64,000 nt of DNA, taken from positions 4,533,545 through 4,597,544 of the forward strand of contig BFEA01000041.1 of assembly GCA_003427395.1 (NCBI GenBank). The letters run 5' to 3'. Of the stretch, positions 1 through 64,000 are shown in pieces (within the stretch, counting starts at the first letter, position 1; each line of letters begins with the position of its first letter). The stretch comes from Chara braunii (taxonomy: Eukaryota > Plantae > Charophyceae). The translations under genes and the position numbers were made by a program. Under the pieces are notes generated by a model that was given only the letters and a program-made list of their open reading frames with translations, was not told the DNA's origin and did no database searches.

Positions 1-71
<71 letters not shown>
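1..71. repeat. (AG)n microsatellite
   Basis: Perfect AG run. Similar runs at 2872-2935, 36846-36919 and 47803-47862. Confidence 0.98.
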
Positions 72-72
<1 letters not shown>

Positions 73-590
73 GGACGGACGAACAGAGGGCAGCGAGGCT
101 ACCTTTTTGGTTCCATGGCAATAGTGACCATAAACAGATTGTATCAAGTTTAATTTTGTATCATAATAAAGACATCGGGCCGGGTTTTGATCTCACCGCT
201 TGCTGATTCTTGTCTCAGTGAAGTTCGTTGTGCTGCGATGATTTGTGTGTCCCATGTGCACGTTTGAAGCAGTGATTATGGGCTTGTCTCTTCTGCTTGC
301 CTATCCTACTGCTGCATAAAGCACCAATGATCACATAAGGGGATTCAAATCCACCATAAGTAAGGGGAGAGCCACAGGAGTTGTGACGCTATTCCCCTAG
401 TACCCTGTTTGCTTGCTTTCTAACTCTAATCCTGCTAAAGCCCACCCATATTGTATTTCGTGTCTTCCTCTCCCCCACACACGTGCACTCACACGTGCGT
501 GCACATGCGTGTTAATGTGTGTGTGAATGTGGAATGTGCTTGCAGCCTTGCACGCATATGCACACACTCTCTATTATACACGTGCATGCC

Positions 591-668
591 AAAGAAGAAG
601 GAGGAGAAGAAGAAGAAGAAGAAGAAGAAGAAGAAGAAGAAGAAGAAGAAGAAGAAGAAGAAGAAGAA
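591..668. repeat. (AAG)n microsatellite
   Basis: AAG run that explains the poly-K/R/L ORFs in the track. Confidence 0.97.
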
Positions 669-1009
669 AGTGGGCGATGAGGATGAGGAAGGTGAGCAGT
701 AGAAGGATCATGGAGATCATGGAGGTCTGTGAGACAGTGATGGATGATAAACAGGGCTGTGATGGTTGGTTGATCAAATAGCGACTATAATGACAATCCA
801 GTTATTGGAACTGTACGTGACCAGACAGGAGCAGAACGGTATGTGTTCCAGTGGTTTGAAGATGTGACGGGAAGGCTCCGGTAAAGGAACATCTTTTCTG
901 GCCACGGACTCATAATTGGCCCGCTTGTTTCCGGAAAAAAAAAAAAAAAAAAAAAAAAAGGAAGAAGAAGAAGAAGAAGGTCTGGTCAAAACCACCATGA
1001 AATTATGAA

Positions 1010-1865
1010 AATTGCTGTTTCAGTTGCTGGCCCTGGAGGTGGTGGGATAGGATCTGGCGTCAGCTAGGCACCTCCATACAGTGGCCCTGGAACTGGAAAG
1101 CGTTGCTTTGTGAAACTCGGAGTCCGGATCAGTTGAGCGACTACGAACTTAACATGTTTAAAATAGGGAGGAGGGCAGTGTTGTGGGCCATATGGTGGCG
1201 CTGCTGCACAATGGAAATGGAAGGTAGTCGACAGGATGGTCCGGAGTTTATTGATTCAATCAGGCAACATATTCAGGCAGAGATAACAATACAATGGGAC
1301 CTGATAAAAGAAAAGCTGACATTTCTTAACTCCAAAAAGGAGATCCAAGCAACTATTTAAAACTTCAGCAAAGACTGGCTGGTGGGGGGAACAAGGGGGC
1401 AGAATGGCGACAGTGGCCTGGAAAAGGGGGAAGGGGGAAGAACTGGGTAGTGGGGAGGAGCAGGAAATGCTGGTTAGAGATTATACCCTCTCCTTTCATG
1501 ATTGGATTCTCTCAGACCCATCTTTCCCCCTGAGGCCCCTCTCAGATTTCTCAGATCTCTTCCCGCCCTTGGATCTTTCTATAGTGGGATCGTCATGGTA
1601 CGGAGGGGGAGAAGAGTGCGAGAAAAGGAAGGGTGCTGCTAGTATATTGAATGTAAGATCTGGCATCTCCTCGGAGTTTGAAGAGGCAGAACTTCCAAAA
1701 AAAGCTGCGCAGTCAACGCCCCAGGTCCACTTGGGCAGTCAATGCTGGCAGCCAAAATCATACTTTGCTGTAGATGTTCCTCAATTGATACAATTGATAT
1801 GATGTTCTGGGACGCTGGACCCGTTTTTCACCAGGTGCCGCTCCCCACCAATAGATGGAGCCTCC
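1010..1865 (+). mobile_element. 5'-truncated LINE: C-terminus of ORF2 plus 3' end
   Basis: GRRAVLWAIW..MEG..IRQHIQAEI and RDYTLSFHDW..DLFPP..WYGGGE align with the ORF2 end at 31500-31941 (GRKAVLWAL..MEG..IQQFVQSEI; RDYQITFHSW..DPFPP..WFGGEE). The same 3' terminal motif is at 1809-1862. Confidence 0.8.
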
Positions 1866-2871
1866 TCGGGAGTGGTAGTGGTAGTGGTGTCTGCTCTTAT
1901 CAGCACCCCTGGCATTAGCCGGGGAGTTTGTTTAAAAAAAGTTGCCGGCCAATCAAGTTGATGCGGTGAGAGCTTTCCGATATATTTAGTTTCCTTTTGG
2001 CAGCTCCGTGCGGTCCTGCGGTCACCCAGAAAAAAGGTTGTCCTACAACACATCTCCCGGTCCCACTTCCCGTCCTCTCCCCTGCAGCGGTGCATACATT
2101 AGTAGCTGGAGACGATCGGAGTACTAGGGCATGTGTTTTGGCCTCTGCAGTGCTTTTGTGTCGTTAGCATATCGTGTTCCCTGGAAGATTGTATTGCCCA
2201 AAAAGCGAGGGATTTGATTGAGCTCCGCTTTCCATATGAGAAATGAAAAAGAAACCGTAAGAACTGGTTGTTGCTTCATCATGACGGTCGTTTCTTTTCT
2301 TTTTCTCCTATACCACGTTGTCTCTTTTACATCCCTCAGGCTGTTATTCTGAAAAACGATCTCCCAGTGCTTGCCATCCGATGTAGGCTATCCAATGGGT
2401 GACTGGAGAAGCAGCATCCCTATTTTTTGGAGGGGTAGTTTTTCTTTTTCCATTTGAGAACGCACCCTTGTCAATGGCTGACTACACAGGCAACCTCCCT
2501 GTTTCTATTGAGGAGCAATTTTTCTTTCTTCTCTGAGAGAAATTCGCTGTATTACTAAGAAAAATTGGCTTTATTACCGTCTTTCTCTGAACACGTTTTT
2601 TAAACTTTTTTTCATCGTTTTTGTTTTCTCAAATGAATATCGACCATGGCTTTGTATCGGACAAGGGATAGGAGCCCTAGCCTAATTATCAAGGGTTCAC
2701 TGAGTTATGATGACCCCGTTTTATTTGTGAGAGGCAGCACGTGCTGAAGACCCAGCCCAGCATCCNNNNNNNNNNNNNNNNNNNNNNNNNNNNNNNNNNN
2801 NNNNNNNNNNNNNNNNNNNNNNNNNNNNNNNNNNNNNNNNNNNNNNNNNNNNNNNNNNNNNNNNNNNNNNN

Positions 2872-2937
<66 letters not shown>

Positions 2938-2944
2938 AAACACA

Positions 2945-4719
2945 ATGGAAATATGAACGAAGAAGTTAACATGAGCTTTAATTTCATGGCGCTGTCATCT
3001 CCTCCTAAACCTTCCCTCAGCAAATCACACCGCTGAGAAAAAACTCAAGCCTTCCACTCATCATGCCACTCAGATTGAGGCATAGACTCAAGAAAGCATG
3101 CCATAATAAATTTAAAGTCTTCCCAGCGTGGATTACTTCCAAAGAGGATTGACTGTATTGAAGGGTCCTGAAAAGCCTGTGAGGACCTCTTCTTCCCATG
3201 GATTACCGGAATTTACTCCCAAAGGAAAGGAGGATTGGCTGGAAAGGGGCTAGAAACCGCCACTAGTTCTCTCTTGTTTAAAACGGTCTTGGACTCACTC
3301 CCAGAAGATCAGGAGCCAACAATAAGTACCTGAGGTCAGACCAGCCAGGAAGAACGACACTCATAGCCTCAGCTAAGAAAGGAGGGAGGGGCGGACGAAG
3401 ATAAACAAGACAAAAAGGAGATCGGGAAATCGCATCGTTCAACTATCCCCTGTTTCCTACATGCAGGTCACGCATGCACACAAATCATCCCATTTTACTT
3501 AGATCAATCAAACAGACTGTCCATGCATGCAATCACTCAAAAGAGGTCCTCAAGCAACAACCATCCATTAACTGGACAGATTCAGGGATGGAAAGAAACG
3601 AGAAGCAGATCTGCCTTGTTCAGACAACAATTGAAAGGAAGAAGGTTGAAGTTCCGCTTTACAAAAATTAGAAGGAAAGAAAGGAAGAAATACACAACAC
3701 CACCCAGTCTCCTCACACACTCTCCCTCTCATCAACGCCCAACTCCTCACTCGGTGCAGGCAGGCCATCGTCATGAACCCACCATCAAACATGAATCGTC
3801 ACCCCACATAGTCTGATTACGCAAGTCAGGTTCGCCGGTGCACCGCAGTCCATCACGGCCACACGTTAAGCCCGCACAATCACCACCAGCTTGTCGGATC
3901 GCCTGATCCCACACTCACCTGTTGTATGCTCTCCCTGGTTAGCTGATCCTCTCGACCGCGCCAACTCCCAAGTTTAGATTACAGAGGTCGCACTTGTGGA
4001 GTTTATAGCAAAAAGGTGCATGCGCACAATGCCCGGGATTACAAAGAGAGAAGGAAAGGGACTGCCTACGATTAGCGTGCCCGGGCCGTGGCATGGGGGA
4101 CCTGGCCACTCTCCACTCATTGATCCTGACATGCATGGCATTGGGAAGGAACTGGGACCCCGCATGCATACAGCAATGACTCTGAGTCAGCAGAGGAAAT
4201 AGATTACAGTTACGTGCGTGGATCAAAAAGAGAAGGAAAACAGTTGAAAAACGGGGGTTGAGGCGCGGCGGGAAAAGAGAGCAAGGCGGTGCGCACACAA
4301 GCAAGAATTCGTGTGCAGTTGTTGACATTGCCAGCCACAACACAGCATGCCTAAATTTCTATTCTAACTAAAGTCCTAATTCCAAAAAAATCCGATCTAA
4401 ATTCCAATTATCCGCGCGGTTTGTCCGCATGATCTCCTAGTAGAACTCGAAGTTCAAACGTGATGATTGCACCACAATGTCCCTGCCCCTAGGTTCCATC
4501 AGAGCAAAAAGGAGAGGGCCATGTCACCGTCTTTCTCGCACTCGCTAAGGCGCGTCCTAACTGCCAACAGTTGCATGGTTGAGGCCAAGTTTTACAAAAT
4601 TGAAAAAGGAGAAATCAGGGGCACCTGTGCAATTAGCCCTATCATTCATACATAGGCCTCTTAAGGGCCCGAAGTCATTCGCGCAGACAATGGCGTGCAT
4701 CAGAAAAGGGATTATCACA
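2945..4719 (-). mobile_element. Diverged LTR (solo or relic) related to the element B LTRs
   Basis: Minus strand starts TGTGATA at 4719. The reverse complement of ~4050-4140 (gcatgtcaggatcaatgagtggagagtggccaggtcccccatgccacgg..cgtaggc) matches 61930-62000. Left boundary is uncertain. Confidence 0.6.
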
Positions 4720-5289
4720 CCGCTGGTTTGTCTTTTCCTGGCACGCAGGCGGGAATCTGCTTCGGCAAAAGGAATCCTCCAAGTACTTTTGGTTTAACTG
4801 GAAACCCTGCACATCGCAGAATGACAATCGGAAAGTCTTCTGGTTGAATACTTCAGTGAAGTTTCCCTTACCTCTCACCAACTTTGACTCTTCGTCCACC
4901 GAAGGAGTCCCTAAAGCCAGAAATGGTTTCACGCGAACCACTGCATGCCGCCCAACCTCACCAATGACCTCCCCAACGCACACCTCCTCGTGACCCTCCC
5001 CCCCTGCTACCCCCCCACCCTCCACCTTCCATTCCCTCCCCACCCTCTTATCCACAGCCGTTATCAAGTCCCATCCCTCTCCATCCCCCTCACCTTGATA
5101 CAGCCATTACCTCTCGGGACCTACCCGCACTGTCTCTTGTATTGCTGGGCAAGCAACTCGCCAAGTGAAAAAAATGGCATCTCAGATGTAGGAATGGTGG
5201 GAGGTCTGAGAAGAAAGGGTCTGGGATCAGGGGAAGGTAGTCAGGGAATAGGCAGAGAATCAGGACTTGGCAAGTGTTAAGCAGGACAA

Positions 5290-5613
5290 GATACGAGGCT
5301 CGTTCGACTACACTTCCACCAGGGCTGGGTCGCTAGCCCTGGTGCCTGTCACTACTGTTCGGTCCAAGTTCCAATTTTAACGGATGTCCCGAAGGACTTC
5401 GGTCCAAGTTCCCCTCGAGACTGGTAGGGTTATGGTCCTGAGTGCTGGTCACACTGACATAGGATAGTAGGGATAGGGGATGTGCTAGGAGTATTGACAC
5501 GAGGATGGGATGGGAGGTGGCCTCGCCTCCTCAGGGCGACCACGGCTGACCTCTTCCAGCGATCAATGTGTGCCTAGTAACTGGCCTCTACAACACCCTG
5601 GACTTTCTATTGG

Positions 5614-5652
<39 letters not shown>
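5290..5652 (+). mobile_element. 3' end of a poly(A)-tailed retroposon (second family)
   Basis: cagggctgggt..tagccctggtgc..tcctgagtg..cactga..gggataggg is shared with 19180-19520 and more loosely with 18890-19123. Each copy ends in an A-rich tail. Confidence 0.5.
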
Positions 5653-5655
<3 letters not shown>

Positions 5656-6012
5656 AGAAGAAGCAGGACAAGATACGATCAATGCTACTCTCTACACAGG
5701 AAACCACAGGTAAACTACGGACGGTGAGAAGGGACACTGGACCCCGTTTCCAGCAGGTGAAGCTCCCCGCCTATAAACTGGAGACTGCACAAGTAAAGGG
5801 GAGACTACTGCAGGGGGGTGCTCATATCACCCCTTGCAGTACTTTCCCTCTACAGCAGTTCAAAAGGAAAACCTGGATGATCATTGAGAGCAGGGATAGA
5901 TCACGCGAGTCAGTTACCTTAGGGCTCTGCTTTGGGGGTCCAGGGCCGCAGGTGGGACAAATAAGGGTATCCTATTGTTGGGGGGGATTACGTAGAAGAG
6001 CTCCAAGGTAGG

Positions 6013-6277
6013 TGTGACCGCGCCAGCTTCCGGACCTGCACCATCTTCAACCCCCCCCCTTTTTTTTGTGATCTTTTGCAACCAGAACAAAGAGGCCCCT
6101 TTTTGTGTTTTTATGAATCGATGCGCATTACTCGTAATCAAAGAGGCCTGCCCCTTGTCATTCTGGTCGGTTTTTGGAATTCCATTTTTCACAAATTGGG
6201 AAATACATGGGAATCACGCGTGCCTTAGCGAGCGCGCTGGGGATTTGGCTTGATGGTTAGGAATTCCGGAATAAGCG
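6013..6277 (+). repeat. Truncated 5' LTR of element A
   Basis: Near-identical to 11155-11423 up to ...aataagcg. Confidence 0.9.
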
Positions 6278-7239
6278 TGATGAATGTTGCTTTTCAAAAC
6301 TTCGTGCGAAAAACGCGGCTGGCGCAAAGCATTATTAATTATTGTGTGATTGTATATATGGATTATATTCTGGTATATTCGAGTACCTACGAAGGGCATG
6401 TGCAACACATTGAATGGACATTGCACACATTGAAGGACGCTGGATTTAAGGTGGCTCTCGAGAAGTGCTAGTTTTTCCTCACGACAATTGGCCGCGTGGT
6501 TACGGACAAGGGTTTGCAGCCAGAGCCTCAGAAGGTGGCAGCCTTTAAGGACGCACTGGTGCCGACATCAGTGACACAACTTGGGGGCTGACATCATACT
6601 ATCGGAGGTTTTATCAAGGGGTTTGCAGCGATTGCGAGGCCACTCACGAACTTGTTAAAAAAAGATCAGCCGTTGATCTGGACCCCGCAGTGCGATTGGG
6701 TCGTTCGAGAACTTAAGGCGACTCTGATCTCGGCCCCGGTCCTCATAAGACCGGACCCGGAAAAGCCTTTTGTCCTCCTCACCGATTGACAGCCCGAGGT
6801 GATCTCAACGATTTTGGCCCATGTGGGACCTGATGGCTTGGAACACATGGTGGAATACGCGTCCAAATCGATACCTACCTGCAAGCGGAACTACTTTGCT
6901 CCAATGGGAGAATGCTACGCGACATTGTGGGGAATCAGTCACTTCCGAGCCTATTTATATGGCCGGAAGTTCACATTGGTAATCGATCATGAACCATTGC
7001 TGGCCCTGAAGAAGTCCAAGGATTACTCGGGTATGATAGGACGATGGGCCACTACATTGCAGAACATGGACTTTGACATCCGCCATCGGAAACACGAGAG
7101 ACACGGCAACGCGGACGGACTGACACGACTGCACCGACCCGACAAAATACCCAACAGTGAGGAAGTGACACCGTGGCACGACCCGGAGGCGAAAAACGAG
7201 CCTCGGTACGGTAAGGTGGAGATCCTTCTGAAGAATTGA
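6278..7239 (+). pseudogene. pol: pol fragment: RT C-terminal half plus RNase H
   Basis: CVIVYMDY (decayed YxDD), ALEKC, YYRRFIKGF, TD.QPE, ECYA, DHEPL, HGNADGL. Contains stops and frameshifts. Confidence 0.9.
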
Positions 7240-7272
7240 GTGGATACACACACTCTCTCTCTCTCTGGAACC

Positions 7273-8975
7273 ATGACGCCCCCTTCTTCTTCTTCTTCTT
7301 CTCTCAACCCCCCGCACTCAGACTTTTTTGCCAATCTCCCTGACAAATTCTGTTATTTCTGCACATGTATCACACGGGTTTATGGGGTAGACTGTTATCC
7401 CTATGAGACTCGATTCACTGACTGGGTATATTGCGCCATATGTGTCAACCGTGCGCATGGCGCGTGTGTTCGATATCGAACGAGTAGTAAGGCATGGAAG
7501 TGTCGTCTGTGTCGAACGGATAAGCTTCCTATAGGGGTTCGATTCGAGGCTGCCAGAACTGACGTTCCCGAATACGGCGAAAAATACCGCAGGGCTGAAG
7601 TATGGACGAACAAGATATTACTGGCTAAATTAGTTGGTTAACCATTAGACCATCTTACTAAGCATGACAGACGTCGAGCAACGGAGAGGTCATGAGATTA
7701 TCAATGGATCAACGGTCATCTGGAAACGTGTAAAACCGACGGATCGGGATTATGGTTGACGGTTCCCCATCCATTTCAGTGATACGACTGGACCAAATTT
7801 GCGCACGAGGAGCAAGCTGCTCAATTTGTTATACGCGTCACCGAAGCAGCCATCGATCAGAATCGATGGTTCTGGTCTAACATTTGTGACGATGTTAGGC
7901 ACGTGGTTGCCAATTGTCTAGTCTGTGCTGCCGATCCTGTACCTAGCTGTGGGCAAAATACGATAGTTCCGACAAAAGTAGAGCGTCCTTTTCAACAGGT
8001 CGGTATGGACACGACAGACATTGACGTGCCACCTGATCCCAATCGTTGTGAATATTTCATTCTCTTGGTGTTAATCGAGCACTTCTCGAAATATATTGAA
8101 GTCTACCCCTGTAGAACATGTAAGGCCTCCGAAATAGCTAAATACATCGACCGATTCCTCAATACCCATCTGGATACAAAAGAGATTCTAACCGAGAATG
8201 GGTCCGAATTCAAAGTCGAGGTAGATGAATTACTGATGTGTCGTGGCGTTACCCTCCGACACACCGCTCCCCATGTCTCTCAGTCCAATGGGATGGCCGA
8301 GAACGCGAACCGCATGATGAAAACCGCTCTTCGCAGAAACTTAGCGGCCAATGACACGCGTCCTTGGCCCGAGATAGTGTATCAAATCATCGGGATCCAT
8401 CGAGCGACCCCTCATTAGTCCACTGGATTCACCCCCTTTCAGCTTCGAACAAATAGTATCCCATATGTCGACAATCGAAGTGTCTCGGAAATCGCCGAAA
8501 CAGGGGAAAGGGACACGCGGTCGGCTCTCAAGGCCAAGGCTAAGCGGTATGCGGAGTTAATGGAAAAGACTATCCCTAGGCTAGCCCGAAAAAGGCAGAA
8601 AATGACTGAACTAGCCCACAATAGGCGGTCCGTAGTTACGAGGCCCGGAATGAGAATGCAGACCCACAACACCAGTATAAGTTAGGGGACCTAGTGCAGG
8701 TACGTAAGTGTGCACGCGATCGAAAACTCGCTCCCAAGTTTTTTGGCTGCTTTCGCGTAGTGGAACTCGGCCCTAACGGAGCAAATACTGTGTACATCGC
8801 TCCTAAGACCGGCGCCTGCCATAACTCTCTTCCTATTGTCCGCCATACCTCCTACCTTCGCCCTCTCCCGCCCTCTGAGGACCCTATCTCGCCTTAGTCC
8901 TCTTTTTCCAGCCCAGACGAAGACCTTGCTTCCTCCCCTTTGTCTGATACTGCTTCTCCTCGACCTTCGCCATGA
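7273..8975 (+). pseudogene. PHD-finger/integrase ORF of element A
   Basis: PHD at 7351-7512 (CYFC..WVYCAIC-x4-H-GAC..WKCRLC), in frame with a decayed HHCC (AHEE..CLVC), a DDE core (MDTTD, LTENG, SNGMAE) and a GPY/F-like region (KLAPKFFGCFRVVE). Several premature stops. Confidence 0.85.
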
Positions 8976-9441
8976 GTTTCGCCATCGAACCGGCCCTTCC
9001 TGCGCAGCTTCTTCAGCCTCAACCTTCGTTGCAGTTTCGCCAAGTCTCGCATCCTTCCTCCGGTTTGCGCAACTGTTCAGCCACCGAGCCTGGTGCGCAA
9101 CTGTAGAAGTAACGATTTCAACAGAGTTGGGAGCAACGATCATCTTGGTGGAAGCTTCAGCGTTCGTGCGATTCTCCTAGCCTAATCAGAGTGATGTAAC
9201 GGTGATCGTCGCCTTCAGTGGTGATCTGTGCACTATCAGCTTTCAATGACGCAACGCGGTGGTCACCAGCCTCTACGAGTGGGGGAAGGCGTTGGTGGCA
9301 GATTGGCGGCAGCGACTGGCCCGGCCAGGCCGACAAGTAGTGGGGGCCGACTGTATCGATACTTTTTCTCTCCGAACTAGTAGCACTGATCCCCCATCTC
9401 GTCCCCTTCCCCCTCTTCGTCCTTACCCTTTGCGCAGATGA
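8972..9441 (+). pseudogene. Accessory ORF X1 of element A, unknown function
   Basis: MSFAIEPAL..RQVSHP..LRFAQLFS..TSLYEWGKALVADW..DCIDTFSLRTS is homologous to 59099-59509. One frameshift and two stops. Confidence 0.7.
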
Positions 9442-10243
9442 ATGGCTTCTCGACCTTCTCCCTCCCTTCTAATCTTCCAACTCTCTAGCCATCTTGGGCC
9501 GATCCCCTTCTAACCTTGGAGATTCGCCCCGCCACGATCCCTACCTTCTTACGTCCGCAAGTGGACTGAATTCACGTCAGTTAGCGTGTGCATGCTAACG
9601 GTGAGGTGTACGTGGGTTCGATACTACAACAATCGGGAGCTGGAGATCTATAACGAGATCTCGCTAGTGCTAGCGCAGGAGTGGTCGACAGAGACGGAGA
9701 CCTGTGGCACTTTAGTTGGACTTCTTTGTGGAGAGATTGCTGAAGGAGGTAGAGCGACGGTCGCCTACGAGCTCCTCACTTTCATGTCCTAGCTCGTCGA
9801 CGATCCGCCGACGAACATCATCTCCTTCAATCCAAGCGATCCTAGCCAAGCCGAGCCTGTCACATTGGAGAGGACGTTGACGCCAACAGTAATTTGGGGG
9901 AACTGTACAGAGGATTTCTGTCAATACTTGAGCGATCACAATCCCATGGTTTGGCGCTATCTGGACCTGGACGATCTTGCGCTGGATAATTCCGACCTAA
10001 ACGGTTCTGGAACGCTCATCAGGCACACCGCGAGGTGCCATCGGACGACGATCCGGGACGCATAGCCATCGCGGGTCTGTCAACGGAAGAAGAGTCGAAA
10101 GCCATATCAACGTCGAAGGAAGAAGAGGAGGCATCAACACCCGAGCCCTGAGAGGCTCCGCTGGCCCGAGCGCCACCTGTTGGATGGGAAGGATCTGCTT
10201 TGAACCCCGAAGTCCCTACTGACGTCGCCAGTCGACACGATGG
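9438..10243 (+). pseudogene. Accessory ORF X2 of element A
   Basis: MNGFSTFSLPS..SVCMLTVRCTW..QEWSTE..LVDDPP..RTLTP..YLD plus an acidic tail. Homologous to 59506-60456. Confidence 0.7.
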
Positions 10244-10833
10244 CGCAAAATCCTTCCGCTGCCACCACCGCTCTTGCTCACCATCTCCCTCCTCATCCAC
10301 CCCCTTCGCACTTCGTCCCCGTCCTCCTTCCCGGACAAGCCCTCCGACCTCGTCCAATCTACCACCGCCCTCTTGATTATCTCTCATTCTCTCCTCTTCC
10401 CCACATCGAGTTCCCTCCAAACTACCACATTTTCGCCAACCAGCTCTTCTGCCATCACTTTGCCGTGCGACTCTTATGCAAAGTCTTCCCTCATCGCTCC
10501 CCGTCCTTCCCTCTCAACATCCTTCTCTTCAGTGTCGCCTGGAGATAGTACAACCATATGAAGTTGTATTGCATCGTCTCCGCGACCTTTCCCGCAGTAG
10601 AGGACTATGAGTCCCTATGCGATAATGCCCTCCGCACTATCCCTACCCTGTATCCCGACTACCTCCTCTCTCTCTCCCGACCAAACCATCAATTCCCTCG
10701 AGCGCACCGAATCGTCCACTTTGTCGATCTCGGTGACGAAGCATCCGACTACTTCCCTCCGCTCCCAGCTGAATGGCCTAGACTTCTCCTCAACCCTCTC
10801 CTCATCAGTTACCGCCGAGCGGACTTTCAGTGA
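10240..10833 (+). pseudogene. Accessory ORF X3 of element A
   Basis: LRPRPIYHRPLD..LLFSVAWR..YCIVSATFPAVE..TLYPDYLLSL..FPR..PPLP is homologous to 60453-61042. One internal stop. Confidence 0.75.
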
Positions 10834-11154
10834 CTGAGCAGAAGCAGGCAAGATCGGCGGACCGTGATGGTGTCATTTGGACGACCGCCGCCAATCAAGG
10901 AGGCAGGAAGTTGCACATGACAGGGCTGGATGGTAGACGTCCTGAAAGAACGAGCCAGCGGATTCGCGAAGACACTGCAATTGAAGTTGGCATCAACATG
11001 GACTCTGGCCCGATCTAGTGCTCATACATCTTGATACGCTCGGTTCCTCATTCATCCCCTCGCCCCCTTCTTCCCCCTCCACCATGTACACTTGTTTTCA
11101 TGCATGCAATCAGGAGATCGCATAATTTTGGAACCCCCTTAGCGTCACATATTA

Positions 11155-13290
11155 TGTGACGCGCCAGCTTCCGGACCTGCGCCATCCTCCCCCCCCCCCC
11201 CCCCCTTTTTTTGGTGATATTTTCAAACTAGAACAAAGAGGCCCCTTTTTGTGTTTTTATGAATCGATGCGCATTACTCGTAATCAAAGAGGCATGCCCC
11301 TTGTTATTTTGGTCGGTTTTTGGAATTCCATTTTTCACAAATTGGGAAATACATGGGAATTACGTGCGCCTTAGCGAGCACGCTGGGGATTTGGCTCGAC
11401 AGTTAGGAATTTCTGAATAAGCGGGACCCGATGTGTCCTTTTTGTTCGTAAATGTTCTCGACCTCGTCTCGGAAAACTCTGGGAATTATTGTGTGAATCT
11501 GAATAGGCGTAGGACTTTATCTCGCGCTCACTTTACGCGCGAGGCTGATGCTTTTCAATTTTGAATTAGTGTAGGATTCTGAATGAGCTGCAACTGTTTC
11601 AGTGCCCTTTTTGCTTTCGTATCGATGCTATGCATGTGAGCTCCTCCCCCCCCCCCCTTGTCTCTGTTTCCCTCGCTACCTTCGACGCTCTCCTCTTCAC
11701 GCTCACACTCCTTTTCTCTCTCTCTCTAACCACTTTTCCATCTCTGCTTTGCCTCGCGCGCCCTTGTTTTATTTTCTTGATCGTCTGAATCTTGGCTCCG
11801 TGCCACGCTATCCTTCGCGCCCTTCTTCCTCTTGCTCTAATCCTTGCACCAGAATACCCTATCGATCTCCTCCTCCTCCCCTCTAGCCAAAGAGACGCGT
11901 CGTGTAAGAGGGAAATTCCTGTTAAGCGATGATTCTGATTGGCTACAACCGGGATCCGACGGATCGACATGGCTTTCGTCAGGCGATTATCCCTGAACCT
12001 TCCCCTACCTCTCCCTACCTTAGTCCTAACACTTCCTGGCATCTACCTCCTTTTCCACAACTATAAATTCCACAAGCGCTACCAAAAATCTCTCTCTCAA
12101 CTCATCAGCCAGCTTCCGGGAAGCAGTGGCTAGGTGGTGCGTGTAAAGGTGCGAGTCGAAAAGTCTTGACGGGCTGATTGTAGTCTTGTCCGCTGCGCGC
12201 TGGATCGCCCGACGAACTGTGGGATCCAGGCAAGGCCGCGCAGAGACTAAGTCGGCATCAGTGTCGGTGTGAGGTTCGAATTGAAGGTTGAGTGGATGTG
12301 TGGCCTGGGGCCATGGTATAATTTTATGGCAAATGCGCCTCTTTTGTCTCGAAGTGGAAGTCTTCAAGCGTGAGTTTCCGTTCACCCGACATTTGAGCTG
12401 AAATTTCTCGTCAAGATCGTCGGACTTTCTTGTGTAATTATCCTCTGCTTTCTTCCCTCCTCTGATCTACGTCTCTTCTCCTCCACACCTTCCTTCTGCT
12501 ACGTTTCTACTATAATAAGTGGGTTATGTTGATTTCTCTCCTCTCACTTGTAATGTGCATGACAGGGATGTTGTTTGATTGATCAGATGAACGCGGGATG
12601 GGATTGAGTAGTGTATCGAATGAATGATGCATGATTGATCGTGCGTGATTGTCCTTGTTGCCATGTGGACTGACAACCCCAATCTGACTGGGCGCCGACT
12701 TCCCGTGCCCCCGCCACGCCCCTTCCCGTATAATGAGGAGAGGGAAGTGTATGCGAGTGGGACGTACGAGAAGTCGTCGCCAAGATCAACGGGCGTTATT
12801 ACTTCCCACCCGAGACCCGGTGCTCCAGATTTATCGGTGCAGGATTCGACATCATCGATACGCACTTTCCACCTTATGCGTTGTTGTTGCCATTTAATGA
12901 GTTGATCGTCATCCCGTGGTCGGCAGTGGTGCCTCATTGGCCTAGCACTCTGTGCAGCGACTGTTGCCGCATTGAGCGTTACAGAGACAAGGGCTTCCAT
13001 TACCGCACACGTGGCGAGGACGAACACAAGGAGAGAGCCGCTCGATTGAGACCCTCCACGTCGGACTCAGATTTGTGGAGTGAACGTCGGGGGGACCTCA
13101 TCCGAAAACGGGATACTACATGTGTACCCTCCCCCTTTTATTCAAAATGAAAGGCAACGGCTCGCTGGGAAGTACAACGCTACTTTCTGGATTGAATTTC
13201 CCATCGCCGTAAGCCCCGCGCGCGCCCTTTTCTTCAACCAGCGCGACGACGGATCCCTTCTTACTAAAGTTGGACCAACACGGGGGATCT
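11155..13290 (+). repeat. 3' LTR of element A (right end approximate)
   Basis: Starts TGTGACGCGCC, matches 6013-6277 and contains the conserved LTR ORF. Runs into a poly-T at ~13294. Confidence 0.7.
12663..13150 (+). pseudogene. LTR-embedded ORF, one frameshift
   Basis: FIGAGFDIIDTHFPPYALLLPFNELIVIPWSAVVPHWPSTLCSDC aligns with 52443-52856. Confidence 0.65.
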
Positions 13291-13425
13291 CAATTTTTTT
13301 TTTTTTTAAACGGGCCAAGTACCCAAGGCTAATATTAGCAATAACAAGATTGAGGCCGGGGTCCTCACAGTCTACCCGGAGTGACCGAACCGAACTTGCT
13401 GAGAACCAGGCTCAGCGTCCCTCAT

Positions 13426-13461
<36 letters not shown>
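13426..13461. repeat. (GAT)n microsatellite
   Basis: Perfect trinucleotide run. Confidence 0.95.
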
Positions 13462-13464
<3 letters not shown>

Positions 13465-15180
13465 TTCTGCTGATTTTATCGAAAATATAGAAGACTATAC
13501 TATATCAACAATTCTGGCCTCATAATCCTAGAACAACTCCTAGCCCTCCTAGCCCTCCCTGTACCCGGGCATTACATCTCAAAGACAATCCCATCCTTAA
13601 CAACGTCAACCATAGCTGACCTGTTCTCAGTTCTGTCTGTGTCCCCACACTCAATGTTTCCAAAAATCCCTGGCACTCCCCATCTTTGTTGTTCTTCACG
13701 GGCCTTTCTGCAAAACAAAATACTCCGACCGGAAAGCAGCACAGGGCGTGAGGTTTGAGCGTCACAGCCTCCCTCGACGTGAGGGAGCTTTGCGGCGACA
13801 AGCTTTTTTCTACGGATTGGTTGGAGCTCTGCTTTACGGAAGGGTTGTCCTTCTTCTCTGCTTCCGGGTTGTTCATCCTTCTTAGGAGTTCCCTGTAAGC
13901 TCTCACCAGCGGGCCGGACGATGTTGCTTGCACCACAGCCGAGTGAGTTGTGATGGGCTGTGGCCCGTGAGGCTTCATGGGTTGACTGTTTATCAAAGTT
14001 GACCATCATCGGATGGGTCGCTTATTGTGGTCGGCTATCCAAGGGTTCGATCTTGCCTATTGTTGTTGAAGTGAGGGGGTTGGGCTCGGGAGGTGGATGG
14101 GTTGTCTTGGGAGCGCCGTGGAAAGTGTTGGTCATGCAGCGGTGTTGAGGTGCGTTGCTTGGGGTAAGTGGTGGCTGAAAGGTTGAGAGAGGACAATCAT
14201 TTCTCGTAATTGTTGAGAGCGGTAGTACAATACTTCTGGGTTGGGATGAGCAGTGCGCAACATCGATGGAGTGGGCACCAGGAAGAGGAAGAGATCAAGT
14301 GCCGGTGGAAGTAGACAGGAGAGCGGGAGAGGAGTATGGTTGGAATGGATGATTGAATGTTTACGTTGTCCTTCTCTCCAACTGGTGACGATGATCCCAC
14401 TTCATCGTGGGCTTTCTTTGTCTATCAGGAGAGTTTCTGTCTCGCTCGCTGCTACGCTTTCTAGCTTACTTTGAGTACTTCGTGTGAACTAATGTTGTAG
14501 TTATCTTATGCCTCCCAATTCATTGATCATTAGTTTTTGAAATTCAGAGGGTAATTCTAAAATCGATATTAAAAGGTTTGATTAATTTACTGATTAATTT
14601 TCATTATTTGAAGTGATTTCTCTATTTTCTGGATTACTTTTTGTTCTTGATTTCGAAAATCGGAATTTAATTTCAATACTTAAGATGTTTGTCTGAAATT
14701 TGTGCTTTGATTTTCTATTAATTCCAATACGTCGTGTTCTGATTTCCTACCCCTGATATCAACCGTAAATTAGAGTGTGTTTTCCTAATTACATCTCCTG
14801 ATATCGCATATCAACTATAATCCGAGTGTGTTTCCTAATTACATCTCCTAACTAAGTTCTCACGATTCTCATACCGTGGTTTGTGAATCAGATTCGAAAA
14901 TCCTTTTGGATATCCAAATCTAAAAGTCATCGCATATGTGTAACTCTTAATTTGAAAATTGTTTCGTCTCTTGATACTGATATTCATAAATCAGATTTCG
15001 AATTCTAATCTCTTGATTTTCATGACTCTAACTCGGTTTTCAATTCGGATTGCATGAAGTTTACCTCCCCTCATGAGTTAGTTTTGGTTTGGGGCAAGTA
15101 GGTGAAGGTTCTGATAAGATTTTGAGGTTTGAGTAGGGTTGGCAAGTTTCAGATGGTGGATCACTTTCGTTTTTCTTCTG

Positions 15181-15719
15181 CGAACTATGTGGTGGAGGAG
15201 GTCGGCTTGTCGCAAGAGGAAGTCGAGGGTTGTATGCTTTCACTTTTCTTCGTCTCGCGAACTGTGGGTGGAGGAGGTCGGCTTGTCGCGGGATGCAGTT
15301 GAATAAGGGGGTTAGGAAGAGTGTGGGTGCGGATCAGTTGTCTTTTACCTGCCTATTGAACAGGCGTGGGACTGAAATGGAGGGGGGAAGTTTTTTTGGT
15401 AATATTGCGTCCCGCTGGTGAGGAAGGCTAGCTCGCGGGATTGGATTAGGGCACAACTGCAGTTGAGATGGTGGCTTAGCTGTTGTAAGTCTGCGCCGAA
15501 AGGCGGTAAGGGGATGGGAGGTTATGGTGTTATGCCTGTTTTGCGATGGAGTGGACTACTTTTTCTTCCTCCGTCGAACTATGTGGTGGAGGAGGTCGGC
15601 CTGTCGAAGGAAGAGGAAGAATTGAAGCCTACTTGTCATCTCTATGGGATTTTGGCGAAGGCGTTGGTCTATTATTCTTCTCTCCTGAACTATGTGGTGG
15701 AGGAGGTCGGCTCGTCGCG
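15181..15719 (+). repeat. Four interspersed ~32-bp direct repeats
   Basis: GAACTATGTGGTGGAGGAGGTCGGCTTGTCG at ~15182, 15259, 15576 and 15687. Confidence 0.85.
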
Positions 15720-16362
15720 AGATGAAGAAGAGTAGGGGGTGAAAGGAAATAGGAGGAGGGCTGATTGTATTCTTTTCAAAAAAAAAAAAAATCTCAAAAA
15801 ATAGATCTTAGGGTTGACCATACGCGGATGGCTAACTGGTGGTCTTAAAAATGTTTTTGGACCCTGGGTCCTAGCAACTCTTCTCAGGTGGCTTCGATGT
15901 TGTCAGACTCAGTGACCTACGACTGTTTGATGCCAGAACGACGTTGGCCGGTGCTGGGGTGTTGCCCTGTGACCTGCTGACGCAGGAGAGTGAGGCCTAG
16001 TAGAGAGATCTGGGGATGCTTTGGGGTGGGCATTCCATGGCACAACTAAGGGTTGCTGCTGGGACGACCCTGGTCGGAGCGGGGGTGAGTTGTGTTGCCC
16101 TGTAACCCAGCAAGATGTGGGGGTGTGAGACCTGGAAGGGCTCGGCAGGGAGTAGGACAGTGTTGGAGTGCTTTGGAAGGGTTTGTTAGGGATTTCAAGG
16201 GTTTTTGAACATTTGTAGGACCTATGAGGTCTATTTCTATGTTTTCCGTATTGCTCATACGTTTTTTTTTTTTTTTTTAAGTCCAGGGTGTTGTAGAGGC
16301 CGCACCAGGTACCTATTGATTACTGGAAGCAGTCAGCCATGGTTGCCCTAGGTTGGCCGACT

Positions 16363-16690
16363 AGGAACTTCTGCACGCCCCAACGAGACGCCTATTCTCA
16401 TTCCATTATCAACCACCCAGCCCTATTGTAGTTATATGTGTTCACTCCTGGAATAGCCGACCCGGAACTTCTGCACGCCCCAACGGGACGCCTATCCTCA
16501 TCCCGTTATCAACCACCCAGTCCCATTGTAATTGTATGTGTCGGTTTATTTTTGCATATATGTGCCCATAGGCTATGTGTATATAGTCAACCAACTAGGA
16601 ACTTCTGCACGCCTCAGGACGCCTATCATCATTCTGTGGAACTTCTGCACGCCCCAGGACGCCTATCATCATTCCGTGATCAACCATCCA
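16363..16690 (+). repeat. Degenerate tandem repeat, four copies
   Basis: GGAACTTCTGCACGCC..GACGCCTAT..CATTC at ~16364, 16463, 16598 and 16638. Confidence 0.85.
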
Positions 16691-16924
16691 GTCCACGTAT
16701 GTGCCCGTAAGCTATGTATATGTTCATCATTTGGAATTGCTCCCCACCGTAGAGCATATGTAATCTGGACAAGACCCCCCCAAGTCTAGAACCAGATTCG
16801 AATCTGCGACGTACATAGGAAATGAATACACTGTATGAAATATTCGGCTCAAAGAACAACCGGAGCCAACAACAGCAAGCAACCAACACAATACCCAGAC
16901 AAGCATACAACGCACCTGGACTGG

Positions 16925-17097
16925 CCCCTGGGTGGTGTGCAGGCAGTGTCTGTAATAGCACCATGCATCAGCCCAGGGGGATGTGTGTCCAGCCGTGCGT
17001 CATACTAACGCCCTGCCGGTGTCCATGCGCGAGGCTGCGGAGTTTTGAACCCACAACCTCATACCACAATGCGCATTTCCGACCGGTGCTCTAACCT
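16925..17097 (-). mobile_element. tRNA-derived SINE, family 2 (5' end clipped)
   Basis: Reverse complement matches 23257-23425 (ggttagagcacc..gaaatgcgcattgtggtat..gggttcaaaact..gcatggacaccggcagggcgttag). Confidence 0.7.
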
Positions 17098-17109
17098 CTT
17101 AAGAGACTG

Positions 17110-17415
17110 AGGTGAGTGGGAGAAGCGTCCTACTAGCAAGAGGGCTAGCTCCTAGGACAGGAATAGGGTATAGCAGCGGCGGAGATGGTGGCTCTGCTGC
17201 AGTAAGTCTTGCCGGAGTGGGGTACAGGGGATGGATTGGGGGGTCTGAGTCTTTTAAATGAGTGGGAGAAGTAGATGGTGGGATATCAAGCATCCTACTA
17301 GTGCGGGGGCTAGCTGGTAGGATGGAAATAGGGTACAGCAGCAACCGAGATGGTGGCTCTGTTGCAGTAAGTCTTGCCGGAGAGAGGTAAAGAGGATTGA
17401 TGGGGGGCTCCTGAG
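17110..17415 (+). repeat. ~150-bp tandem duplication
   Basis: tgagtgggagaag..cctactag..gagatggtggctctg..gcagtaagtcttgccggag occurs twice. Confidence 0.85.
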
Positions 17416-17979
17416 TTGGTTTGTGAATCTTGTCCAATTCTGAAGTTGTTGTATTCTCCTAAGTAGCGCCAATTTTTTCTTAGCCAAAGCCGGGTAATGG
17501 CCCCGGGTATCTCAAATTTTCAAAATTCGATGTAATTTTCCATATGGGACGCTGGGCCCGGTTACCAGCATGTGCTGCTCCCCACGAATAGATTGGAGCC
17601 TTGTTCCCAATTAAAAAAAAAGAAAAAGGGGGATAAACCAGAGTACCCAGTCAATGATAGAGGTAAGAGGAACGGTTGGGGGGCCTAGTACTTACCGGTG
17701 GCCGAGACCGTTGCTGTTCGGGATAAGGCCTTCACGGTGGATCTTGCAGTAGGAGCTCTCTTAGGATAGGACGGCCTGCTTCGCACATTGACAAGTAGCA
17801 TACAACCAACAATGATACACCAACAATAATGCTAGTACAGAGGGGTCTTGGGGGACGTCTATAGGTAGAGGGGCAGATAAGGGGCCGTAGATCAATTGAT
17901 AATAGGATAGAACCTGTAGGTGGCAATCACAACAACAGCGGTACATACAGTGAACAATACAACAGCTTCGGGGGAATAG

Positions 17980-18310
17980 GAAGTGTAGCTCAGTGGTAAG
18001 GCGTTCAAGTGGCACTCAGGAGGTCGTGGGTTCAACTCCCATTGTCCCCACGATGGTGCCTGTGGCATGCTTAGCGTCTTACCTTCGAGACGGTCAGTCG
18101 GAAAGCAAGTATGTGGTAGCTCAGTGGGCAGAGCTCCGGTGTTGCAACGGGGAGGTTGTGGGTTCGACTTTTGGTTGGTGTAGGTTGCACCCCACATACT
18201 TGTCCCGAGCCTGGCATAGCGCCCTTACAAACTAACGACCTCAATAGCTCAGTGGGTAGAGCTCTGATATACTAACTTGGAGGTCCTGAGTTCGACTCCG
18301 ACTATGCTCA
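17980..18310 (+). mobile_element. Three tandem tRNA-like units (SINE heads or pseudo-tRNAs)
   Basis: A box TAGCTCAGTGG and B box (G/A)GTTC(A/G)ACT at ~17986, 18116 and 18245. Acceptor and anticodon stems are disrupted. Confidence 0.7.
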
Positions 18311-20151
18311 TTCATCATATCAGCTAAGGGATGATCCTCTACATGGTTTCGGGTGGGGACGTGTGCCTTTCCTGCGGGAAAGTTGATGTGGGATGGATGC
18401 TACTTGGGCAGGTGAGTAGCAAGGGGTTGGTTGGGTGCATGGTGGTACCGTGGCAGTCCTATGGTGGGGAGGGTTGCCTTGTAGGGAAACCAATGTCGAA
18501 TCAAGAGGTGTGTCCTACTCTCAATGTCTGTAGACCCATTTCGGGGTGGTGGGTTATCAGAGGTAGGTTGGGGGTAGTTGTTAGACGACAGTCCAGGTCT
18601 CCACCATTACCACTGGTTGATTCTCCGTAGCGAACAGACATAAGCAAGGCTCGTCAGTAGCAGAAAGCAACCACACACATCCACATAGACGATGATATCA
18701 CATTAGCTCACATAACAACCAGCATACTCAACAACTAACAGTAGACATATATGATCCGAGCTGTGCTAGGTTAGTGCTTAGAGGGGCTCATAGGTTAAGA
18801 CCTTGGTTAGTTGACCATTAGACACTGCCTATGAGCGCCCTCACTACTCACGGGACTAGCTGAGAACTATGTGCCTAGCTCACAAGGTTCCCATATAACG
18901 AGGCTTGTACGCGAGTGCCTCAACTGGGGCTGAATGGGGGAGCTCATTCAGTGTCGGTGCCTGCGTCCGCTGTCTGGTCAGGTTGCTCCAGTAGAGAGTG
19001 ATGTTCCTCACACGAGGTAAGATAGAAATGGAGTGGGGGTGCGCCAGGAGATCTATATCGAGAGGAGTGGTGGGATGGGAGTCTCGTGAGAAAAGAAAAA
19101 AGTAAAAAAAAAAAAAAAAAAAAAGGAATGGGTTCACCTATGGGACTTGTAGAAGAACGCCGATACGTAGCGCCCGAAGTACCTGTGCAACAGGACTCGT
19201 CCAACTATTCTTCAATCAGGGCTGGGTGGGGTAGGTGGGGTCCTGCTTAGCCCTGGTGCTTACAACTGCTGTCCGGTCAGGTCACCCTTGTCGAGATGAC
19301 TGGAGGGTGATAATCCTGAGTGGTGGACACTGAGGTAGTATCATGGGGATAGGGGTGCGCCGGGGAGAAATAATGAAAGCAGTAGGCTGGGAGGGAGTCT
19401 CATAAGGAATAGGGACCTCTATAGACCATCTGGATAACCACATGGCTGATTACCGAAGGTGACTGTCATACCTCTAGCATCCGGAAAAAAAAAAGGAAAA
19501 AAAAAGGGAAAAAAAGAAAAGGAAGCTGTCCAATACCCAGCCATCCAAGTCCTTTTAGCAAGTGCTGCTCCCAACTAATAGATAGGAGCCACCATGAAGT
19601 GGGGAGGCCACGCCCTGGAGGATGCTCGGGCCTCCTTGACGATTGAAAAAGAAAAGAGAAAAGAAAGAGAAACCTGAACAACAGCCCGGTCTATCCTCCC
19701 CAGTGTCCCCACCATGAAAATAGCACCAGTGGGGCCTGTCCCTGGTTTTTTTTTTTTTTTTTTTTTTTTTTGGTTGTTGTTGGGGCCTGTCCCTGACTTA
19801 TAATGCGCAGATCATGAGTTGGAATTCAGATGGATACTCAGATTGATACCATAGAATTATTTTTTTTTTGTGGGGGGCGTGGCGGTGGTGGTGGTGGTGG
19901 TGGTGGTGGTGGGGGGAACTAAGATGCAGTCAAGGTTTTCAGTTTTGAATGCGTTTCAGTCACATTTTCTGAAGTTTTTCAGGAATTTTACTCCAATGCG
20001 TATCCAACCCAGATTTAGGGTTGGGTGGGGATGTGTTGTATTCGAGGGATACGTGAAGTGGATTCAGAACTGAAAACGTGACTGCCCCGTAGTTACCCCT
20101 TTTTTTTCCTTTTTCTTTTCTTTTCTTTTTTGAATACAATAAGGTTAGTAG

Positions 20152-20286
20152 AGCCCTAACTCAGTTGGTAAGGCATTCAAGTGGCATTCAGGAGGTCTTG
20201 GGTTCAATCCCCATTGGCCTCATGTACCTTCCTGGGCAAGCTTGGCGCCCGCCACCTAGAGATATGCCGTTGGTCCCCCCGAGTGG
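20152..20286 (+). mobile_element. tRNA-derived SINE, family 1 (runs into a gap)
   Basis: A and B boxes plus a body shared with the copies at 49080-49475 (-) and 50286-50640 (+). Confidence 0.85.
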
Positions 20287-20506
20287 NNNNNNNNNNNNNN
20301 NNNNNNNNNNNNNNNNNNNNNNNNNNNNNNNNNNNNNNNNNNNNNNNNNNNNNNNNNNNNNNNNNNNNNNNNNNNNNNNNNNNNNNNNNNNNNNNNNNNN
20401 NNNNNNNNNNNNNNNNNNNNNNNNNNNNNNNNNNNNNNNNNNNNNNNNNNNNNNNNNNNNNNNNNNNNNNNNNNNNNNNNNNNNNNNNNNNNNNNNNNNN
20501 NNNNNN

Positions 20507-20547
<41 letters not shown>

Positions 20548-22298
20548 CTAACTGGGAGTTAAGGCCGAGAGTGAACTTAACAGAAGCTGGGTAGTGGCTC
20601 CAATAAAAGTAGAGGAAAAGAAAAAGGATGGGGATGGCAGTGCATTACGCCACTGCTGTCAATGATAACATATCCTATTGTTGGTGAAGGTTGAGCGCCC
20701 ACAGCCCTTGGGGTTGACATTTGGCCCGAATTTCGTGAAATGTGATTGGTAGCTGCAACCAGGGGCCAAGTCCCACTAGCAGTGTTGAGCTACCTCAACG
20801 CCTGAATCTGGACGCTTTTGCGGCGATGTGCAGAAATGGTGTTGAGTTTCCTGAACTGCATGTCTCCACAACTGGGACTTGGCCCCAGTGCATTGTCCTC
20901 GACCAGAACCCATAATATCAAATTGATTCCACGGACACCATGACGACACAACCCTGGGCCATTGGTCAGCTTACGCAATGCCAATTATTCGTTTTAGCTG
21001 ACAATAATACAACCCATTAGCCACTGAGTGATTGTACCCGGCGAGTTGTCAATAGATCACCCTGTGAGCCAGTTGAGGATTATCTTTATCAGTTCATTTC
21101 AATCATTGGTAATGGAGTGGTCATGGATCTGATAAACTTGTCTTGCCTTTTTTTTCTTTTTTCTTTTTTCTTTTTGTTAAAGCTCCGATCTATTCGTGGG
21201 GAGCAGCACGTGCTGAGAACCGGGCTCAGCGTCCCTCATGAATTACATAATCAAGTCTGTCCCTGGGGGGCACCCTTGAACCCTTGTAAGCATTTGAGAA
21301 TAGTATACCAGGGGGGCTGGGATGGATCCTTTGCTCGTTGGGGGTCTTGCCTTGTTTACCTGTTCAGTTAATGGTGTATTGCCACCAAGTGGCAGCTGCT
21401 ACAACAAAAGCCAAGCATCATCAGTGACTGCATTTGAGAGTCAGAGATAAAAGCCATAATATCCCTGGGATGCAAAAACTTGCAGACTCCTTAATAAAAG
21501 TTAATATCCCTTTTTTTTTTTTTTTTTTTTTTGAAGCGTTGGCCTACTAGAGGGGGCGATAAGAGTGTCCTCCTCTAGTGGGACCTTCTCTGGCTGCTCC
21601 ACTCTATTGGTGGGGAGCGTCACTTGCTGGGAACCGGGCCCAGCGCCCCATTTTATAAATACATCTCCAGACATTTACAGAGGTCATTGCCTAGCCTACA
21701 GGAACAAATAATCTCTGTAAGGGACGCTGGGCCCGGTTCCCAGCAATGTGATGCTCCCCATGAATAGATTGGAGCCATTATATTGGAGGGCAAAGAAAAG
21801 GAACAAAATAGACTCTGCTATGGGGACAACTCCAAGTCTGTTGCTCATTTGTGTCATGCCGCAGTAAGCAAAGCTACACAACCGTCTTCCCCCTGAATGC
21901 AATGAAGGGTTGATGTATCAGTATTCACCTCAATTCGGAACCGCATATAACCAATGGCATGATGACCCCACCCTTCAGGGAAAGACGACATGGGATGGAA
22001 ACCCGAACTATGTTCCTCCGTGCTTAATAGTGCAAGGTCTTCTTCCATACCACTTGAGAATTTAATGATAAAAGAACCCTTCCAATATCTAAATCCTTTT
22101 GTGATCAACCCTTCCACTATCAAAATCCTTTTGCGATTATTCTGAACCTTGATCGCTCTGAAGGCATATGCTCACGCTCTCGTTATCCTACTGTCAAAGT
22201 ATGGTTAGCTTAGGGCTCCGGAAGGGGAAGGCTGAGTAAAATAATAATCCACATAGTAACTCTCAGTTACCTGGGCAACGGCCTAGAGATATTATTAA

Positions 22299-22502
22299 AC
22301 CACCAGTACTTGGCCCAGCTATCGATGCCGAGCTTGGAATGCCCCTGCACGCCAATTTTTGCCGAAGCGCCGGGGTACCGTTTCGTTTTGTTTTTGGCTG
22401 GCGCTTCCAGCCATTGTGGTCCGGTACTACCCCAAAGCCGTAAAGGCGCGGCCCGTTAACGGGGAAGCGCCCCGGCCGATAGCTGGGCCAAGTACTGGTG
22501 GT
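22299..22502. mobile_element. MITE with 26-bp TIRs flanked by TTAA
   Basis: TTAA-accaccagtacttggcccagctatcg ... cgatagctgggccaagtactggtggt-TTAA. A second left end starts at 22507 and shares the TTAA. Confidence 0.9.
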
Positions 22503-22837
22503 TTAAACCACCAGTACTTCCGAGCCTCTTTTTCCCGAGGCGCATTCGTGCGGCACGCCAAAAAGACAACGAGGTGGCATGGCGCAAGAAGCTTTCATTT
22601 TGGCTTGCAGCGCCAGGCAAACAGATCCAGTAGGCCGAACCCTGAAGAACGCCATGCGTATCAGTGGGGAACCTGCAGTAGGGGATGTCTTAGGGGTCCC
22701 GTTGATAGGAGGAGAGGTGGGATAGGCTCTGGTGGAGGATATCGTAGGGGAACCTGCCCTAGAGGCTGTCTCAAGGGGTGAGGGTGGTGTGCTGCCTGCA
22801 TGGAGAACACAGTAAGCTTAGAATAATCCACAGTACG

Positions 22838-23012
22838 TCTAGTTGATGATAGAGGAGGGGGGGGATGATGATGGCCGTCAACCCACTGAGGACGGAAACT
22901 AGAGATGCGCTGGAGGACACTAAAAAATGACTACGGACCCAGTTGATGATAGAGGTAAGGGGAGCGAATGGTGGCCCGAAGCCTGCTGAGGACAGAAACT
23001 GGAGATGCTCTA
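22838..23012 (+). repeat. ~100-bp tandem duplication
   Basis: agttgatgatagagg..tggcc..ctgaggac.gaaact.gagatgc occurs twice. Confidence 0.75.
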
Positions 23013-23028
23013 GGTAAGAACAACCTCC

Positions 23029-23287
23029 GATAGGAAAGGGTTCAAGAACATAGAATTCAAGATAATATAATGTAGCTCAGTGGTTAGAGCACCAGTTTGA
23101 AATGCGCATTGTGATAGGAAAGGNNNNNNNNNNNNNNNNNNNNNNNNNNNNNNNNNNNNNNNNNNNNNNNNNNNNNNNNNNNNNNNNNNNNNNTGCGCAT
23201 TGTGATAGGAAAGGGTTCAAGAACATAGAATTCAAGATAATATAATGTAGCTCAGTGGTTAGAGCACCAGTTTGAAATGCGCATTGT
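23029..23287 (+). repeat. 84-bp tandem repeat carrying a SINE A box, spanning an N gap
   Basis: Unit gataggaaaggg..tagctcagtggttagagc..tgcgcattgt starts at 23029, 23113 and 23204. Confidence 0.8.
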
Positions 23288-23430
23288 GGTATAAGGTTGC
23301 GGGTTCAAAACTTCGCAACCTTACGCATGGACACCGGCAGGGCGTTAGAGTGACGCACGGCTGGACACACACCCTCATGACACAGGTGAGCTATTACAGA
23401 CACTGCCTGCGCACCACCCAAGGAGTAGCC
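23244..23430 (+). mobile_element. tRNA-derived SINE, family 2
   Basis: A box TAGCTCAGTGGTTAGAGC at 23248, B box GGTTCAAAAC at 23302. Second copy at 16925-17097. Confidence 0.7.
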
Positions 23431-23499
23431 CATGGTTATTGCATGCTGGGACGGAGATGGTTCAAAAGGGTTTGTTAGGGGCCACCCAAGGAGTAGCCC

Positions 23500-24720
23500 A
23501 TGGTTATTGCATGCTGGGACGGCGATGGTTCAAAAGGATCGTTAGGGGATGCTCCTCAAATTCTCTGTGTTTCAAATGATGACTTGAGGCAACAGCAAGA
23601 TAATTCTCCGGGTGTGTCGCAGGATTCAGGAGAAACACTAATAAATCAGCAGCTGCAGCAGCACCTTAGCCTACAACAGCTGCAGCTACAGTCTCAGCAG
23701 TCTCCAAAGCAGACAGTGGTGGACCTAACGGTAGACGTCAGTCCACAAACCATTTTGGTACAACAGGTCCACCCAGAACATGGAGATCAACAACAAACAC
23801 AGATGCTACTTCTGCAACACCAACAGCAGGATCCCGCTCAGGAAGTCAGTAGCTCGGTTCAGAAACAGCAGCCACACAAAGATGTTTGGAGCGGAGAGTT
23901 GGACCACCCCTCCCCCATCCAAGGCACTCATCAAAAGGGGGGCCTGGTTTTGTTTCCTACCCCGGTATCGCAAGAGGCAGGGAAGCGCCAAAAAATTGAG
24001 GAATACTTTAGAGAGTGGACAAGCAATTAGACCACAGAACCCTAAGGGTAACCTCTTTATTCCCGTAAGGAAGAAAGGGAATAGGTGGGACATCGGGCTA
24101 TCACGTATTGGACAAGACCAATACGGAGGGGTAACTCTAAGGGGCTGGTCCACGTATGTGGAGTATTACAGTGCGGGAGACCGGGTTTTCAAAAGGGACC
24201 TGCATGACTTCATCTCTAAACACTATGACCCTGGGCAGCAGGCTACAATGACTGAGATAGGGGATCGGGCTGTAATGGCTAAGAGAGATACCTTAATGGG
24301 CCTCAAATGGTGCTCTCATGCTGCATTGCTTGATCTGCAGATTTTAAAGATTAAAGCTAATGCTGTATGGTCAATATCAAAGACTGTGACTTTTGTATGT
24401 ATTATTCTGTGCAGAGGGCTGCTTCAGCCTTCGTCTGACCTAGATACAAGTCATTGGGTTAGACTCTAATATGGTATGGATTGAGTAATGGTTAGCTGGG
24501 ATGGAAGCACTTCAGACATTTTATTGGAAGAATCCCCATTGGAGTCATGCGGCCAGAACAACCAACCTTGATATAAGGTCATTAAATGATTAAACGTAAA
24601 TGGGTTGGCCACTGCGGGTGCGGAAAACGAGAGGCGGTTAGCGGAGGCCCTAATTTTCAGACAACTTGTCATGCCATTTATAACAAAATCCAAGGGTCAT
24701 TTTAACCAAACTTGCCACCA
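23500..24720 (+). pseudogene. LINE fragment: Q-rich ORF1 tail, conserved extra domain and start of APE endonuclease
   Basis: 24030-24469 is homologous to 26900-27367, and LNVNGLATA at ~24590 matches FLNVNGLTTA at ~27476. Truncated before a poly-A at ~24754. Confidence 0.7.
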
Positions 24721-24817
24721 AGTCATAGAGTAGATACCATAGTTACTAACTGCAAAAAAAAAAAATTAAAAAAAAAAATTAAAAACCAATAAAACAGCAA
24801 GGCAAAGGTGCACTTTC

Positions 24818-27367
24818 ATGCAAATTTTGCCAACATTCAGTTTCAGAAATCTCACCAATGAAAAAATCAAGTGGATCTGTAAGCGATTGGCTGCTTACAA
24901 AGGCAGCCATGAAGCGATGTGTCAAGACTTTCTAATTCTTCCAATTTCCTCAACTATTTTCACAGTATTGTGCCTACACACAGCAGACAAGACAATAATA
25001 GAAGGCTGGCACAAACTAAGATGCGAACGATCGGAGGTAAGAATCTATCCTTGGTCGCCATCGAAACAGGGACCGGATGAAAAACGCAAACAAATGATGG
25101 AGGACTTCTATTGGGTAGAATTTAGACACATCCCAATAGAAATACAAGCAGCCTTCATATATGACTTTGAGATCAACGACGATATTGTAGACTTCATAGA
25201 TCCCCTTCCCGCTTATGCGGCAAAAAGGGATGACTATTTGATGTTAGCCCTTAATCAACCGACCAACACACCCTTCAATATAGATGATGTCATTCCCTAC
25301 AGGGTAGGGGGTCGATAATACCCTATTCACACGGTTCATAAGTTGAGACCATGGTGTTTTAGGTGCAGGGCTTATGGTCATCTGAGTACAGATCCGGCCT
25401 GTGCTCAAAATCCGGCAAAAAAAAATCGAGCCACAGGTAGACTTATCCGAGATCCTTTTAAACCAAACCTATGGCGTACGGTGGATGCGGGACACAAGGG
25501 GTGGGTGTACATAGAAAGTTCTAAAAAGGGTGAGGTTCCCCAAGGCTGGACATGGGAACGTAAGGAGGAACCTAATTGCGAGGCTAAGCCACCGGACTCA
25601 TGGGTATCGCCAGAAGCTTCACCAAGGGCAGCAGGGAAAGGGAAATCCCCTCAAAGTAACCATAAAACAACATCTGAGCCGATGATAGATGATGGAACAC
25701 AGGGTATCACCACCTCTGGGGGAAGGGGAACAGCTGCTCAGCAGGAGGCAAAAGGAGCACCAGTCTCTCAGAGTAAGGGAAAAAAATCTTTAATCCAACA
25801 GCAATGGAGACCGGTGCTTAAAGGTGGGAAAGCAGTCAATGATGGAAGGAATACTCTACCAGAACCAAAACCTACCGATTATGTAATTCAAGGAAATAGG
25901 GCTCATTTTTCTTACACGAGGAGGAGGAAGGATCAGATATTGAGACAGAAAGAAAAAATGATAAGGAAAAGGAAGGTGCCCTCATGATCAAGTCCCCATT
26001 TGGTATTGCAGTTAATGAAGGACAAGAGGGAGGGGAAAGGAAAAAAAAAAAAAAGGAAACAAATCACTGGGCCAAGTAAGGACACTGACCTCAATATAAT
26101 AGTAATAACATCCTCACAAAACAAGATAGGCGGAGTAGAACATGTGGCCCCGGTAGCAGAAACAGACGAAATGTTGGAGGAGAAACAAAAAAAGGAGCAC
26201 ACAGAGAAGGAAGAAAGGACCGCGGACCCGTTCCTGGGAGCATTTGGTCCAGCACCAATGGAAGTGGATTCTCCTTCACCAGAAGAAGACTTTGAAATGG
26301 GATAGGCAAACACACAAGAGAATTCAAATTGCTCTGAAGATAATAGGTTGAAACAGTTGACCGAATGGTTAATTAAAACCCTAAAGACCCGACATGGGGA
26401 CGACTCGGTTGAATTCTGGGATACTTCGTACATCCAACTCCTTAACCTACTAAGTAGTAGTCCCAGTCTCAACCAGGTATTGGAGCAAGGTCTACCCGAA
26501 GGCGCCAGCTGGTCAAGAATAAGCGAGCGGATCTTGAACATTGTGGAAGAATTGTTTCAGCCACCAATTTCATCCCAAAATAAGGGCTCTATCAAGGAGG
26601 GGGATGATTCAAGACATGACGAAAGTCTGGTGATCGAAGTATTAATGAACAGCAAGGATTCAACTACAACTGATGAAAGGAAGGAGCGTATAACAGTGGT
26701 GGAAATAGGTGAAGAAGACCAATGTTATTCCTCTTCACAACCAAGAAAGAAAAAAATAGAAGCGGAAGAGGTAACAAAAGGAGAAGAAATGATTGAGAAT
26801 TCAGACTCCCACCAAAAAGAATCACCCAAGATCAGTGTGAAAGAGGGAGCAGATTCAGACAAAAGAATGAAAATGCGTCATGCATTAGAAAAGGGCTATG
26901 TTGCAGGTTTACCCTCTCCCAGAGGAAACTTGGTGATCCCAGTACGAAAGAAAAGTGGGAAGTGGGAAGTTGGTCTTTCCCCAATAGGACAGGATCAGTA
27001 CGGGGGAGTGACATTAAGAGGATGAATCACACACGTTGATTACCAAAGCCCGGGAGACAGGACATTTAAAAGAGACCTGCATGATTTTCTGTCAAAACAT
27101 TACGACCCAGGACCCCAAGTTACGCACACGGTAATGGGGGATCAGGCTAATATGGCCAAGCGTGATACATTTGTGAAATTTGAGGATACTAAGGAAGTCG
27201 GGCTTAGATGGTATTCCCATGCGGCTCTACTAGAACTACAGCAGCTAAAGATTAAGGCTAATGTAGTATGACCGGTTGCGGAGGTATCATCTTTCCTATG
27301 CTTTGTTATTCTCAACAGACTGCTCACCTCCTCGACTTCACTAGGAGGAGGATGGGTGAGGTTGTAA
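24818..27367 (+). pseudogene. LINE ORF1 (RRM-like region, Zn knuckle, long low-complexity linker, extra C-terminal domain)
   Basis: VRIYPWSP..YWVEFRHIP and CFRCRAYGHLSTDPAC. Multiple stops. ORF1/ORF2 boundary uncertain. Confidence 0.7.
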
Positions 27368-27459
27368 ATCAGTCATCTCCCTTCGAGTTAACGAAGGATT
27401 GATCCAATACAAGCTTTGTATGGAAAAAATTCATCCTGGCAAAGGGTCACGCGGACAAC

Positions 27460-30400
27460 GGATTTGGATTTAAGGTTTCTTAATGTTAACGGTCTGACCA
27501 CAGCCGATGCACTCACGAGAAGAGCGATCATAGAACAATTTCAAGGTGTAGGAGGAAGATTATCGCCGGATCTGATATGTATACAAGAGACTCACCTCAT
27601 GGACTCTCCAGCTCATAATCGAGCACACAATCTGATATGACCCCACCAGAGGTTCCAAGCCCACGCAACACATAACGAATCTGCAGGGGTAACCATATGG
27701 GTTCCTCCGAACTCCAAGGCGGAGGTGATTCATTGGGAAGCAAATCAGGAGAACGGAAGATGGGTTTCAGCACTGGTAATGTTGGAAATAAAAATTGTGT
27801 GCGTATTTAATGTATATAGTCCGAATGAGGTACAAGAACGCAAACAATTCTTTAATGATATTCATAGTCATATACCGAATGGTATCCCAATTATAATGGC
27901 TGGGGATTTCAATGCGGTACCGGATAGATGGCTGGACAAATGAAAAATTATGTCACCATGCCCTGCCTATACAGAGGAGGACGAAATGATTATCTAACAA
28001 CTATGTGTAGCCAAAAATCTATATAACACGTACCGCAAGTTTTTTCCACAAGAACGATTATTCGCGTGTATTAGGAACACGGGTGTTCCCAATCAATCTA
28101 GATCTAGAATAGATTTAATACTCATGTAAGAGGATTTAGATCATGCACTAGTAGGGTTAAATATCTTCTTGCAAAGTCTGTGGCCAGGAGCAGATCACAA
28201 GATGTGTGTCATTTTACTGACCTTTAGGGAAAAACCGGATAGAGGAATAATTTTTTACAAACTCAACTCCTCCCTCTTAAAAAGAACGGACTTTAAAAAT
28301 TACATTCAAGATGTATGGAATATTGGCAAACCACGAAAGATAAGCAGGAATCATACATTTCCTGGTTCAACTGTGGGCTATGCTTCTTAGCAAAAAAATG
28401 CAACTAATTTTCAAAAATAGTTGTTAAACGGAGACAAGAACAAGAAATAAAGATTTATGAGAAAATACTTAAGCACGAACAAGAGGATAATTCGGGAACC
28501 ATACAACCATCAGAAGACATACTATAACTCAATAATCAACTCTTCACCCTAACCCAAAACAGGGGGCAATGTTATCTCATCAGAAGTAAATTATCCAGAC
28601 ACCAGTCAGAAGGTCAAATGAACTGCTCTTTCTTTGCCGTTGCTGAGGTACGGGGGTTAAAATGACGAATATAGAAGCTCTAATTGATCCCTGGTTTTCC
28701 CCACACCTGGACCCGGTCGCATCGGTTAGTAGCTTAAAGTAGCTTACGATTTTTTCAAAAACCTCTAATACATCCACGATTGATCCTCCCATACCGGACC
28801 AAGAAACAAGGAACTTCCTGGAACCTCTTACACAGAAATTAACTCCATAACAAAAAGAAAAATTGGATGCTCCAATCACCAAAGAAGAAATATGGACTGC
28901 CCTACTGCAAATGGATGAAGACAAAACCCCAGGGATAGATGGTCTGCCCAAGGAGTTTTGGGAGGTCATATGGGCAAACCTGGCAGAGGATCTCATGGAG
29001 TACTACAAACAGGTTCAGGAATCAGGATGTATGGAAGAGATTGTGGGTCAAGGAATTCTAACCCTTTTGTACAAAAAAGGAGATAAGACAAACATAAGGA
29101 ATTATAGATCAATCACTTTATTAACTGTGGTCTATAAAATGTTAGCTAAGGCCATAGGTAACAGATTCATTCCTGTAATGACCGACATTATTCACGCCAC
29201 TCGAAAAGGGTTTATTCATGGGAGAAATATACAGGATAATGTGTTGCTGATCAATGAAACGATTAAGTTATCGAGATAGAATCAGAGCAACGCGGCCTTT
29301 GTATTTATAGATTTCGAAAAGGCATACGATCATGTTGACAGACGTTTTCTGGAAGCATGTTTAACTAAATTAGATTTTAGACCTAAAATGAGGAGATGGA
29401 TCCAAATCCTGCACTCAAATGTCACTACCAGGGTTCAAGTGAATGACTTACTGTCGCCAAAGATCCCTCTTCAAAGATCAATTAGGCAGGGAAATCCCTT
29501 AACTCCCTTCCTTTTCGTTATCATCATGGAAGCGTTAAGAGTAAACTTGAAGGAAAACCCTAACATTCAGCGATTGAGGATAGGCAACCTTCCTAAAGAG
29601 GCGATTCCAATCTACTCCATATTTGCGGATGATTTGACAATCATGATGGAGGCCTCCAAAACTAATTTCGAGGAAATTAAGGCAATAATGGATATATTTT
29701 CGACCTTATCGGATATGTTAGTCAATTCGGGGAATAAAACATTGGGTTGGTGGATTCATTCACAAGGGGCGAGACCTCCAGAGCTTCCTAAGATCAAATG
29801 GGTCCCTTTAAAGCACCCATAAGGGTGTTAGGGATAATTCTCACATCACAAAGGAAGCCGAACTCTAATGATATACGGATTTATTCTTCGGCGCTGGAAA
29901 AAATGAAGGTATGGAAGAATAAACACACTTCAATCTTTGGAAGAGCACTGATAATTAATAATGTGGTGTAGGCTTCAATTTGGTACAAATCATTGTTTTG
30001 GCCTTTGAGTAGGAAACCCACAAAAGATATACAAAGACAACTTTCAGCCTTCCTTTGGCGAGGAATCACGAATTACCACATGTAATTCCAAGAGTTGCTT
30101 GGAAGACTTTAATCCAGCCAAAGACCAAAGGAGGGATTGGACTTATTGACCCAAAAATACAGTGTCAGGCTTTGGCTCTTCAAGTGGTTAAACGTTTAAT
30201 TCTAACTACAGACATTCCATGACGGGATCTGACACTGGAACAGATTCGTAGATTGACACCTCAAACCACGGAGGAAGTACATCCTCTGACATGGGTAGAG
30301 GATAGATATTGGTCTATTCCTCATACCCGAATGCATCACACCGACACAGGGGCGAGAGGTGAGGCCAAGAAGGATCTTAGACTAGACAGTTTTTGGGCTA

Positions 30401-31941
30401 ACCTATTGAAAATTTGGCGGAAGATGCCCTTACCAGATAAGGCCATACCTGAAAGATTCGAGGAAGTCTTACATCAACCTCTTTTTGGTAACAGATGGAT
30501 TACTGATCATAATGGCAGAGTCTTTATAAGCTCGGAATCCAGCGAGTTAAGGATTTGTGGGATCCGCCGAGTAAAACTTGAAAGATTGCAGAAATGCTCA
30601 GAAAAGGGATTAAGTATGCACACAATCTAATAAATAATTTGGAAGAAATCACTTCATCTATTCCCTTGGCCTGGACAATGCTGCTTAAAAGAGGCCTGAT
30701 GTTTCGAATAGCAGACTGGGTGTGTATAAATCGTTAGGATGGAGCGAAGTCAATAGGACAAATCATGGATGTACACGAAGAAGGAGTCCTGGTCAATATT
30801 TAAAAGATCCAAAAAGACAATAGAATTTCTAACAAGGATCTAGACAAGATCTTCTTCTCACACTTTGAGGAATTGTTTAGGATAAGATTCATATAGTGTA
30901 CGGAAACAAAAGGGTGGAATTTTTTTCTACCTCAGGTACCCATACCGGAGCTTTCCGTAGACCCAACTTAATGGGTATGGCGACTAAACAAGAGAAACAA
31001 ACCCTTAAGACTATAATCCTTGAGTGTAAAGGCGTCCTATAGGCTACTACGTCCTAAAATGGAGGTCCCAGAAATATTACAAGAAAGATGGTATAAACAC
31101 CTAAACATAAACAAGGACCTGGTCAAACCGGTGAGGTGGTGCAAAGGCCTCAGAGAGAGAGGTCAGTCAAGTTTGCATCCCTACAGTGGCTAATAAGACA
31201 CAGATGTCTACCCACAAATGATTGGTTAATAGACCACTCTTCTCTTGAACAGAAGGGTAAGGCAGTACCATGGTGTAGATCATGTGTCCAAGGCTCCAAG
31301 CCTTCCCAAGTAGGAAAATCAGAGAAACAATTGAGCATATCTTCCGACAATGTCCAGGCTCTGTATTGCTTTGGCGATTATGAGACTGTGTATGGAGAAG
31401 ACTGACAGGCATATACTGGTCATGGGAGTGGAGGGTTATTCTCCTTGGGCAGTGGATTCCTGCATTGATTGAGTTGTCTGAATTTCAACAGAACTTATTC
31501 CATTTAGGCAGGAAAGCGGTGCTATGGGCGTTGTAGCAGAAGAGATGTATAAGCGTCATGGAAGGAGTTATAATTGGAAAACAAGAGGTGGTAGACATAA
31601 TTCAACAATTTGTTCAATCCGAAATCAGATCTCAATACGAAAAAAGAAAAAATATAATTATTGAATTTAAACTAAAAAAAAATATCAGAGAGAGAATCTT
31701 GAAATTTAATTTGGAATGGTTAGGGGATGCATCAGGGGAGAAACTGGGGAGGGTGGTATGGCCAGGAGGGGAAGGGGATCAAGTGACCTTTAAGCGAGAC
31801 TACCAGATCACCTTTCACAGCTGGTTTGACATCCAGCCAGGAACTTCTTTGAGATTACCTGAGTTTTTCTCTGACCCTTTTCCTCCTTCTGCACTGACCC
31901 TGGTGGATCTAGGATGGTTTGGGGGGGAAGAGGGAGGTTAA
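27460..31941 (+). pseudogene. LINE ORF2 (AP endonuclease, reverse transcriptase, Cys/His domain)
   Basis: NVNGL, ICIQETH, NVYSPN, AGDFN, SRIDLI, ADHK; KTPGIDGLPKEFW, NYRSITLL, IDFEKAYD, IRQGNPL, FADD; WCRSC..ETIEHIFRQC. Many stops and frameshifts. Confidence 0.92.
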
Positions 31942-32275
31942 GCGGCTTTATTAGATAGGTGGGTGTAGAGATAGATGTAAGGTTAATCACTTTGTTCTGG
32001 TGGTCATTCTGTATGACTGAAGAGGCATCTAGAGTTCTAGGACCACAATAACACCTTACTAGAATAAGAGGGTTTTGGATTGGCACTCGATTTATTCAAT
32101 GTTATATCACAACTTATATGTAAGGGACGCTGGAACCATTTTCCAGCAAGTGCTGCTCCCCACCAATAGATCAGAGCAAAAAAATAAATAAAAAAAAATA
32201 AAAAAATAAAAAAATCCAATACTCCAAATGAGACCAAATTTGGTACCCAACAACCTTGAACGAAAACAACAACAT

Positions 32276-32309
<34 letters not shown>

Positions 32310-32369
32310 TAAAATTTGACCCCCAAAGGGTTTTTGGCCCAGATCCTAATTTCAGTTTTGGACCTGTTA

Positions 32370-32870
32370 GTCAGGAGCTGAAACTAGGGATCCTCGTTAA
32401 CCACGTGTGGAGATGGGTTTCGACTCTATGGAGGCTGGATTTAGTAGTCATCTGCGTTATTAACATTTATGCTCCTAATGAGGTACAAGAGAGGGTAGTC
32501 ATTTTCTATGGCTTAAACCACTAGTACTTTTGGCGCATGGGAAAATAAGAAAAAGTTGACGTTTTTCCAAACTCCTAAAGTTTCGGAGGCCGGGCCCGAC
32601 GACGGCTGCCATTGATAAATCTGATCGGCGGCCGTCGTTTCGTTTCGGCCTCCGAAAAGATCGGAGGCCCACCGGAGGTTCGCAATTTTCCCACGCGCCA
32701 AAGGTACTAGTGGTTTAAGGATTCAAATTCCAGACGGAATTCCTATAATCATGGTGGGGGATTTTAACGCTGCCCCTAAGAGATGGTTGGATAGATGGAA
32801 GTTGCCCTCTCCCTGTCCTTCATATATTCAAGAAGACGAAAATATTATTCACACACTATGTGAAAAAGAA
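32370..32870 (+). pseudogene. Second APE endonuclease fragment, interrupted by a MITE
   Basis: RWVS..CVINIYAPNEVQER..[MITE]..IPDGIPIIMVGDFNAAPKRWLD. Confidence 0.8.
32517..32714. mobile_element. MITE with ~29-bp imperfect TIRs and a TTAA TSD
   Basis: TTAA-accactagtac..ttggcgc.tgggaaaa ... ttttccca.gcgccaaa.gtactagtggt-TTAA. Excision restores the host reading frame. Confidence 0.92.
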
Positions 32871-33476
32871 AGTCTGAAAAATTAAAAAGAACAAAAAAGA
32901 AGGGTGAAAAACAGAGCTCCGCTTCATATCTGCATCAAAATCCATACCGCGATTTTTAAAATATCGGATCGAACAAATTTTAACAGCCACGACGCTAGGG
33001 AGTTTCTCTTTCCTTTTCTTTCCTTCTATTATTCTTCTGGATTTATTTAGCTCTATTGAATCTTAAGTTCCCCTTTTATTATTTTGCGGGGAACGAACGG
33101 TTCATTTCAAATTAGTAATCGTGTATGGGCGGCCTAGACTATCCGACCCCTCGCGTCTCATTCCGCATGAGGGTGGCCGTCTAGGCCTCGCAGCGTAGAG
33201 CTCCCAAAAGGGAGCACCCGCAGCCCCTTCGGTAGGAGGCTTATCACCTCCTGTGGGTGGTCATAAGCCCCCTCCTTGCCATCCGACACGGGTACCCATC
33301 AAGAACAGTCCGATAGCCCCCTAAAAAAAAGAAGAAAAAGTTGGTTGGTATCCCGTTATGGGACCACTGTGTGTCGAGTCCACGGTCATTTCAAGTCGAG
33401 TTGAAAAGACTACGGACACTTATTGTTACAGACGCTTATGTAAGTGACCGTAGGGTCTTAGCTGTTTTTTTTTAAA

Positions 33477-33507
<31 letters not shown>

Positions 33508-36500
33508 TTTTAAATTGCTTTGCAGCTCAATTTTATTTATCAATCTGAAAATGTCCCTAAGTGTTCCAGTTAGAACACTGCTATCACAACGTACAATGAT
33601 CTTATAAAAGGAGGAGTTGTCGTATCACTCGCTACGTATGATCCGAAATTGAGATAACCTCGTGGGAATGCGACGAACTCAGACTGCAACTATTTTAGAT
33701 CTTAGTATCTAGTGTCTTGAGCGTAGGTTTGGTAAAATGCTAGGGCTTTGGGTGTTGATTGTAGTGGGAAAAATGACTATGGTGTGTCGAAAATAACTTA
33801 ACGGTTAAAGACCCGACTGCTTGAGGCTGCTAACTCGCTGGTCACTAGTGTCGGGGGAATGCCCCTGGATCACAACGATCCTTAATTTTGACTCGGACGA
33901 CGCTAGACTCAAGATTAACATTGAAGGTGGAAAAGAGTCAAAAATGAAACGGGACCAGAGGCTGCCGGTGACAATTACCGAGGATAAGAACAGGACGGAG
34001 AGGAGGCTTCAGCGGGACGACGTTACAACTCGGATAAAGGTCACTATCGTTGTCGGTGCGAATACCCTTACAAGGGTATCTGCCCTGGGTTTTGCACGCA
34101 ACAGAAAATAAGTTTGGTTTAAAGTTTAAGTATACCCCGCGAGGCGTGGCTATGTCTGTGGTTACGATGATTGAATGACTTAGTAGAGTAGAAAGTGTGT
34201 GGGCGCACAAACGTAAGGTGCGCGTGATTTCTCTTCTTATTGATGACGGTGAAGATTTGGTTGCCGCCCAAGATTTTATTTCTGGTTGAACTAGGATTAA
34301 AAAGACTTTGTCTTTTGATTGGCGCGCTTGCCTGTGACTTGTGCGTACATGCGGAGGACGACATCAATAACAATGTGATTTTGAAACGTTTCGGTAGATT
34401 CGTGCGTCGCGCATTATCCGCTTATTTAGGTGTTCGTCAACACTACACCCAACCTTGCGCCTAGCACCATTGGATACAGTGTCGGACTTCCAACCGAGAG
34501 ATTCAGGGATCAAGGCTAGTGGCGACGACGTAGGAGTATTGGAACGGTGTGGAGAGGCCAAGGAGTTGAGGGCCCGACGGGGCTATCCCCCTGGGTTTTG
34601 TCGTCAGCAGAGTCGGAGCGGTGCCAGCGGTTCCTTATTTTTCTCGTCAGTCGCTCTATGACGATTAAAATTTTCTAAGTATTTTTATTATTTATCGTCG
34701 TTATTATTATTATTATTATGCCCCGGCGTTCCTTGATTTGGACGCGATGCCGAATTTTGAAGGATGTCATGGCAGACGACGACCTTGAGAGCGCGCCTCC
34801 TTGGGTTGACCTACAAGTTCCTGCATGTTCGGGATGTCGATGAAATTCCTTTATACCGCCCGACTTGAAAGGCGGACCGAAGAGGTCAAATGTGTGTAGG
34901 GAGTGGTGGTGTCCGTGGTCGTGGCTTCCTTCGCTTCCCACTTAGAGAGTGTCGATAGCCTAAAGTGGAAGGGAATTGGAGAGCATTCTGAGCGGGCCTA
35001 TGGGACTGCAGCCCGAGGGCGGCGGGGGTCGTTGCGAGTGTACTGTCCGCCGACCACGATCTGCTGTGACGGGTCTGGGGTGTGCGCATGCCCGCTGGGC
35101 CCCGCGAGATGGTGTACTTGCCTGCGACAGCGGGGGCGCAAGGCGGGGGCGCAAGGCGGGGGCCCACGGCGGTACTGGCTGCATTCCCACAGAACCCGCC
35201 CCCACCTCAACCTTCAAAGTTCTCATTTCAATATTTGCTACTACCACCAAACTCTACGCTAGGACTCGCCTCCCCGGGGCTTATGCTGCAAGTTCTGCAG
35301 CGGGTTCGTGCCCCTGAAGCTAAATCTAAGTGTGGGCATGCCCGTTGGGACGTGAAGGATGGTGGCCCACGCCTAGGCGCAAGAGGACGAGCGCACCAGG
35401 AGGGGGGTCGCAAGTGGCAGTAGCTGCTCGCGAGGAACCTTCTCCACTACGGTCTTCAAGGTTCTCGTTTTAGTATGTGCTACTACTGTCAGGATCTACA
35501 CCAGGGCCCCCTGCACCTGATTCATGCGGCAGGTTGTGCAGTAGGCCCGGAGCCCTCCTACTGATCACAAGTGTCGGGCTCACTATGACAGTTGAGTATA
35601 GGTCGTGAGAGTCAATATTGTTGGGTTTTCACGGCCGGCTATTTCGGTAGGGTAAGCCAGTAGGCACTCCTGAGCGGGTTTTGACTTCCATGACCACCGT
35701 CCTGCAGATTGTATTAGCGCACACGTTGGTGTCGAGCGGCAGCGGGGCGAAGAGCGGTGAAGAGAAGTATCACGGTAAAGATTAGCCACTATCGCAATCT
35801 ATCGGGAGTGGCGCTAGCGGAAACTGTTAGGGGCTGCAATAACAAAGGCAGAAGCAGGGCGGGGTGCAAGGAGGAGCTAAGTGAACCTGGCGCAGAATCG
35901 CACCTGGGTATGTTCAGAAGCGGGGCGGCAGAAAGCAGCAATGTCGAAGATAAGTGAGAGTCGGGTAGGAGCACGGATGGCGTTGTTAATCCGATTCTTA
36001 ACGAAATCGGTCAGAGTAAAAATCGATTTGGGGGTTTTAGCCCGGTGTGAATCAATTGACGAGGTCATAATGTAAGGGAAGTTAGTAGATTAGGAGGTTG
36101 GTAGAGAAAGTAGTGCGTGGAAGTATAGCGATGGAGTTAGACGAGAAGATAGGGAAAGAGATCGAGTACTTCTGTTTCTTAGCGGATTTCGACGGAGTAA
36201 GAGTCGAACCCATGGTTTTTGTGGTAGGCAAAGCAGAGTGTGGTGTTAGTTTGGATAGTAAGTTAGTAAGGTAGGAGATAGGGAGAGGAAAGTTGTGCTG
36301 AGTTATGGAAGAGAAGCAAAGAAACTGCCAAAACGGTCGTTCCTTGACCGACTTCGACGAATGGAGGCTATACACTAAGGTTTTCGAAGTGGGTGGTTGC
36401 GATGTAGGATGTCGATTAAAAGGAGAGGCGGTAAAAATCACATTATGGAGTATCAGCATTGTGTGAAGGAGAAGAAACCGTGGAAGAAAGGGGGGGATGA

Positions 36501-36842
36501 ATCTACCTGGGTCTTAGCGGGAGATTCATTCTCATTTCGCATGACCGGTTTGTAGTGGGAAATTCATTCCTGGACCTATGCAACTACTTGGCTAGAGACA
36601 GTGAGTGCATGTTTGCGCAAAAGCAAAGCAACCATAGGGTCGGAGACTTACTTGTTGGTCGGTGTGTTGCTCATCCTATCGAAGGAAGGAGCCTCCCGCT
36701 AACTTCTGCATACATGATTGGACGGGCGATGAGAGATGAACCGAACTTCGAGTTACGGTGCCAAATTGCGCCCTGACCTGGTCCATGTGAGGGGCCAAGT
36801 TCATATAATAAGGAGCACAGGTACGAGGTAGGGAAGTGTACG

Positions 36843-36921
<79 letters not shown>

Positions 36922-38655
36922 CTCACTTGGAACTGGTGATGCGGAAACCGAACAACGAGTTACGACGCTACTTCATCGCGCATGAATCTACCCATAGTTT
37001 AGCAGAAGATTCATTCGATTTTGCCGTCATTGTGGTGGAAGAGGCATGAGGCTATCCTCGAGGTTGAAGACTTACTTGAGCACGGTGCACTGTGCACTGC
37101 TTATCCCGTTTTGATGAAAGTAGCCTCCCTCTATCCTTCTGCATACAAGAGTGGAATACAAATGTATCTTCCTGTTTTCCACAGAAAAATGCATTCTGAT
37201 TTGCGCATCACTATCGATGGAAGTGGTTCCTCTAAACGGGCGCAACAACATTAGTATTATATTGTCCCCTAGTCCGGGCCCGTTAGTTGCGGTGTATCCT
37301 CGTATGATCTTACGGAGGCTGAAGCTTGTGTGAGTACAGGAAAATCAGATGAAGAGGGTGGAGAAGCTCGGGCAGTGAGGATACTTATCTCGAGCACCTG
37401 CGGATTATAATAGGTTGTGTATTACAGTAGCAGGTCGCGTTATATAACTCCAGATCTTGCTTGTATGGCGTTAAACAACGTTCTGATTGTCGCTAGCACT
37501 GTAATTTTCGGTTGTTGTTGATACCGAGTGTGTGAGGCAGTGTTAAACCATCGAGAAATTTGGCTGCTGTAACATCCTTTCGTGCACCATTTGCTATGAG
37601 TTTCGTTGTTTGCTTCAGCTGCGTCGTTGCTTGCAGATGGTTATGGTGCTACTACGGGTTGTTGCGCTTGCTGCACTTCAACCGTGCATAACAACACAGT
37701 TCACTATGTGTTATTGTGTCTCCAAATAGAACACGAATACACGCTCTATTTTGAACGGAGTATCGTTACAATTGCTGGTCGGGAGCAGGGCAGTAGACTT
37801 ACCCATTGGCCGATGTGGTACCCATCGTACCAAGCAGGGCAACTGCAGGCAGGTTGTGAGATGTAGACTTACTTACCATTTGATACCTTATTCATTATGT
37901 AGGCCGAAGCAGCAGCAGGGCTAGCCGTGAGACTACAAATTTAGTTATTGGTCGGTGGATTGTTCGTCCTACCAGACGAAATAATTAGAGGTGAATCATG
38001 AAGTCGTAAGTTCACGTATGGTTAACATACTTGAGAGTGTTCGATGCGAATAGGAGGGTCGTCAGGAGGTCCGCATTCGGTGGTTGACTTCGGTTTGATG
38101 AGGCTGTTGCGCACTTCGACCGCCACGGTGGGGCCTTCATGCGCATGAAGGTATCAAGGCCATCTCCTACGAGTTGAGTTTGTCCCTCTCCTGTATCTCG
38201 AGAGTTTGAAACCCCTCCTCATGCCCTTCTTACTCTAAGTCTAATCCTGTTCAGAGAGAAAGGCGGCAGGCGGGATTGCAACCTGTAGGACCGCAGCAAG
38301 ACTCTATGGGGAGTCTGCTCACCGATTGTGGGAGCTCTGTCGAAACTCGGGAGGAGTTCTGGAGGCAGGGAATTGTGAGGTAACTATTGTTTTTCCTCTA
38401 TAAACCCAGTTATAACCCCTATCTGTACTTCTTGTTATGGTTGACTGAGTATATTGTGTGCATCCCTGCTTTGACTCACAGTTTGACTTTTAGGACACAA
38501 ACCTGACTTAAGTAAAGAAATGTTTCTGCAAGCTCGGTTTCAATTTTTGTTTTTTGACTGAAAGCAAATTGTGAAAAGGGGTTGCATCTGGGGGAAAGGT
38601 GGGAGAAAGGTTGTATTGTCTGCGTTTGACTGGCTCAACCAAAAACCGGGAGAGT

Positions 38656-39317
38656 CTCCATAAGTTTGGAGGACCCAGTGCTATGTTTATTTTTGATTGT
38701 TTGGAGGACCAGAGAGGTTTCCATAAGATTGGATGGTCTGGTTGCTCTGATTTGTGGGGATGCTTGTGTTTGGCTTTTTCAGGGACCAAGCAGACTTCCA
38801 TAAGATTGGATGGCTTGGTTACCTTGTTTGCTTAAGTTTTCTAGTGTTTATTAGTTTCTTCTTGTTTTATTATGAAAGGAACTCAGACGAAGGACTTGGC
38901 AGGTTCCCATAAGATTGTGAGGTTTTGTCTGGAGCCACACACATGTTGGAACTGGAAGGATAAATTTGTTTAAACTTTTATATTACTTTACTTACAAACA
39001 GGCTAGTCAGACATGTTTTCATAAGATTGGATGGTATGACTATAACTTATCACAAACTGAAGAGAGTATGAATTAGAAGTAAATTTGTGGTAAGAAGGGG
39101 CAGGCTGAACTTTGATCTAAGTTAAACGGTTCAGTCATATGTTACCTTGAAAAACTAAGTGCAGACAATTATATATAACTTGGATACTTTAAACAGTTCA
39201 GGGCGACTAGGCTGGACAACCTAGTCGTATGCCCAAGAAAGAGAAAAGTTGTAGTGCCCTGTGTTTGTGTATATCCAATGGCTGAGCTAGACATGTTTCC
39301 ATAAGATTGGATGGTCT
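38656..39317 (+). repeat. Six dispersed copies of an ~18-bp motif
   Basis: TTCCATAAGATTGGATGG-like motif at ~38656, 38719, 38796, 38905, 39017 and 39297. Confidence 0.8.
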
Positions 39318-42300
39318 AGCTTTACGCCTTATGTAAGCTGGGTAGAAGGGATAAATCATTAAAAGACTACGAACTATTGTTTGACAAGGTTCATTTTGGG
39401 GTTGGTGAGAGTACTTACCATTATGGTTTGACCTTGCATGTGGCTGAGTAAGATCACTACTCAGTCTAAGTTTCAGTTTGACAGGTAGTCGCCTTAGATG
39501 CTCACCACATGCTAGAGCTATAGGAGTTAGTTCAATTCTTGCATTTTCTGAGGTTTTTTTTTTTTTTTACTTAGGTCAATTTTCGCATTTTCTTGGACCA
39601 TTTGTCATAATTAAAATCTTGGTAAGCTACTTTCTCTACGGGAAGGGCAGCAAAAATTTCTACAAAACCAAGGAGTTAGTCAAATTTTGACTTTTCAAAG
39701 TTAAACTTGTCTAAATTTTATATGACTTATTAAAAATGTGGAAAGTCTTCATTTCTAAAGGTAATGCTGCCCAATTTTTTACTAATTCAGAGAGTTAAAA
39801 AAAAATTGACCTTCGAGAGTTAAAGATTATTTCAGTTTTCATATTTAAGTTTTTATAAATTCGGAAAAAATATTTTTCCTACAGGAAGCGTTGCCGAAAT
39901 TTTCTTAGTTTAAAGGAAATAGATTATATTTTGACAGGTGACGATTTTGACAATCCACTCTGTATGGGGGAGACTTTGTCATAAATCTACCTTGCTTTGG
40001 GCACTGACTTAGAGAGAGACTTAGACTTAGTTTGCATGAAGATCTTCAGTGAGAATGTGCTATGGAGACTCATTCCCCATACACTGATAGTCTAGTTCTG
40101 GGAATTTGTCTGTTTTCTGTTACAGGTCCTCTTGATTGATTCGGTTTAAGATTTGGGCTAGCTTCAGCTTGATCCCACGAGGATCATCTTCTATTATCAT
40201 TGATAACATTTCGGTTGCCGATTCGTCAGTTTACGATTCAACTCCAATTCATTTTTGTCACTCAACCTAAAGGCTTTAGCTATGTGGTTTGAATTGTTTC
40301 GTTGTGTTTTTACCCAGACTTTATTGAATGATCATTTAACAAAGGTACTAAGTACTTTATTGTTGGAAGGGTGTGTTAAGGTTGAGGTTTGTGTGACTAA
40401 AGCAAGGGGTATGAGCGCGGAGAATGGTTGAAGTTGACTCCGTGTACTGCGTGGACTTTTATTGAATCTTCGATGTGATTGCAGATATGGTTTGTGGTTC
40501 GGATTTTGGATTTGATTGTCTGCGATCACATACATATATATGGCTGAGAGGGGTCCCACTGTGATTGTGAGAAGTGATCGTCACATATTTATGACCCTTA
40601 TTTATATATATACATATATATGTCATGATTGTTTGCGCGGCCTATCATGAGCGTGCGTAGAGGTTAAACATATTATTGCTTTGAGTAAAAAGGGAGATCC
40701 CTTTTATTTTTCAGTTTTTTAGAGTTTTTATAGTTGGATGTTGTAGTCCGTGGGAACCGTCAAAGTCAAACCTCTTGAGTTATCTCTAAACTCTGGATGA
40801 TGGAGCTGGTTTCCATGGCAATAAGAGACGACTGTCACCACAAGTTTGAAATTGTGTACCACTCACTCTCCGCAGGCTGCAAAAGAGGGTGTGGTTCTCA
40901 ACCGCACTTGGCGGTTGTCCAGAGTCAAGATATTAAGCCCTCAAGGCGTGTGTAAGCTGACACTTGAATATCGAATATGATCCTCGAGATTAATGAGGAC
41001 CGCATGAGTATGGGTACTATATAATACGTCATCACTGAGACCGCTTGCGTAAGCATGCATAGCTAGTCGATATAAGAAAGCCCTGCGTCTGCGCGGTTTT
41101 TATACTAAGTCCTCAAAGTTATAGTTTGCGCACTCGGGCGGGAGGGTCCCACCCTGCGAGGGACCGATGCGCTCGACATCACCTACCACAAGACAAAGAC
41201 CTCAATGGGGACCACCAAAAGAGAACAGAGAGACCTATACGATGACTCAGAGGCAGAGAGTGAGGAGAGTGATACAGAGATTTAGTCTTGGTACGGACTG
41301 AAACAGTGGCGATAAGACCACCCACGTGTAGGACCAGTAGAGTTAGTGGAAGATGGGCAAGAGGCCAGCTAGTTGGAGCGTGAGAACTAAAGACGTCGGG
41401 GCGGTTATGCTCGTGTGGGCTGTATTGTGACGGGCACCAGTGCGAGTGTGCAAGGCGGAATGTGTGAAAGAAAGTCAACACTATAGTGAAGTGTGTGCGT
41501 AAGGCACCCGAAAGATTGCGAGCTATGTCTAACGTCGACTTCATCTGGTTGGAGTAGAGGCTAGCAACGGATGTCCGTATTGTATACTAAGCTTAGTTTG
41601 CAATGATTGAGAGTGAGAAAGAAGCGAGAAGGCATGGACACCGTGGTTCATTGACATTTGCGGCCATTGTCGGCTGCAAATGAGTTCGTATTCAAACCGA
41701 CAGTACTATGGTTTACTTTTGATGAGTCGCTACCATCTTGGAGGGACAAGTGCGTATTTTGTGAGCGACAACGAGAAACAAGACTGAGGCGAAGGGAATG
41801 TTGTGTGGGTATCAACCCAGTTGACATCATCTCTATTGTTTGGTGTCATGCATGGAGGAATATAGTTCACGAGGCAGTTACGGATAGTGACAAGAGTAAC
41901 GAGTGGAGAGGGAATGTTTGTAGTCAGGTACTGATGACACACACACTAAAGACATACGTCAAGATCGTCGTAAGCTATCCGCAAGAGACGTGTGCACTTC
42001 CTACCGCTAAAGTCGTTTGCTTCAGAGCATGACTTTAGTCATTTATAGATAAACTTTGCGTAATGGTCACAACGTGGTAAAGGCGGGTTCGCAGTACAAG
42101 ATATTGGTGAGAGAGAGGGGTCTACAAAAGTCAAATTTCATAATCATGAAAACATTAGTTAATGAGATGATGACTAGCAAAGTAAACTGCTAATAAAAAA
42201 AATGTGTGGGAAAGTTTGAAGGATTGACATGCGAAATAATTACAAGAACGAGAGATCTGGCAGAGAAAGAGATGAACCAGAGAACATACTGTGTGTGACA

Positions 42301-44402
42301 CAAACAGGGTTCTCTCCGTATAAGTCGTTTAAATGTCAGATGCGCTCCTTGTTAGGCGCTCTCCATCATGTTGGGCGTTACAAGTACTTGCTTCATTGCT
42401 GAGTGTAGTTTGACTGTTCAAAGTTATTTCAAGTGTATTTCTTGTGTCTTCTCCTATGTTGACTCCTAAGGCCGCTATTGAGGGAGGTTTTGTTTTTTCA
42501 TGGTGATCATCATTTGTTTTTATAAGCATAAGTGAGCTTATTAATCAATTGATTAAAGAGGTAGTAATATTCATTGCCCCTTAGCACGGACGTTTGTTGT
42601 CCGATTTGGGGAGGGGCGAGACTGCATCTTGAAGCGGAAAGTTGAGGAGTTTGATTAGGGAGGAGGGATAAAAGATGAGTACGATTCAAACGATTGCGAC
42701 AGTCCTAGGAAAACTAAAGTTTTTTATTAAGGCTCAAATAAGATGAGGTTTTGATAATGCCTTCATCTTACCCTTATTTAGGATCTCTACTCTACTCACT
42801 CTCATGTGACGACGCATATATGAGATTTGATTGGTGCATTATAGAATAATGTCAAGCTTCGCTTAGACTTGGGTTAGTAAAAGGCTAAATAACTGCTCTC
42901 AGTCAATTAAAGACAGACTTAATAATGTACTATGAATCTTATGACTAATTGTGTGGGTTTCAACAGTCGACTAATGGGGTAAATGGTGATTGAGTCCCGT
43001 AACCTGTCGAAGTTCGAACGTAATTATGAGTTTTGTTCTCTGTCGCTACTAGAAGATGCTCCGCCCTTTCTGACTATGGATAAGTGGTGAACTGCGGTAA
43101 AAAAAAAAAACATTTAAGGAAAATAATTTACCTGATCGTTAAATGTTTACTTGACGGGGACTAATACTAGCAGAGGTCAACAAGTCTAAACAATGTGGCC
43201 AACTGAGTGCTATCAGATGCTTATAGGCTGACTCACCAAGCGAAACAAAACTCGGGAAAGCTCCTCTCGTGACATTGAGTGGATTCAAATTTCGCTTTAA
43301 TTATTTTATTTGAAAAATCGCCTAGCCGCTCAGTGCAAAAATACCAATTGCATTTCCAAACACTTTGAAGTTGTAGGAAAATGCAGTTGCGCTAGTCGTA
43401 ATGATACCCTTATGACCCCGTAATATTGCTCGATCATTCTCAGATGTAGAGTGAGTACATAAATTACTTCTGTAATCTCAGTTTATCGTGGTTGTATCCT
43501 TACTAACTGAGGGTCAATTTCATGTGTACTCAAGACTTTCCTAATACTATAGGATGTGCTTTGTAGTACAAAAATATATTATAAATACATCCCTGACATT
43601 CACCAATATCGCGAGCATGTTTTGGTGTCCCAGAATGAATCTGCAGAGTAGTGTTTGACTTTCGTAGATAACATGAGAAATTTCCTTCATTGAAGTACAT
43701 GCTTGCAGATGTCATCCCACTGACTCCCAGCGGGACCTTTGTGAATAGTCTATGAGGGACATATATGAAGTTCAAGGTTGTCTCATTCGAATTCTATTTT
43801 AAATTTTATCTATTTATATTTTAGTACGATCAGGCTTGTACTCAGATTCGTTAGGTTAAGCAAGATCAAAACACAGTGTCCAGGGAATGCTTCGTACTGA
43901 GTGTAGGTGCAACCTTACGAGTAAAGTTGTCATAACGGGCACATGTGCGCTCTCGGTGCTCATGGACATTGCATTTAGCACTGATAAGTTAGATACTCAG
44001 AATTACAACATTGAGCACGAATATACCTTGCATTTACGTTTATTAAACTGATTCCTGACGTGTTCTGTGCTTCAAACCACTGCATCTTAGTATGGGCTAG
44101 TTTTGAGTGATGAACTATTCGGCTGCACGATCTTCAACACCAGGGGTGTGGGCTATGTTTAGAGTATCCATTCCTTCGATTTTGTGTTGAACACAGAGTG
44201 CCTTGTTTGCTGCCACGAGACATACGAACAAATTTTATACCTAAGGTCTTTCGGGGAATATTTATTGAACGAGCTTCTGCTAAGGATTATATTCGATTTG
44301 GATCTTCGATTTCTAAAAGGTGACATATGTCATATATATGAATCACTGTATTGGTCACCTTGATTGACTAGTAGAGGTAGTTTACTGCAAATATTTTATC
44401 TG

Positions 44403-44736
44403 TGTAGCATTGAGTTGTCACCGAACCTGAACGTTCGGGACCGAATGCGAACGAGAGTCAAAACCCTCCGAACACGAAACACAAAAAATAAAAAAAAAAC
44501 TTTTAAAAAAAATCTAAAAACACTATATGTTATGTAAAATAATAATACAAAAATGTTTGTCCGGGAGGTATGCTCAAATTTATTACCAAACTCGAGTTAA
44601 AAATAAAAAACCTAAATTTTTTTATTTTTTTATTTTTTTTAATATGTTAGGCCGAACACATTCGGGAGGCGTTCGGCCGAACACCTGAACATGTTCGGAC
44701 ATTCGAAAAAACTTCGAATATGTTCGGTGTGCTACA
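44403..44736. mobile_element. MITE-like element with subterminal CCGAAC/GTTCGG motifs
   Basis: Short TGTAGCA..TGCTACA ends, clustered ccgaac/gttcgg motifs near both ends and an AT-rich core. No TSD found. Confidence 0.5.
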
Positions 44737-46599
44737 AAGTATTTTAATTTATTTTATCTTAGTTGTCTACTTATATTCAGCGTTAATGCTCAGTAATACA
44801 AATATACTGTGCTCGAAAAAGGACGGAACCTAGCAACACATGCGTCAAATGTTAATGAGCTTTGTGCGGTCTCTGCAGCCGCCTAGCTAAGGAGCATGGT
44901 GGCAAGATTCCGCTATGAAGATTACAATAGTAATAGCATGCAGTTATTAACTTAACCTTCACCAGTAAACTTATGAACTTTCTGTGACAATAAAACAAAC
45001 AGCATCTCTTTCCTATCCTCGTCATGATAGACAAGAATATCATAGTAATGTCAAGTATTTTTTATCGCGACAGAGTAGAGGGTTGGGATGATAAAGTACT
45101 AGATGAAATAAAAAATTACAAGAAAATGTTAAGAGAGAGTGTTGTCTGAAGAGCAGAGAGCCATCACGAGTTCATTTAGTATTTTCTACATTCACGGGTC
45201 AAATAGAGAGTTACATAACACAACTTCATCTCTTAAAAATATGCAAAACGCTAGAGAAGCAATCCATACTCAATGAGCATAGGTCGACGCAATACACTTC
45301 TTGATTCTCATCAAAACACTTTTTAAGCGGAATACGTTTAACAATATGATGAACAACGGGTCTCAATTTATCCTTCCGCAACCAATATAATTTACAAGCA
45401 CCAGCTCATAGACATATAAGCATTAACCGATTCGAGAAGCTTCAAGGGACCTTCTTATAGACTAAGTCCGACTTTCCGGGTAATTATTTTCAATGTGAAT
45501 CTTTTCATATCTTTAAATCATAAGTCAGCAATCAGAATCATTCATTACCCTTCTATTCTCACATCAACATCAATCAGTGTTCTGATACTCAGATCAATTT
45601 CAATACTCATCACAATACACGAATATAATTCAACTGTCTCCTATCAATGAGTCATTTTTGACCAATCTCGACAAGATAATTCTCAGGGATGCTCTCCAGT
45701 ATCAATATGTCAATGCATTTGGTTTCAGACAAGAATATTTGTCAATTTTCGTTGTCCTCACCAAGTTTTCAGAATGTACCATTCATGACGTGAAGCTCTA
45801 TGTGAAGAAAAACAAGGAAACTCGTGAGTAATCTGATTAAATATGGGTCTCAACAACCATGTATCTAGAGAAGAGAGAGAAAAAGTTTGATGAAAGTGAC
45901 ACAAAGTTGATCTGTAGCTTCGGACCCAAACTCTAAACCGACTATCCCAGACCTCTAGTTCCTTTCCTTCTTACAGATGACTCTTGCTAGGGTGATCTAA
46001 TTGATTTGGCCAAGAGGTATATCTCACCTGCAGAAATTGACTACGAGGCAATGACAAAACCCTCAGAGTTTCGGCATCTCAGATGAGGGATTTTCTCCCA
46101 GCCATACCTTCCTACTTTATGAGTTGACTTTCGTATCTTCGGTCTAGGATGGACATAGTCGGAACTTAATGGTTTCGGTGACTCTATAAACCTAAACCAG
46201 AATCTCAGAAGGTACATAGTCATGGTTCGAAGCACAATCGAATGAGAGATTGAGGACGAAACTTGAGAGGGAGAGTGAGGATTTTTTATGACTGTTGGCC
46301 ATGTCTATTCATATGTACTTTCTGAGATTATTATGAGTTATCACCTTCCCTCATTTATCTTGTCTTCGCCTTGAGTCAATCTGCCCTAATTCGCTTGCAT
46401 TGATCTTGCTTGAGATTATGCCTTTTGGTGACCTTATCACACTTCTTAAATTCATAAATTGGCAAACTTGAAACATGCATGGCATAATTAAAATTTATAA
46501 TTATTATTTGCATAATCTTTGTTGTTTCGAATCATAATAAAACCAGAAGTGGCTTGATTGGAAAAAGTTCATTTTTTTGGGGTGAGCAAGGCATTCCCA

Positions 46600-47600
46600 G
46601 CCTTGGAGAAAAGTGCCTCGGAAGTACTAGTGGTGCAAACCAGGCACCTCATGTCCATGGAGGAGATTGACTGCCTAAGTATTTAATATCAAGTGAGTAC
46701 CCTTAGAATACCCACGATCCATCCCAACCCCCTTACTTGTCCTTACCTCCCTGCCCTACTTGAGGGCGATCCCAGGCTATTTTTTTGTCCAAACCATAAC
46801 CAATCTCCCTAGATTGCAGCCTAATACTGAATATCAACCCCAACAAGTACCCTTAGAAAACCCAGGATTCTGTCCCAACCCCCTTATTTGTCCTTACCTC
46901 CCTGCCCTACCTGAGGGTGACTCCGGGCTATCTTATAGACCAAACCATACCCAATCTCCCACCTCTCTCTTTCCCATCCTACCCTTCATTCTTCCTTTGA
47001 GCTCCATACTGGTCTGGCATTCTCTTGAAGGGCTTTGGGAGACAGAGCAAGGTGGGGAGGGAGCAAGGGCCTGGCATGGGGCAGTAGTTTGAGGAGGAAT
47101 CTCTACGATAGAAGGAACCAAGATGGAGTTTGTCGGCTGAAAGGGAACCTCAAAACACTGCAAAGGCAATGCTTGCATCTGGCTCTGTGTTTTTTTCACT
47201 GCTCCCGTACTGCATTGTTGTTCCGATCTAGCTCACAAATTGCCCTCTTATGGTCTATCCAGATTGCCTGGAACATCAAAATGACATTTTTTCGCTCTTC
47301 TGGTTCCTTATCTGCTTGTAGCTTGTTTCTGGTGCTTTTCAATGCCTTCAATGTATGGACTCTAACGGCTTCCACAATTCTAGCCTGGGCGTGCACAGAC
47401 CCAAAGGTATTCTGTTTCCTTTTGTAGGAGCATCCTCAATGTGACGAGCGTGAGTAGGCATGCCTTTCCCCATCTATAAACTATCTTTGCTGCATTTTGG
47501 GAAGTGTGGCTATGCCCTAAGAAGCATCTAAGGCATACCTGAATCATGCTGAATGCATCTTCCTGGATGCGCTTGACTCTGGAGATGACCACATTCAGTC
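46600..47600 (-). mobile_element. Possible 3' fragment of a LINE, containing a ~150-bp tandem duplication (46690-46960)
   Basis: Broken minus-strand frames (RWGKACLLTL..ARIVEAVRVH..ILMFQAIWI) loosely resemble the ORF2 C-termini at 1100-1400 and 31500-31750. The duplication is seen directly. Confidence 0.4.
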
Positions 47601-47795
47601 AAGGAAGTCCCGATGTGAGTATGCCCTAAAAGAGAAAGCATCTCCATAATGTCAGCAGATTCACATGCAAAATATCAGATATTTCTTCGCAATAATGTGG
47701 ACCTGGTGTTCTCTTATTCTATGATGATAGTGTCATGAGGGCCGTACCTGCACACAAACACATAGGTAGAGAGGGAGGGGCATATACGCACACAG

Positions 47796-47862
<67 letters not shown>

Positions 47863-48248
47863 NNNNNNNNNNNNNNNNNNNNNNNNNNNNNNNNNNNNNN
47901 NNNNNNNNNNNNNNNNNNNNNNNNNNNNNNNNNNNNNNNNNNNNNNNNNNNNNNNNNNNNNNNNNNNNNNNNNNNNNNNNNNNNNNNNNNNNNNNNNNNN
48001 NNNNNNNNNNNNNNNNNNNNNNNNNNNGGGGAGGAGGGGGGCGCAGGGATGTCACTTTTGGGAAAGCTCGAGATCTTATCCTTCGCTTTTGCTTTCTGCA
48101 AGGGAAGGTTGGGATAAGGGCAGAGACGGAGAGGGAGAAACTTGACAATGCGGTGACCAGCACCAGTTTTTCTCATTCCTTCTTACTTTGGGTTGGGATC
48201 TGTGTCCACTTATGGGCTGCAGATATGCGAAGTTGATGGATACTCTGA

Positions 48249-48733
48249 GGGCATACTCTACATTGTCTACACCAGGAAACTTTTTTGCAAATTTACAAAG
48301 TTTGTGACACTATTACAGTCACATGGTGCCCCATCAACCGCCAAAATATTTTTCTCATCACAGTTGTCAGCGCCCTGCCGATCCATGGCGGTCGGGAATT
48401 CGCAGTCACCTCTAGAGATGATCACACATGCTTTTTCCCTTTTTCCAATTTCCAAAGGCAAAAAGAAAGGAGCTGTTTTATGAAACGGACAGAAGATAAG
48501 GAAGGCAGGCGTAGGGAAGCAGAAAACCTCCCTCTCCCTGCCCGGCCAAGAAAATGAAAAAAGACAAGCACCAGTTGCTGTGTGACTATAAAATGAACTA
48601 TTGGTAGGACCCTGTGTCCTTGTCTCATCCCAGATGTGATGCCAGTGTGAGTTGCTTCAGGTGCAAATCCGTGAATTTGAGATCGCAAACTCCACAGATT
48701 TTACGAACTTGAGGTCCTAGTGTGAGTATGCCC
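48249..48733. mobile_element. PIF/Harbinger (Tourist)-like MITE
   Basis: TGA-gggcatactc(t)aca ... tgtgagtatgccc-TAA. An orphan right end is at 47614-47626. Confidence 0.65.
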
Positions 48734-48909
48734 TAATGCATGCAAAGCATGCTTTGCTGGAAAGAGGAGGCCTTGCCAGTCCTCTTTACTAGTGCCTACT
48801 GTGGCACTGTCCACATGTGACATCAGATCTCTCAATCATCTTTTTTCTTTCTTTCTTTCTTTCATGTTTTTTTTTTTTTTTTTAAATTATTATTATTATT
48901 ATTATTTTT

Positions 48910-49185
48910 AAGGCTAATTCTTTTAAGCCCAACCAATTCAATTACCTGTCAGATCTGGACAGGACGGCCTTTCAGGCCTTTTTTATTGTCATTATAGTAT
49001 TACGGGGAACCCCGTAGAGCTGCCTGCTCCTGCTCCTTTTCATTCGCCTTTTCTTTTTTCCTTTTTTTTGTAAAAAAAGGCTAATTCTTTTAATCCCAAC
49101 CAATTCAAGCACCTGTCAAATCTGGACCGGACACCTTTCAGGCCTTTTTTTATTTATCATTATAGTATTACGGGGAACCCCGTAG
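48910..49185 (+). repeat. ~165-bp tandem duplication of the SINE tail region
   Basis: aaggctaattcttttaa..ttatagtattacggggaaccccgtag occurs twice. Confidence 0.85.
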
Positions 49186-49475
49186 CAACCAGCCCGAGTT
49201 CAACGAGGAAACATGGGGGGCTGCAGGTGGGCGATACTGGCCAAGGGTCAGCCGGTAGCATCAGGACCGAATGGGCCAGTCGCTTTGCCTCCCCACCGGT
49301 CCCCTTCCCATTTGAACGTCAGCAGCCAGTGCTCAATGCCGCTCAGGGGGGAGCAACGGGCTATCTCTAGATGACGGGCGCCAAGCTTGCCCAGGAAGGT
49401 ATATGAGGCCAATGGGGATTGCACCCAAGACCTTCTGAATGCCACTTGCGTGCCTTACCAACTGAGCTAGGCCAC
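49080..49475 (-). mobile_element. tRNA-derived SINE, family 1
   Basis: Minus strand reads ggcctagctcagttggtaaggc..gtggcattcag.aggtcttgggt.caatccccattggcct plus the shared body. Confidence 0.85.
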
Positions 49476-49507
49476 ATGATCTTCTCATTCTCGTTTGCCT
49501 AATCTCA

Positions 49508-49918
49508 GGGCACGCTCACACTGGGTACCAAAACCATAAAACTCCCAAAAAAATGTGCACACGGCTGGTCACACACAATGGTTCCGACCCCAAACACCCC
49601 ATTCGCAAACCCATTTGTCAGCGGCCTGCCTGGCCGCGGGTTTGAGGAATTTGCGGTAACCTCCAGAGGTTACCGCAAAATCCTTATTCTTTTTTTTTTT
49701 AATCTTCGTAAATGAATGCAAAGTCGAAAAGGGAACATGTACGTTCTATATTTGGGGTTACTTCTGTGTGACTGGAAACCCCAAACAGCAGCACCCTGAT
49801 GGCACGAATGGGAACGCGGTGTGAACGCAGTGTGACCTGAAACGTCCCAAATACCCCAATTCGACCCAACCCATGTTCGCAGTTGATACGGATTTGCTAC
49901 CGCAGTGTGAGCGTGCCC
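49508..49918. mobile_element. PIF/Harbinger-like MITE with 16-bp perfect TIRs and a TCA TSD
   Basis: TCA-gggcacgctcacactg ... cagtgtgagcgtgccc-TCA. Confidence 0.88.
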
Positions 49919-50127
49919 TCAGAACATTGGAAACTGCAGTGCAAACCCTATCAGAACAAATCTGGCGGGCCAGCCGACCAGGTGCCTGGTATGTACCAGA
50001 ACGGAAAACGTCAAGGTACATTCTGACAGCAGTCGCAGGGGAACTTCTTTTTTTTTTTTTTTTCCCGCAAGGGTACTTTGAAACAGTACAACCTTTGCAG
50101 GTAAACTCTTTTCTTTTGGGCAAATAA

Positions 50128-50264
50128 GAGTACACTCACACTAGGCCCTCAAAATCACAAAATTGCAAAATGAGCGGCCAGATCAAGTCCTTCGTTTACA
50201 CGGACTCAATCTGGCCGCTCTATTTGTGATTTTGCGATTTGGAGGGCCTACTGTGAGTATGCCC
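50128..50264. mobile_element. Hairpin-shaped Harbinger-like MITE with a TAA TSD
   Basis: ~57-bp imperfect inverted arms: TAA-gagtacactcaca..gagcggccagat / atctggccgctc..tgtgagtatgccc-TAA. Confidence 0.85.
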
Positions 50265-50285
50265 TAAAATCCCCTTGTCATCCAG

Positions 50286-50640
50286 CGGCCTAGCTAAGTC
50301 GGTAAGGCAGGCAAGTGGCATTCAGGAGGTTTTGGGTTCAATCCCCATTGGCCTTATGTACCATCCTGGGCCTTGGCGCCCGCACCTAGAGATAGTCCGT
50401 TGGTCCCCCCAATTGACATTAAAAAGCAGTCTCTGCTGAAGTTCATAGGGGGAGGGGTAATCGGGGGGGGCACAGTGACTGGGCACTCAGATGATGCTCG
50501 GTCCCTCTGCTACCAGCTGTCCCCTGGCCGGTGTCCCCCATTGGGGGTTCCCTGCAGAGGCCACCCTGGGCTGAAAAGGCCACCCGGTGTCAGATTAGAC
50601 ACAAGATCAAATTTATTTACCTGGGCTGGTTAGTTCGCAG
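50286..50640 (+). mobile_element. tRNA-derived SINE, family 1
   Basis: Same head and body as the copies at 20152 and 49475. 3' end approximate. Confidence 0.8.
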
Positions 50641-50858
50641 CCCGTCAGGGTTGTGCTTTCCCCCCCTGAGAACATTTTTCGTCGTTGTTCGCTATACTGT
50701 CGTTGGAAGGCTGGGAAAACAAGGTATGGCAGTTTAGGGGGTGGCGGCATCTTATTTGAAACTGCAGGACCGGTAGCTGCCCCGTGGGACCGCACGGGTT
50801 TTGGTAAAAAAATCGAAACGGGGCCAAAGCAGCAGCGGGCGCACCCGTTGCCTCACAT

Positions 50859-53158
50859 TGTGACGAACCAATTTCTGTTCCGCGCGTTCCGCGCGATTTT
50901 CTCCGCGATAACAATGAGGGGTCCTAAGATGGGAAGGTTCGGCCAATTACGGGAAATCGGGATCGAAGGGAAATTGCATCAGTGTCCTCGCTTCTTCGTC
51001 TTCTTGCGTCGCTTCTTTTCAGATGGCTGGGTTCAGGTCTGGGCAAGTTCTGGGATGATCGGTTGAGAGGCGCGCCGATGTGCACGCGAGTAATAATGGT
51101 TGACGTCATCTCTTTTTGTTTTGGCTGTCGGAATTTAAGCGCGGAGATCGCGCGGGAATTTTGCTTCGTTCTTTTTTAATTTTCTTTTAAATTCCTTTTG
51201 AATCTTGTCAAGCCTTGACGGCTCTCGAAACTTAGGATTTTCTTCTCGAAATTTGTGCTTTTTGCGTTTTCGCATTAGATAGGAATTTTGGAATTAAGGA
51301 TTTCATTTTGCCGCGCAACGCCTTTTGCTTGCGCGCTTCTTTTTGCGGCTGCAATGGAGCTTTGATTAGTCGGCACCCTTAATCTTGCAAGTAACCGTAA
51401 TTTTGGGCGGACGCCATTGTAACTGTATCTTTCTTCTTGAGCTTCGTCTTTCCCGCTCTCTCTCTTTCCCTTTTGCTGTGCCTAGTTAGCCCGCGGCCTG
51501 CATGCTCGGATCGATGCGTGGACTCCGTGGAGAGTGGCTACGTCCCCCACGCCACGGTCTGGTCATGCAAGACGTAGGCGCTCCCTCTCCTAATCTCCTT
51601 TCTAAGTCCTTGCAATTCTGTGTTCTTCGCGCTTGCATGCACGCTATAAATTTCGGTTGCACGATTAGATAGCTCCCTTAACCAGTTGCTGGAAGCTCGG
51701 GGTAGCGCGATCAGTGAGGGTTGCGCGGGGTTGACGTGTGGGGCTACGACGGACTGTAACGCGTGGGCGAACCTGACGGGTGTAGGAAGACTATGCGGGG
51801 TGACGACTTCGTGGGTTGGTGCGTGATGACAGACTATCCGCATCAGAGAGAGAGGAAGAGGAAGAGAGAGCTGAGGTTGACGGGCGTGGATTTGCAATTT
51901 TCTTTGTCTTTTCCTTTAGTTTGTATATAAGTTTTGATTTCGGCTCGAGCGATTCGCTCTCATTTCCCTTCGGCATCTTTGTTTCAATACTAGTCCTTGT
52001 ATGATGTCTCGTTCTGTCTCGGTCCTCCCTCTTTTGTGTGTATGAGACGAACTAGCTGAGATGGAATGATATGTTTGTCGAATTTGCCTAGTCATCATCG
52101 TTGATTTTTCACTGTGATCCGCTGATTGATGTGATATGAGTTCTGATTATTGTTGCGATGTCTGGTGTGTGCTGACACCTTGCATGCTCGGAAATGACTA
52201 CTGAATGATTAGATGATTGGATAGTATCCAGGATACGTGACGATTTTGCATGAGGGATCAAGTTCTCATTTAGGTAGCCAAGAGGCCCGGGTGCTAGCGA
52301 ACACCTCGTGTGGATACGTGTAAGCGCGATCTGAAGCGTGCTGCCCACACGTGTCCACACGCGGCGAGTCGCGATCGTGGGGAACCTGGCACCTCCGGTA
52401 TCATGATAGGCGAGGAATTCCCCACTATGTCGCAATGACAAGATGTCGGATACATGGGACTCAGGGTACTTCGAGCCTTGGGAAGAAAAAGAATATCGTA
52501 GGCGAAGATGCCCGGAATTCCCCTGCCTGACCGAGAACAGATTGTGCCCCAGGGAGTTCCACTGCGCCGTAACCAGTGATCCAAGGTGCCCCGATTACCC
52601 GACTACGTATAACACGCAATACTTCATATCCCTTGGCTTCGTCGTTATCGCTACCAATTTCCCTCCCTTCCGTCTCCTCCTTCCGTATAACCAACTCACG
52701 GTGGTACCGTGGAATTCCATCGCCCCACACTGGCCCCGCATGCCGTGCAGGAATTGCAGACGACGCGGCCACCGCCGAACCCTTGGAACTTCGGAACCCA
52801 ATCATAACGCGCGGGGACAGACGCCACGTGTCTGCACCCGAAGGTCCGACTCATAAGAATCACGACCATCACGGACGGGCCTCTCCCCGAACCGCCGCCC
52901 CTAAAACAGACGGATTGGACGGCCCTGGATGCACCACGCATTCCATCTGCCTTATGCTGCACGACATCGACCGCCATCAGATCGGAAGTAACTCGCCCCT
53001 TAGCTCTATTGAATCTATGCCCATGAACCCTTGCCACAAGAGATCTCAGTTCCGACTTGGGACTCCACCCCCACTTTCCCCAAAAATCCTTGGCACACCC
53101 CTTTTCGCACTTCCAAGCCCTCATCCCACTCCGATCAGGAAGTCGCGACGGGCGTGAG
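50859..53158 (+). repeat. 5' LTR of element B (~2.3 kb)
   Basis: Matches 61292-63072 up to 52616. The right end is inferred from the PBS and a degenerate GGGCGTGA end without the terminal CA. Confidence 0.75.
52443..52856 (+). CDS. 137-aa LTR-embedded Cys-rich ORF, unknown function
   Basis: Open ATG-to-stop frame with protein-level similarity to 12663-13150 and a CRNCRRRGH motif. Confidence 0.6.
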   Translation: MSDTWDSGYFEPWEEKEYRRRRCPEFPCLTENRLCPREFHCAVTSDPRCPDYPTTYNTQYFISLGFVVIATNFPPFRLLLPYNQLTVVPWNSIAPHWPRMPCRNCRRRGHRRTLGTSEPNHNARGQTPRVCTRRSDS

Positions 53159-53160
53159 GT

Positions 53161-53173
53161 TGGTATCGGAGCC
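53161..53173 (+). promoter_or_regulatory. Primer binding site, initiator tRNA-Met type
   Basis: TGGTATCGGAGCC versus the canonical TGGTATCAGAGC, 145 bp upstream of the gag ATG. Confidence 0.8.
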
Positions 53174-53305
53174 CGACACATGGCTAGGTTCTAGGATTCA
53201 TAGCTGGGCGATCTGACTAACAGGGGATGACCTCGACCCCGGAACGCGCTTCGAAGCGACCCTATCGTTACCAGAAGTCGGTCTACGGCTTGACGGGCGG
53301 TCAAC

Positions 53306-56300
53306 ATGAACGCTAATCAACAGAACCCGAATCCCCAACAGAACCCCAACCAACCGATAAATCCTAATCAACCCGCACCACGAGCACGAGCTCCCATGAC
53401 GCCACCCGATCTCTATCTATTCGATCCTGCACATCACCTTGTTGGAGCATGGTTAGCCACGCTCCAGGCTCAGCAGTATGATGATAATGAGGCACAAGTG
53501 AACATTCCCACTCGATTGGGGGGAGATGCCCATCATTGGTTCAACACCTATGTATGGGTGGACCTCCCGACATTCGAGCGAGACTTCCTAAACCGATTTG
53601 ATTATATTCATCCAAAACAAACCCTTTTTATGATCAAAGATCGAGTCCAAAAACCCCTTGAGTCTGTCCCCGAGTATCGAAACCGATTCTATAGGATGTT
53701 TGTGAAAACAGAACCGTGACGAGGCGAACAGGTAGGCAGAGATGTATTCATCGACGGACTTTACGGACGAACGATGGGGGCGAAACAGCGAAAACAATTC
53801 TCCCACATCAATCACACTCTGCAACAGATCATGGAAGCCGCAAAAGAAATGGAATGATAGTTCGCTGCAAGTTTCCTAGAAGGGGAAGACTATCCTAGGG
53901 AAGGAGACTCGTCCGAAATAGCGAGAGTTAAAGCTGAGTTGGCCGCACTTCGGAACAAATTTGAAAACATGGGGTTTGTGTCGGGCCCCGTCACCTATCT
54001 GGAACAGATTCGTCCCAAACGGCCGGTCTCGAGTGTGATTACAAGCATGCCCGTTCCCGTAATGACAACACCCCCGCCTCCGATCGAAAGTCCCCCACGA
54101 CCGAATGAGTCTTCCGCCCTATTGGAACTAACCAAGACACTGGTTACTCTAATTCAGGAAAGCGAAAAGGAACAGCAGGAACATAATGCTCGAATAGAGG
54201 CAATGATGAGGTCGATGCGACCAATAGCGGTGCGTGCCGCGCCGCTTCAACACGGACTGGCTCCGACACCCCCTCCCGCAGGGATCCCTTAGGCTGGTAA
54301 TCTGAACGTCTGTTATACGTGTCATCAACCAGGACACATAGCCCGAGATTGCCCCCATCGACCTCCGCAGCCGCAAGTCGAGGCTGCACCTGTAGCAGCA
54401 GCACCGATCGCTAACGGGCCGGGACAAATAAGGGCGCTGATGGAAGAAATGGAAGGAGGTGGAAACACATTACCTACAATGGAGGAAGCTGCTGAACTAA
54501 TCTCGTTGGATCAGTACGTAACGCTCAGACATCCGAGGCTTGGGATGATTGGAGCGATTAGACCCGCGCCGGAACAAAGGGAAGTGGCGGAACGACGACC
54601 CTCTCCCGGAGAGAGGAGTCGGGAGGACCCACCTTCGTCACTGGGGAGATCCATCTTTTGAACATTGTTCGAGCCTTAGATCATCGGATTCCTCTTCCGA
54701 TTGGTCATTTACTTTCGATATCGGAACAAGCCAACGAACGGATGCAACATGGCAAGGCGAATCGGTGCCCGGACAGCGAACACGAAAGCAAAAAGTCCAA
54801 CACAAGACGAAAAAGTTGTCGGCATTTCAGACCCAATACGACTAGGATTAATCCAAAAGGAAGACCACTTCCTACGAATTAAACCAATCCCATGGAAATC
54901 CACAAAGTGCGACATCGAGATATGGGGAGTCCCGTACAATGCCATTATCGATTCTGGAGCCGTTGTTTTGGCTATCTCATTACGGGTAGTCGAAAGGGCC
55001 GGAAGAAAGAACGATCTGATCGTGCTTGCGAAAAAAGATCAGCTCGTTTCAGCAGACGGAGAGCAAATTAAAACAGTGGGACGGATGACCAATGTTGCCG
55101 TCCGATCAGGAAAAATGCATGCTTTAGGAGACATCGTAGTTTTAAACGTAAACACTTACGACGTCCTTTTTGGACTTCCCGCTCTTGTGGCCTTGCGAGC
55201 CAATCTGAATTTCGGGAGGTGATCGATTGTCCTCTGGAATATAGGAGGAAAGCCCTATGTTGTACCTATGAGGCTAACTCTTCGAACCACGACTAATGTA
55301 ACCCCGCGAGTTTCTCCAATAATGGTGGGAACTCTTCGTGTGATTACCTGGGATAACTCTGCCGACGGTGAGCAATCTCTGAAGGACAGGACAACAGTGA
55401 CGAGGACGATCCAGCAATTTTGGGAATGGCACAACAACGTACCTATTACCCTGTGCAACGGGCAAACACGAAATTACTAAGCCTGACTGACCAAAGTCTA
55501 CAAAGAACGCAAGCCATGATTATGGGTGAACCCCTCGTGCAGATTTCGAGGATGGTCGATTCTTTGGAACCCCCTCGAACCCTGTACGAAGGTATCTCCC
55601 CTTTATTCGTACGATATAATGACAAAAGGCACTACTGCGACATCACAAATCTCCCTCGATCTCTTTTGTCAACTGCAAAAGAGATACGATTGATACGCTT
55701 GGGGGCAGAGACCAATTGTTTGGAACCCCCTGAGCGCCTCGAAACTGGACTCGGAATCAAAATCGCAATGAAACCTATGCCATGGCAGGACATCCAAGAC
55801 GGAATAACGTCGGAAGAACACGTGGCCATTCGGGAGCAGGACGCACAAATGATGGTCACGATATTCTCCTGGCGATCGGATAATTCGTTTATTTCCGCGC
55901 CCCTACCTGAAAGCGCTAAACGGGTAAGTACAAAACAGATCGATGTACGGATATGGGATCAACTGTATGAATTGCACGTGCCTCAATACGTACCTGATGA
56001 AATCCATCACCTAATCGCGGACATTTTGAAGGAATACAAAAGAGTGATTAGTGTGACGGACACAGACATCGGACTGTCGTTAGTCATACAGCACGAAATT
56101 CAGACCGGAAACCATCCCCCGATCCACTGTAAGCCCTACAAGTATTCCCTGGTGGAACGAAAAATGGCCCTTCAGCGAATTCGGGAATTTGAAGCTAATG
56201 GTTGGATCCAACCGGCTACTGGGCCATGGTCATTCCCGGTAGTATTAGTGTCGAAAAAGAACGGATCGATTCGCATATGCATTGATTATCGCAAGCTGAA

Positions 56301-57545
56301 TGACATCACGATTAAAGATGTATACCCCCTTTCCCGGATTGATGATTTGCTTGATGCGATTGGGTGTGCCAATTATTTTAGTAAGTTTGATATCCGTCAC
56401 GACTTCCATCATATCCAGGTTAAGGAGGAAGATCGGCCGAAAACGGCCTTCGTACTATTTGAGGGCACGTGGCAGTGGGTCCGGTGTCCGATGGGTATTT
56501 GCAACGCGCCTGGCAGCATGCCACGTTTCAGCTGGCGATGAACGTGACGTTCCAGAACTTCGTCAACAAGACGCGGCTCACTCAGGGGATGATTAACTTC
56601 TGCGTCATCGTGTACATGGACGACATCCTCATCTACTCGGAGACCTATCACGGGCATGCAGAACATATCGAGTGGACGGTGGGAGCTCTGAGAGATGCTG
56701 GGTTTAAGATCGCACTCGAAAAGAGCGAGTTCTTCCTCTCGAAAATCTCGTTCTTGGGTTACGTGGTGACACGTGGAGGATTGCGGCCAGACTTGAGGAA
56801 GGTCGCGGCGGGGAAGGATGCTCCCATTCCCATGACATTGACGCAGGTTCGTGCTTTTATGGGACTGGCGTCGTACTATCGTCGCTTCATCAAGGGCTTC
56901 ACCGCAATTGCGCGACCTCTAACAAACTTACTGCGGAAGGACCAGCCCCTCAGCTGGGACGCAGAGTGCGAACGGGCCTTCGCCACCCTCCAGGACGCCC
57001 TGGCGACAACACCGATTTTGATCTGGCCGGACCCTACGAAGCAGTTCATTCTTATCACGGACTGGCAGCCAGAGGCTATCTCCGCTATTCTAGCGCAAAA
57101 GGGGAACGACAGCCGAAAACACGTCATCGAGTACGCATCATGCACAGTGCCAGACGAGCGGAGGAACAATTCGGCCCCGCAGGGCGAATGTTACGCAGTG
57201 GTCCGGGGGATTCAACACTTCCATCCGTACTTGTATGGCCAGAAGTTCCTTTTTGTAACCGATCACGAGTCATTACTGGCTCTCAAGAACTTGAAGCTCG
57301 CTACATAAATGGGTATGATTGGACGGTGGGCGGTGCGCCTACAGGAGTACGACTTCGACATCATCCATCGAAAGACAGAAAGGCACGGCAACGCGGACGG
57401 CTTGACATGTCTGCATCGCCCCGCTAAGGTACCTAAGGGCGAAGAAATCATTCCGTGGAAGGAACCAGAATCAGCGAACGGACCCAAGTACGGACAAGTG
57501 GCAGTCCTTCCACGTGGCAAGAAGCAGGCGATTGGCAATCAATGA
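53306..57545 (+). pseudogene. gag-pol: gag-protease-RT-RNase H polyprotein, frameshifted
   Basis: Gag (HWF..FERDFLNRF..QKPLESVPEYRNRF), knuckle CYTCHQPGHIARDC (54311-54352), protease IIDSGA, RT (WSFPVVLV, RICIDYRKLN, KTAF, PMGICNAP, YMDD), RNase H (ITDWQ, GECYA, TDH, NADGL), then a stop. Confidence 0.93.
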
Positions 57546-59102
57546 CAGAGGTAAACTTGTGAATGCCCTCTCTCCCCTCTCATCCTCATCTCTTCTCTCC
57601 CTACCCCACAAATTTTGTTATTTTTGCGAAGCAATTTCGCACGTCTACTCGGTCCCTATGCGTCCTAGTGGGGAGGGATATGCAGAATGGATAGATTGTC
57701 GGCAGTGTGTCGCACGAGCCCATGGCTCGTGTATCCAGTACATAAATAACGATAAGCCTTGGTTGTGTTCCTTGTGTCGGCTTGATAAGATCCCGACCGA
57801 GGCTCGATTTTTTGATGCCACGTCCGTAGGGTTGGAAAAGACCCGAAAGTTTAGACGGGCCGAGGTATGGACGAATATCGCTCTAATAGCTACCTTGGTA
57901 GGAAACCCCCTCCAGGACTTCACTAAAGAAGACCGGAGGAGGGCCAATGAAAGGGCTCAGGACTATCATTGGAACGAGGGCCGGTTGGAAAAATGAAAGA
58001 CGGATGGTAGTGGGATCTGGTTGGTAGTGCCGCACCCGTTCATGAGGTGTGACTGGGTTAAGACGACGCATGAGGAAACTGCAGCCCATTTTGCCGTACG
58101 GATCACGGAAGCGGCAATCGATAAAAATGAATGGTATTGGTCCAACATTTGTGACGATGTGAAATTCATCGTCGCGAACTCCCAGGTCTGCGCTGCTGAC
58201 AAGGCGTCGATTCAGCCGCCAAGATCGATAGTGTCGACGGTAGTCGAACGACCTTTTCATAGGGTTAGCATGGATACTACCGATATTGTGGTGCCCCTTG
58301 GACCTTATAGCTGCGAATATTCAATCCTACTGGTACTTATAGACCACTTCTCAAAATGGATCGAGGCATTTCCGTGTCGTACGCGACAGGCAGCTGAAAT
58401 TGCGCGATACGTCAACCGGTTTTTAGGGATGCATCATGACATAGAGGAGATCCTCACCGATAATGGGGTAGAATTTAGAGAGGAAGTTTTAAGGAATCTG
58501 GTCGTACATGGCGTCGCCCTTCGGAACATTGCACCCCACATGTCACAGTCTAACGACCTGGTAGAAAACACGAATCGGGTGATAAAGACAGCATTGCGAA
58601 CGAAACATCGTGGCACAGGATCTGAGGCCCTGGCCCGATATCGTAGATCACATCCTGGCGGTCCATCGGGGAATGCCTCACGAATCGATGGGCCTTCTAG
58701 CCCCTTCCAATTACGAACCAATAGCGTAGCTTGTGTCTCGATACCGAGCATCCCCGATGAATCTTCATCGAACCGGCGGCCCACAAGAGCCACGGTTCGG
58801 GACAAGGCCAAGTGGCATATGGGGAAATGTGCTCGCCAAGGGAAGATAGCGCCACGATTCTTCGGGCGATTTCGTGTGATTGAGCTCGGCCCGAACGGGG
58901 TGAACACCGTGTGCCTCGTGCCGGAGGTCTCGGGAAGCTGATCGGCATGGCCGATCGTCCACCACGTGTGCTATCTACGTCTTCTCCCTTCCTCTCCATC
59001 TCCAGTTGTGTTTGCTTCCTCGACGACGACTCTCTATCGCTCTCATCCCCCCCTTCATCTCTCGCCCCTTCTCACACCCCGTCCCCATCGCCATCGCCAT
59101 GA
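57542..59102 (+). pseudogene. PHD-finger/integrase ORF of element B
   Basis: PHD at 57616-57777 (CYFC..WIDCRQC-x4-H-GSC..WLCSLC), then THEETAAH..SQVC, MDTTD, LTDNG, SNDLVE and KIAPRFFGRFRVIE. Confidence 0.87.
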
Positions 59103-59509
59103 GTTTTCTCACCGAGCGAGCTCTCGGCGATCACATGTTGGCGCCGCGTGGCGACATTTCGGCAATTCGGCAAGTTCGTCATCCGCGGCTCAGTCCAGAT
59201 CTGCTCCGACTCGCGCAGTTCTTCAGCACTACCGGGGTGTACGCGGCGGCAGAGTTCTAGTTCACGGGCCATCGTCAAGCGGTCGTGTTGGCAGAGGCGA
59301 CGGCGGTTCGACAGTTGTGAGCATCAGGAGTTAGGACGTCGCTAAGGGAGTGGGGCCAACAGCTGGCAACGGAGTGGAATCAGTGGCTTACGCGCCGCGG
59401 CGACAATCTTGTCCCCACAGATGGCATCGACGCCGGAGGGCTTCGAACGTCTCGGCACGAGCCGGCGGTGGTGCTCCCTGAGCTTGTCCCTTTCCAGCAC
59501 CCCCAATGA
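59099..59509 (+). pseudogene. Accessory ORF X1 of element B
   Basis: ATG and final TGA in the same frame with two internal stops. Homologous to 8972-9441. Confidence 0.7.
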
Positions 59510-60456
59510 ACCGCTCCCAGCTCTCTACCTTCGCTCTCCCATCTCTCTTCGCTACCTTCTGGCAATCTAACCTTTGCCCCCGTCTCTCCTTTCGTCTGGA
59601 ATCACTCGTTGTTCCCCTCCTCGATGGAAGACAGTGGGAACGGTGGTGCGGACACTTCGTCAATCTTTCGGTATGTCTGGTCGGAGTACAGCTGACGTGG
59701 ACGAGGGACATAGAGCACCGCGCCGGGAGCGAATACCTGGAGCTGTTGATCATCCAAGCTTGGAGGACGGAGGTGGAAGGAGACCTCCTCGGATTTCTGT
59801 CGGGATCGGTGCGACCCGGCCATCGACAGCTGATCGTACAGGAACTCACGATTCCCCTCGCGCAGCTGGTCGACGATCTCCCTCGCGATTTCGCTTCGCA
59901 GAGTGACGAAAGTCTAGTCCCGCACGTCCTTTCACGAACTCTAACGCCCCACCTGCAGTGGTCGGCCTGCCTCGAGGAGCAGGGCAGTGACAGTAACCCG
60001 CCATCGCAACGAGAATACCTGGACCCACGGAGGATAATCGACCTCGCCTTCTTTCAGCCTCCAACGACCTCCGAGGAAGAAGTGCTAACGCTAGAGGAGG
60101 AAGAAGAAGAGAGCGAGGGAGATGACGACGAGGAAAAAGGAGAAACCCCAGAAGAAGGGAGTTACAGCGAGCATAGAGAGGGAGAACAGAGCGAGGAGGA
60201 GGAAGAAGACGAGGAACAAGAGGAGTGTGAGTGGGAAAGCGTAGGCGAGGAGGCGGGCCGCGCAGAGACCCAGGAGGAAGATCCAGAGGCGGTAGCGCCG
60301 CGCAGAGAAGAGATCGCGGTCGATAAGCAGCCGCTAGAGTACGCGAGTGGGACGGATCTGCCAATCTCGGACGATCCAGCCAAGGATCCGGAGCCACCCA
60401 AGCCAGAGGATGGGGACCTTGCTGCCGAGACTTCGAGCGCACCAGCCCGACGGTGA
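59506..60456 (+). CDS. Accessory ORF X2 of element B (316 aa, folded-looking N-terminal domain plus Glu-rich tail)
   Basis: Uninterrupted ORF whose first ~180 aa align with 9438-~10000. Confidence 0.75.
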   Translation: MNRSQLSTFALPSLFATFWQSNLCPRLSFRLESLVVPLLDGRQWERWCGHFVNLSVCLVGVQLTWTRDIEHRAGSEYLELLIIQAWRTEVEGDLLGFLSGSVRPGHRQLIVQELTIPLAQLVDDLPRDFASQSDESLVPHVLSRTLTPHLQWSACLEEQGSDSNPPSQREYLDPRRIIDLAFFQPPTTSEEEVLTLEEEEEESEGDDDEEKGETPEEGSYSEHREGEQSEEEEEDEEQEECEWESVGEEAGRAETQEEDPEAVAPRREEIAVDKQPLEYASGTDLPISDDPAKDPEPPKPEDGDLAAETSSAPARR

Positions 60457-61042
60457 CGAAGCCGATCCCCCTCCCCCTCCCCCTCCGCCCGTCCACCAGT
60501 TCGAGCTCGTACCGATGCGGGGCATCGGGCTCCGTCCCCGGTCCTTATCCCGTCGTCCCCTTGACCACCTCACCCTGCGCCAGATCACCACCCGCATCAC
60601 CTTCCCCCGCAATCCCTTTCTCATTGACACCTTCCGCTTTTTTTATGTCACCCGTCTTGCTGTCACGGTTCATCCCCANCCCTCTACNCGGTGTGCCACC
60701 CCTGTCTTCTNTCTCCANGCCCTTCTCTTCAGTGCCGCGTGGCGAGGCCACAACATCATCGAGGTTTACTGCATGATCACGGGGACTATCCCCGCATGCG
60801 AAAACCACGATCACTTCCGCACGACACTCTTCCCAACTTTCACCACCCTCTACCCCGACTATCTCGCATCCCTTCCTCATAGTGGTAATCGATTCCCTCG
60901 CTTTCATTGGATCATCCGATATCAGGAGCTTCCGGTGACAGTAGCGAGAATGGAGAATTTCCTACCCCCGCTCCCGACTAACCCACCCCCTCGCCATGCC
61001 CCCATGTATCGTCTTCCCTTTCCTCTTCCCGTCAGTCATTGA
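60453..61042 (+). pseudogene. Accessory ORF X3 of element B
   Basis: LRPRSLSRRPLD..LLFSAAWR..YCMITGTIPACE..TLYPDYLASL..FPR..PPLP. Start inferred, with a frameshift in a C-run. Confidence 0.72.
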
Positions 61043-61291
61043 TGCATGGTTGATCGGCGCGTGCCTCGACGATGGCACGTATAATCCCCTCCTTGGATTG
61101 AAAAGAGTCCTTCCTGAGGAATTTTTAGGAGAGAGTCACGTTTACCACAATGGATGACTTCCACACTCCTTCGCACGGTTGGTGGCAACGTAGAAAGCTC
61201 CGCGTGTCGATCGATTAGGGAGATCAACACGTGTCGTAATGACAAGCAAGCAGGAGCTTGCTTAAGATTGGAACCCCCTGGGCGTCACATA

Positions 61292-63072
61292 TGTGACGAA
61301 CCAATTTCTGTTCCGTGTGATTTTCTGCGCGATAACAATTAGGGGTCCTAAGATGGGAAGGTTGGTCCAATTACGGGAAATCAGGATCGAAGGGAAATTG
61401 CATCGGTGTCCTCGCTTCTTCGTCTTCTTGCGTCGCTTCTTTTCGGATGGATGGGTTCAGGGCTGGGCAAGTCCTCGGATGATCGGTTGAGGGGCGCGCC
61501 AATGTGCGCGCGAGTAATAATGATTGACGTCGTCTCTTTTTGTTTTGGCTGTCGGAATTTAGGCGCGGAGATCGCGTGGGAACTTTGCTTCGTTCTTTTC
61601 AATTTTCTTTTAAATTCCTTTTGAATCTTGTCGAGCCTTGACGACTCTCAAAACTTACGATTTTCTTCCCGGAATTTGTGTTTTTTGCGTTTTCGCATTA
61701 GATAGGAATTTTGGAATTTGGAATTTAGGATTTCCTTTTGCCACGCAATGCCTTCTGCTTGCGCGCTTCTTTTTGCGGCTGCAATGGAGCTTTGATTAGT
61801 CGGCGTCCTTAATCTTGCAAGTAAACGTAATTTTGGGCAGACGTCATTGTAACTGTATCTTTCTTCTTGAGCTTCGTCTTAACCTCTCTCGCTTTTTCCC
61901 TTTTGTTGTGCCTAGTTAGCCCGCGACCTGCATGCTCGGATCGATGCATGGAGAGTGGCTACGTCCCCCATGTCGCGGTCTGGTCATGCAAGACGTAGGC
62001 GCTCCCTCTCCTAATCTCCTTTCTAATTCTTTGCAATTCCATGTTCTTCGTGCTTGCATGCACGCTATAATTTTCGGTTGCGCGATTAGATAGTTCCCTT
62101 AACCAGTTGCTGGAAGCTCGCGGTAGCGCGATCAGTGAGGGTCGGCTCACGAGCGAAGTAAGGGGTAAGTTGAAGTGGGAGTCGGGCGACCCGACGAGCT
62201 GGTGCCGAATGCGCGGGGTTGACGCGTGGGGCTACGACGGACTGTAACGAGCGGGCGAACCTGACGAGTGCAGAAGGACTAAACGGGGTGACGACTTCGT
62301 GGGTTGTGGTGCGTAACCACGGACTGTCCGAATCGGAGAGAGAGGAAGAGGAAGAGAGAGCTGAGGTTGACGGGCGTGGATTTGCAATTTTCTTTGTCAT
62401 TTCCTTTAGTTTGTATCTAAGTTTTGATTTTGGCTCGAGCGATTCGCTGTCATTTCCCTTCGGCATCTTTGTTTCAATACGGGTCCTTGTATGATGTCTC
62501 GTTCTGTCTCGATCCTCCCTCTTTGGTGTGCATGAGACGAACTAGCTCCGATGGAATAATATGTTTGTCGAATTTGCCTAGTCATCATCGTCGTTTTTTC
62601 ACAGTGATCCGCTGATTGGTGTGATATGAGTTCTGATTGTTGTTGCAATGTCTGGTGTGTGCTGACACCTTGCATGCTCGAAAATGACTACTGAATGATT
62701 AGATGATTGGATAGTATCTAGGATACGTGATGATTTTGCATGACGGATTAAGTTCTCATTTAGGCAGCCAACAGGTTTGGGTGACCTCGTGTGGATACGT
62801 GTAAGCGCGATCCGAAGCGCGCGGCCCACACATATCCACGCGCAGCGAGTCACGATCGTAGCGAACCTGGCACCTCTGGTATCAGGATAGGCGAGGAATT
62901 CCCCACTATGTCGCAATGACAAGATGTCGAATACATGGGACTCAGGGTACTTCGAGCCCTGGGAAGAAGAAGAATACCCTGCCTGATCGAGAACTGATTG
63001 TGCCCCAGGGAGTTCCACTGCGCCGTAACCAGTTATCCGAGGTGCCCCGATTACCCGACTACGTATAACACG
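61292..63072 (+). repeat. 3' LTR of element B, truncated or interrupted
   Basis: Colinear with 50859-52616 with substitutions and indels. Similarity stops abruptly after ..cgtataacacg. Confidence 0.92.
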
Positions 63073-63073
63073 T

Positions 63074-64000
63074 TGTCGGATCAAACACCCTTACAAGGGT
63101 ATTTGCTCATGATTTTGCATTCGATACAGTATCGACGCCAGTTGTCATATCAAGGACGGTCTGGAGTAAAAAGTGAGAATTTTTTTGGCGTCCCGCCGTG
63201 AAGCAAACTTCTCGACCATTGAGGCCGAGATTTCTAGGTGATCGTACGCAGTAATACAGTGCATACGACAACAGGTAAGGGTTAGTAAAAAACCAAAAGT
63301 CTTCGGCCGCGAGGGCCGGAGGGTTGGAAGAAAAACAAGAAAGGTCGCACGAGGTGCGCCGACCACAATCTAAAACCATTAAAGGATCAGGCGGTAAGGC
63401 AAAAATGAATTAGGATGAGTGACGAGGCGTCGGACCGGCAGGTATGAGAAAATCAGCAAGTCGCGCCGCCGTAAAATCTAAAAGACGATTGAGAAATTAA
63501 TGTAACCCTGGCCATGCAGTTGGGACAGCCAAAAGAAACACACTACCTACCATAATAGGTAATGACAGTCAATACCGTTGTCCTTACTCAAATGCCGTGA
63601 GCGGGGTTGAGACTCCAACTCTGTCTCCCGTATGTGGTGAGGAAGTCAGCCCGAGTGGCGACTTCATGTTCGCTCGACCCCAAAACAACTAGTGTTTTCA
63701 TCCCTTTACAAAGGGAGACACCGCTGCAAACTCTGACATCATCCGCACCGGGTCTAGAGTCAGGTTACTTGAACGGGTATCCGCCTATCTACCGGTGTCG
63801 AACCTATAAAGAATGCCAATGTTTGTTTTCTTCTGCTCAGCCTTGAGTACCCGACACGTCTACCCCTACTTAGTGTGGTACCGGCTTACCCGCCATTTGT
63901 GTGCTTTCCCCGCCGCAACCCTTAATGACGTGGCTATAGGTAAGTACCGGTCATTCGGGCCTTTTGGTCANTTTGTGTGCTTTCCCCGCCGCAACCCTTA
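63074..64000 (+). mobile_element. Unclassified repeat interrupting the 3' LTR of element B
   Basis: Begins TGTCGG..ACCCTTACAAGGGTAT, also seen at 34051-34095. Short internal duplication (tttgtgtgctttccccgccgcaaccctta) at 63896 and 63972. Confidence 0.5.

What the first reader, a model, noticed from the sequence alone, without database searches (positions are those of the whole stretch)
57542..61042. Operon-like Gypsy element: ORFs chained by overlapping ATGA stop/start junctions
Seen in element B: the RNase H stop overlaps an ATG (ATGA 57542-57545), the integrase tail overlaps X1 (ATGA 59099-59102), X1 overlaps X2 (ATGA 59506-59509) and X2 overlaps X3 (GTGA 60453-60456). The diverged element A has ATGA at the homologous IN/X1 (8972-8975) and X1/X2 (9438-9441) junctions. 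In both elements these ATGs start alignable N-termini (MSFLTERAL/MSFAIEPAL; MNRSQLSTFALPS/MNGFSTFSLPS) although the flanking DNA is not conserved. The RH/IN (7273) and X2/X3 (10240) junctions in A are degenerate and need an indel to fit. Two B junctions (RH/IN and IN/X1) also need one frameshift in low-complexity DNA. Known: AUGA overlaps drive coupled termination-reinitiation in caliciviruses and translational coupling in bacteria. Inference: this nuclear retrotransposon makes up to five proteins from one RNA by serial reinitiation. I know of no description of this for LTR elements.
Basis: partly seen in the sequence, partly recalled or inferred. Interest (0 to 1): 0.9.

Follow-up and report, generated by a model that had tools for sequence, protein, structure and literature searches.

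The report
Five-gene stonewort retrotransposon, chained reading frames
These are decayed copies of an abundant jumping gene of the alga Chara that splits integrase off as its own gene and carries three extra genes, two joined by overlapping stop/start codons; the three are likely read from one RNA by ribosomes slipping past weak start codons, as in some plant viruses.

Summary
The window is Chara braunii DNA with two decayed Gypsy elements.

The integrase/X1 and X1/X2 ATGA junctions are real and family-wide. They are in register in A, in other copies, and (X1/X2) in B.

The other two B junctions are private mutations. The GTGA at 60453 is a premature stop: X2 runs to 60564, and X3 starts at a strong AUG inside X2 (60410; 10240 in A). 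The ATGA at 57542 is absent from every laid copy, which instead carry AUGnnUGA with the AUG in the integrase frame.

Corrected layout: Gag-PR-RT-RH | PHD-like+integrase | X1 | X2 | X3.

Out-of-frame AUGs are depleted only in X1+X2 (P 0.014 and 0.004 against synonymous shuffles), X2's AUG is weak, X3's is strong, and no TURBS motif is present. This favours leaky scanning, as in tungro/badnaviruses, over five-step serial reinitiation. Restart at the RNase H and integrase stops stays possible. No translation or transcript-end data exist here.

The scan noted a stand-alone integrase before, in fungal Gypsy elements on other DNA (unchecked here).

The parts
50859..53159 (+). Element B 5' LTR (starts TGTGAC; 3' end approximate)
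   Evidence: 92.8% identical to the 3' LTR over 1714 aligned nt, K2P 0.076
53161..53172 (+). Primer-binding site of B (initiator-Met type; that label is recalled)
53306..57545 (+). ORF1 of B: Gag (zinc knuckle)-protease-RT-RNase H, decayed (8 internal stops, 2 frame breaks); ends at TGA 57543-57545
57538..57545 (+). RNase H / integrase junction: AUGnnUGA in other copies; B's ATGA 57542-57545 is private to this copy and out of the integrase frame
57538..59102 (+). ORF2 of B: PHD-like C4HC3 finger (~57607-57780), integrase zinc-binding and core domains, Ser/Pro tail; broken by stops, a frame break near 58599 and deletions near 58823 and 59021
59099..59102 (+). ATGA integrase/X1 junction (real; B's tail is out of register through its own deletion)
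59099..59509 (+). X1 of B (136 codons here with 2 stops; longer in other copies); no known family
59506..59509 (+). ATGA X1/X2 junction (real, in register)
59506..60564 (+).
60410..61042 (+). X3 of B (210 aa): strong-context AUG inside X2, 155-nt two-frame overlap
61292..63072 (+). Element B 3' LTR; the match to the 5' LTR stops at 63072
6280..7239 (+). Element A RT-RNase H remnant, ends at TGA 7237-7239 (5' half deleted; LTR piece 6013-6280)
7273..8975 (+). Element A PHD-like + integrase frame; AUG 33 nt after the RH stop, same frame; ends in ATGA 8972-8975
8972..9441 (+). Element A X1, ends in ATGA 9438-9441
9438..10376 (+). Element A X2 (decayed, two frame breaks)
10240..10833 (+). Element A X3; strong-context AUG inside X2, 137-nt overlap

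Best explanation
B and A are decayed copies of an abundant Chara braunii Gypsy clade with five reading frames (Gag-PR-RT-RH | PHD-like finger+integrase | X1 | X2 | X3), and X1, X2 and X3 are likely translated from one RNA by leaky scanning. Shown: the frames, the ATGA joints at integrase/X1 and X1/X2, the AUGnnUGA joint at RH/integrase in B's family, the long X2/X3 overlap, coding-type divergence of X1-X3, and AUG depletion confined to X1+X2. Inferred: small subunits entering at X1 start at its moderate AUG, or slip to X2's weak AUG, or on to X3's strong AUG, as in rice tungro bacilliform virus. Entry is most likely by subunits that stay on after the integrase stop (which would explain why that stop is pinned on X1's AUG), or else from the 5' end of a shorter 3' RNA. 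Integrase itself is likely made by termination-reinitiation at the RH stop, since its frame is full of AUGs and follows a 1400-codon ORF.
For: AUG depletion: out-of-frame AUGs in X1+X2 are 4 vs 9.0 expected in B (P 0.014) and 4 vs 10.3 in A (P 0.004) under synonymous-codon shuffles. None of the 7 control regions is depleted (gag, RT-RH, PHD-IN, X3; P 0.245-1.0). Internal AUGs number 12 in 2573 nt vs 153 in 8413 nt of gag-pol-IN. Dinucleotide shuffles give P 0.088 and 0.016. One of B's six AUGs (59673) is absent from all laid copies. Met is 0.35% in the X2 folded domain (92 of 26132 residues) vs 1.1-2.3% in pol domains and 4.0% in Gag (related copies, not independent).

Start contexts: X2 has -3 C in A, B and 4 of 4 models (Pro before Met); X1 has -3 G in A, B and 3 of 3 models (Ala before Met). 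X3 has -3 A and +4 G in A and B; 146 of 177 models have residues compatible with that AUG-G and 168 of 177 with -3 A. X3's AUG is 134-152 nt before X2's stop.

Coding: A/B divergence is highest at third codon positions in X1, X2 (marginally) and X3. X2's N-domain folds with pLDDT 77, pTM 0.74.

Split pol; 0 of 26 models with the RH end continue into the finger.

Precedent: PMC5902531 section 10, read whole.
Against: No translation data. X1+X2 are AUG-poor but not AUG-free (6 in B, 8 in A, X2's start included), whereas RTBV ORFs I-II have none; decay could add some. ATGA joints are not needed for leaky scanning, and their conservation hints at stop-coupled restart. Only two DNA copies were counted in full, and the protein models come from one genome and were picked by similarity to X1/X2. 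The D-G test for X3's AUG cannot see the third codon base and is no stronger than other conserved Asp columns. One model (P0215) reads RH in frame into the ORF2 start, and A has RH and integrase in one frame, so a fused or frameshifted pol is not excluded. The entry point of ribosomes at X1 is not determined.
Confidence: 0.5

Rival explanations
1. Serial termination-reinitiation makes all five proteins from the genomic RNA, perhaps helped by an element-encoded transactivator like CaMV TAV.
For: Three of four junctions put stop and start within 8 nt. A low-complexity integrase tail stays open to the ATGA in A (bar one stop) and in P0129 and P0187. Precedents: caliciviruses, SART1, CaMV.
Against: X3 has no stop/start joint. 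No UGGGA upstream of 7 of 7 stops tested. No junction window folds better than shuffles (z from +0.65 to -1.51, 10 windows). AUG depletion in X1+X2 is unexplained. At 3-20% per step (PMC10275272), X2 would be made at under 1% of Gag (arithmetic). No TAV-like match was found for X2.
Confidence: 0.15
2. Each downstream ORF has its own RNA (internal promoters in the pyrimidine-rich tracts, or splicing), and the overlaps are only compaction.
For: Third ORFs of LTR elements are typically expressed from spliced messages (PMC5408684 passage; PMC7264820 part 1 of 3). Pyrimidine-rich tracts flank each start. In one RNA run, reads are sense-biased only from about 59870 onward.
Against: The CAG before A's X2 AUG is missing in B and in 4 of 4 models. 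The acceptor-like AG upstream of X1 in B appears not to be kept in P0129 (inferred from its peptide). No RNA joint was listed (low depth, 15 of 75 joint rows shown). Monocistronic RNAs would not need AUG-poor coding regions ending exactly at X3's start. An element with 2.3-kb LTRs shows little pressure for compaction (inference).
Confidence: 0.2
3. Integrase is not restarted but fused: a +1 frameshift at the stop ending RNase H (a Gly codon before UGA, a shifty-stop type; recalled), or a plain fused pol in the active elements, gives Gag-PR-RT-RH-PHD-IN. Only X1-X3 are polycistronic.
For: ORF2 is in the +1 frame and open upstream from 57406 in B. Fusion solves packaging of integrase (inference). 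P0215 reads through in frame. A has both domains in one frame.
Against: An in-frame AUG in strong context sits at the start of ORF2 in the laid copies and in A (7273). One group of 7 RNA reads shows the RH frame stopping 18 nt earlier (loose-end row). No listed indel reaches 30% at this junction. 0 of 257 models contain the finger joined to RH (biased sample).
Confidence: 0.12
4. The junctions are chance products of decay in dead copies.
For: Both copies carry many stops and frame breaks.
Against: MSF in 32 of 34 models and MN/MS in 12 of 15, across families down to about 40% identity. Same register in A and B, whose X proteins are 37-47% identical.
Confidence: 0.03

Closest known systems
Ty3/Gypsy LTR retrotransposons with sense additional ORFs between pol and the 3' LTR (Athila, Bagy2 env-like; PMC7264820, part 1 of 3 read)
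   Same: LTRs, PBS, Gag-PR-RT-RH-IN order, RT closest to Ty3 among solved structures (E 2e-33), extra sense coding region after integrase present in many copies.
   Different: Three extra ORFs rather than one, none with a transmembrane stretch or Pfam family. Integrase is in its own frame with an N-terminal PHD-like finger. No purine tract before the 3' LTR. Gag and pol appear to be one frame, with the break after RNase H.
Rice tungro bacilliform virus and badnaviruses (Caulimoviridae): leaky scanning through AUG-free ORFs I-II; family ORFs joined by short overlaps, sometimes fused stop/start codons (PMC5902531 section 10, read whole)
   Same: Three consecutive ORFs, weak or moderate AUGs first, AUG-poor upstream ORFs, fused stop/start codons, plant-type host, reverse-transcribing relative.
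   Different: Here the cassette lies at the 3' end behind gag-pol and integrase, in an integrating LTR element. AUGs are depleted, not absent. The last AUG lies deep inside the second ORF. No sequence kinship was tested or is claimed.
Calicivirus / influenza B TURBS termination-reinitiation (PMC10275272, passages)
   Same: AUGA-type overlaps; stop and start within 20 nt at three junctions.
   Different: No UGGGA motif upstream; the X2/X3 distance is far too long; mechanism untested.
SART1 and LINE-1 non-LTR retrotransposons (PMC5972666 and PMC5902531, passages)
   Same: A retrotransposon using stop/start coupling between long ORFs.
   Different: Non-LTR, two ORFs, UAAUG plus a downstream hairpin. 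No such hairpin stands out here.
Fungal Gypsy lineage with a stand-alone integrase ORF (earlier scan notes e1-7556600, e1-9902402; AI notes, unchecked)
   Same: Gag-PR-RT-RH in one frame and integrase starting at an AUG on or beside the RH stop.
   Different: Fungal, dUTPase-bearing, with no PHD-like finger or X1-X3 mentioned. Relationship to the Chara clade not tested; a sequence look-up found nothing.

Membership tests
Ty3/Gypsy LTR retrotransposon | Two LTRs flanking the coding region | tested here: met
   50859.. and 61292.., 92.8% identical over 1714 nt
Ty3/Gypsy LTR retrotransposon | Domain order Gag, PR, RT, RH, IN with Ty3-like RT | tested here: met
   Pfam; best solved match Ty3 RT, E 2e-33
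Ty3/Gypsy LTR retrotransposon | PBS next to the 5' LTR | tested here: met
   53161-53172; the tRNA identity is recalled
Ty3/Gypsy LTR retrotransposon | Polypurine tract before the 3' LTR | tested here: inconclusive
   No clear purine run in A or B; a short inverted repeat spans the boundary instead; both copies are old
Ty3/Gypsy LTR retrotransposon (textbook layout) | Integrase encoded in the same frame as RT-RH | tested here: not met
   B's family has a stop and a frame change after RH; A has a stop; one model is fused. This makes it a variant layout, not a different superfamily
Ty3/Gypsy LTR retrotransposon | Target-site duplication | not tested
   B's 3' LTR match stops at 63072; A's 5' end is deleted
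Chromovirus | Chromodomain at the integrase C-terminus | tested here: not met
   No chromo hit in the integrase ORF 57997-58938; the remaining tail is Ser/Pro low complexity
PHD finger | C4HC3 zinc-ligand pattern with profile or structure match | tested here: inconclusive
   Ligand pattern present in A and B; Pfam PHD E 0.04-0.22, below cut-off; weak Jade-1 PHD match, E 1.9; not folded
env-like additional ORF | Transmembrane segment | tested here: not met
   Maximum 19-residue hydropathy 1.0-1.5 in five X1/X2/X3 sequences
TURBS termination-reinitiation | Stop and start within about 20-30 nt | tested here: inconclusive
   Met at RH/IN (B family), IN/X1 and X1/X2; not met at X2/X3 (134-152 nt)
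TURBS termination-reinitiation | UGGGA motif upstream of the stop | tested here: not met
   0 of 7 stops within 120 nt; decayed copies, and 18S complementarity was not tested otherwise
TURBS termination-reinitiation | Downstream translation depends on upstream termination | not testable with these tools
   Needs reporters
SART1-type coupling | Stable hairpin downstream of the overlap | tested here: inconclusive
   Four downstream windows, z +0.43 to -0.88; old copies
RTBV/badnavirus-type leaky scanning | Upstream ORFs lack internal AUGs | tested here: inconclusive
   Depleted (P 0.014, 0.004) but not free of AUGs
RTBV/badnavirus-type leaky scanning | Suboptimal first and second start contexts, strong last one | tested here: met
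   X1 -3G/+4A, X2 -3C/+4A, X3 -3A/+4G in A and B
RTBV/badnavirus-type leaky scanning | One RNA carries all three ORFs, and downstream output falls when upstream AUGs are strengthened | not testable with these tools
   RNA depth too low, no long reads

The most novel reading that the evidence does not exclude
A nuclear LTR retrotransposon that behaves like a polycistronic pararetrovirus: five proteins from one genomic RNA, with restart at the RNase H stop for a free, PHD-guided integrase, restart at the integrase stop, and leaky scanning through AUG-purged X1 and X2 to X3, with no subgenomic RNA at all.
Probability: 0.3. Interest if true: 0.85.

Novelty: new variant of a known kind. Interest (0 to 1): 0.64.

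Why it matters
Reviews read here say LTR elements use frameshifting for gag-pol and spliced RNAs for extra ORFs, and they list stop/start coupling only for non-LTR elements and viruses. A Gypsy clade with fused stop/start codons, an AUG-purged three-gene cassette and a free integrase would carry the Caulimoviridae translation strategy into their integrating relatives. It raises a concrete question of how integrase is packaged when not part of Gag-Pol, and adds a candidate histone-reading finger at the integrase N-terminus.

Practical point: at least 306 Chara braunii 'hypothetical proteins' match X2 and are transposon products stitched by gene prediction, which matters for gene counts in a model for land-plant origins.

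Absence from print rests on paper searches. The Chara genome paper and a 2003 survey of gag-pol recoding signals were not held, and no supplements were read; these could already describe the layout.

Tried and rejected

Searches for related loci found nothing in viral contigs or metagenomes.

RNA: no RNA holder was listed. Run X5 gave only cross-hits at the Glu-rich stretch. X6 gave 599 reads, none 99% alike, on both strands over RH-X1 and sense-biased from about 59870, with no RNA joints listed. This was not used as evidence on expression.

A's RH/IN junction in other copies was unreadable because the tool skipped the repeat 7238-7309. The search for longer proteins holding the finger gave 3 hits, none fused to RH (weak).

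The second was good but had no Foldseek match at E<=0.001 in PDB or viral libraries, and best VIA Z was 5.8 (latherin, rmsd 3.6, 124 aligned; Aha1-N 5.6), within noise. X1 had no usable Atlas hit. X1 and X3 were not folded.

Rejected: GTGA 60453 and ATGA 57542 as junctions; A's X2/X3 as degenerate; the CAG before 9438 as a conserved acceptor; a TURBS motif; junction hairpins; env-like membrane proteins. P0258 is a chimeric model whose intact-looking RT-RH-IN belongs to another Gypsy family. PMC2864245 (passages), bioRxiv 2026.05.21.726589 (passages), bioRxiv 2021.11.30.470311 (passages) and PMC5009743 (passages) showed no such layout.

Full report
What the window is. The X2 protein has 306 relatives at E<=0.001, and all 120 listed are Chara braunii gene models, one identical to the window's own over 81% of the query. 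A full HMMER scan finds 192 representatives, and 10 of 10 looked up, among them distant ones, are also C. braunii. Element B has two LTRs (50859.., 61292..; 92.8% identical, K2P 0.076), a PBS at 53161, and Gag, protease, RT, RNase H and integrase domains in Gypsy order. Element A is a diverged, 5'-deleted relative (RH 61%, integrase 58%, X1-X3 37-47% amino-acid identity). Both are dead copies with many stops and frame breaks, so any single junction needs checking against other copies.

Junction X1/X2: real. ATGA is in register in B (59506) and A (9438). Models P0002 and P0131 read upstream in the X2 frame and match B's off-frame X1 tail, so the register is shared. Of 15 models that reach the X2 start, 12 have the Met, followed by Asn (5) or Ser (7), in families down to about 40% identity. 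Asn forces ATGA, and Asn/Ser exchange is one step only through AGY (inference).

Junction integrase/X1: real. A is in register, with one stop in the tail. B is shifted by its own deletion near 59021, where 19 contigs leave its sequence. P0129 and P0187 read the stretch in one frame in the ATGA register, assuming no predicted intron inside it. 32 of 34 models reaching the X1 start have MSF there. Thirteen bases around the ATGA are identical in A and B.

Junction X2/X3: not real as described. B's GTG 60453 is in a different frame from X3. The TGA sits in an Arg run: 112 of 154 aligned models have Arg there. 69 of 119 models run 28-44 residues further, 14 stop near it, 20 are other and 16 do not reach it. 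X2 really ends at 60562-60564 in B and 10374-10376 in A. X3 begins at an AUG inside X2 (60410; 10240) with A at -3 and G at +4 in both. 146 of 177 models have residues compatible with that AUG, though the third base cannot be seen. The overlap is 155 and 137 nt. A's junction is the true form, not a degenerate one.

Junction RNase H/integrase: split, but not by this ATGA. B's ATG 57542 is out of frame and reads six codons. Every laid record differs from B at 57542: 19 of 19 and 23 of 23 contigs from one sample, and 5 of 5 RNA reads. Only 40 of 519 difference rows were shown. These records carry an AUG at 57538, in the integrase frame and in strong context, five bases before the RH stop. In A, the RH stop is followed 33 nt later by an in-frame AUG; other copies could not be read across the repeat there. 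None of 26 models with the RH end continues into the finger. One (P0215) reads four residues into ORF2 in frame. The models were gathered through X1/X2, so this sample is biased. ORF2 starts with a C4HC3 pattern in both elements that scores only weakly as a PHD finger.

The extra ORFs are coding. A/B differences peak at third positions in X1 (0.49/0.32/0.79), X3 (0.37/0.29/0.57) and, marginally, X2 (0.64/0.47/0.66). X2's first 175 residues fold at pLDDT 77 without a clear structural match. None of X1-X3 has a Pfam family or a membrane stretch.

Mechanism. The new evidence is AUG usage. Between X1's start and X3's start, AUGs occur at 4.6 and 6.3 per kb, against 16-21 per kb in gag, pol and integrase. 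Holding the proteins fixed and shuffling synonymous codons, out-of-frame AUGs are 4 vs 9.0 (B, P 0.014) and 4 vs 10.3 (A, P 0.004), while seven control regions, including integrase and X3, show no deficit. Met is 0.35% of X2's folded domain across models against 1.1-4.0% in Gag-Pol domains. Start contexts run moderate, weak, strong. This is the pattern described for rice tungro bacilliform virus and badnaviruses, where ORFs I-II lack AUGs and ORF III is reached by leaky scanning, and where ORFs can have fused stop/start codons (PMC5902531 section 10).

Against five-step restart: X3 is 134-152 nt from X2's stop, whereas TURBS restart decays beyond about 30 nt (PMC10275272 passages). No UGGGA lies upstream of 7 stops, and no junction window folds unusually. 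Integrase is not AUG-poor, so scanning cannot reach X1 from the 5' cap of the genomic RNA. Entry must be either subunits retained after the integrase stop or a shorter 3' RNA. I favour the first slightly because it explains why that stop is pinned on X1's AUG, but this is inference. Integrase itself is likely made by restart at the RH stop, with a +1 frameshift or a fused pol as the rival. RNA reads were too few and too distant from B to decide.

Comparison with what is known. It is a Ty3/Gypsy element by LTRs, PBS, domain order and RT, with a variant layout. Extra sense ORFs after pol are known in plant elements but are described as single, env-like and sometimes spliced (PMC7264820 part 1 of 3). 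Stop/start coupling is reported for SART1 and LINE-1, and one review states that LTR elements use frameshifting instead. Nine paper searches found no LTR element with this layout, but the Chara genome paper and the 2003 recoding survey were not held and no supplements were seen. Two earlier scan notes describe a fungal Gypsy lineage with a stand-alone integrase starting on the RH stop. They are unchecked leads and were not counted as support.

Verdict. Observation partly confirmed: two of four junctions are real, one is real in another form, one is an artefact. New variant of a known kind; interest 0.64.

Noticed in passing
window 57607-57780 and 7345-7520: PHD-like C4HC3 finger at the N-terminus of the integrase frame in both elements; Pfam PHD only E 0.04-0.22. 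A candidate chromatin reader in an unusual place.
   Followed up: partly
window 61282-61298, 11142-11161, 50850-50865: No clear polypurine tract; a short inverted repeat (GTCACA..TGTGAC) spans the internal/3' LTR boundary in A and B, and a similar half-site precedes B's 5' LTR. Plus-strand priming is unexplained.
   Followed up: no
window 53306-57545: Gag, protease, RT and RNase H seem to lie in one frame (breaks near 55370 and 56540 look like decay), so the element's only programmed break is after RNase H.
   Followed up: partly
window 59506-60030: X2's N-terminal domain is confidently modelled (long beta-sheet wrapped on a helix) with no clear structural match; best Z 5.8 to latherin/Aha1-N-like folds.
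   Followed up: partly
window 59868-60660: In RNA run X6, reads here are mostly sense (e.g. 13.5 vs 0.23 at 60448-60563) while RH to X1 has both strands about equally; few reads, one run, none identical to B.
   Followed up: no
window 6013-6280 vs 11155-11426: Element A has lost its 5' half: 268 nt of LTR start are joined straight to the middle of RT.
   Followed up: no
window 63073 onward: B's 3' LTR match stops at 63072 and other sequence starting TGT follows, probably a nested insertion.
   Followed up: no
window 27641-29822: Decayed LINE-like remnant: endonuclease (E 2e-4) and RVT_1 (E 1e-12) hits; a repeated 236-nt piece at 24059 and 26936 lies upstream.
   Followed up: no
protein set P0001-P0258: Chara gene models join RT, RH, X1 and X2 pieces of this clade through inconsistent predicted introns, and at least one (P0023) carries unrelated reductase domains; such models inflate the annotated proteome.
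   Followed up: partly

What the first reader, a model, noticed from the sequence alone, without database searches (positions are those of the whole stretch)
59099..61042. Three conserved orphan proteins (X1, X2, X3) between integrase and the 3' LTR
Seen: the same three ORFs occur in the same order in A (8972-10833) and B. They align as protein (TSLxEWG..LxxxW; SVC..TW.R..Q.W.TE..LVDD.P..RTLTP; LLFS.AWR..YC....T.PA.E..TLYPDYL.SL) where the DNA is strongly diverged, which implies purifying selection. I see no signal peptide or clear transmembrane helix, so they are not a typical env. X2 has a long acidic tail. Inference: an accessory module, for example for particle structure or cell-to-cell movement, silencing suppression, or histone-chaperone-like activity alongside the PHD integrase.
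Basis: partly seen in the sequence, partly recalled or inferred. Interest (0 to 1): 0.72.

Follow-up and report, generated by a model that had tools for sequence, protein, structure and literature searches.

The report
Three extra genes in Chara retrotransposons
This stretch holds broken copies of three overlapping extra genes that jumping genes of the stonewort alga Chara braunii carry after their integrase; the genes match no known protein family and are predicted to make non-enzymatic helper proteins.

Summary
Copy B (59099-61042) and copy A (8972-10833) lie between the integrase and the 3' LTR of two related Ty3/gypsy elements. Their DNA cannot be aligned, but three + strand stretches align as protein (33-37% identity, E 1e-10 to 2e-21), and third codon positions are the least conserved.

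The layout is the same in both copies. X1's stop overlaps X2's ATG as ATGA. X3 starts at an ATG inside the end of X2, in the +1 frame, with an overlap of 155 nt in B and 137 nt in A. All six ORFs in the window are damaged or uncertain.

An exhaustive profile search found 139 protein clusters. All 24 that I checked are Chara braunii hypothetical proteins. They include an intact stand-alone X1 (160 aa), intact X2 (345 and 362 aa) and one complete X3. Of the top 70, 33 also carry retroelement domains.

X2 is a moderately confident alpha/beta domain followed by an acidic tract and an Arg/Ser motif. I found no Pfam match, no relative with a solved structure, no reliable fold match, no transmembrane helix and no homologue outside Chara.

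This is a lineage-restricted accessory cassette of a known general kind (additional ORFs after pol). Its function is open. My best guess is an acidic nuclear adaptor with two partners.

The parts
59099..59509 (+). Copy B, X1 ORF (about 160 aa in intact relatives). Broken here by stops at 59258 (TAG) and 59318 (TGA) and by a gap of about 24 residues. Its terminal TGA (59507-59509) overlaps the ATG of X2.
   Evidence: P0100 (160 aa, MSF...QRPQ) is an intact stand-alone relative. 9 of 16 proteins printed start MSF.
59506..60564 (+). Copy B, X2 ORF. Alpha/beta core (about 59506-60066), acidic tract (60067-60453), then an Arg/Ser motif and the family's usual stop at 60562. A premature TGA lies at 60454.
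   Evidence: AF2 model of the core: mean pLDDT 69, core about 80. 19 of 24 database proteins with the RS motif end about 35 residues after it. P0058 and P0012 are whole X2 ORFs.
60410..61042 (+). Copy B, X3 ORF (210 codons from its ATG; the frame is open from 60347). It is +1 relative to X2 and overlaps X2's end by 155 nt. N at 60679, 60688, 60711 and 60718.
   Evidence: P0140 carries a complete X3, 62% identical over 95% of B's. Three-way alignment.
8972..9441 (+). Copy A, X1. Frameshift near 9040-9055, stops at 9178 and 9247. The terminal TGA at 9439 overlaps X2's ATG at 9438.
9438..10376 (+). Copy A, X2. The ATG at 9438 and the family stop at 10374 are in one frame. The core (about 9556-10010) is displaced into another frame by indels and holds several stops. 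The acidic tract is short.
   Evidence: Compared with P0002, P0003 and P0005.
10240..10833 (+). Copy A, X3 (ATG 10240, in-frame TAG at 10546, stop at 10831). It is +1 relative to X2's frame and overlaps it by 137 nt.
58021..58941 (+). Copy B integrase ORF (zinc-binding H2C2 and core domains). Its stop lies 157 nt before X1's ATG.
   Evidence: Pfam rve E 7.7e-09 and Integrase_H2C2 E 3.7e-05.
58980..59005 (+). Pyrimidine-rich run ending in AG between the pol stop and X1's ATG. Possible 3' splice site for a subgenomic mRNA (inference only). A has a similar run at 8900-8911.
   Evidence: Read from the sequence. No splice joint was seen in RNA reads.
61292..63070 (+). Copy B 3' LTR. The 5' LTR is about 50882-52614. 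The two are about 91-96% identical in blocks.

Best explanation
The region holds broken copies of three overlapping accessory genes (X1, X2, X3) that Ty3/gypsy retrotransposons found so far only in Chara braunii carry between integrase and the 3' LTR, and their products are predicted to be non-enzymatic helper proteins, X2 likely an acidic nuclear adaptor.

Shown:
- The gene order is gag, protease, RT, RNase H, Cys-rich finger, integrase, X1, X2, X3, LTR.
- X1's stop overlaps X2's start as ATGA in both A and B.
- X3 starts at an ATG in the +1 frame, 137-155 nt before X2's stop, in both.
- X2 is a folded alpha/beta core, then a Glu/Asp-rich tract, then an RRRSRSPSPS-type motif.
- X1 and X2 are one continuous ORF in some relatives.

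Inferred:
- The three genes would be read from a subgenomic (probably spliced) RNA. X2 would be translated by termination-reinitiation at the ATGA. X3 would be translated by internal initiation or a +1 shift.
- X2 would enter the nucleus through its basic Arg/Ser motif. There it would use its acidic tract to bind basic partners (histones, or the element's own nucleocapsid or integrase) and so help the element's nucleoprotein reach or use chromatin.
- X1 (pI 6.1) and the basic X3 (pI 10.0) would act as its partners.

My odds: real accessory genes under past selection, about 0.85. Three separate overlapping ORFs and not one, about 0.7. The acidic nuclear adaptor role, about 0.3.
For: Coding history:
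- Protein-level matches occur in one frame per ORF while the DNA is unalignable.
- Third codon positions are the least conserved, and pN/pS is 0.51-0.56 with synonymous sites saturated.

Family:
- 139 clusters at E<=1e-3, of which 114 at <=1e-10.
- By my local domain table, 135 of 139 hit X2, 16 hit X1 and 2 hit X3.
- Median pairwise identity of 105 X2 cores is 44%.
- 33 of the 70 scanned carry retroelement Pfam domains. In P0048 the order is RT, RNase H, integrase, X2.

Separate ORFs:
- P0100 is X1 alone and ends where B's X1 ends.
- 6 gene models begin with Met at X2's start (P0012, 34, 37, 42, 45, 58).
- 19 of 24 proteins with the RS motif end about 35 residues later.
- The ATGA junction and the +1 overlap are the same in A and B, although their DNA is otherwise unalignable.

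X1 and X2 working together: they are fused in P0030, P0047 and P0048.

X2 build:
- AF2 gives the core a pLDDT near 80.
- 94 of 102 relatives have at least 25% Asp+Glu in the 100 residues after the core.
- Whole X2 proteins have pI 4.3.

Not enzymes by any library tried: no Pfam match and no PDB sequence match other than acidic-tract or RT noise.
Against: - No function was tested and no fold match rises above the tool's own noise bar. The best is Z 6.1, and the top rows differ between the two models.
- X3 rests on three sequences only (B, A, P0140). Two further searches for X3 in proteins of similar length found none.
- The database proteins are automatic gene models, many of them chimeric (host domains in 5 of 70). 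Their starts, ends and fusions could be artefacts. P0140, P0141, P0011 and P0026 each join X2 to X3 at a different point.
- RNA reads are sparse, come from diverged copies, lie in both orientations and show no splice joint.
- DNA contig depth over X1 and X2 is 5-10 times lower than over pol at 90% likeness (833-2691 against 11680-15741). Many copies may therefore lack the cassette or have diverged there.
- The acidic tract is short in the A-like subfamily.
- Both window copies are dead.
Confidence: 0.55

Rival explanations
1. X1, X2 and X3 are pieces of one long ORF3 protein (about 650 aa), which later mutations split in the window's copies and in many database copies.
For: In A, the matching parts of all three lie in one frame. 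P0030, P0047 and P0048 read X1 into X2 without a break. P0140 reads X2 into a complete X3, and P0011, P0026 and P0141 into part of it.
Against: A's single frame results from indels. Its X2 ATG (9438) and X2 stop (10374) share a different frame from its core. X1's stop, X2's Met and X2's stop recur in many diverged relatives. The four X2-X3 joins occur at four different points, as expected from private indels or from predicted introns that bridge a frame change.
Confidence: 0.15
2. X2 regulates the element's RNA, like Cer1 CERV or retroviral Rev. Its Arg/Ser motif would bind RNA or export and splicing factors and bring unspliced genomic RNA out of the nucleus.
For: The RRRSRSPSPS-type motif is conserved in A-like and B-like subfamilies, while the acidic tract varies in length. 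[quoted passage not shown] It is nuclear, phosphorylated and needed for genomic RNA export (PMC10309623, passages read).
Against: No RNA-binding domain was detected. The motif is short and could be only a nuclear import signal.
Confidence: 0.15
3. The cassette serves spread between cells or membrane-linked assembly, a role like env or a movement protein but without a classical envelope protein.
For: It sits where env sits. For one of the two models, the top structural rows are lipid-binding TULIP-type domains (BPI Z 6.1, rmsd 3.8, 122 aligned; latherin 5.6; CETP 5.6).
Against: There is no signal peptide-like or transmembrane segment. Those Z values are below the tool's stated noise level of 7-8, and they do not recur with the second model. 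Foldseek against viral models gave no movement protein above E 0.09.
Confidence: 0.08
4. The region is not a set of element genes. It is either host gene fragments captured by transduction, or non-coding sequence kept for a cis-acting role.
For: Only Chara proteins match, many in gene models without retroelement domains (32 of 70 with no Pfam domain, 5 of 70 with host domains only). The X3 region also scores weakly in two other frames (43 and 28.5 bits).
Against: The position and order are the same in two anciently diverged elements. The genes are linked to pol domains in 33 of 70 models. There is codon periodicity. X2 has a confidently predicted folded core. There is no homologue in any other organism among 1.84 billion representatives (24 of 24 checked are Chara).
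Confidence: 0.05

Closest known systems
[quoted passage not shown]
   Same: Same position and orientation. Present across copies and families and not as a one-off capture. No similarity to host genes. Function unknown.
   Different: Here there are three overlapping ORFs, not one. There is no transmembrane segment, unlike the env-like aORFs of Athila or Bagy2 named in that review. The host is a charophyte alga.
CERV of the C. elegans Ty3/gypsy element Cer1 (PMC10309623, passages read)
   Same: A lineage-specific, non-env protein encoded in part by the ORF after pol. No homologues outside the host genus.
   Different: CERV comes from a five-exon spliced mRNA that borrows gag exons. No such RNA is shown here. 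No sequence comparison was made. X2's alpha/beta core plus acidic tract is not described for CERV in the passages I read.
ORF3 diversity of bdelloid rotifer LTR retrotransposons (PMC5408684, abstract read)
   Same: Ty3/gypsy-type elements that carry varied third ORFs after pol.
   Different: The rotifer ORF3s named in the abstract are env-like fusion proteins, GDSL esterases or DEDDy exonucleases. None of these domains is found here.
Close-packed, ATGA-overlapping ORFs of caulimoviruses, read by reinitiation (recalled, not from a call)
   Same: A stop and a start share ATGA between consecutive genes in a reverse-transcribing element of the green lineage.
   Different: Caulimoviruses have no LTRs or integrase and use a dedicated transactivator. 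Reinitiation is not shown here. There is no sequence similarity to any caulimovirus protein in Pfam scans.
Acidic nuclear chaperones built as folded domain + acidic tract + basic signal (nucleoplasmin, ANP32, SET/NAP; recalled)
   Same: The overall build of X2: a folded N-terminal domain, a long Glu/Asp tract with embedded aromatic and Ser residues, and a short basic C-terminal motif.
   Different: No fold or sequence match to any of them. This is resemblance of architecture only.

Membership tests
Additional ORF of an LTR retrotransposon (sense, between pol and 3' LTR) | Lies between the pol stop and the 3' LTR on the coding strand of a bounded LTR element | tested here: met
   Integrase stop at 58941, X1-X3 at 59099-61042, LTR from about 61292. 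LTR pair about 92% identical.
Additional ORF of an LTR retrotransposon (sense, between pol and 3' LTR) | Present in many copies or families and not as a single capture | tested here: met
   Present in both A and B. 139 clusters. 33 of 70 carry retroelement domains.
Additional ORF of an LTR retrotransposon (sense, between pol and 3' LTR) | Kept by selection as protein | tested here: met
   pN/pS 0.51-0.56 with saturated pS. Third codon position least conserved. Only a two-copy comparison was possible.
env-like ORF | Signal peptide and/or transmembrane helix | tested here: not met
   The highest Kyte-Doolittle 19-residue mean is 1.17 in all three ORFs of B and in A's read-through. This is a simple scale, not a dedicated predictor.
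env-like ORF | Expressed from a spliced subgenomic mRNA | tested here: inconclusive
   A pyrimidine run ending in AG precedes X1 in A and B. No joint in the few RNA reads laid.
Known enzymatic accessory domains of LTR elements (dUTPase, extra RNase H, GDSL esterase, DEDDy exonuclease, demethylase) | Pfam match to the domain | tested here: not met
   No Pfam family at E<=0.01 for X1, X2 or X3 of B, nor for P0100, P0012, P0058 and P0140. The only row at E<=10 is NS3_helicase_C at 0.092 on X3.
TULIP / BPI-like lipid-binding fold | Structural match clearly above background | tested here: inconclusive
   BPI Z 6.1, rmsd 3.8, 122 aligned, with six more TULIP-type chains at Z 4.7-5.6 among the top 13 rows for the B X2 model. 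For the P0035 model BPI drops to Z 4.2. The tool's noise level is 7-8.
Histone chaperone-like acidic proteins | Long acidic tract | tested here: met
   B tail is 32% Glu with net charge -43. 94 of 102 relatives have at least 25% Asp+Glu after the core.
Histone chaperone-like acidic proteins | Fold or sequence of a known chaperone family; histone binding | tested here: inconclusive
   None is listed in Pfam, PDB sequence or fold searches. Binding is not testable with these tools.
CERV (Cer1) | Sequence or fold similarity to CERV; nuclear phosphoprotein needed for RNA export | not tested
   No CERV sequence was on hand. Only passages of PMC10309623 were read.
PHD finger (in pol, beside the finding) | C4HC3 spacing and a Pfam PHD match | tested here: inconclusive
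   The spacing C-x2-C-x23-C-x2-C-x4-H-x2-C-x11-C-x2-C is read in both A and B (printout). Pfam PHD and PHD_4 give only E 0.05-0.19, below their cut-offs.

The most novel reading that the evidence does not exclude
A retrotransposon of a streptophyte alga carries a three-gene, virus-style polycistronic cassette. The stop and start are coupled by ATGA, and the third gene overlaps in the +1 frame. Its acidic X2 protein is a new fold that binds histones or the silencing machinery, which lets this clade spread through the Chara genome. This would be a retrotransposon-borne chromatin or anti-silencing factor with no known relatives.
Probability: 0.12. Interest if true: 0.75.

Novelty: new variant of a known kind. 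Interest (0 to 1): 0.5.

Why it matters
Extra ORFs after pol are common in LTR retrotransposons, but almost none has a known role. This case offers a large, old and diverse family: 139 clusters, with a median core identity of 44%. Its three genes have a conserved overlapping layout, and one has a foldable core. That gives clear targets for expression, localisation and binding tests in a lineage close to land plants. If the ATGA coupling and the +1 overlap are used in translation, the cassette would also show how a eukaryotic retroelement expresses several genes downstream of pol.

For genome annotation, more than a hundred Chara braunii 'hypothetical proteins', some fused to host domains, are better read as pieces of this retrotransposon cassette.

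Tried and rejected
- **Other genetic code.** I considered one for A's many in-frame stops and dropped it. TAG, TGA and TAA are all present.
- **Minus-strand ORFs.** 59846-60496 (216 aa) and 59388-59849 (153 aa) mirror the acidic tract. The minus frames match A far more weakly.
- **One single ORF3.** This was my first reading. I dropped it.
- **Protein searches for X3.** B's X3 among proteins of similar length: none. Alignment of B, A and P0140 X3 among proteins of similar length: none. Among longer proteins: 4, all Chara.
- **ESM Atlas.** No usable hit for the X2 core or for X3 of P0140. The Atlas's own model of P0140 has pLDDT 0.38.
- **PDB by sequence profile.** Only acidic-tract matches to Orc1 and RT matches from co-aligned flanks.
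- **Foldseek.** PDB best E 0.33 and 0.038. Viral BFVD best E 0.005 with TM 0.27. I trust none of these.
- **VIA-align wide, both models.** No Z of 8 or more.
- **X1-X2 complex prediction.** No verdict.
- **Sequencing runs.** No RNA holder listed. Laid RNA reads were few and showed no joint. A pile at 60070-60139 comes from an unrelated acidic-repeat transcript.
- **Whole genome.** None is held, so I could make no copy census and no dN/dS among young copies.
- **Earlier findings of this scan.** Nothing for this genome or for this sequence.
- **Literature.** Three searches found no paper describing these ORFs in Chara. The Chara genome paper itself did not appear in any of the three listings and was not read, and its supplements were not seen.
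Full report
**Setting.** The window is eukaryotic and holds two related Ty3/gypsy LTR retrotransposons.

Copy B is bounded by LTRs at about 50882-52614 and 61292-63070, which are 91-96% identical in blocks. Between them Pfam finds gag (53306-), an aspartic protease (54701-), reverse transcriptase (55420-), RNase H (56469-) and integrase (58021-58941).

Copy A (about 6250-13100) lacks its 5' part. It keeps RT, RNase H, integrase, the tail and a 3' LTR.

RT/RNase H and integrase of A and B are 53-61% identical as protein.

**The observation.** The tail of B (58800-61400) has no blastn match in A's tail. The only A match is a 75-nt block just before the LTR.

Translated, three colinear + strand stretches match:
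- X1: 32.8% over 119 aa, E 1.2e-10.
- X2: 37.0% over 138 aa, E 3.7e-16.
- X3: 36.7% over 166 aa, E 1.8e-21.

All other frame pairs score much lower (at most 43 bits).

On protein-guided codon alignments the third position is the least conserved: X1 0.51/0.65/0.23, X2 0.44/0.60/0.33, X3 0.61/0.65/0.40. pN/pS is 0.51-0.56, against 0.30-0.37 for pol. pS is 0.69-0.84, so it is saturated and a true dN/dS cannot be given.

A protein-guided alignment favours positions 1 and 2 by construction, so I also aligned the DNA alone. The period of three persists in X1c and X3. It is absent after X3's stop and weak in X2, where the DNA alignment is poor.

No segment reaches a transmembrane-like hydropathy: the maximum is 1.17.

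**Relatives.** I built a profile from A's read-through plus B's three pieces and ran it against 1.84 billion representative proteins. It found 139 proteins at E<=1e-3, 114 at <=1e-10 and 30 at <=1e-30.

A local domain table shows X2 in 135 of the 139, X1 in 16 and X3's first half in 2.

I looked up 20 of the 139, spread over the whole ranking. All 20 are Chara braunii hypothetical proteins. So are the 4 proteins found with X3 among longer proteins, two of which are among the 139. That makes 24 of 24 checks, on 22 different proteins. The window is therefore from Chara braunii or a very close relative.

Of the top 70 hits:
- 33 also carry RT, RNase H, integrase, protease or zinc-knuckle domains.
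- 5 carry only host or DNA-transposon domains, so they are chimeric gene models.
- 32 carry none.

The X regions themselves match no Pfam family.

The family is old. Median pairwise identity of 105 X2 cores is 44%, with a range of 20-100%.

**Anatomy.** At first I read the three pieces as fragments of one ORF, because in A their matching parts share a frame. The relatives argue against that.

X1:
- P0100 is a 160-aa protein that starts MSF, as X1 does in A and B, and ends where B's X1 ends.
- 9 of the 16 proteins printed start with MSF.

X2:
- Six gene models start with Met exactly at X2's start.
- P0058 (362 aa) and P0012 (345 aa) run from that Met to the family's usual end.
- Of 24 proteins with the Arg/Ser motif, 19 end about 35 residues after it.

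Junctions in the window:
- X1's TGA overlaps X2's ATG as ATGA in both copies (B 59506-59509, A 9438-9441).
- X3 has an ATG in the +1 frame (B 60410, A 10240). This lies 155 nt (B) and 137 nt (A) before X2's usual stop (B 60562, A 10374).

Two junction geometries shared by lineages whose DNA no longer aligns are unlikely to be chance. A's apparent single frame comes from indels that displace its X2 core.

Some relatives do fuse the pieces. P0030, P0047 and P0048 read X1 into X2. P0140, P0141, P0011 and P0026 read X2 into X3, each at a different point. These may be private indels or predicted introns, and I could not check their DNA. The X1-X2 fusions at least suggest that the two act together.

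**State of the window's copies.** Both are dead.
- B X1 has stops at 59258 and 59318 and lacks about 24 residues present in P0001 and P0100.
- B X2 has a TGA at 60454 where relatives read on.
- B X3 is open but contains four N.
- A has eight internal in-frame stops and several frameshifts.

DNA contigs of the same species cover pol at summed depths of 11680-15741. They cover X1 and X2 at only 833-2691, and the start of X3 at 6061, at 90% likeness. So the tail is more diverged among copies, or absent from many.

**The proteins.**

X1 (pI 6.1) is modelled poorly.

X2 has three parts:
- Its core is modelled with moderate confidence. The B core with 113 sequences gave mean pLDDT 69, pTM 0.64 and core blocks at 74-85. 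The order is strand, helix, three long strands, long helix, strand. The same layout appeared in P0035.
- After the core comes a Glu/Asp-rich tract with embedded conserved Ser, Tyr and Trp positions. In B this tail is 32% Glu with net charge -43. The tract is present in 94 of 102 relatives but short in the A-like group.
- Last comes an RRRSRSPSPS-type motif and a Pro/Ser-rich end.

Whole X2 proteins have pI 4.3.

X3 is basic (pI 10.0) and rich in Pro, Phe and Leu. It is conserved among B, A and P0140.

**Search for a known fold or family.**
- PDB by sequence profile: nothing relevant.
- Foldseek against PDB and against viral models: nothing trustworthy.
- VIA-align over 48,161 chains, B X2 model: lipid-binding TULIP-type domains and Aha1-N on top (BPI Z 6.1, rmsd 3.8, 122 aligned). 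This is below the tool's stated background of 7-8.
- VIA-align, P0035 model: a different and equally weak list, best Z 5.6.
- ESM Atlas: nothing.

I therefore assign no fold.

**Expression.** Three oligo-dT RNA runs of the same species label were laid on B. Only one (X6) gave scattered reads over the end of pol and over X1, X2 and X3. Nearly all were under 95% alike, so they come from other copies. They lay in both orientations and showed no splice joint.

A pyrimidine run ending in AG lies between the pol stop and X1's ATG in both copies (B 58980-59005, A 8900-8911). It could be a splice acceptor. That is inference only.

**Mechanism.**

Shown: the position, the order, the conserved overlaps, the coding history, the restriction to Chara among what was searched, X2's build, and the lack of any enzyme signature or membrane segment.

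Inferred:
- The cassette is read from a subgenomic RNA.
- X2 is translated by reinitiation at the ATGA.
- X3 is translated by internal initiation or a +1 shift.
- X2 is an acidic nuclear adaptor that binds basic partners, with X1 and X3 as co-factors.

I put about 0.3 on that specific role. A CERV/Rev-like RNA export role, suggested by the Arg/Ser motif, gets about 0.15. A spread or membrane role gets under 0.1.

[quoted passage not shown] Rotifer elements carry env-like, esterase or exonuclease ORF3s (PMC5408684, abstract). Cer1's CERV is the best-studied non-env example (PMC10309623, passages).

This cassette belongs to that general kind. It differs in having three overlapping genes, in its host, and in matching none of the described families. 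Three literature searches found no description of it. The Chara genome paper and its supplements were not read and may bear on that.

Two earlier notes of this scan describe acid-tailed accessory genes after integrase in other organisms' gypsy elements. I did not test any link.

**Verdict.** This is a real, conserved, lineage-restricted accessory cassette, present here as two dead copies. It is a new variant of a known kind, of moderate interest, and its function is open.

Noticed in passing
window 57616-57777 (B) and 7351-7512 (A): A Cys-rich finger lies between RNase H and integrase in both copies, with the spacing C-x2-C-x23-C-x2-C-x4-H-x2-C-x11-C-x2-C (C4HC3, PHD-like). Pfam PHD models score only E 0.05-0.19, below their cut-offs.
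   Followed up: partly
window 61227-61298 (B) and 11088-11161 (A): This is the only DNA block of the tail that still aligns between A and B (77% over 75 nt). It ends in a palindrome (CGTCACATATGTGACG in B) that spans the start of the 3' LTR. It is likely the polypurine-tract and LTR-end region needed in cis.
   Followed up: no
window 6051-6280 and 11197-11426: A 230-nt direct repeat (92%) flanks copy A's truncated interior. An LTR fragment sits directly before the truncated RT, so A looks like a deletion derivative that lacks gag, protease and part of RT.
   Followed up: no
window 60070-60139: In all three RNA runs, reads with identical mismatches and foreign flanks pile up here (36-64 deep on one orientation). 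They come from an unrelated transcript with a similar acidic repeat, not from the element.
   Followed up: partly
window 60420-60629: In run X6 the reads over the start of X3 are almost all of one orientation (first mate on -: 3.6-14.5; on +: 0-0.5). Elsewhere on the element both orientations are similar. There are too few reads to interpret.
   Followed up: no
window 23780-24469 and 26348-27025: Two ORFs share a motif (..IPVRKK..W..GLS.IGQDQYGGVTLRG..) and lie beside an ORF with a CCHC-like Cys pattern (25343-25987). None has a Pfam match at E<=0.01. This may be another unclassified repeat.
   Followed up: partly
database proteins P0008, P0014, P0020, P0044, P0054, P0057: These Chara braunii gene models fuse the X2 domain to host-type domains (zf-CW/Morc6, DDE transposase, Rieske, glycosyl hydrolase 17 + X8, P450, Ulp1 protease). 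They are most likely annotation chimeras that run through retrotransposon fragments.
   Followed up: no
window 1-104 and 2872-2944; 60679-60718: Long (GA)n runs sit at the window's start and beside an N gap. The window holds 566 N, four of them single N inside X3.
   Followed up: no
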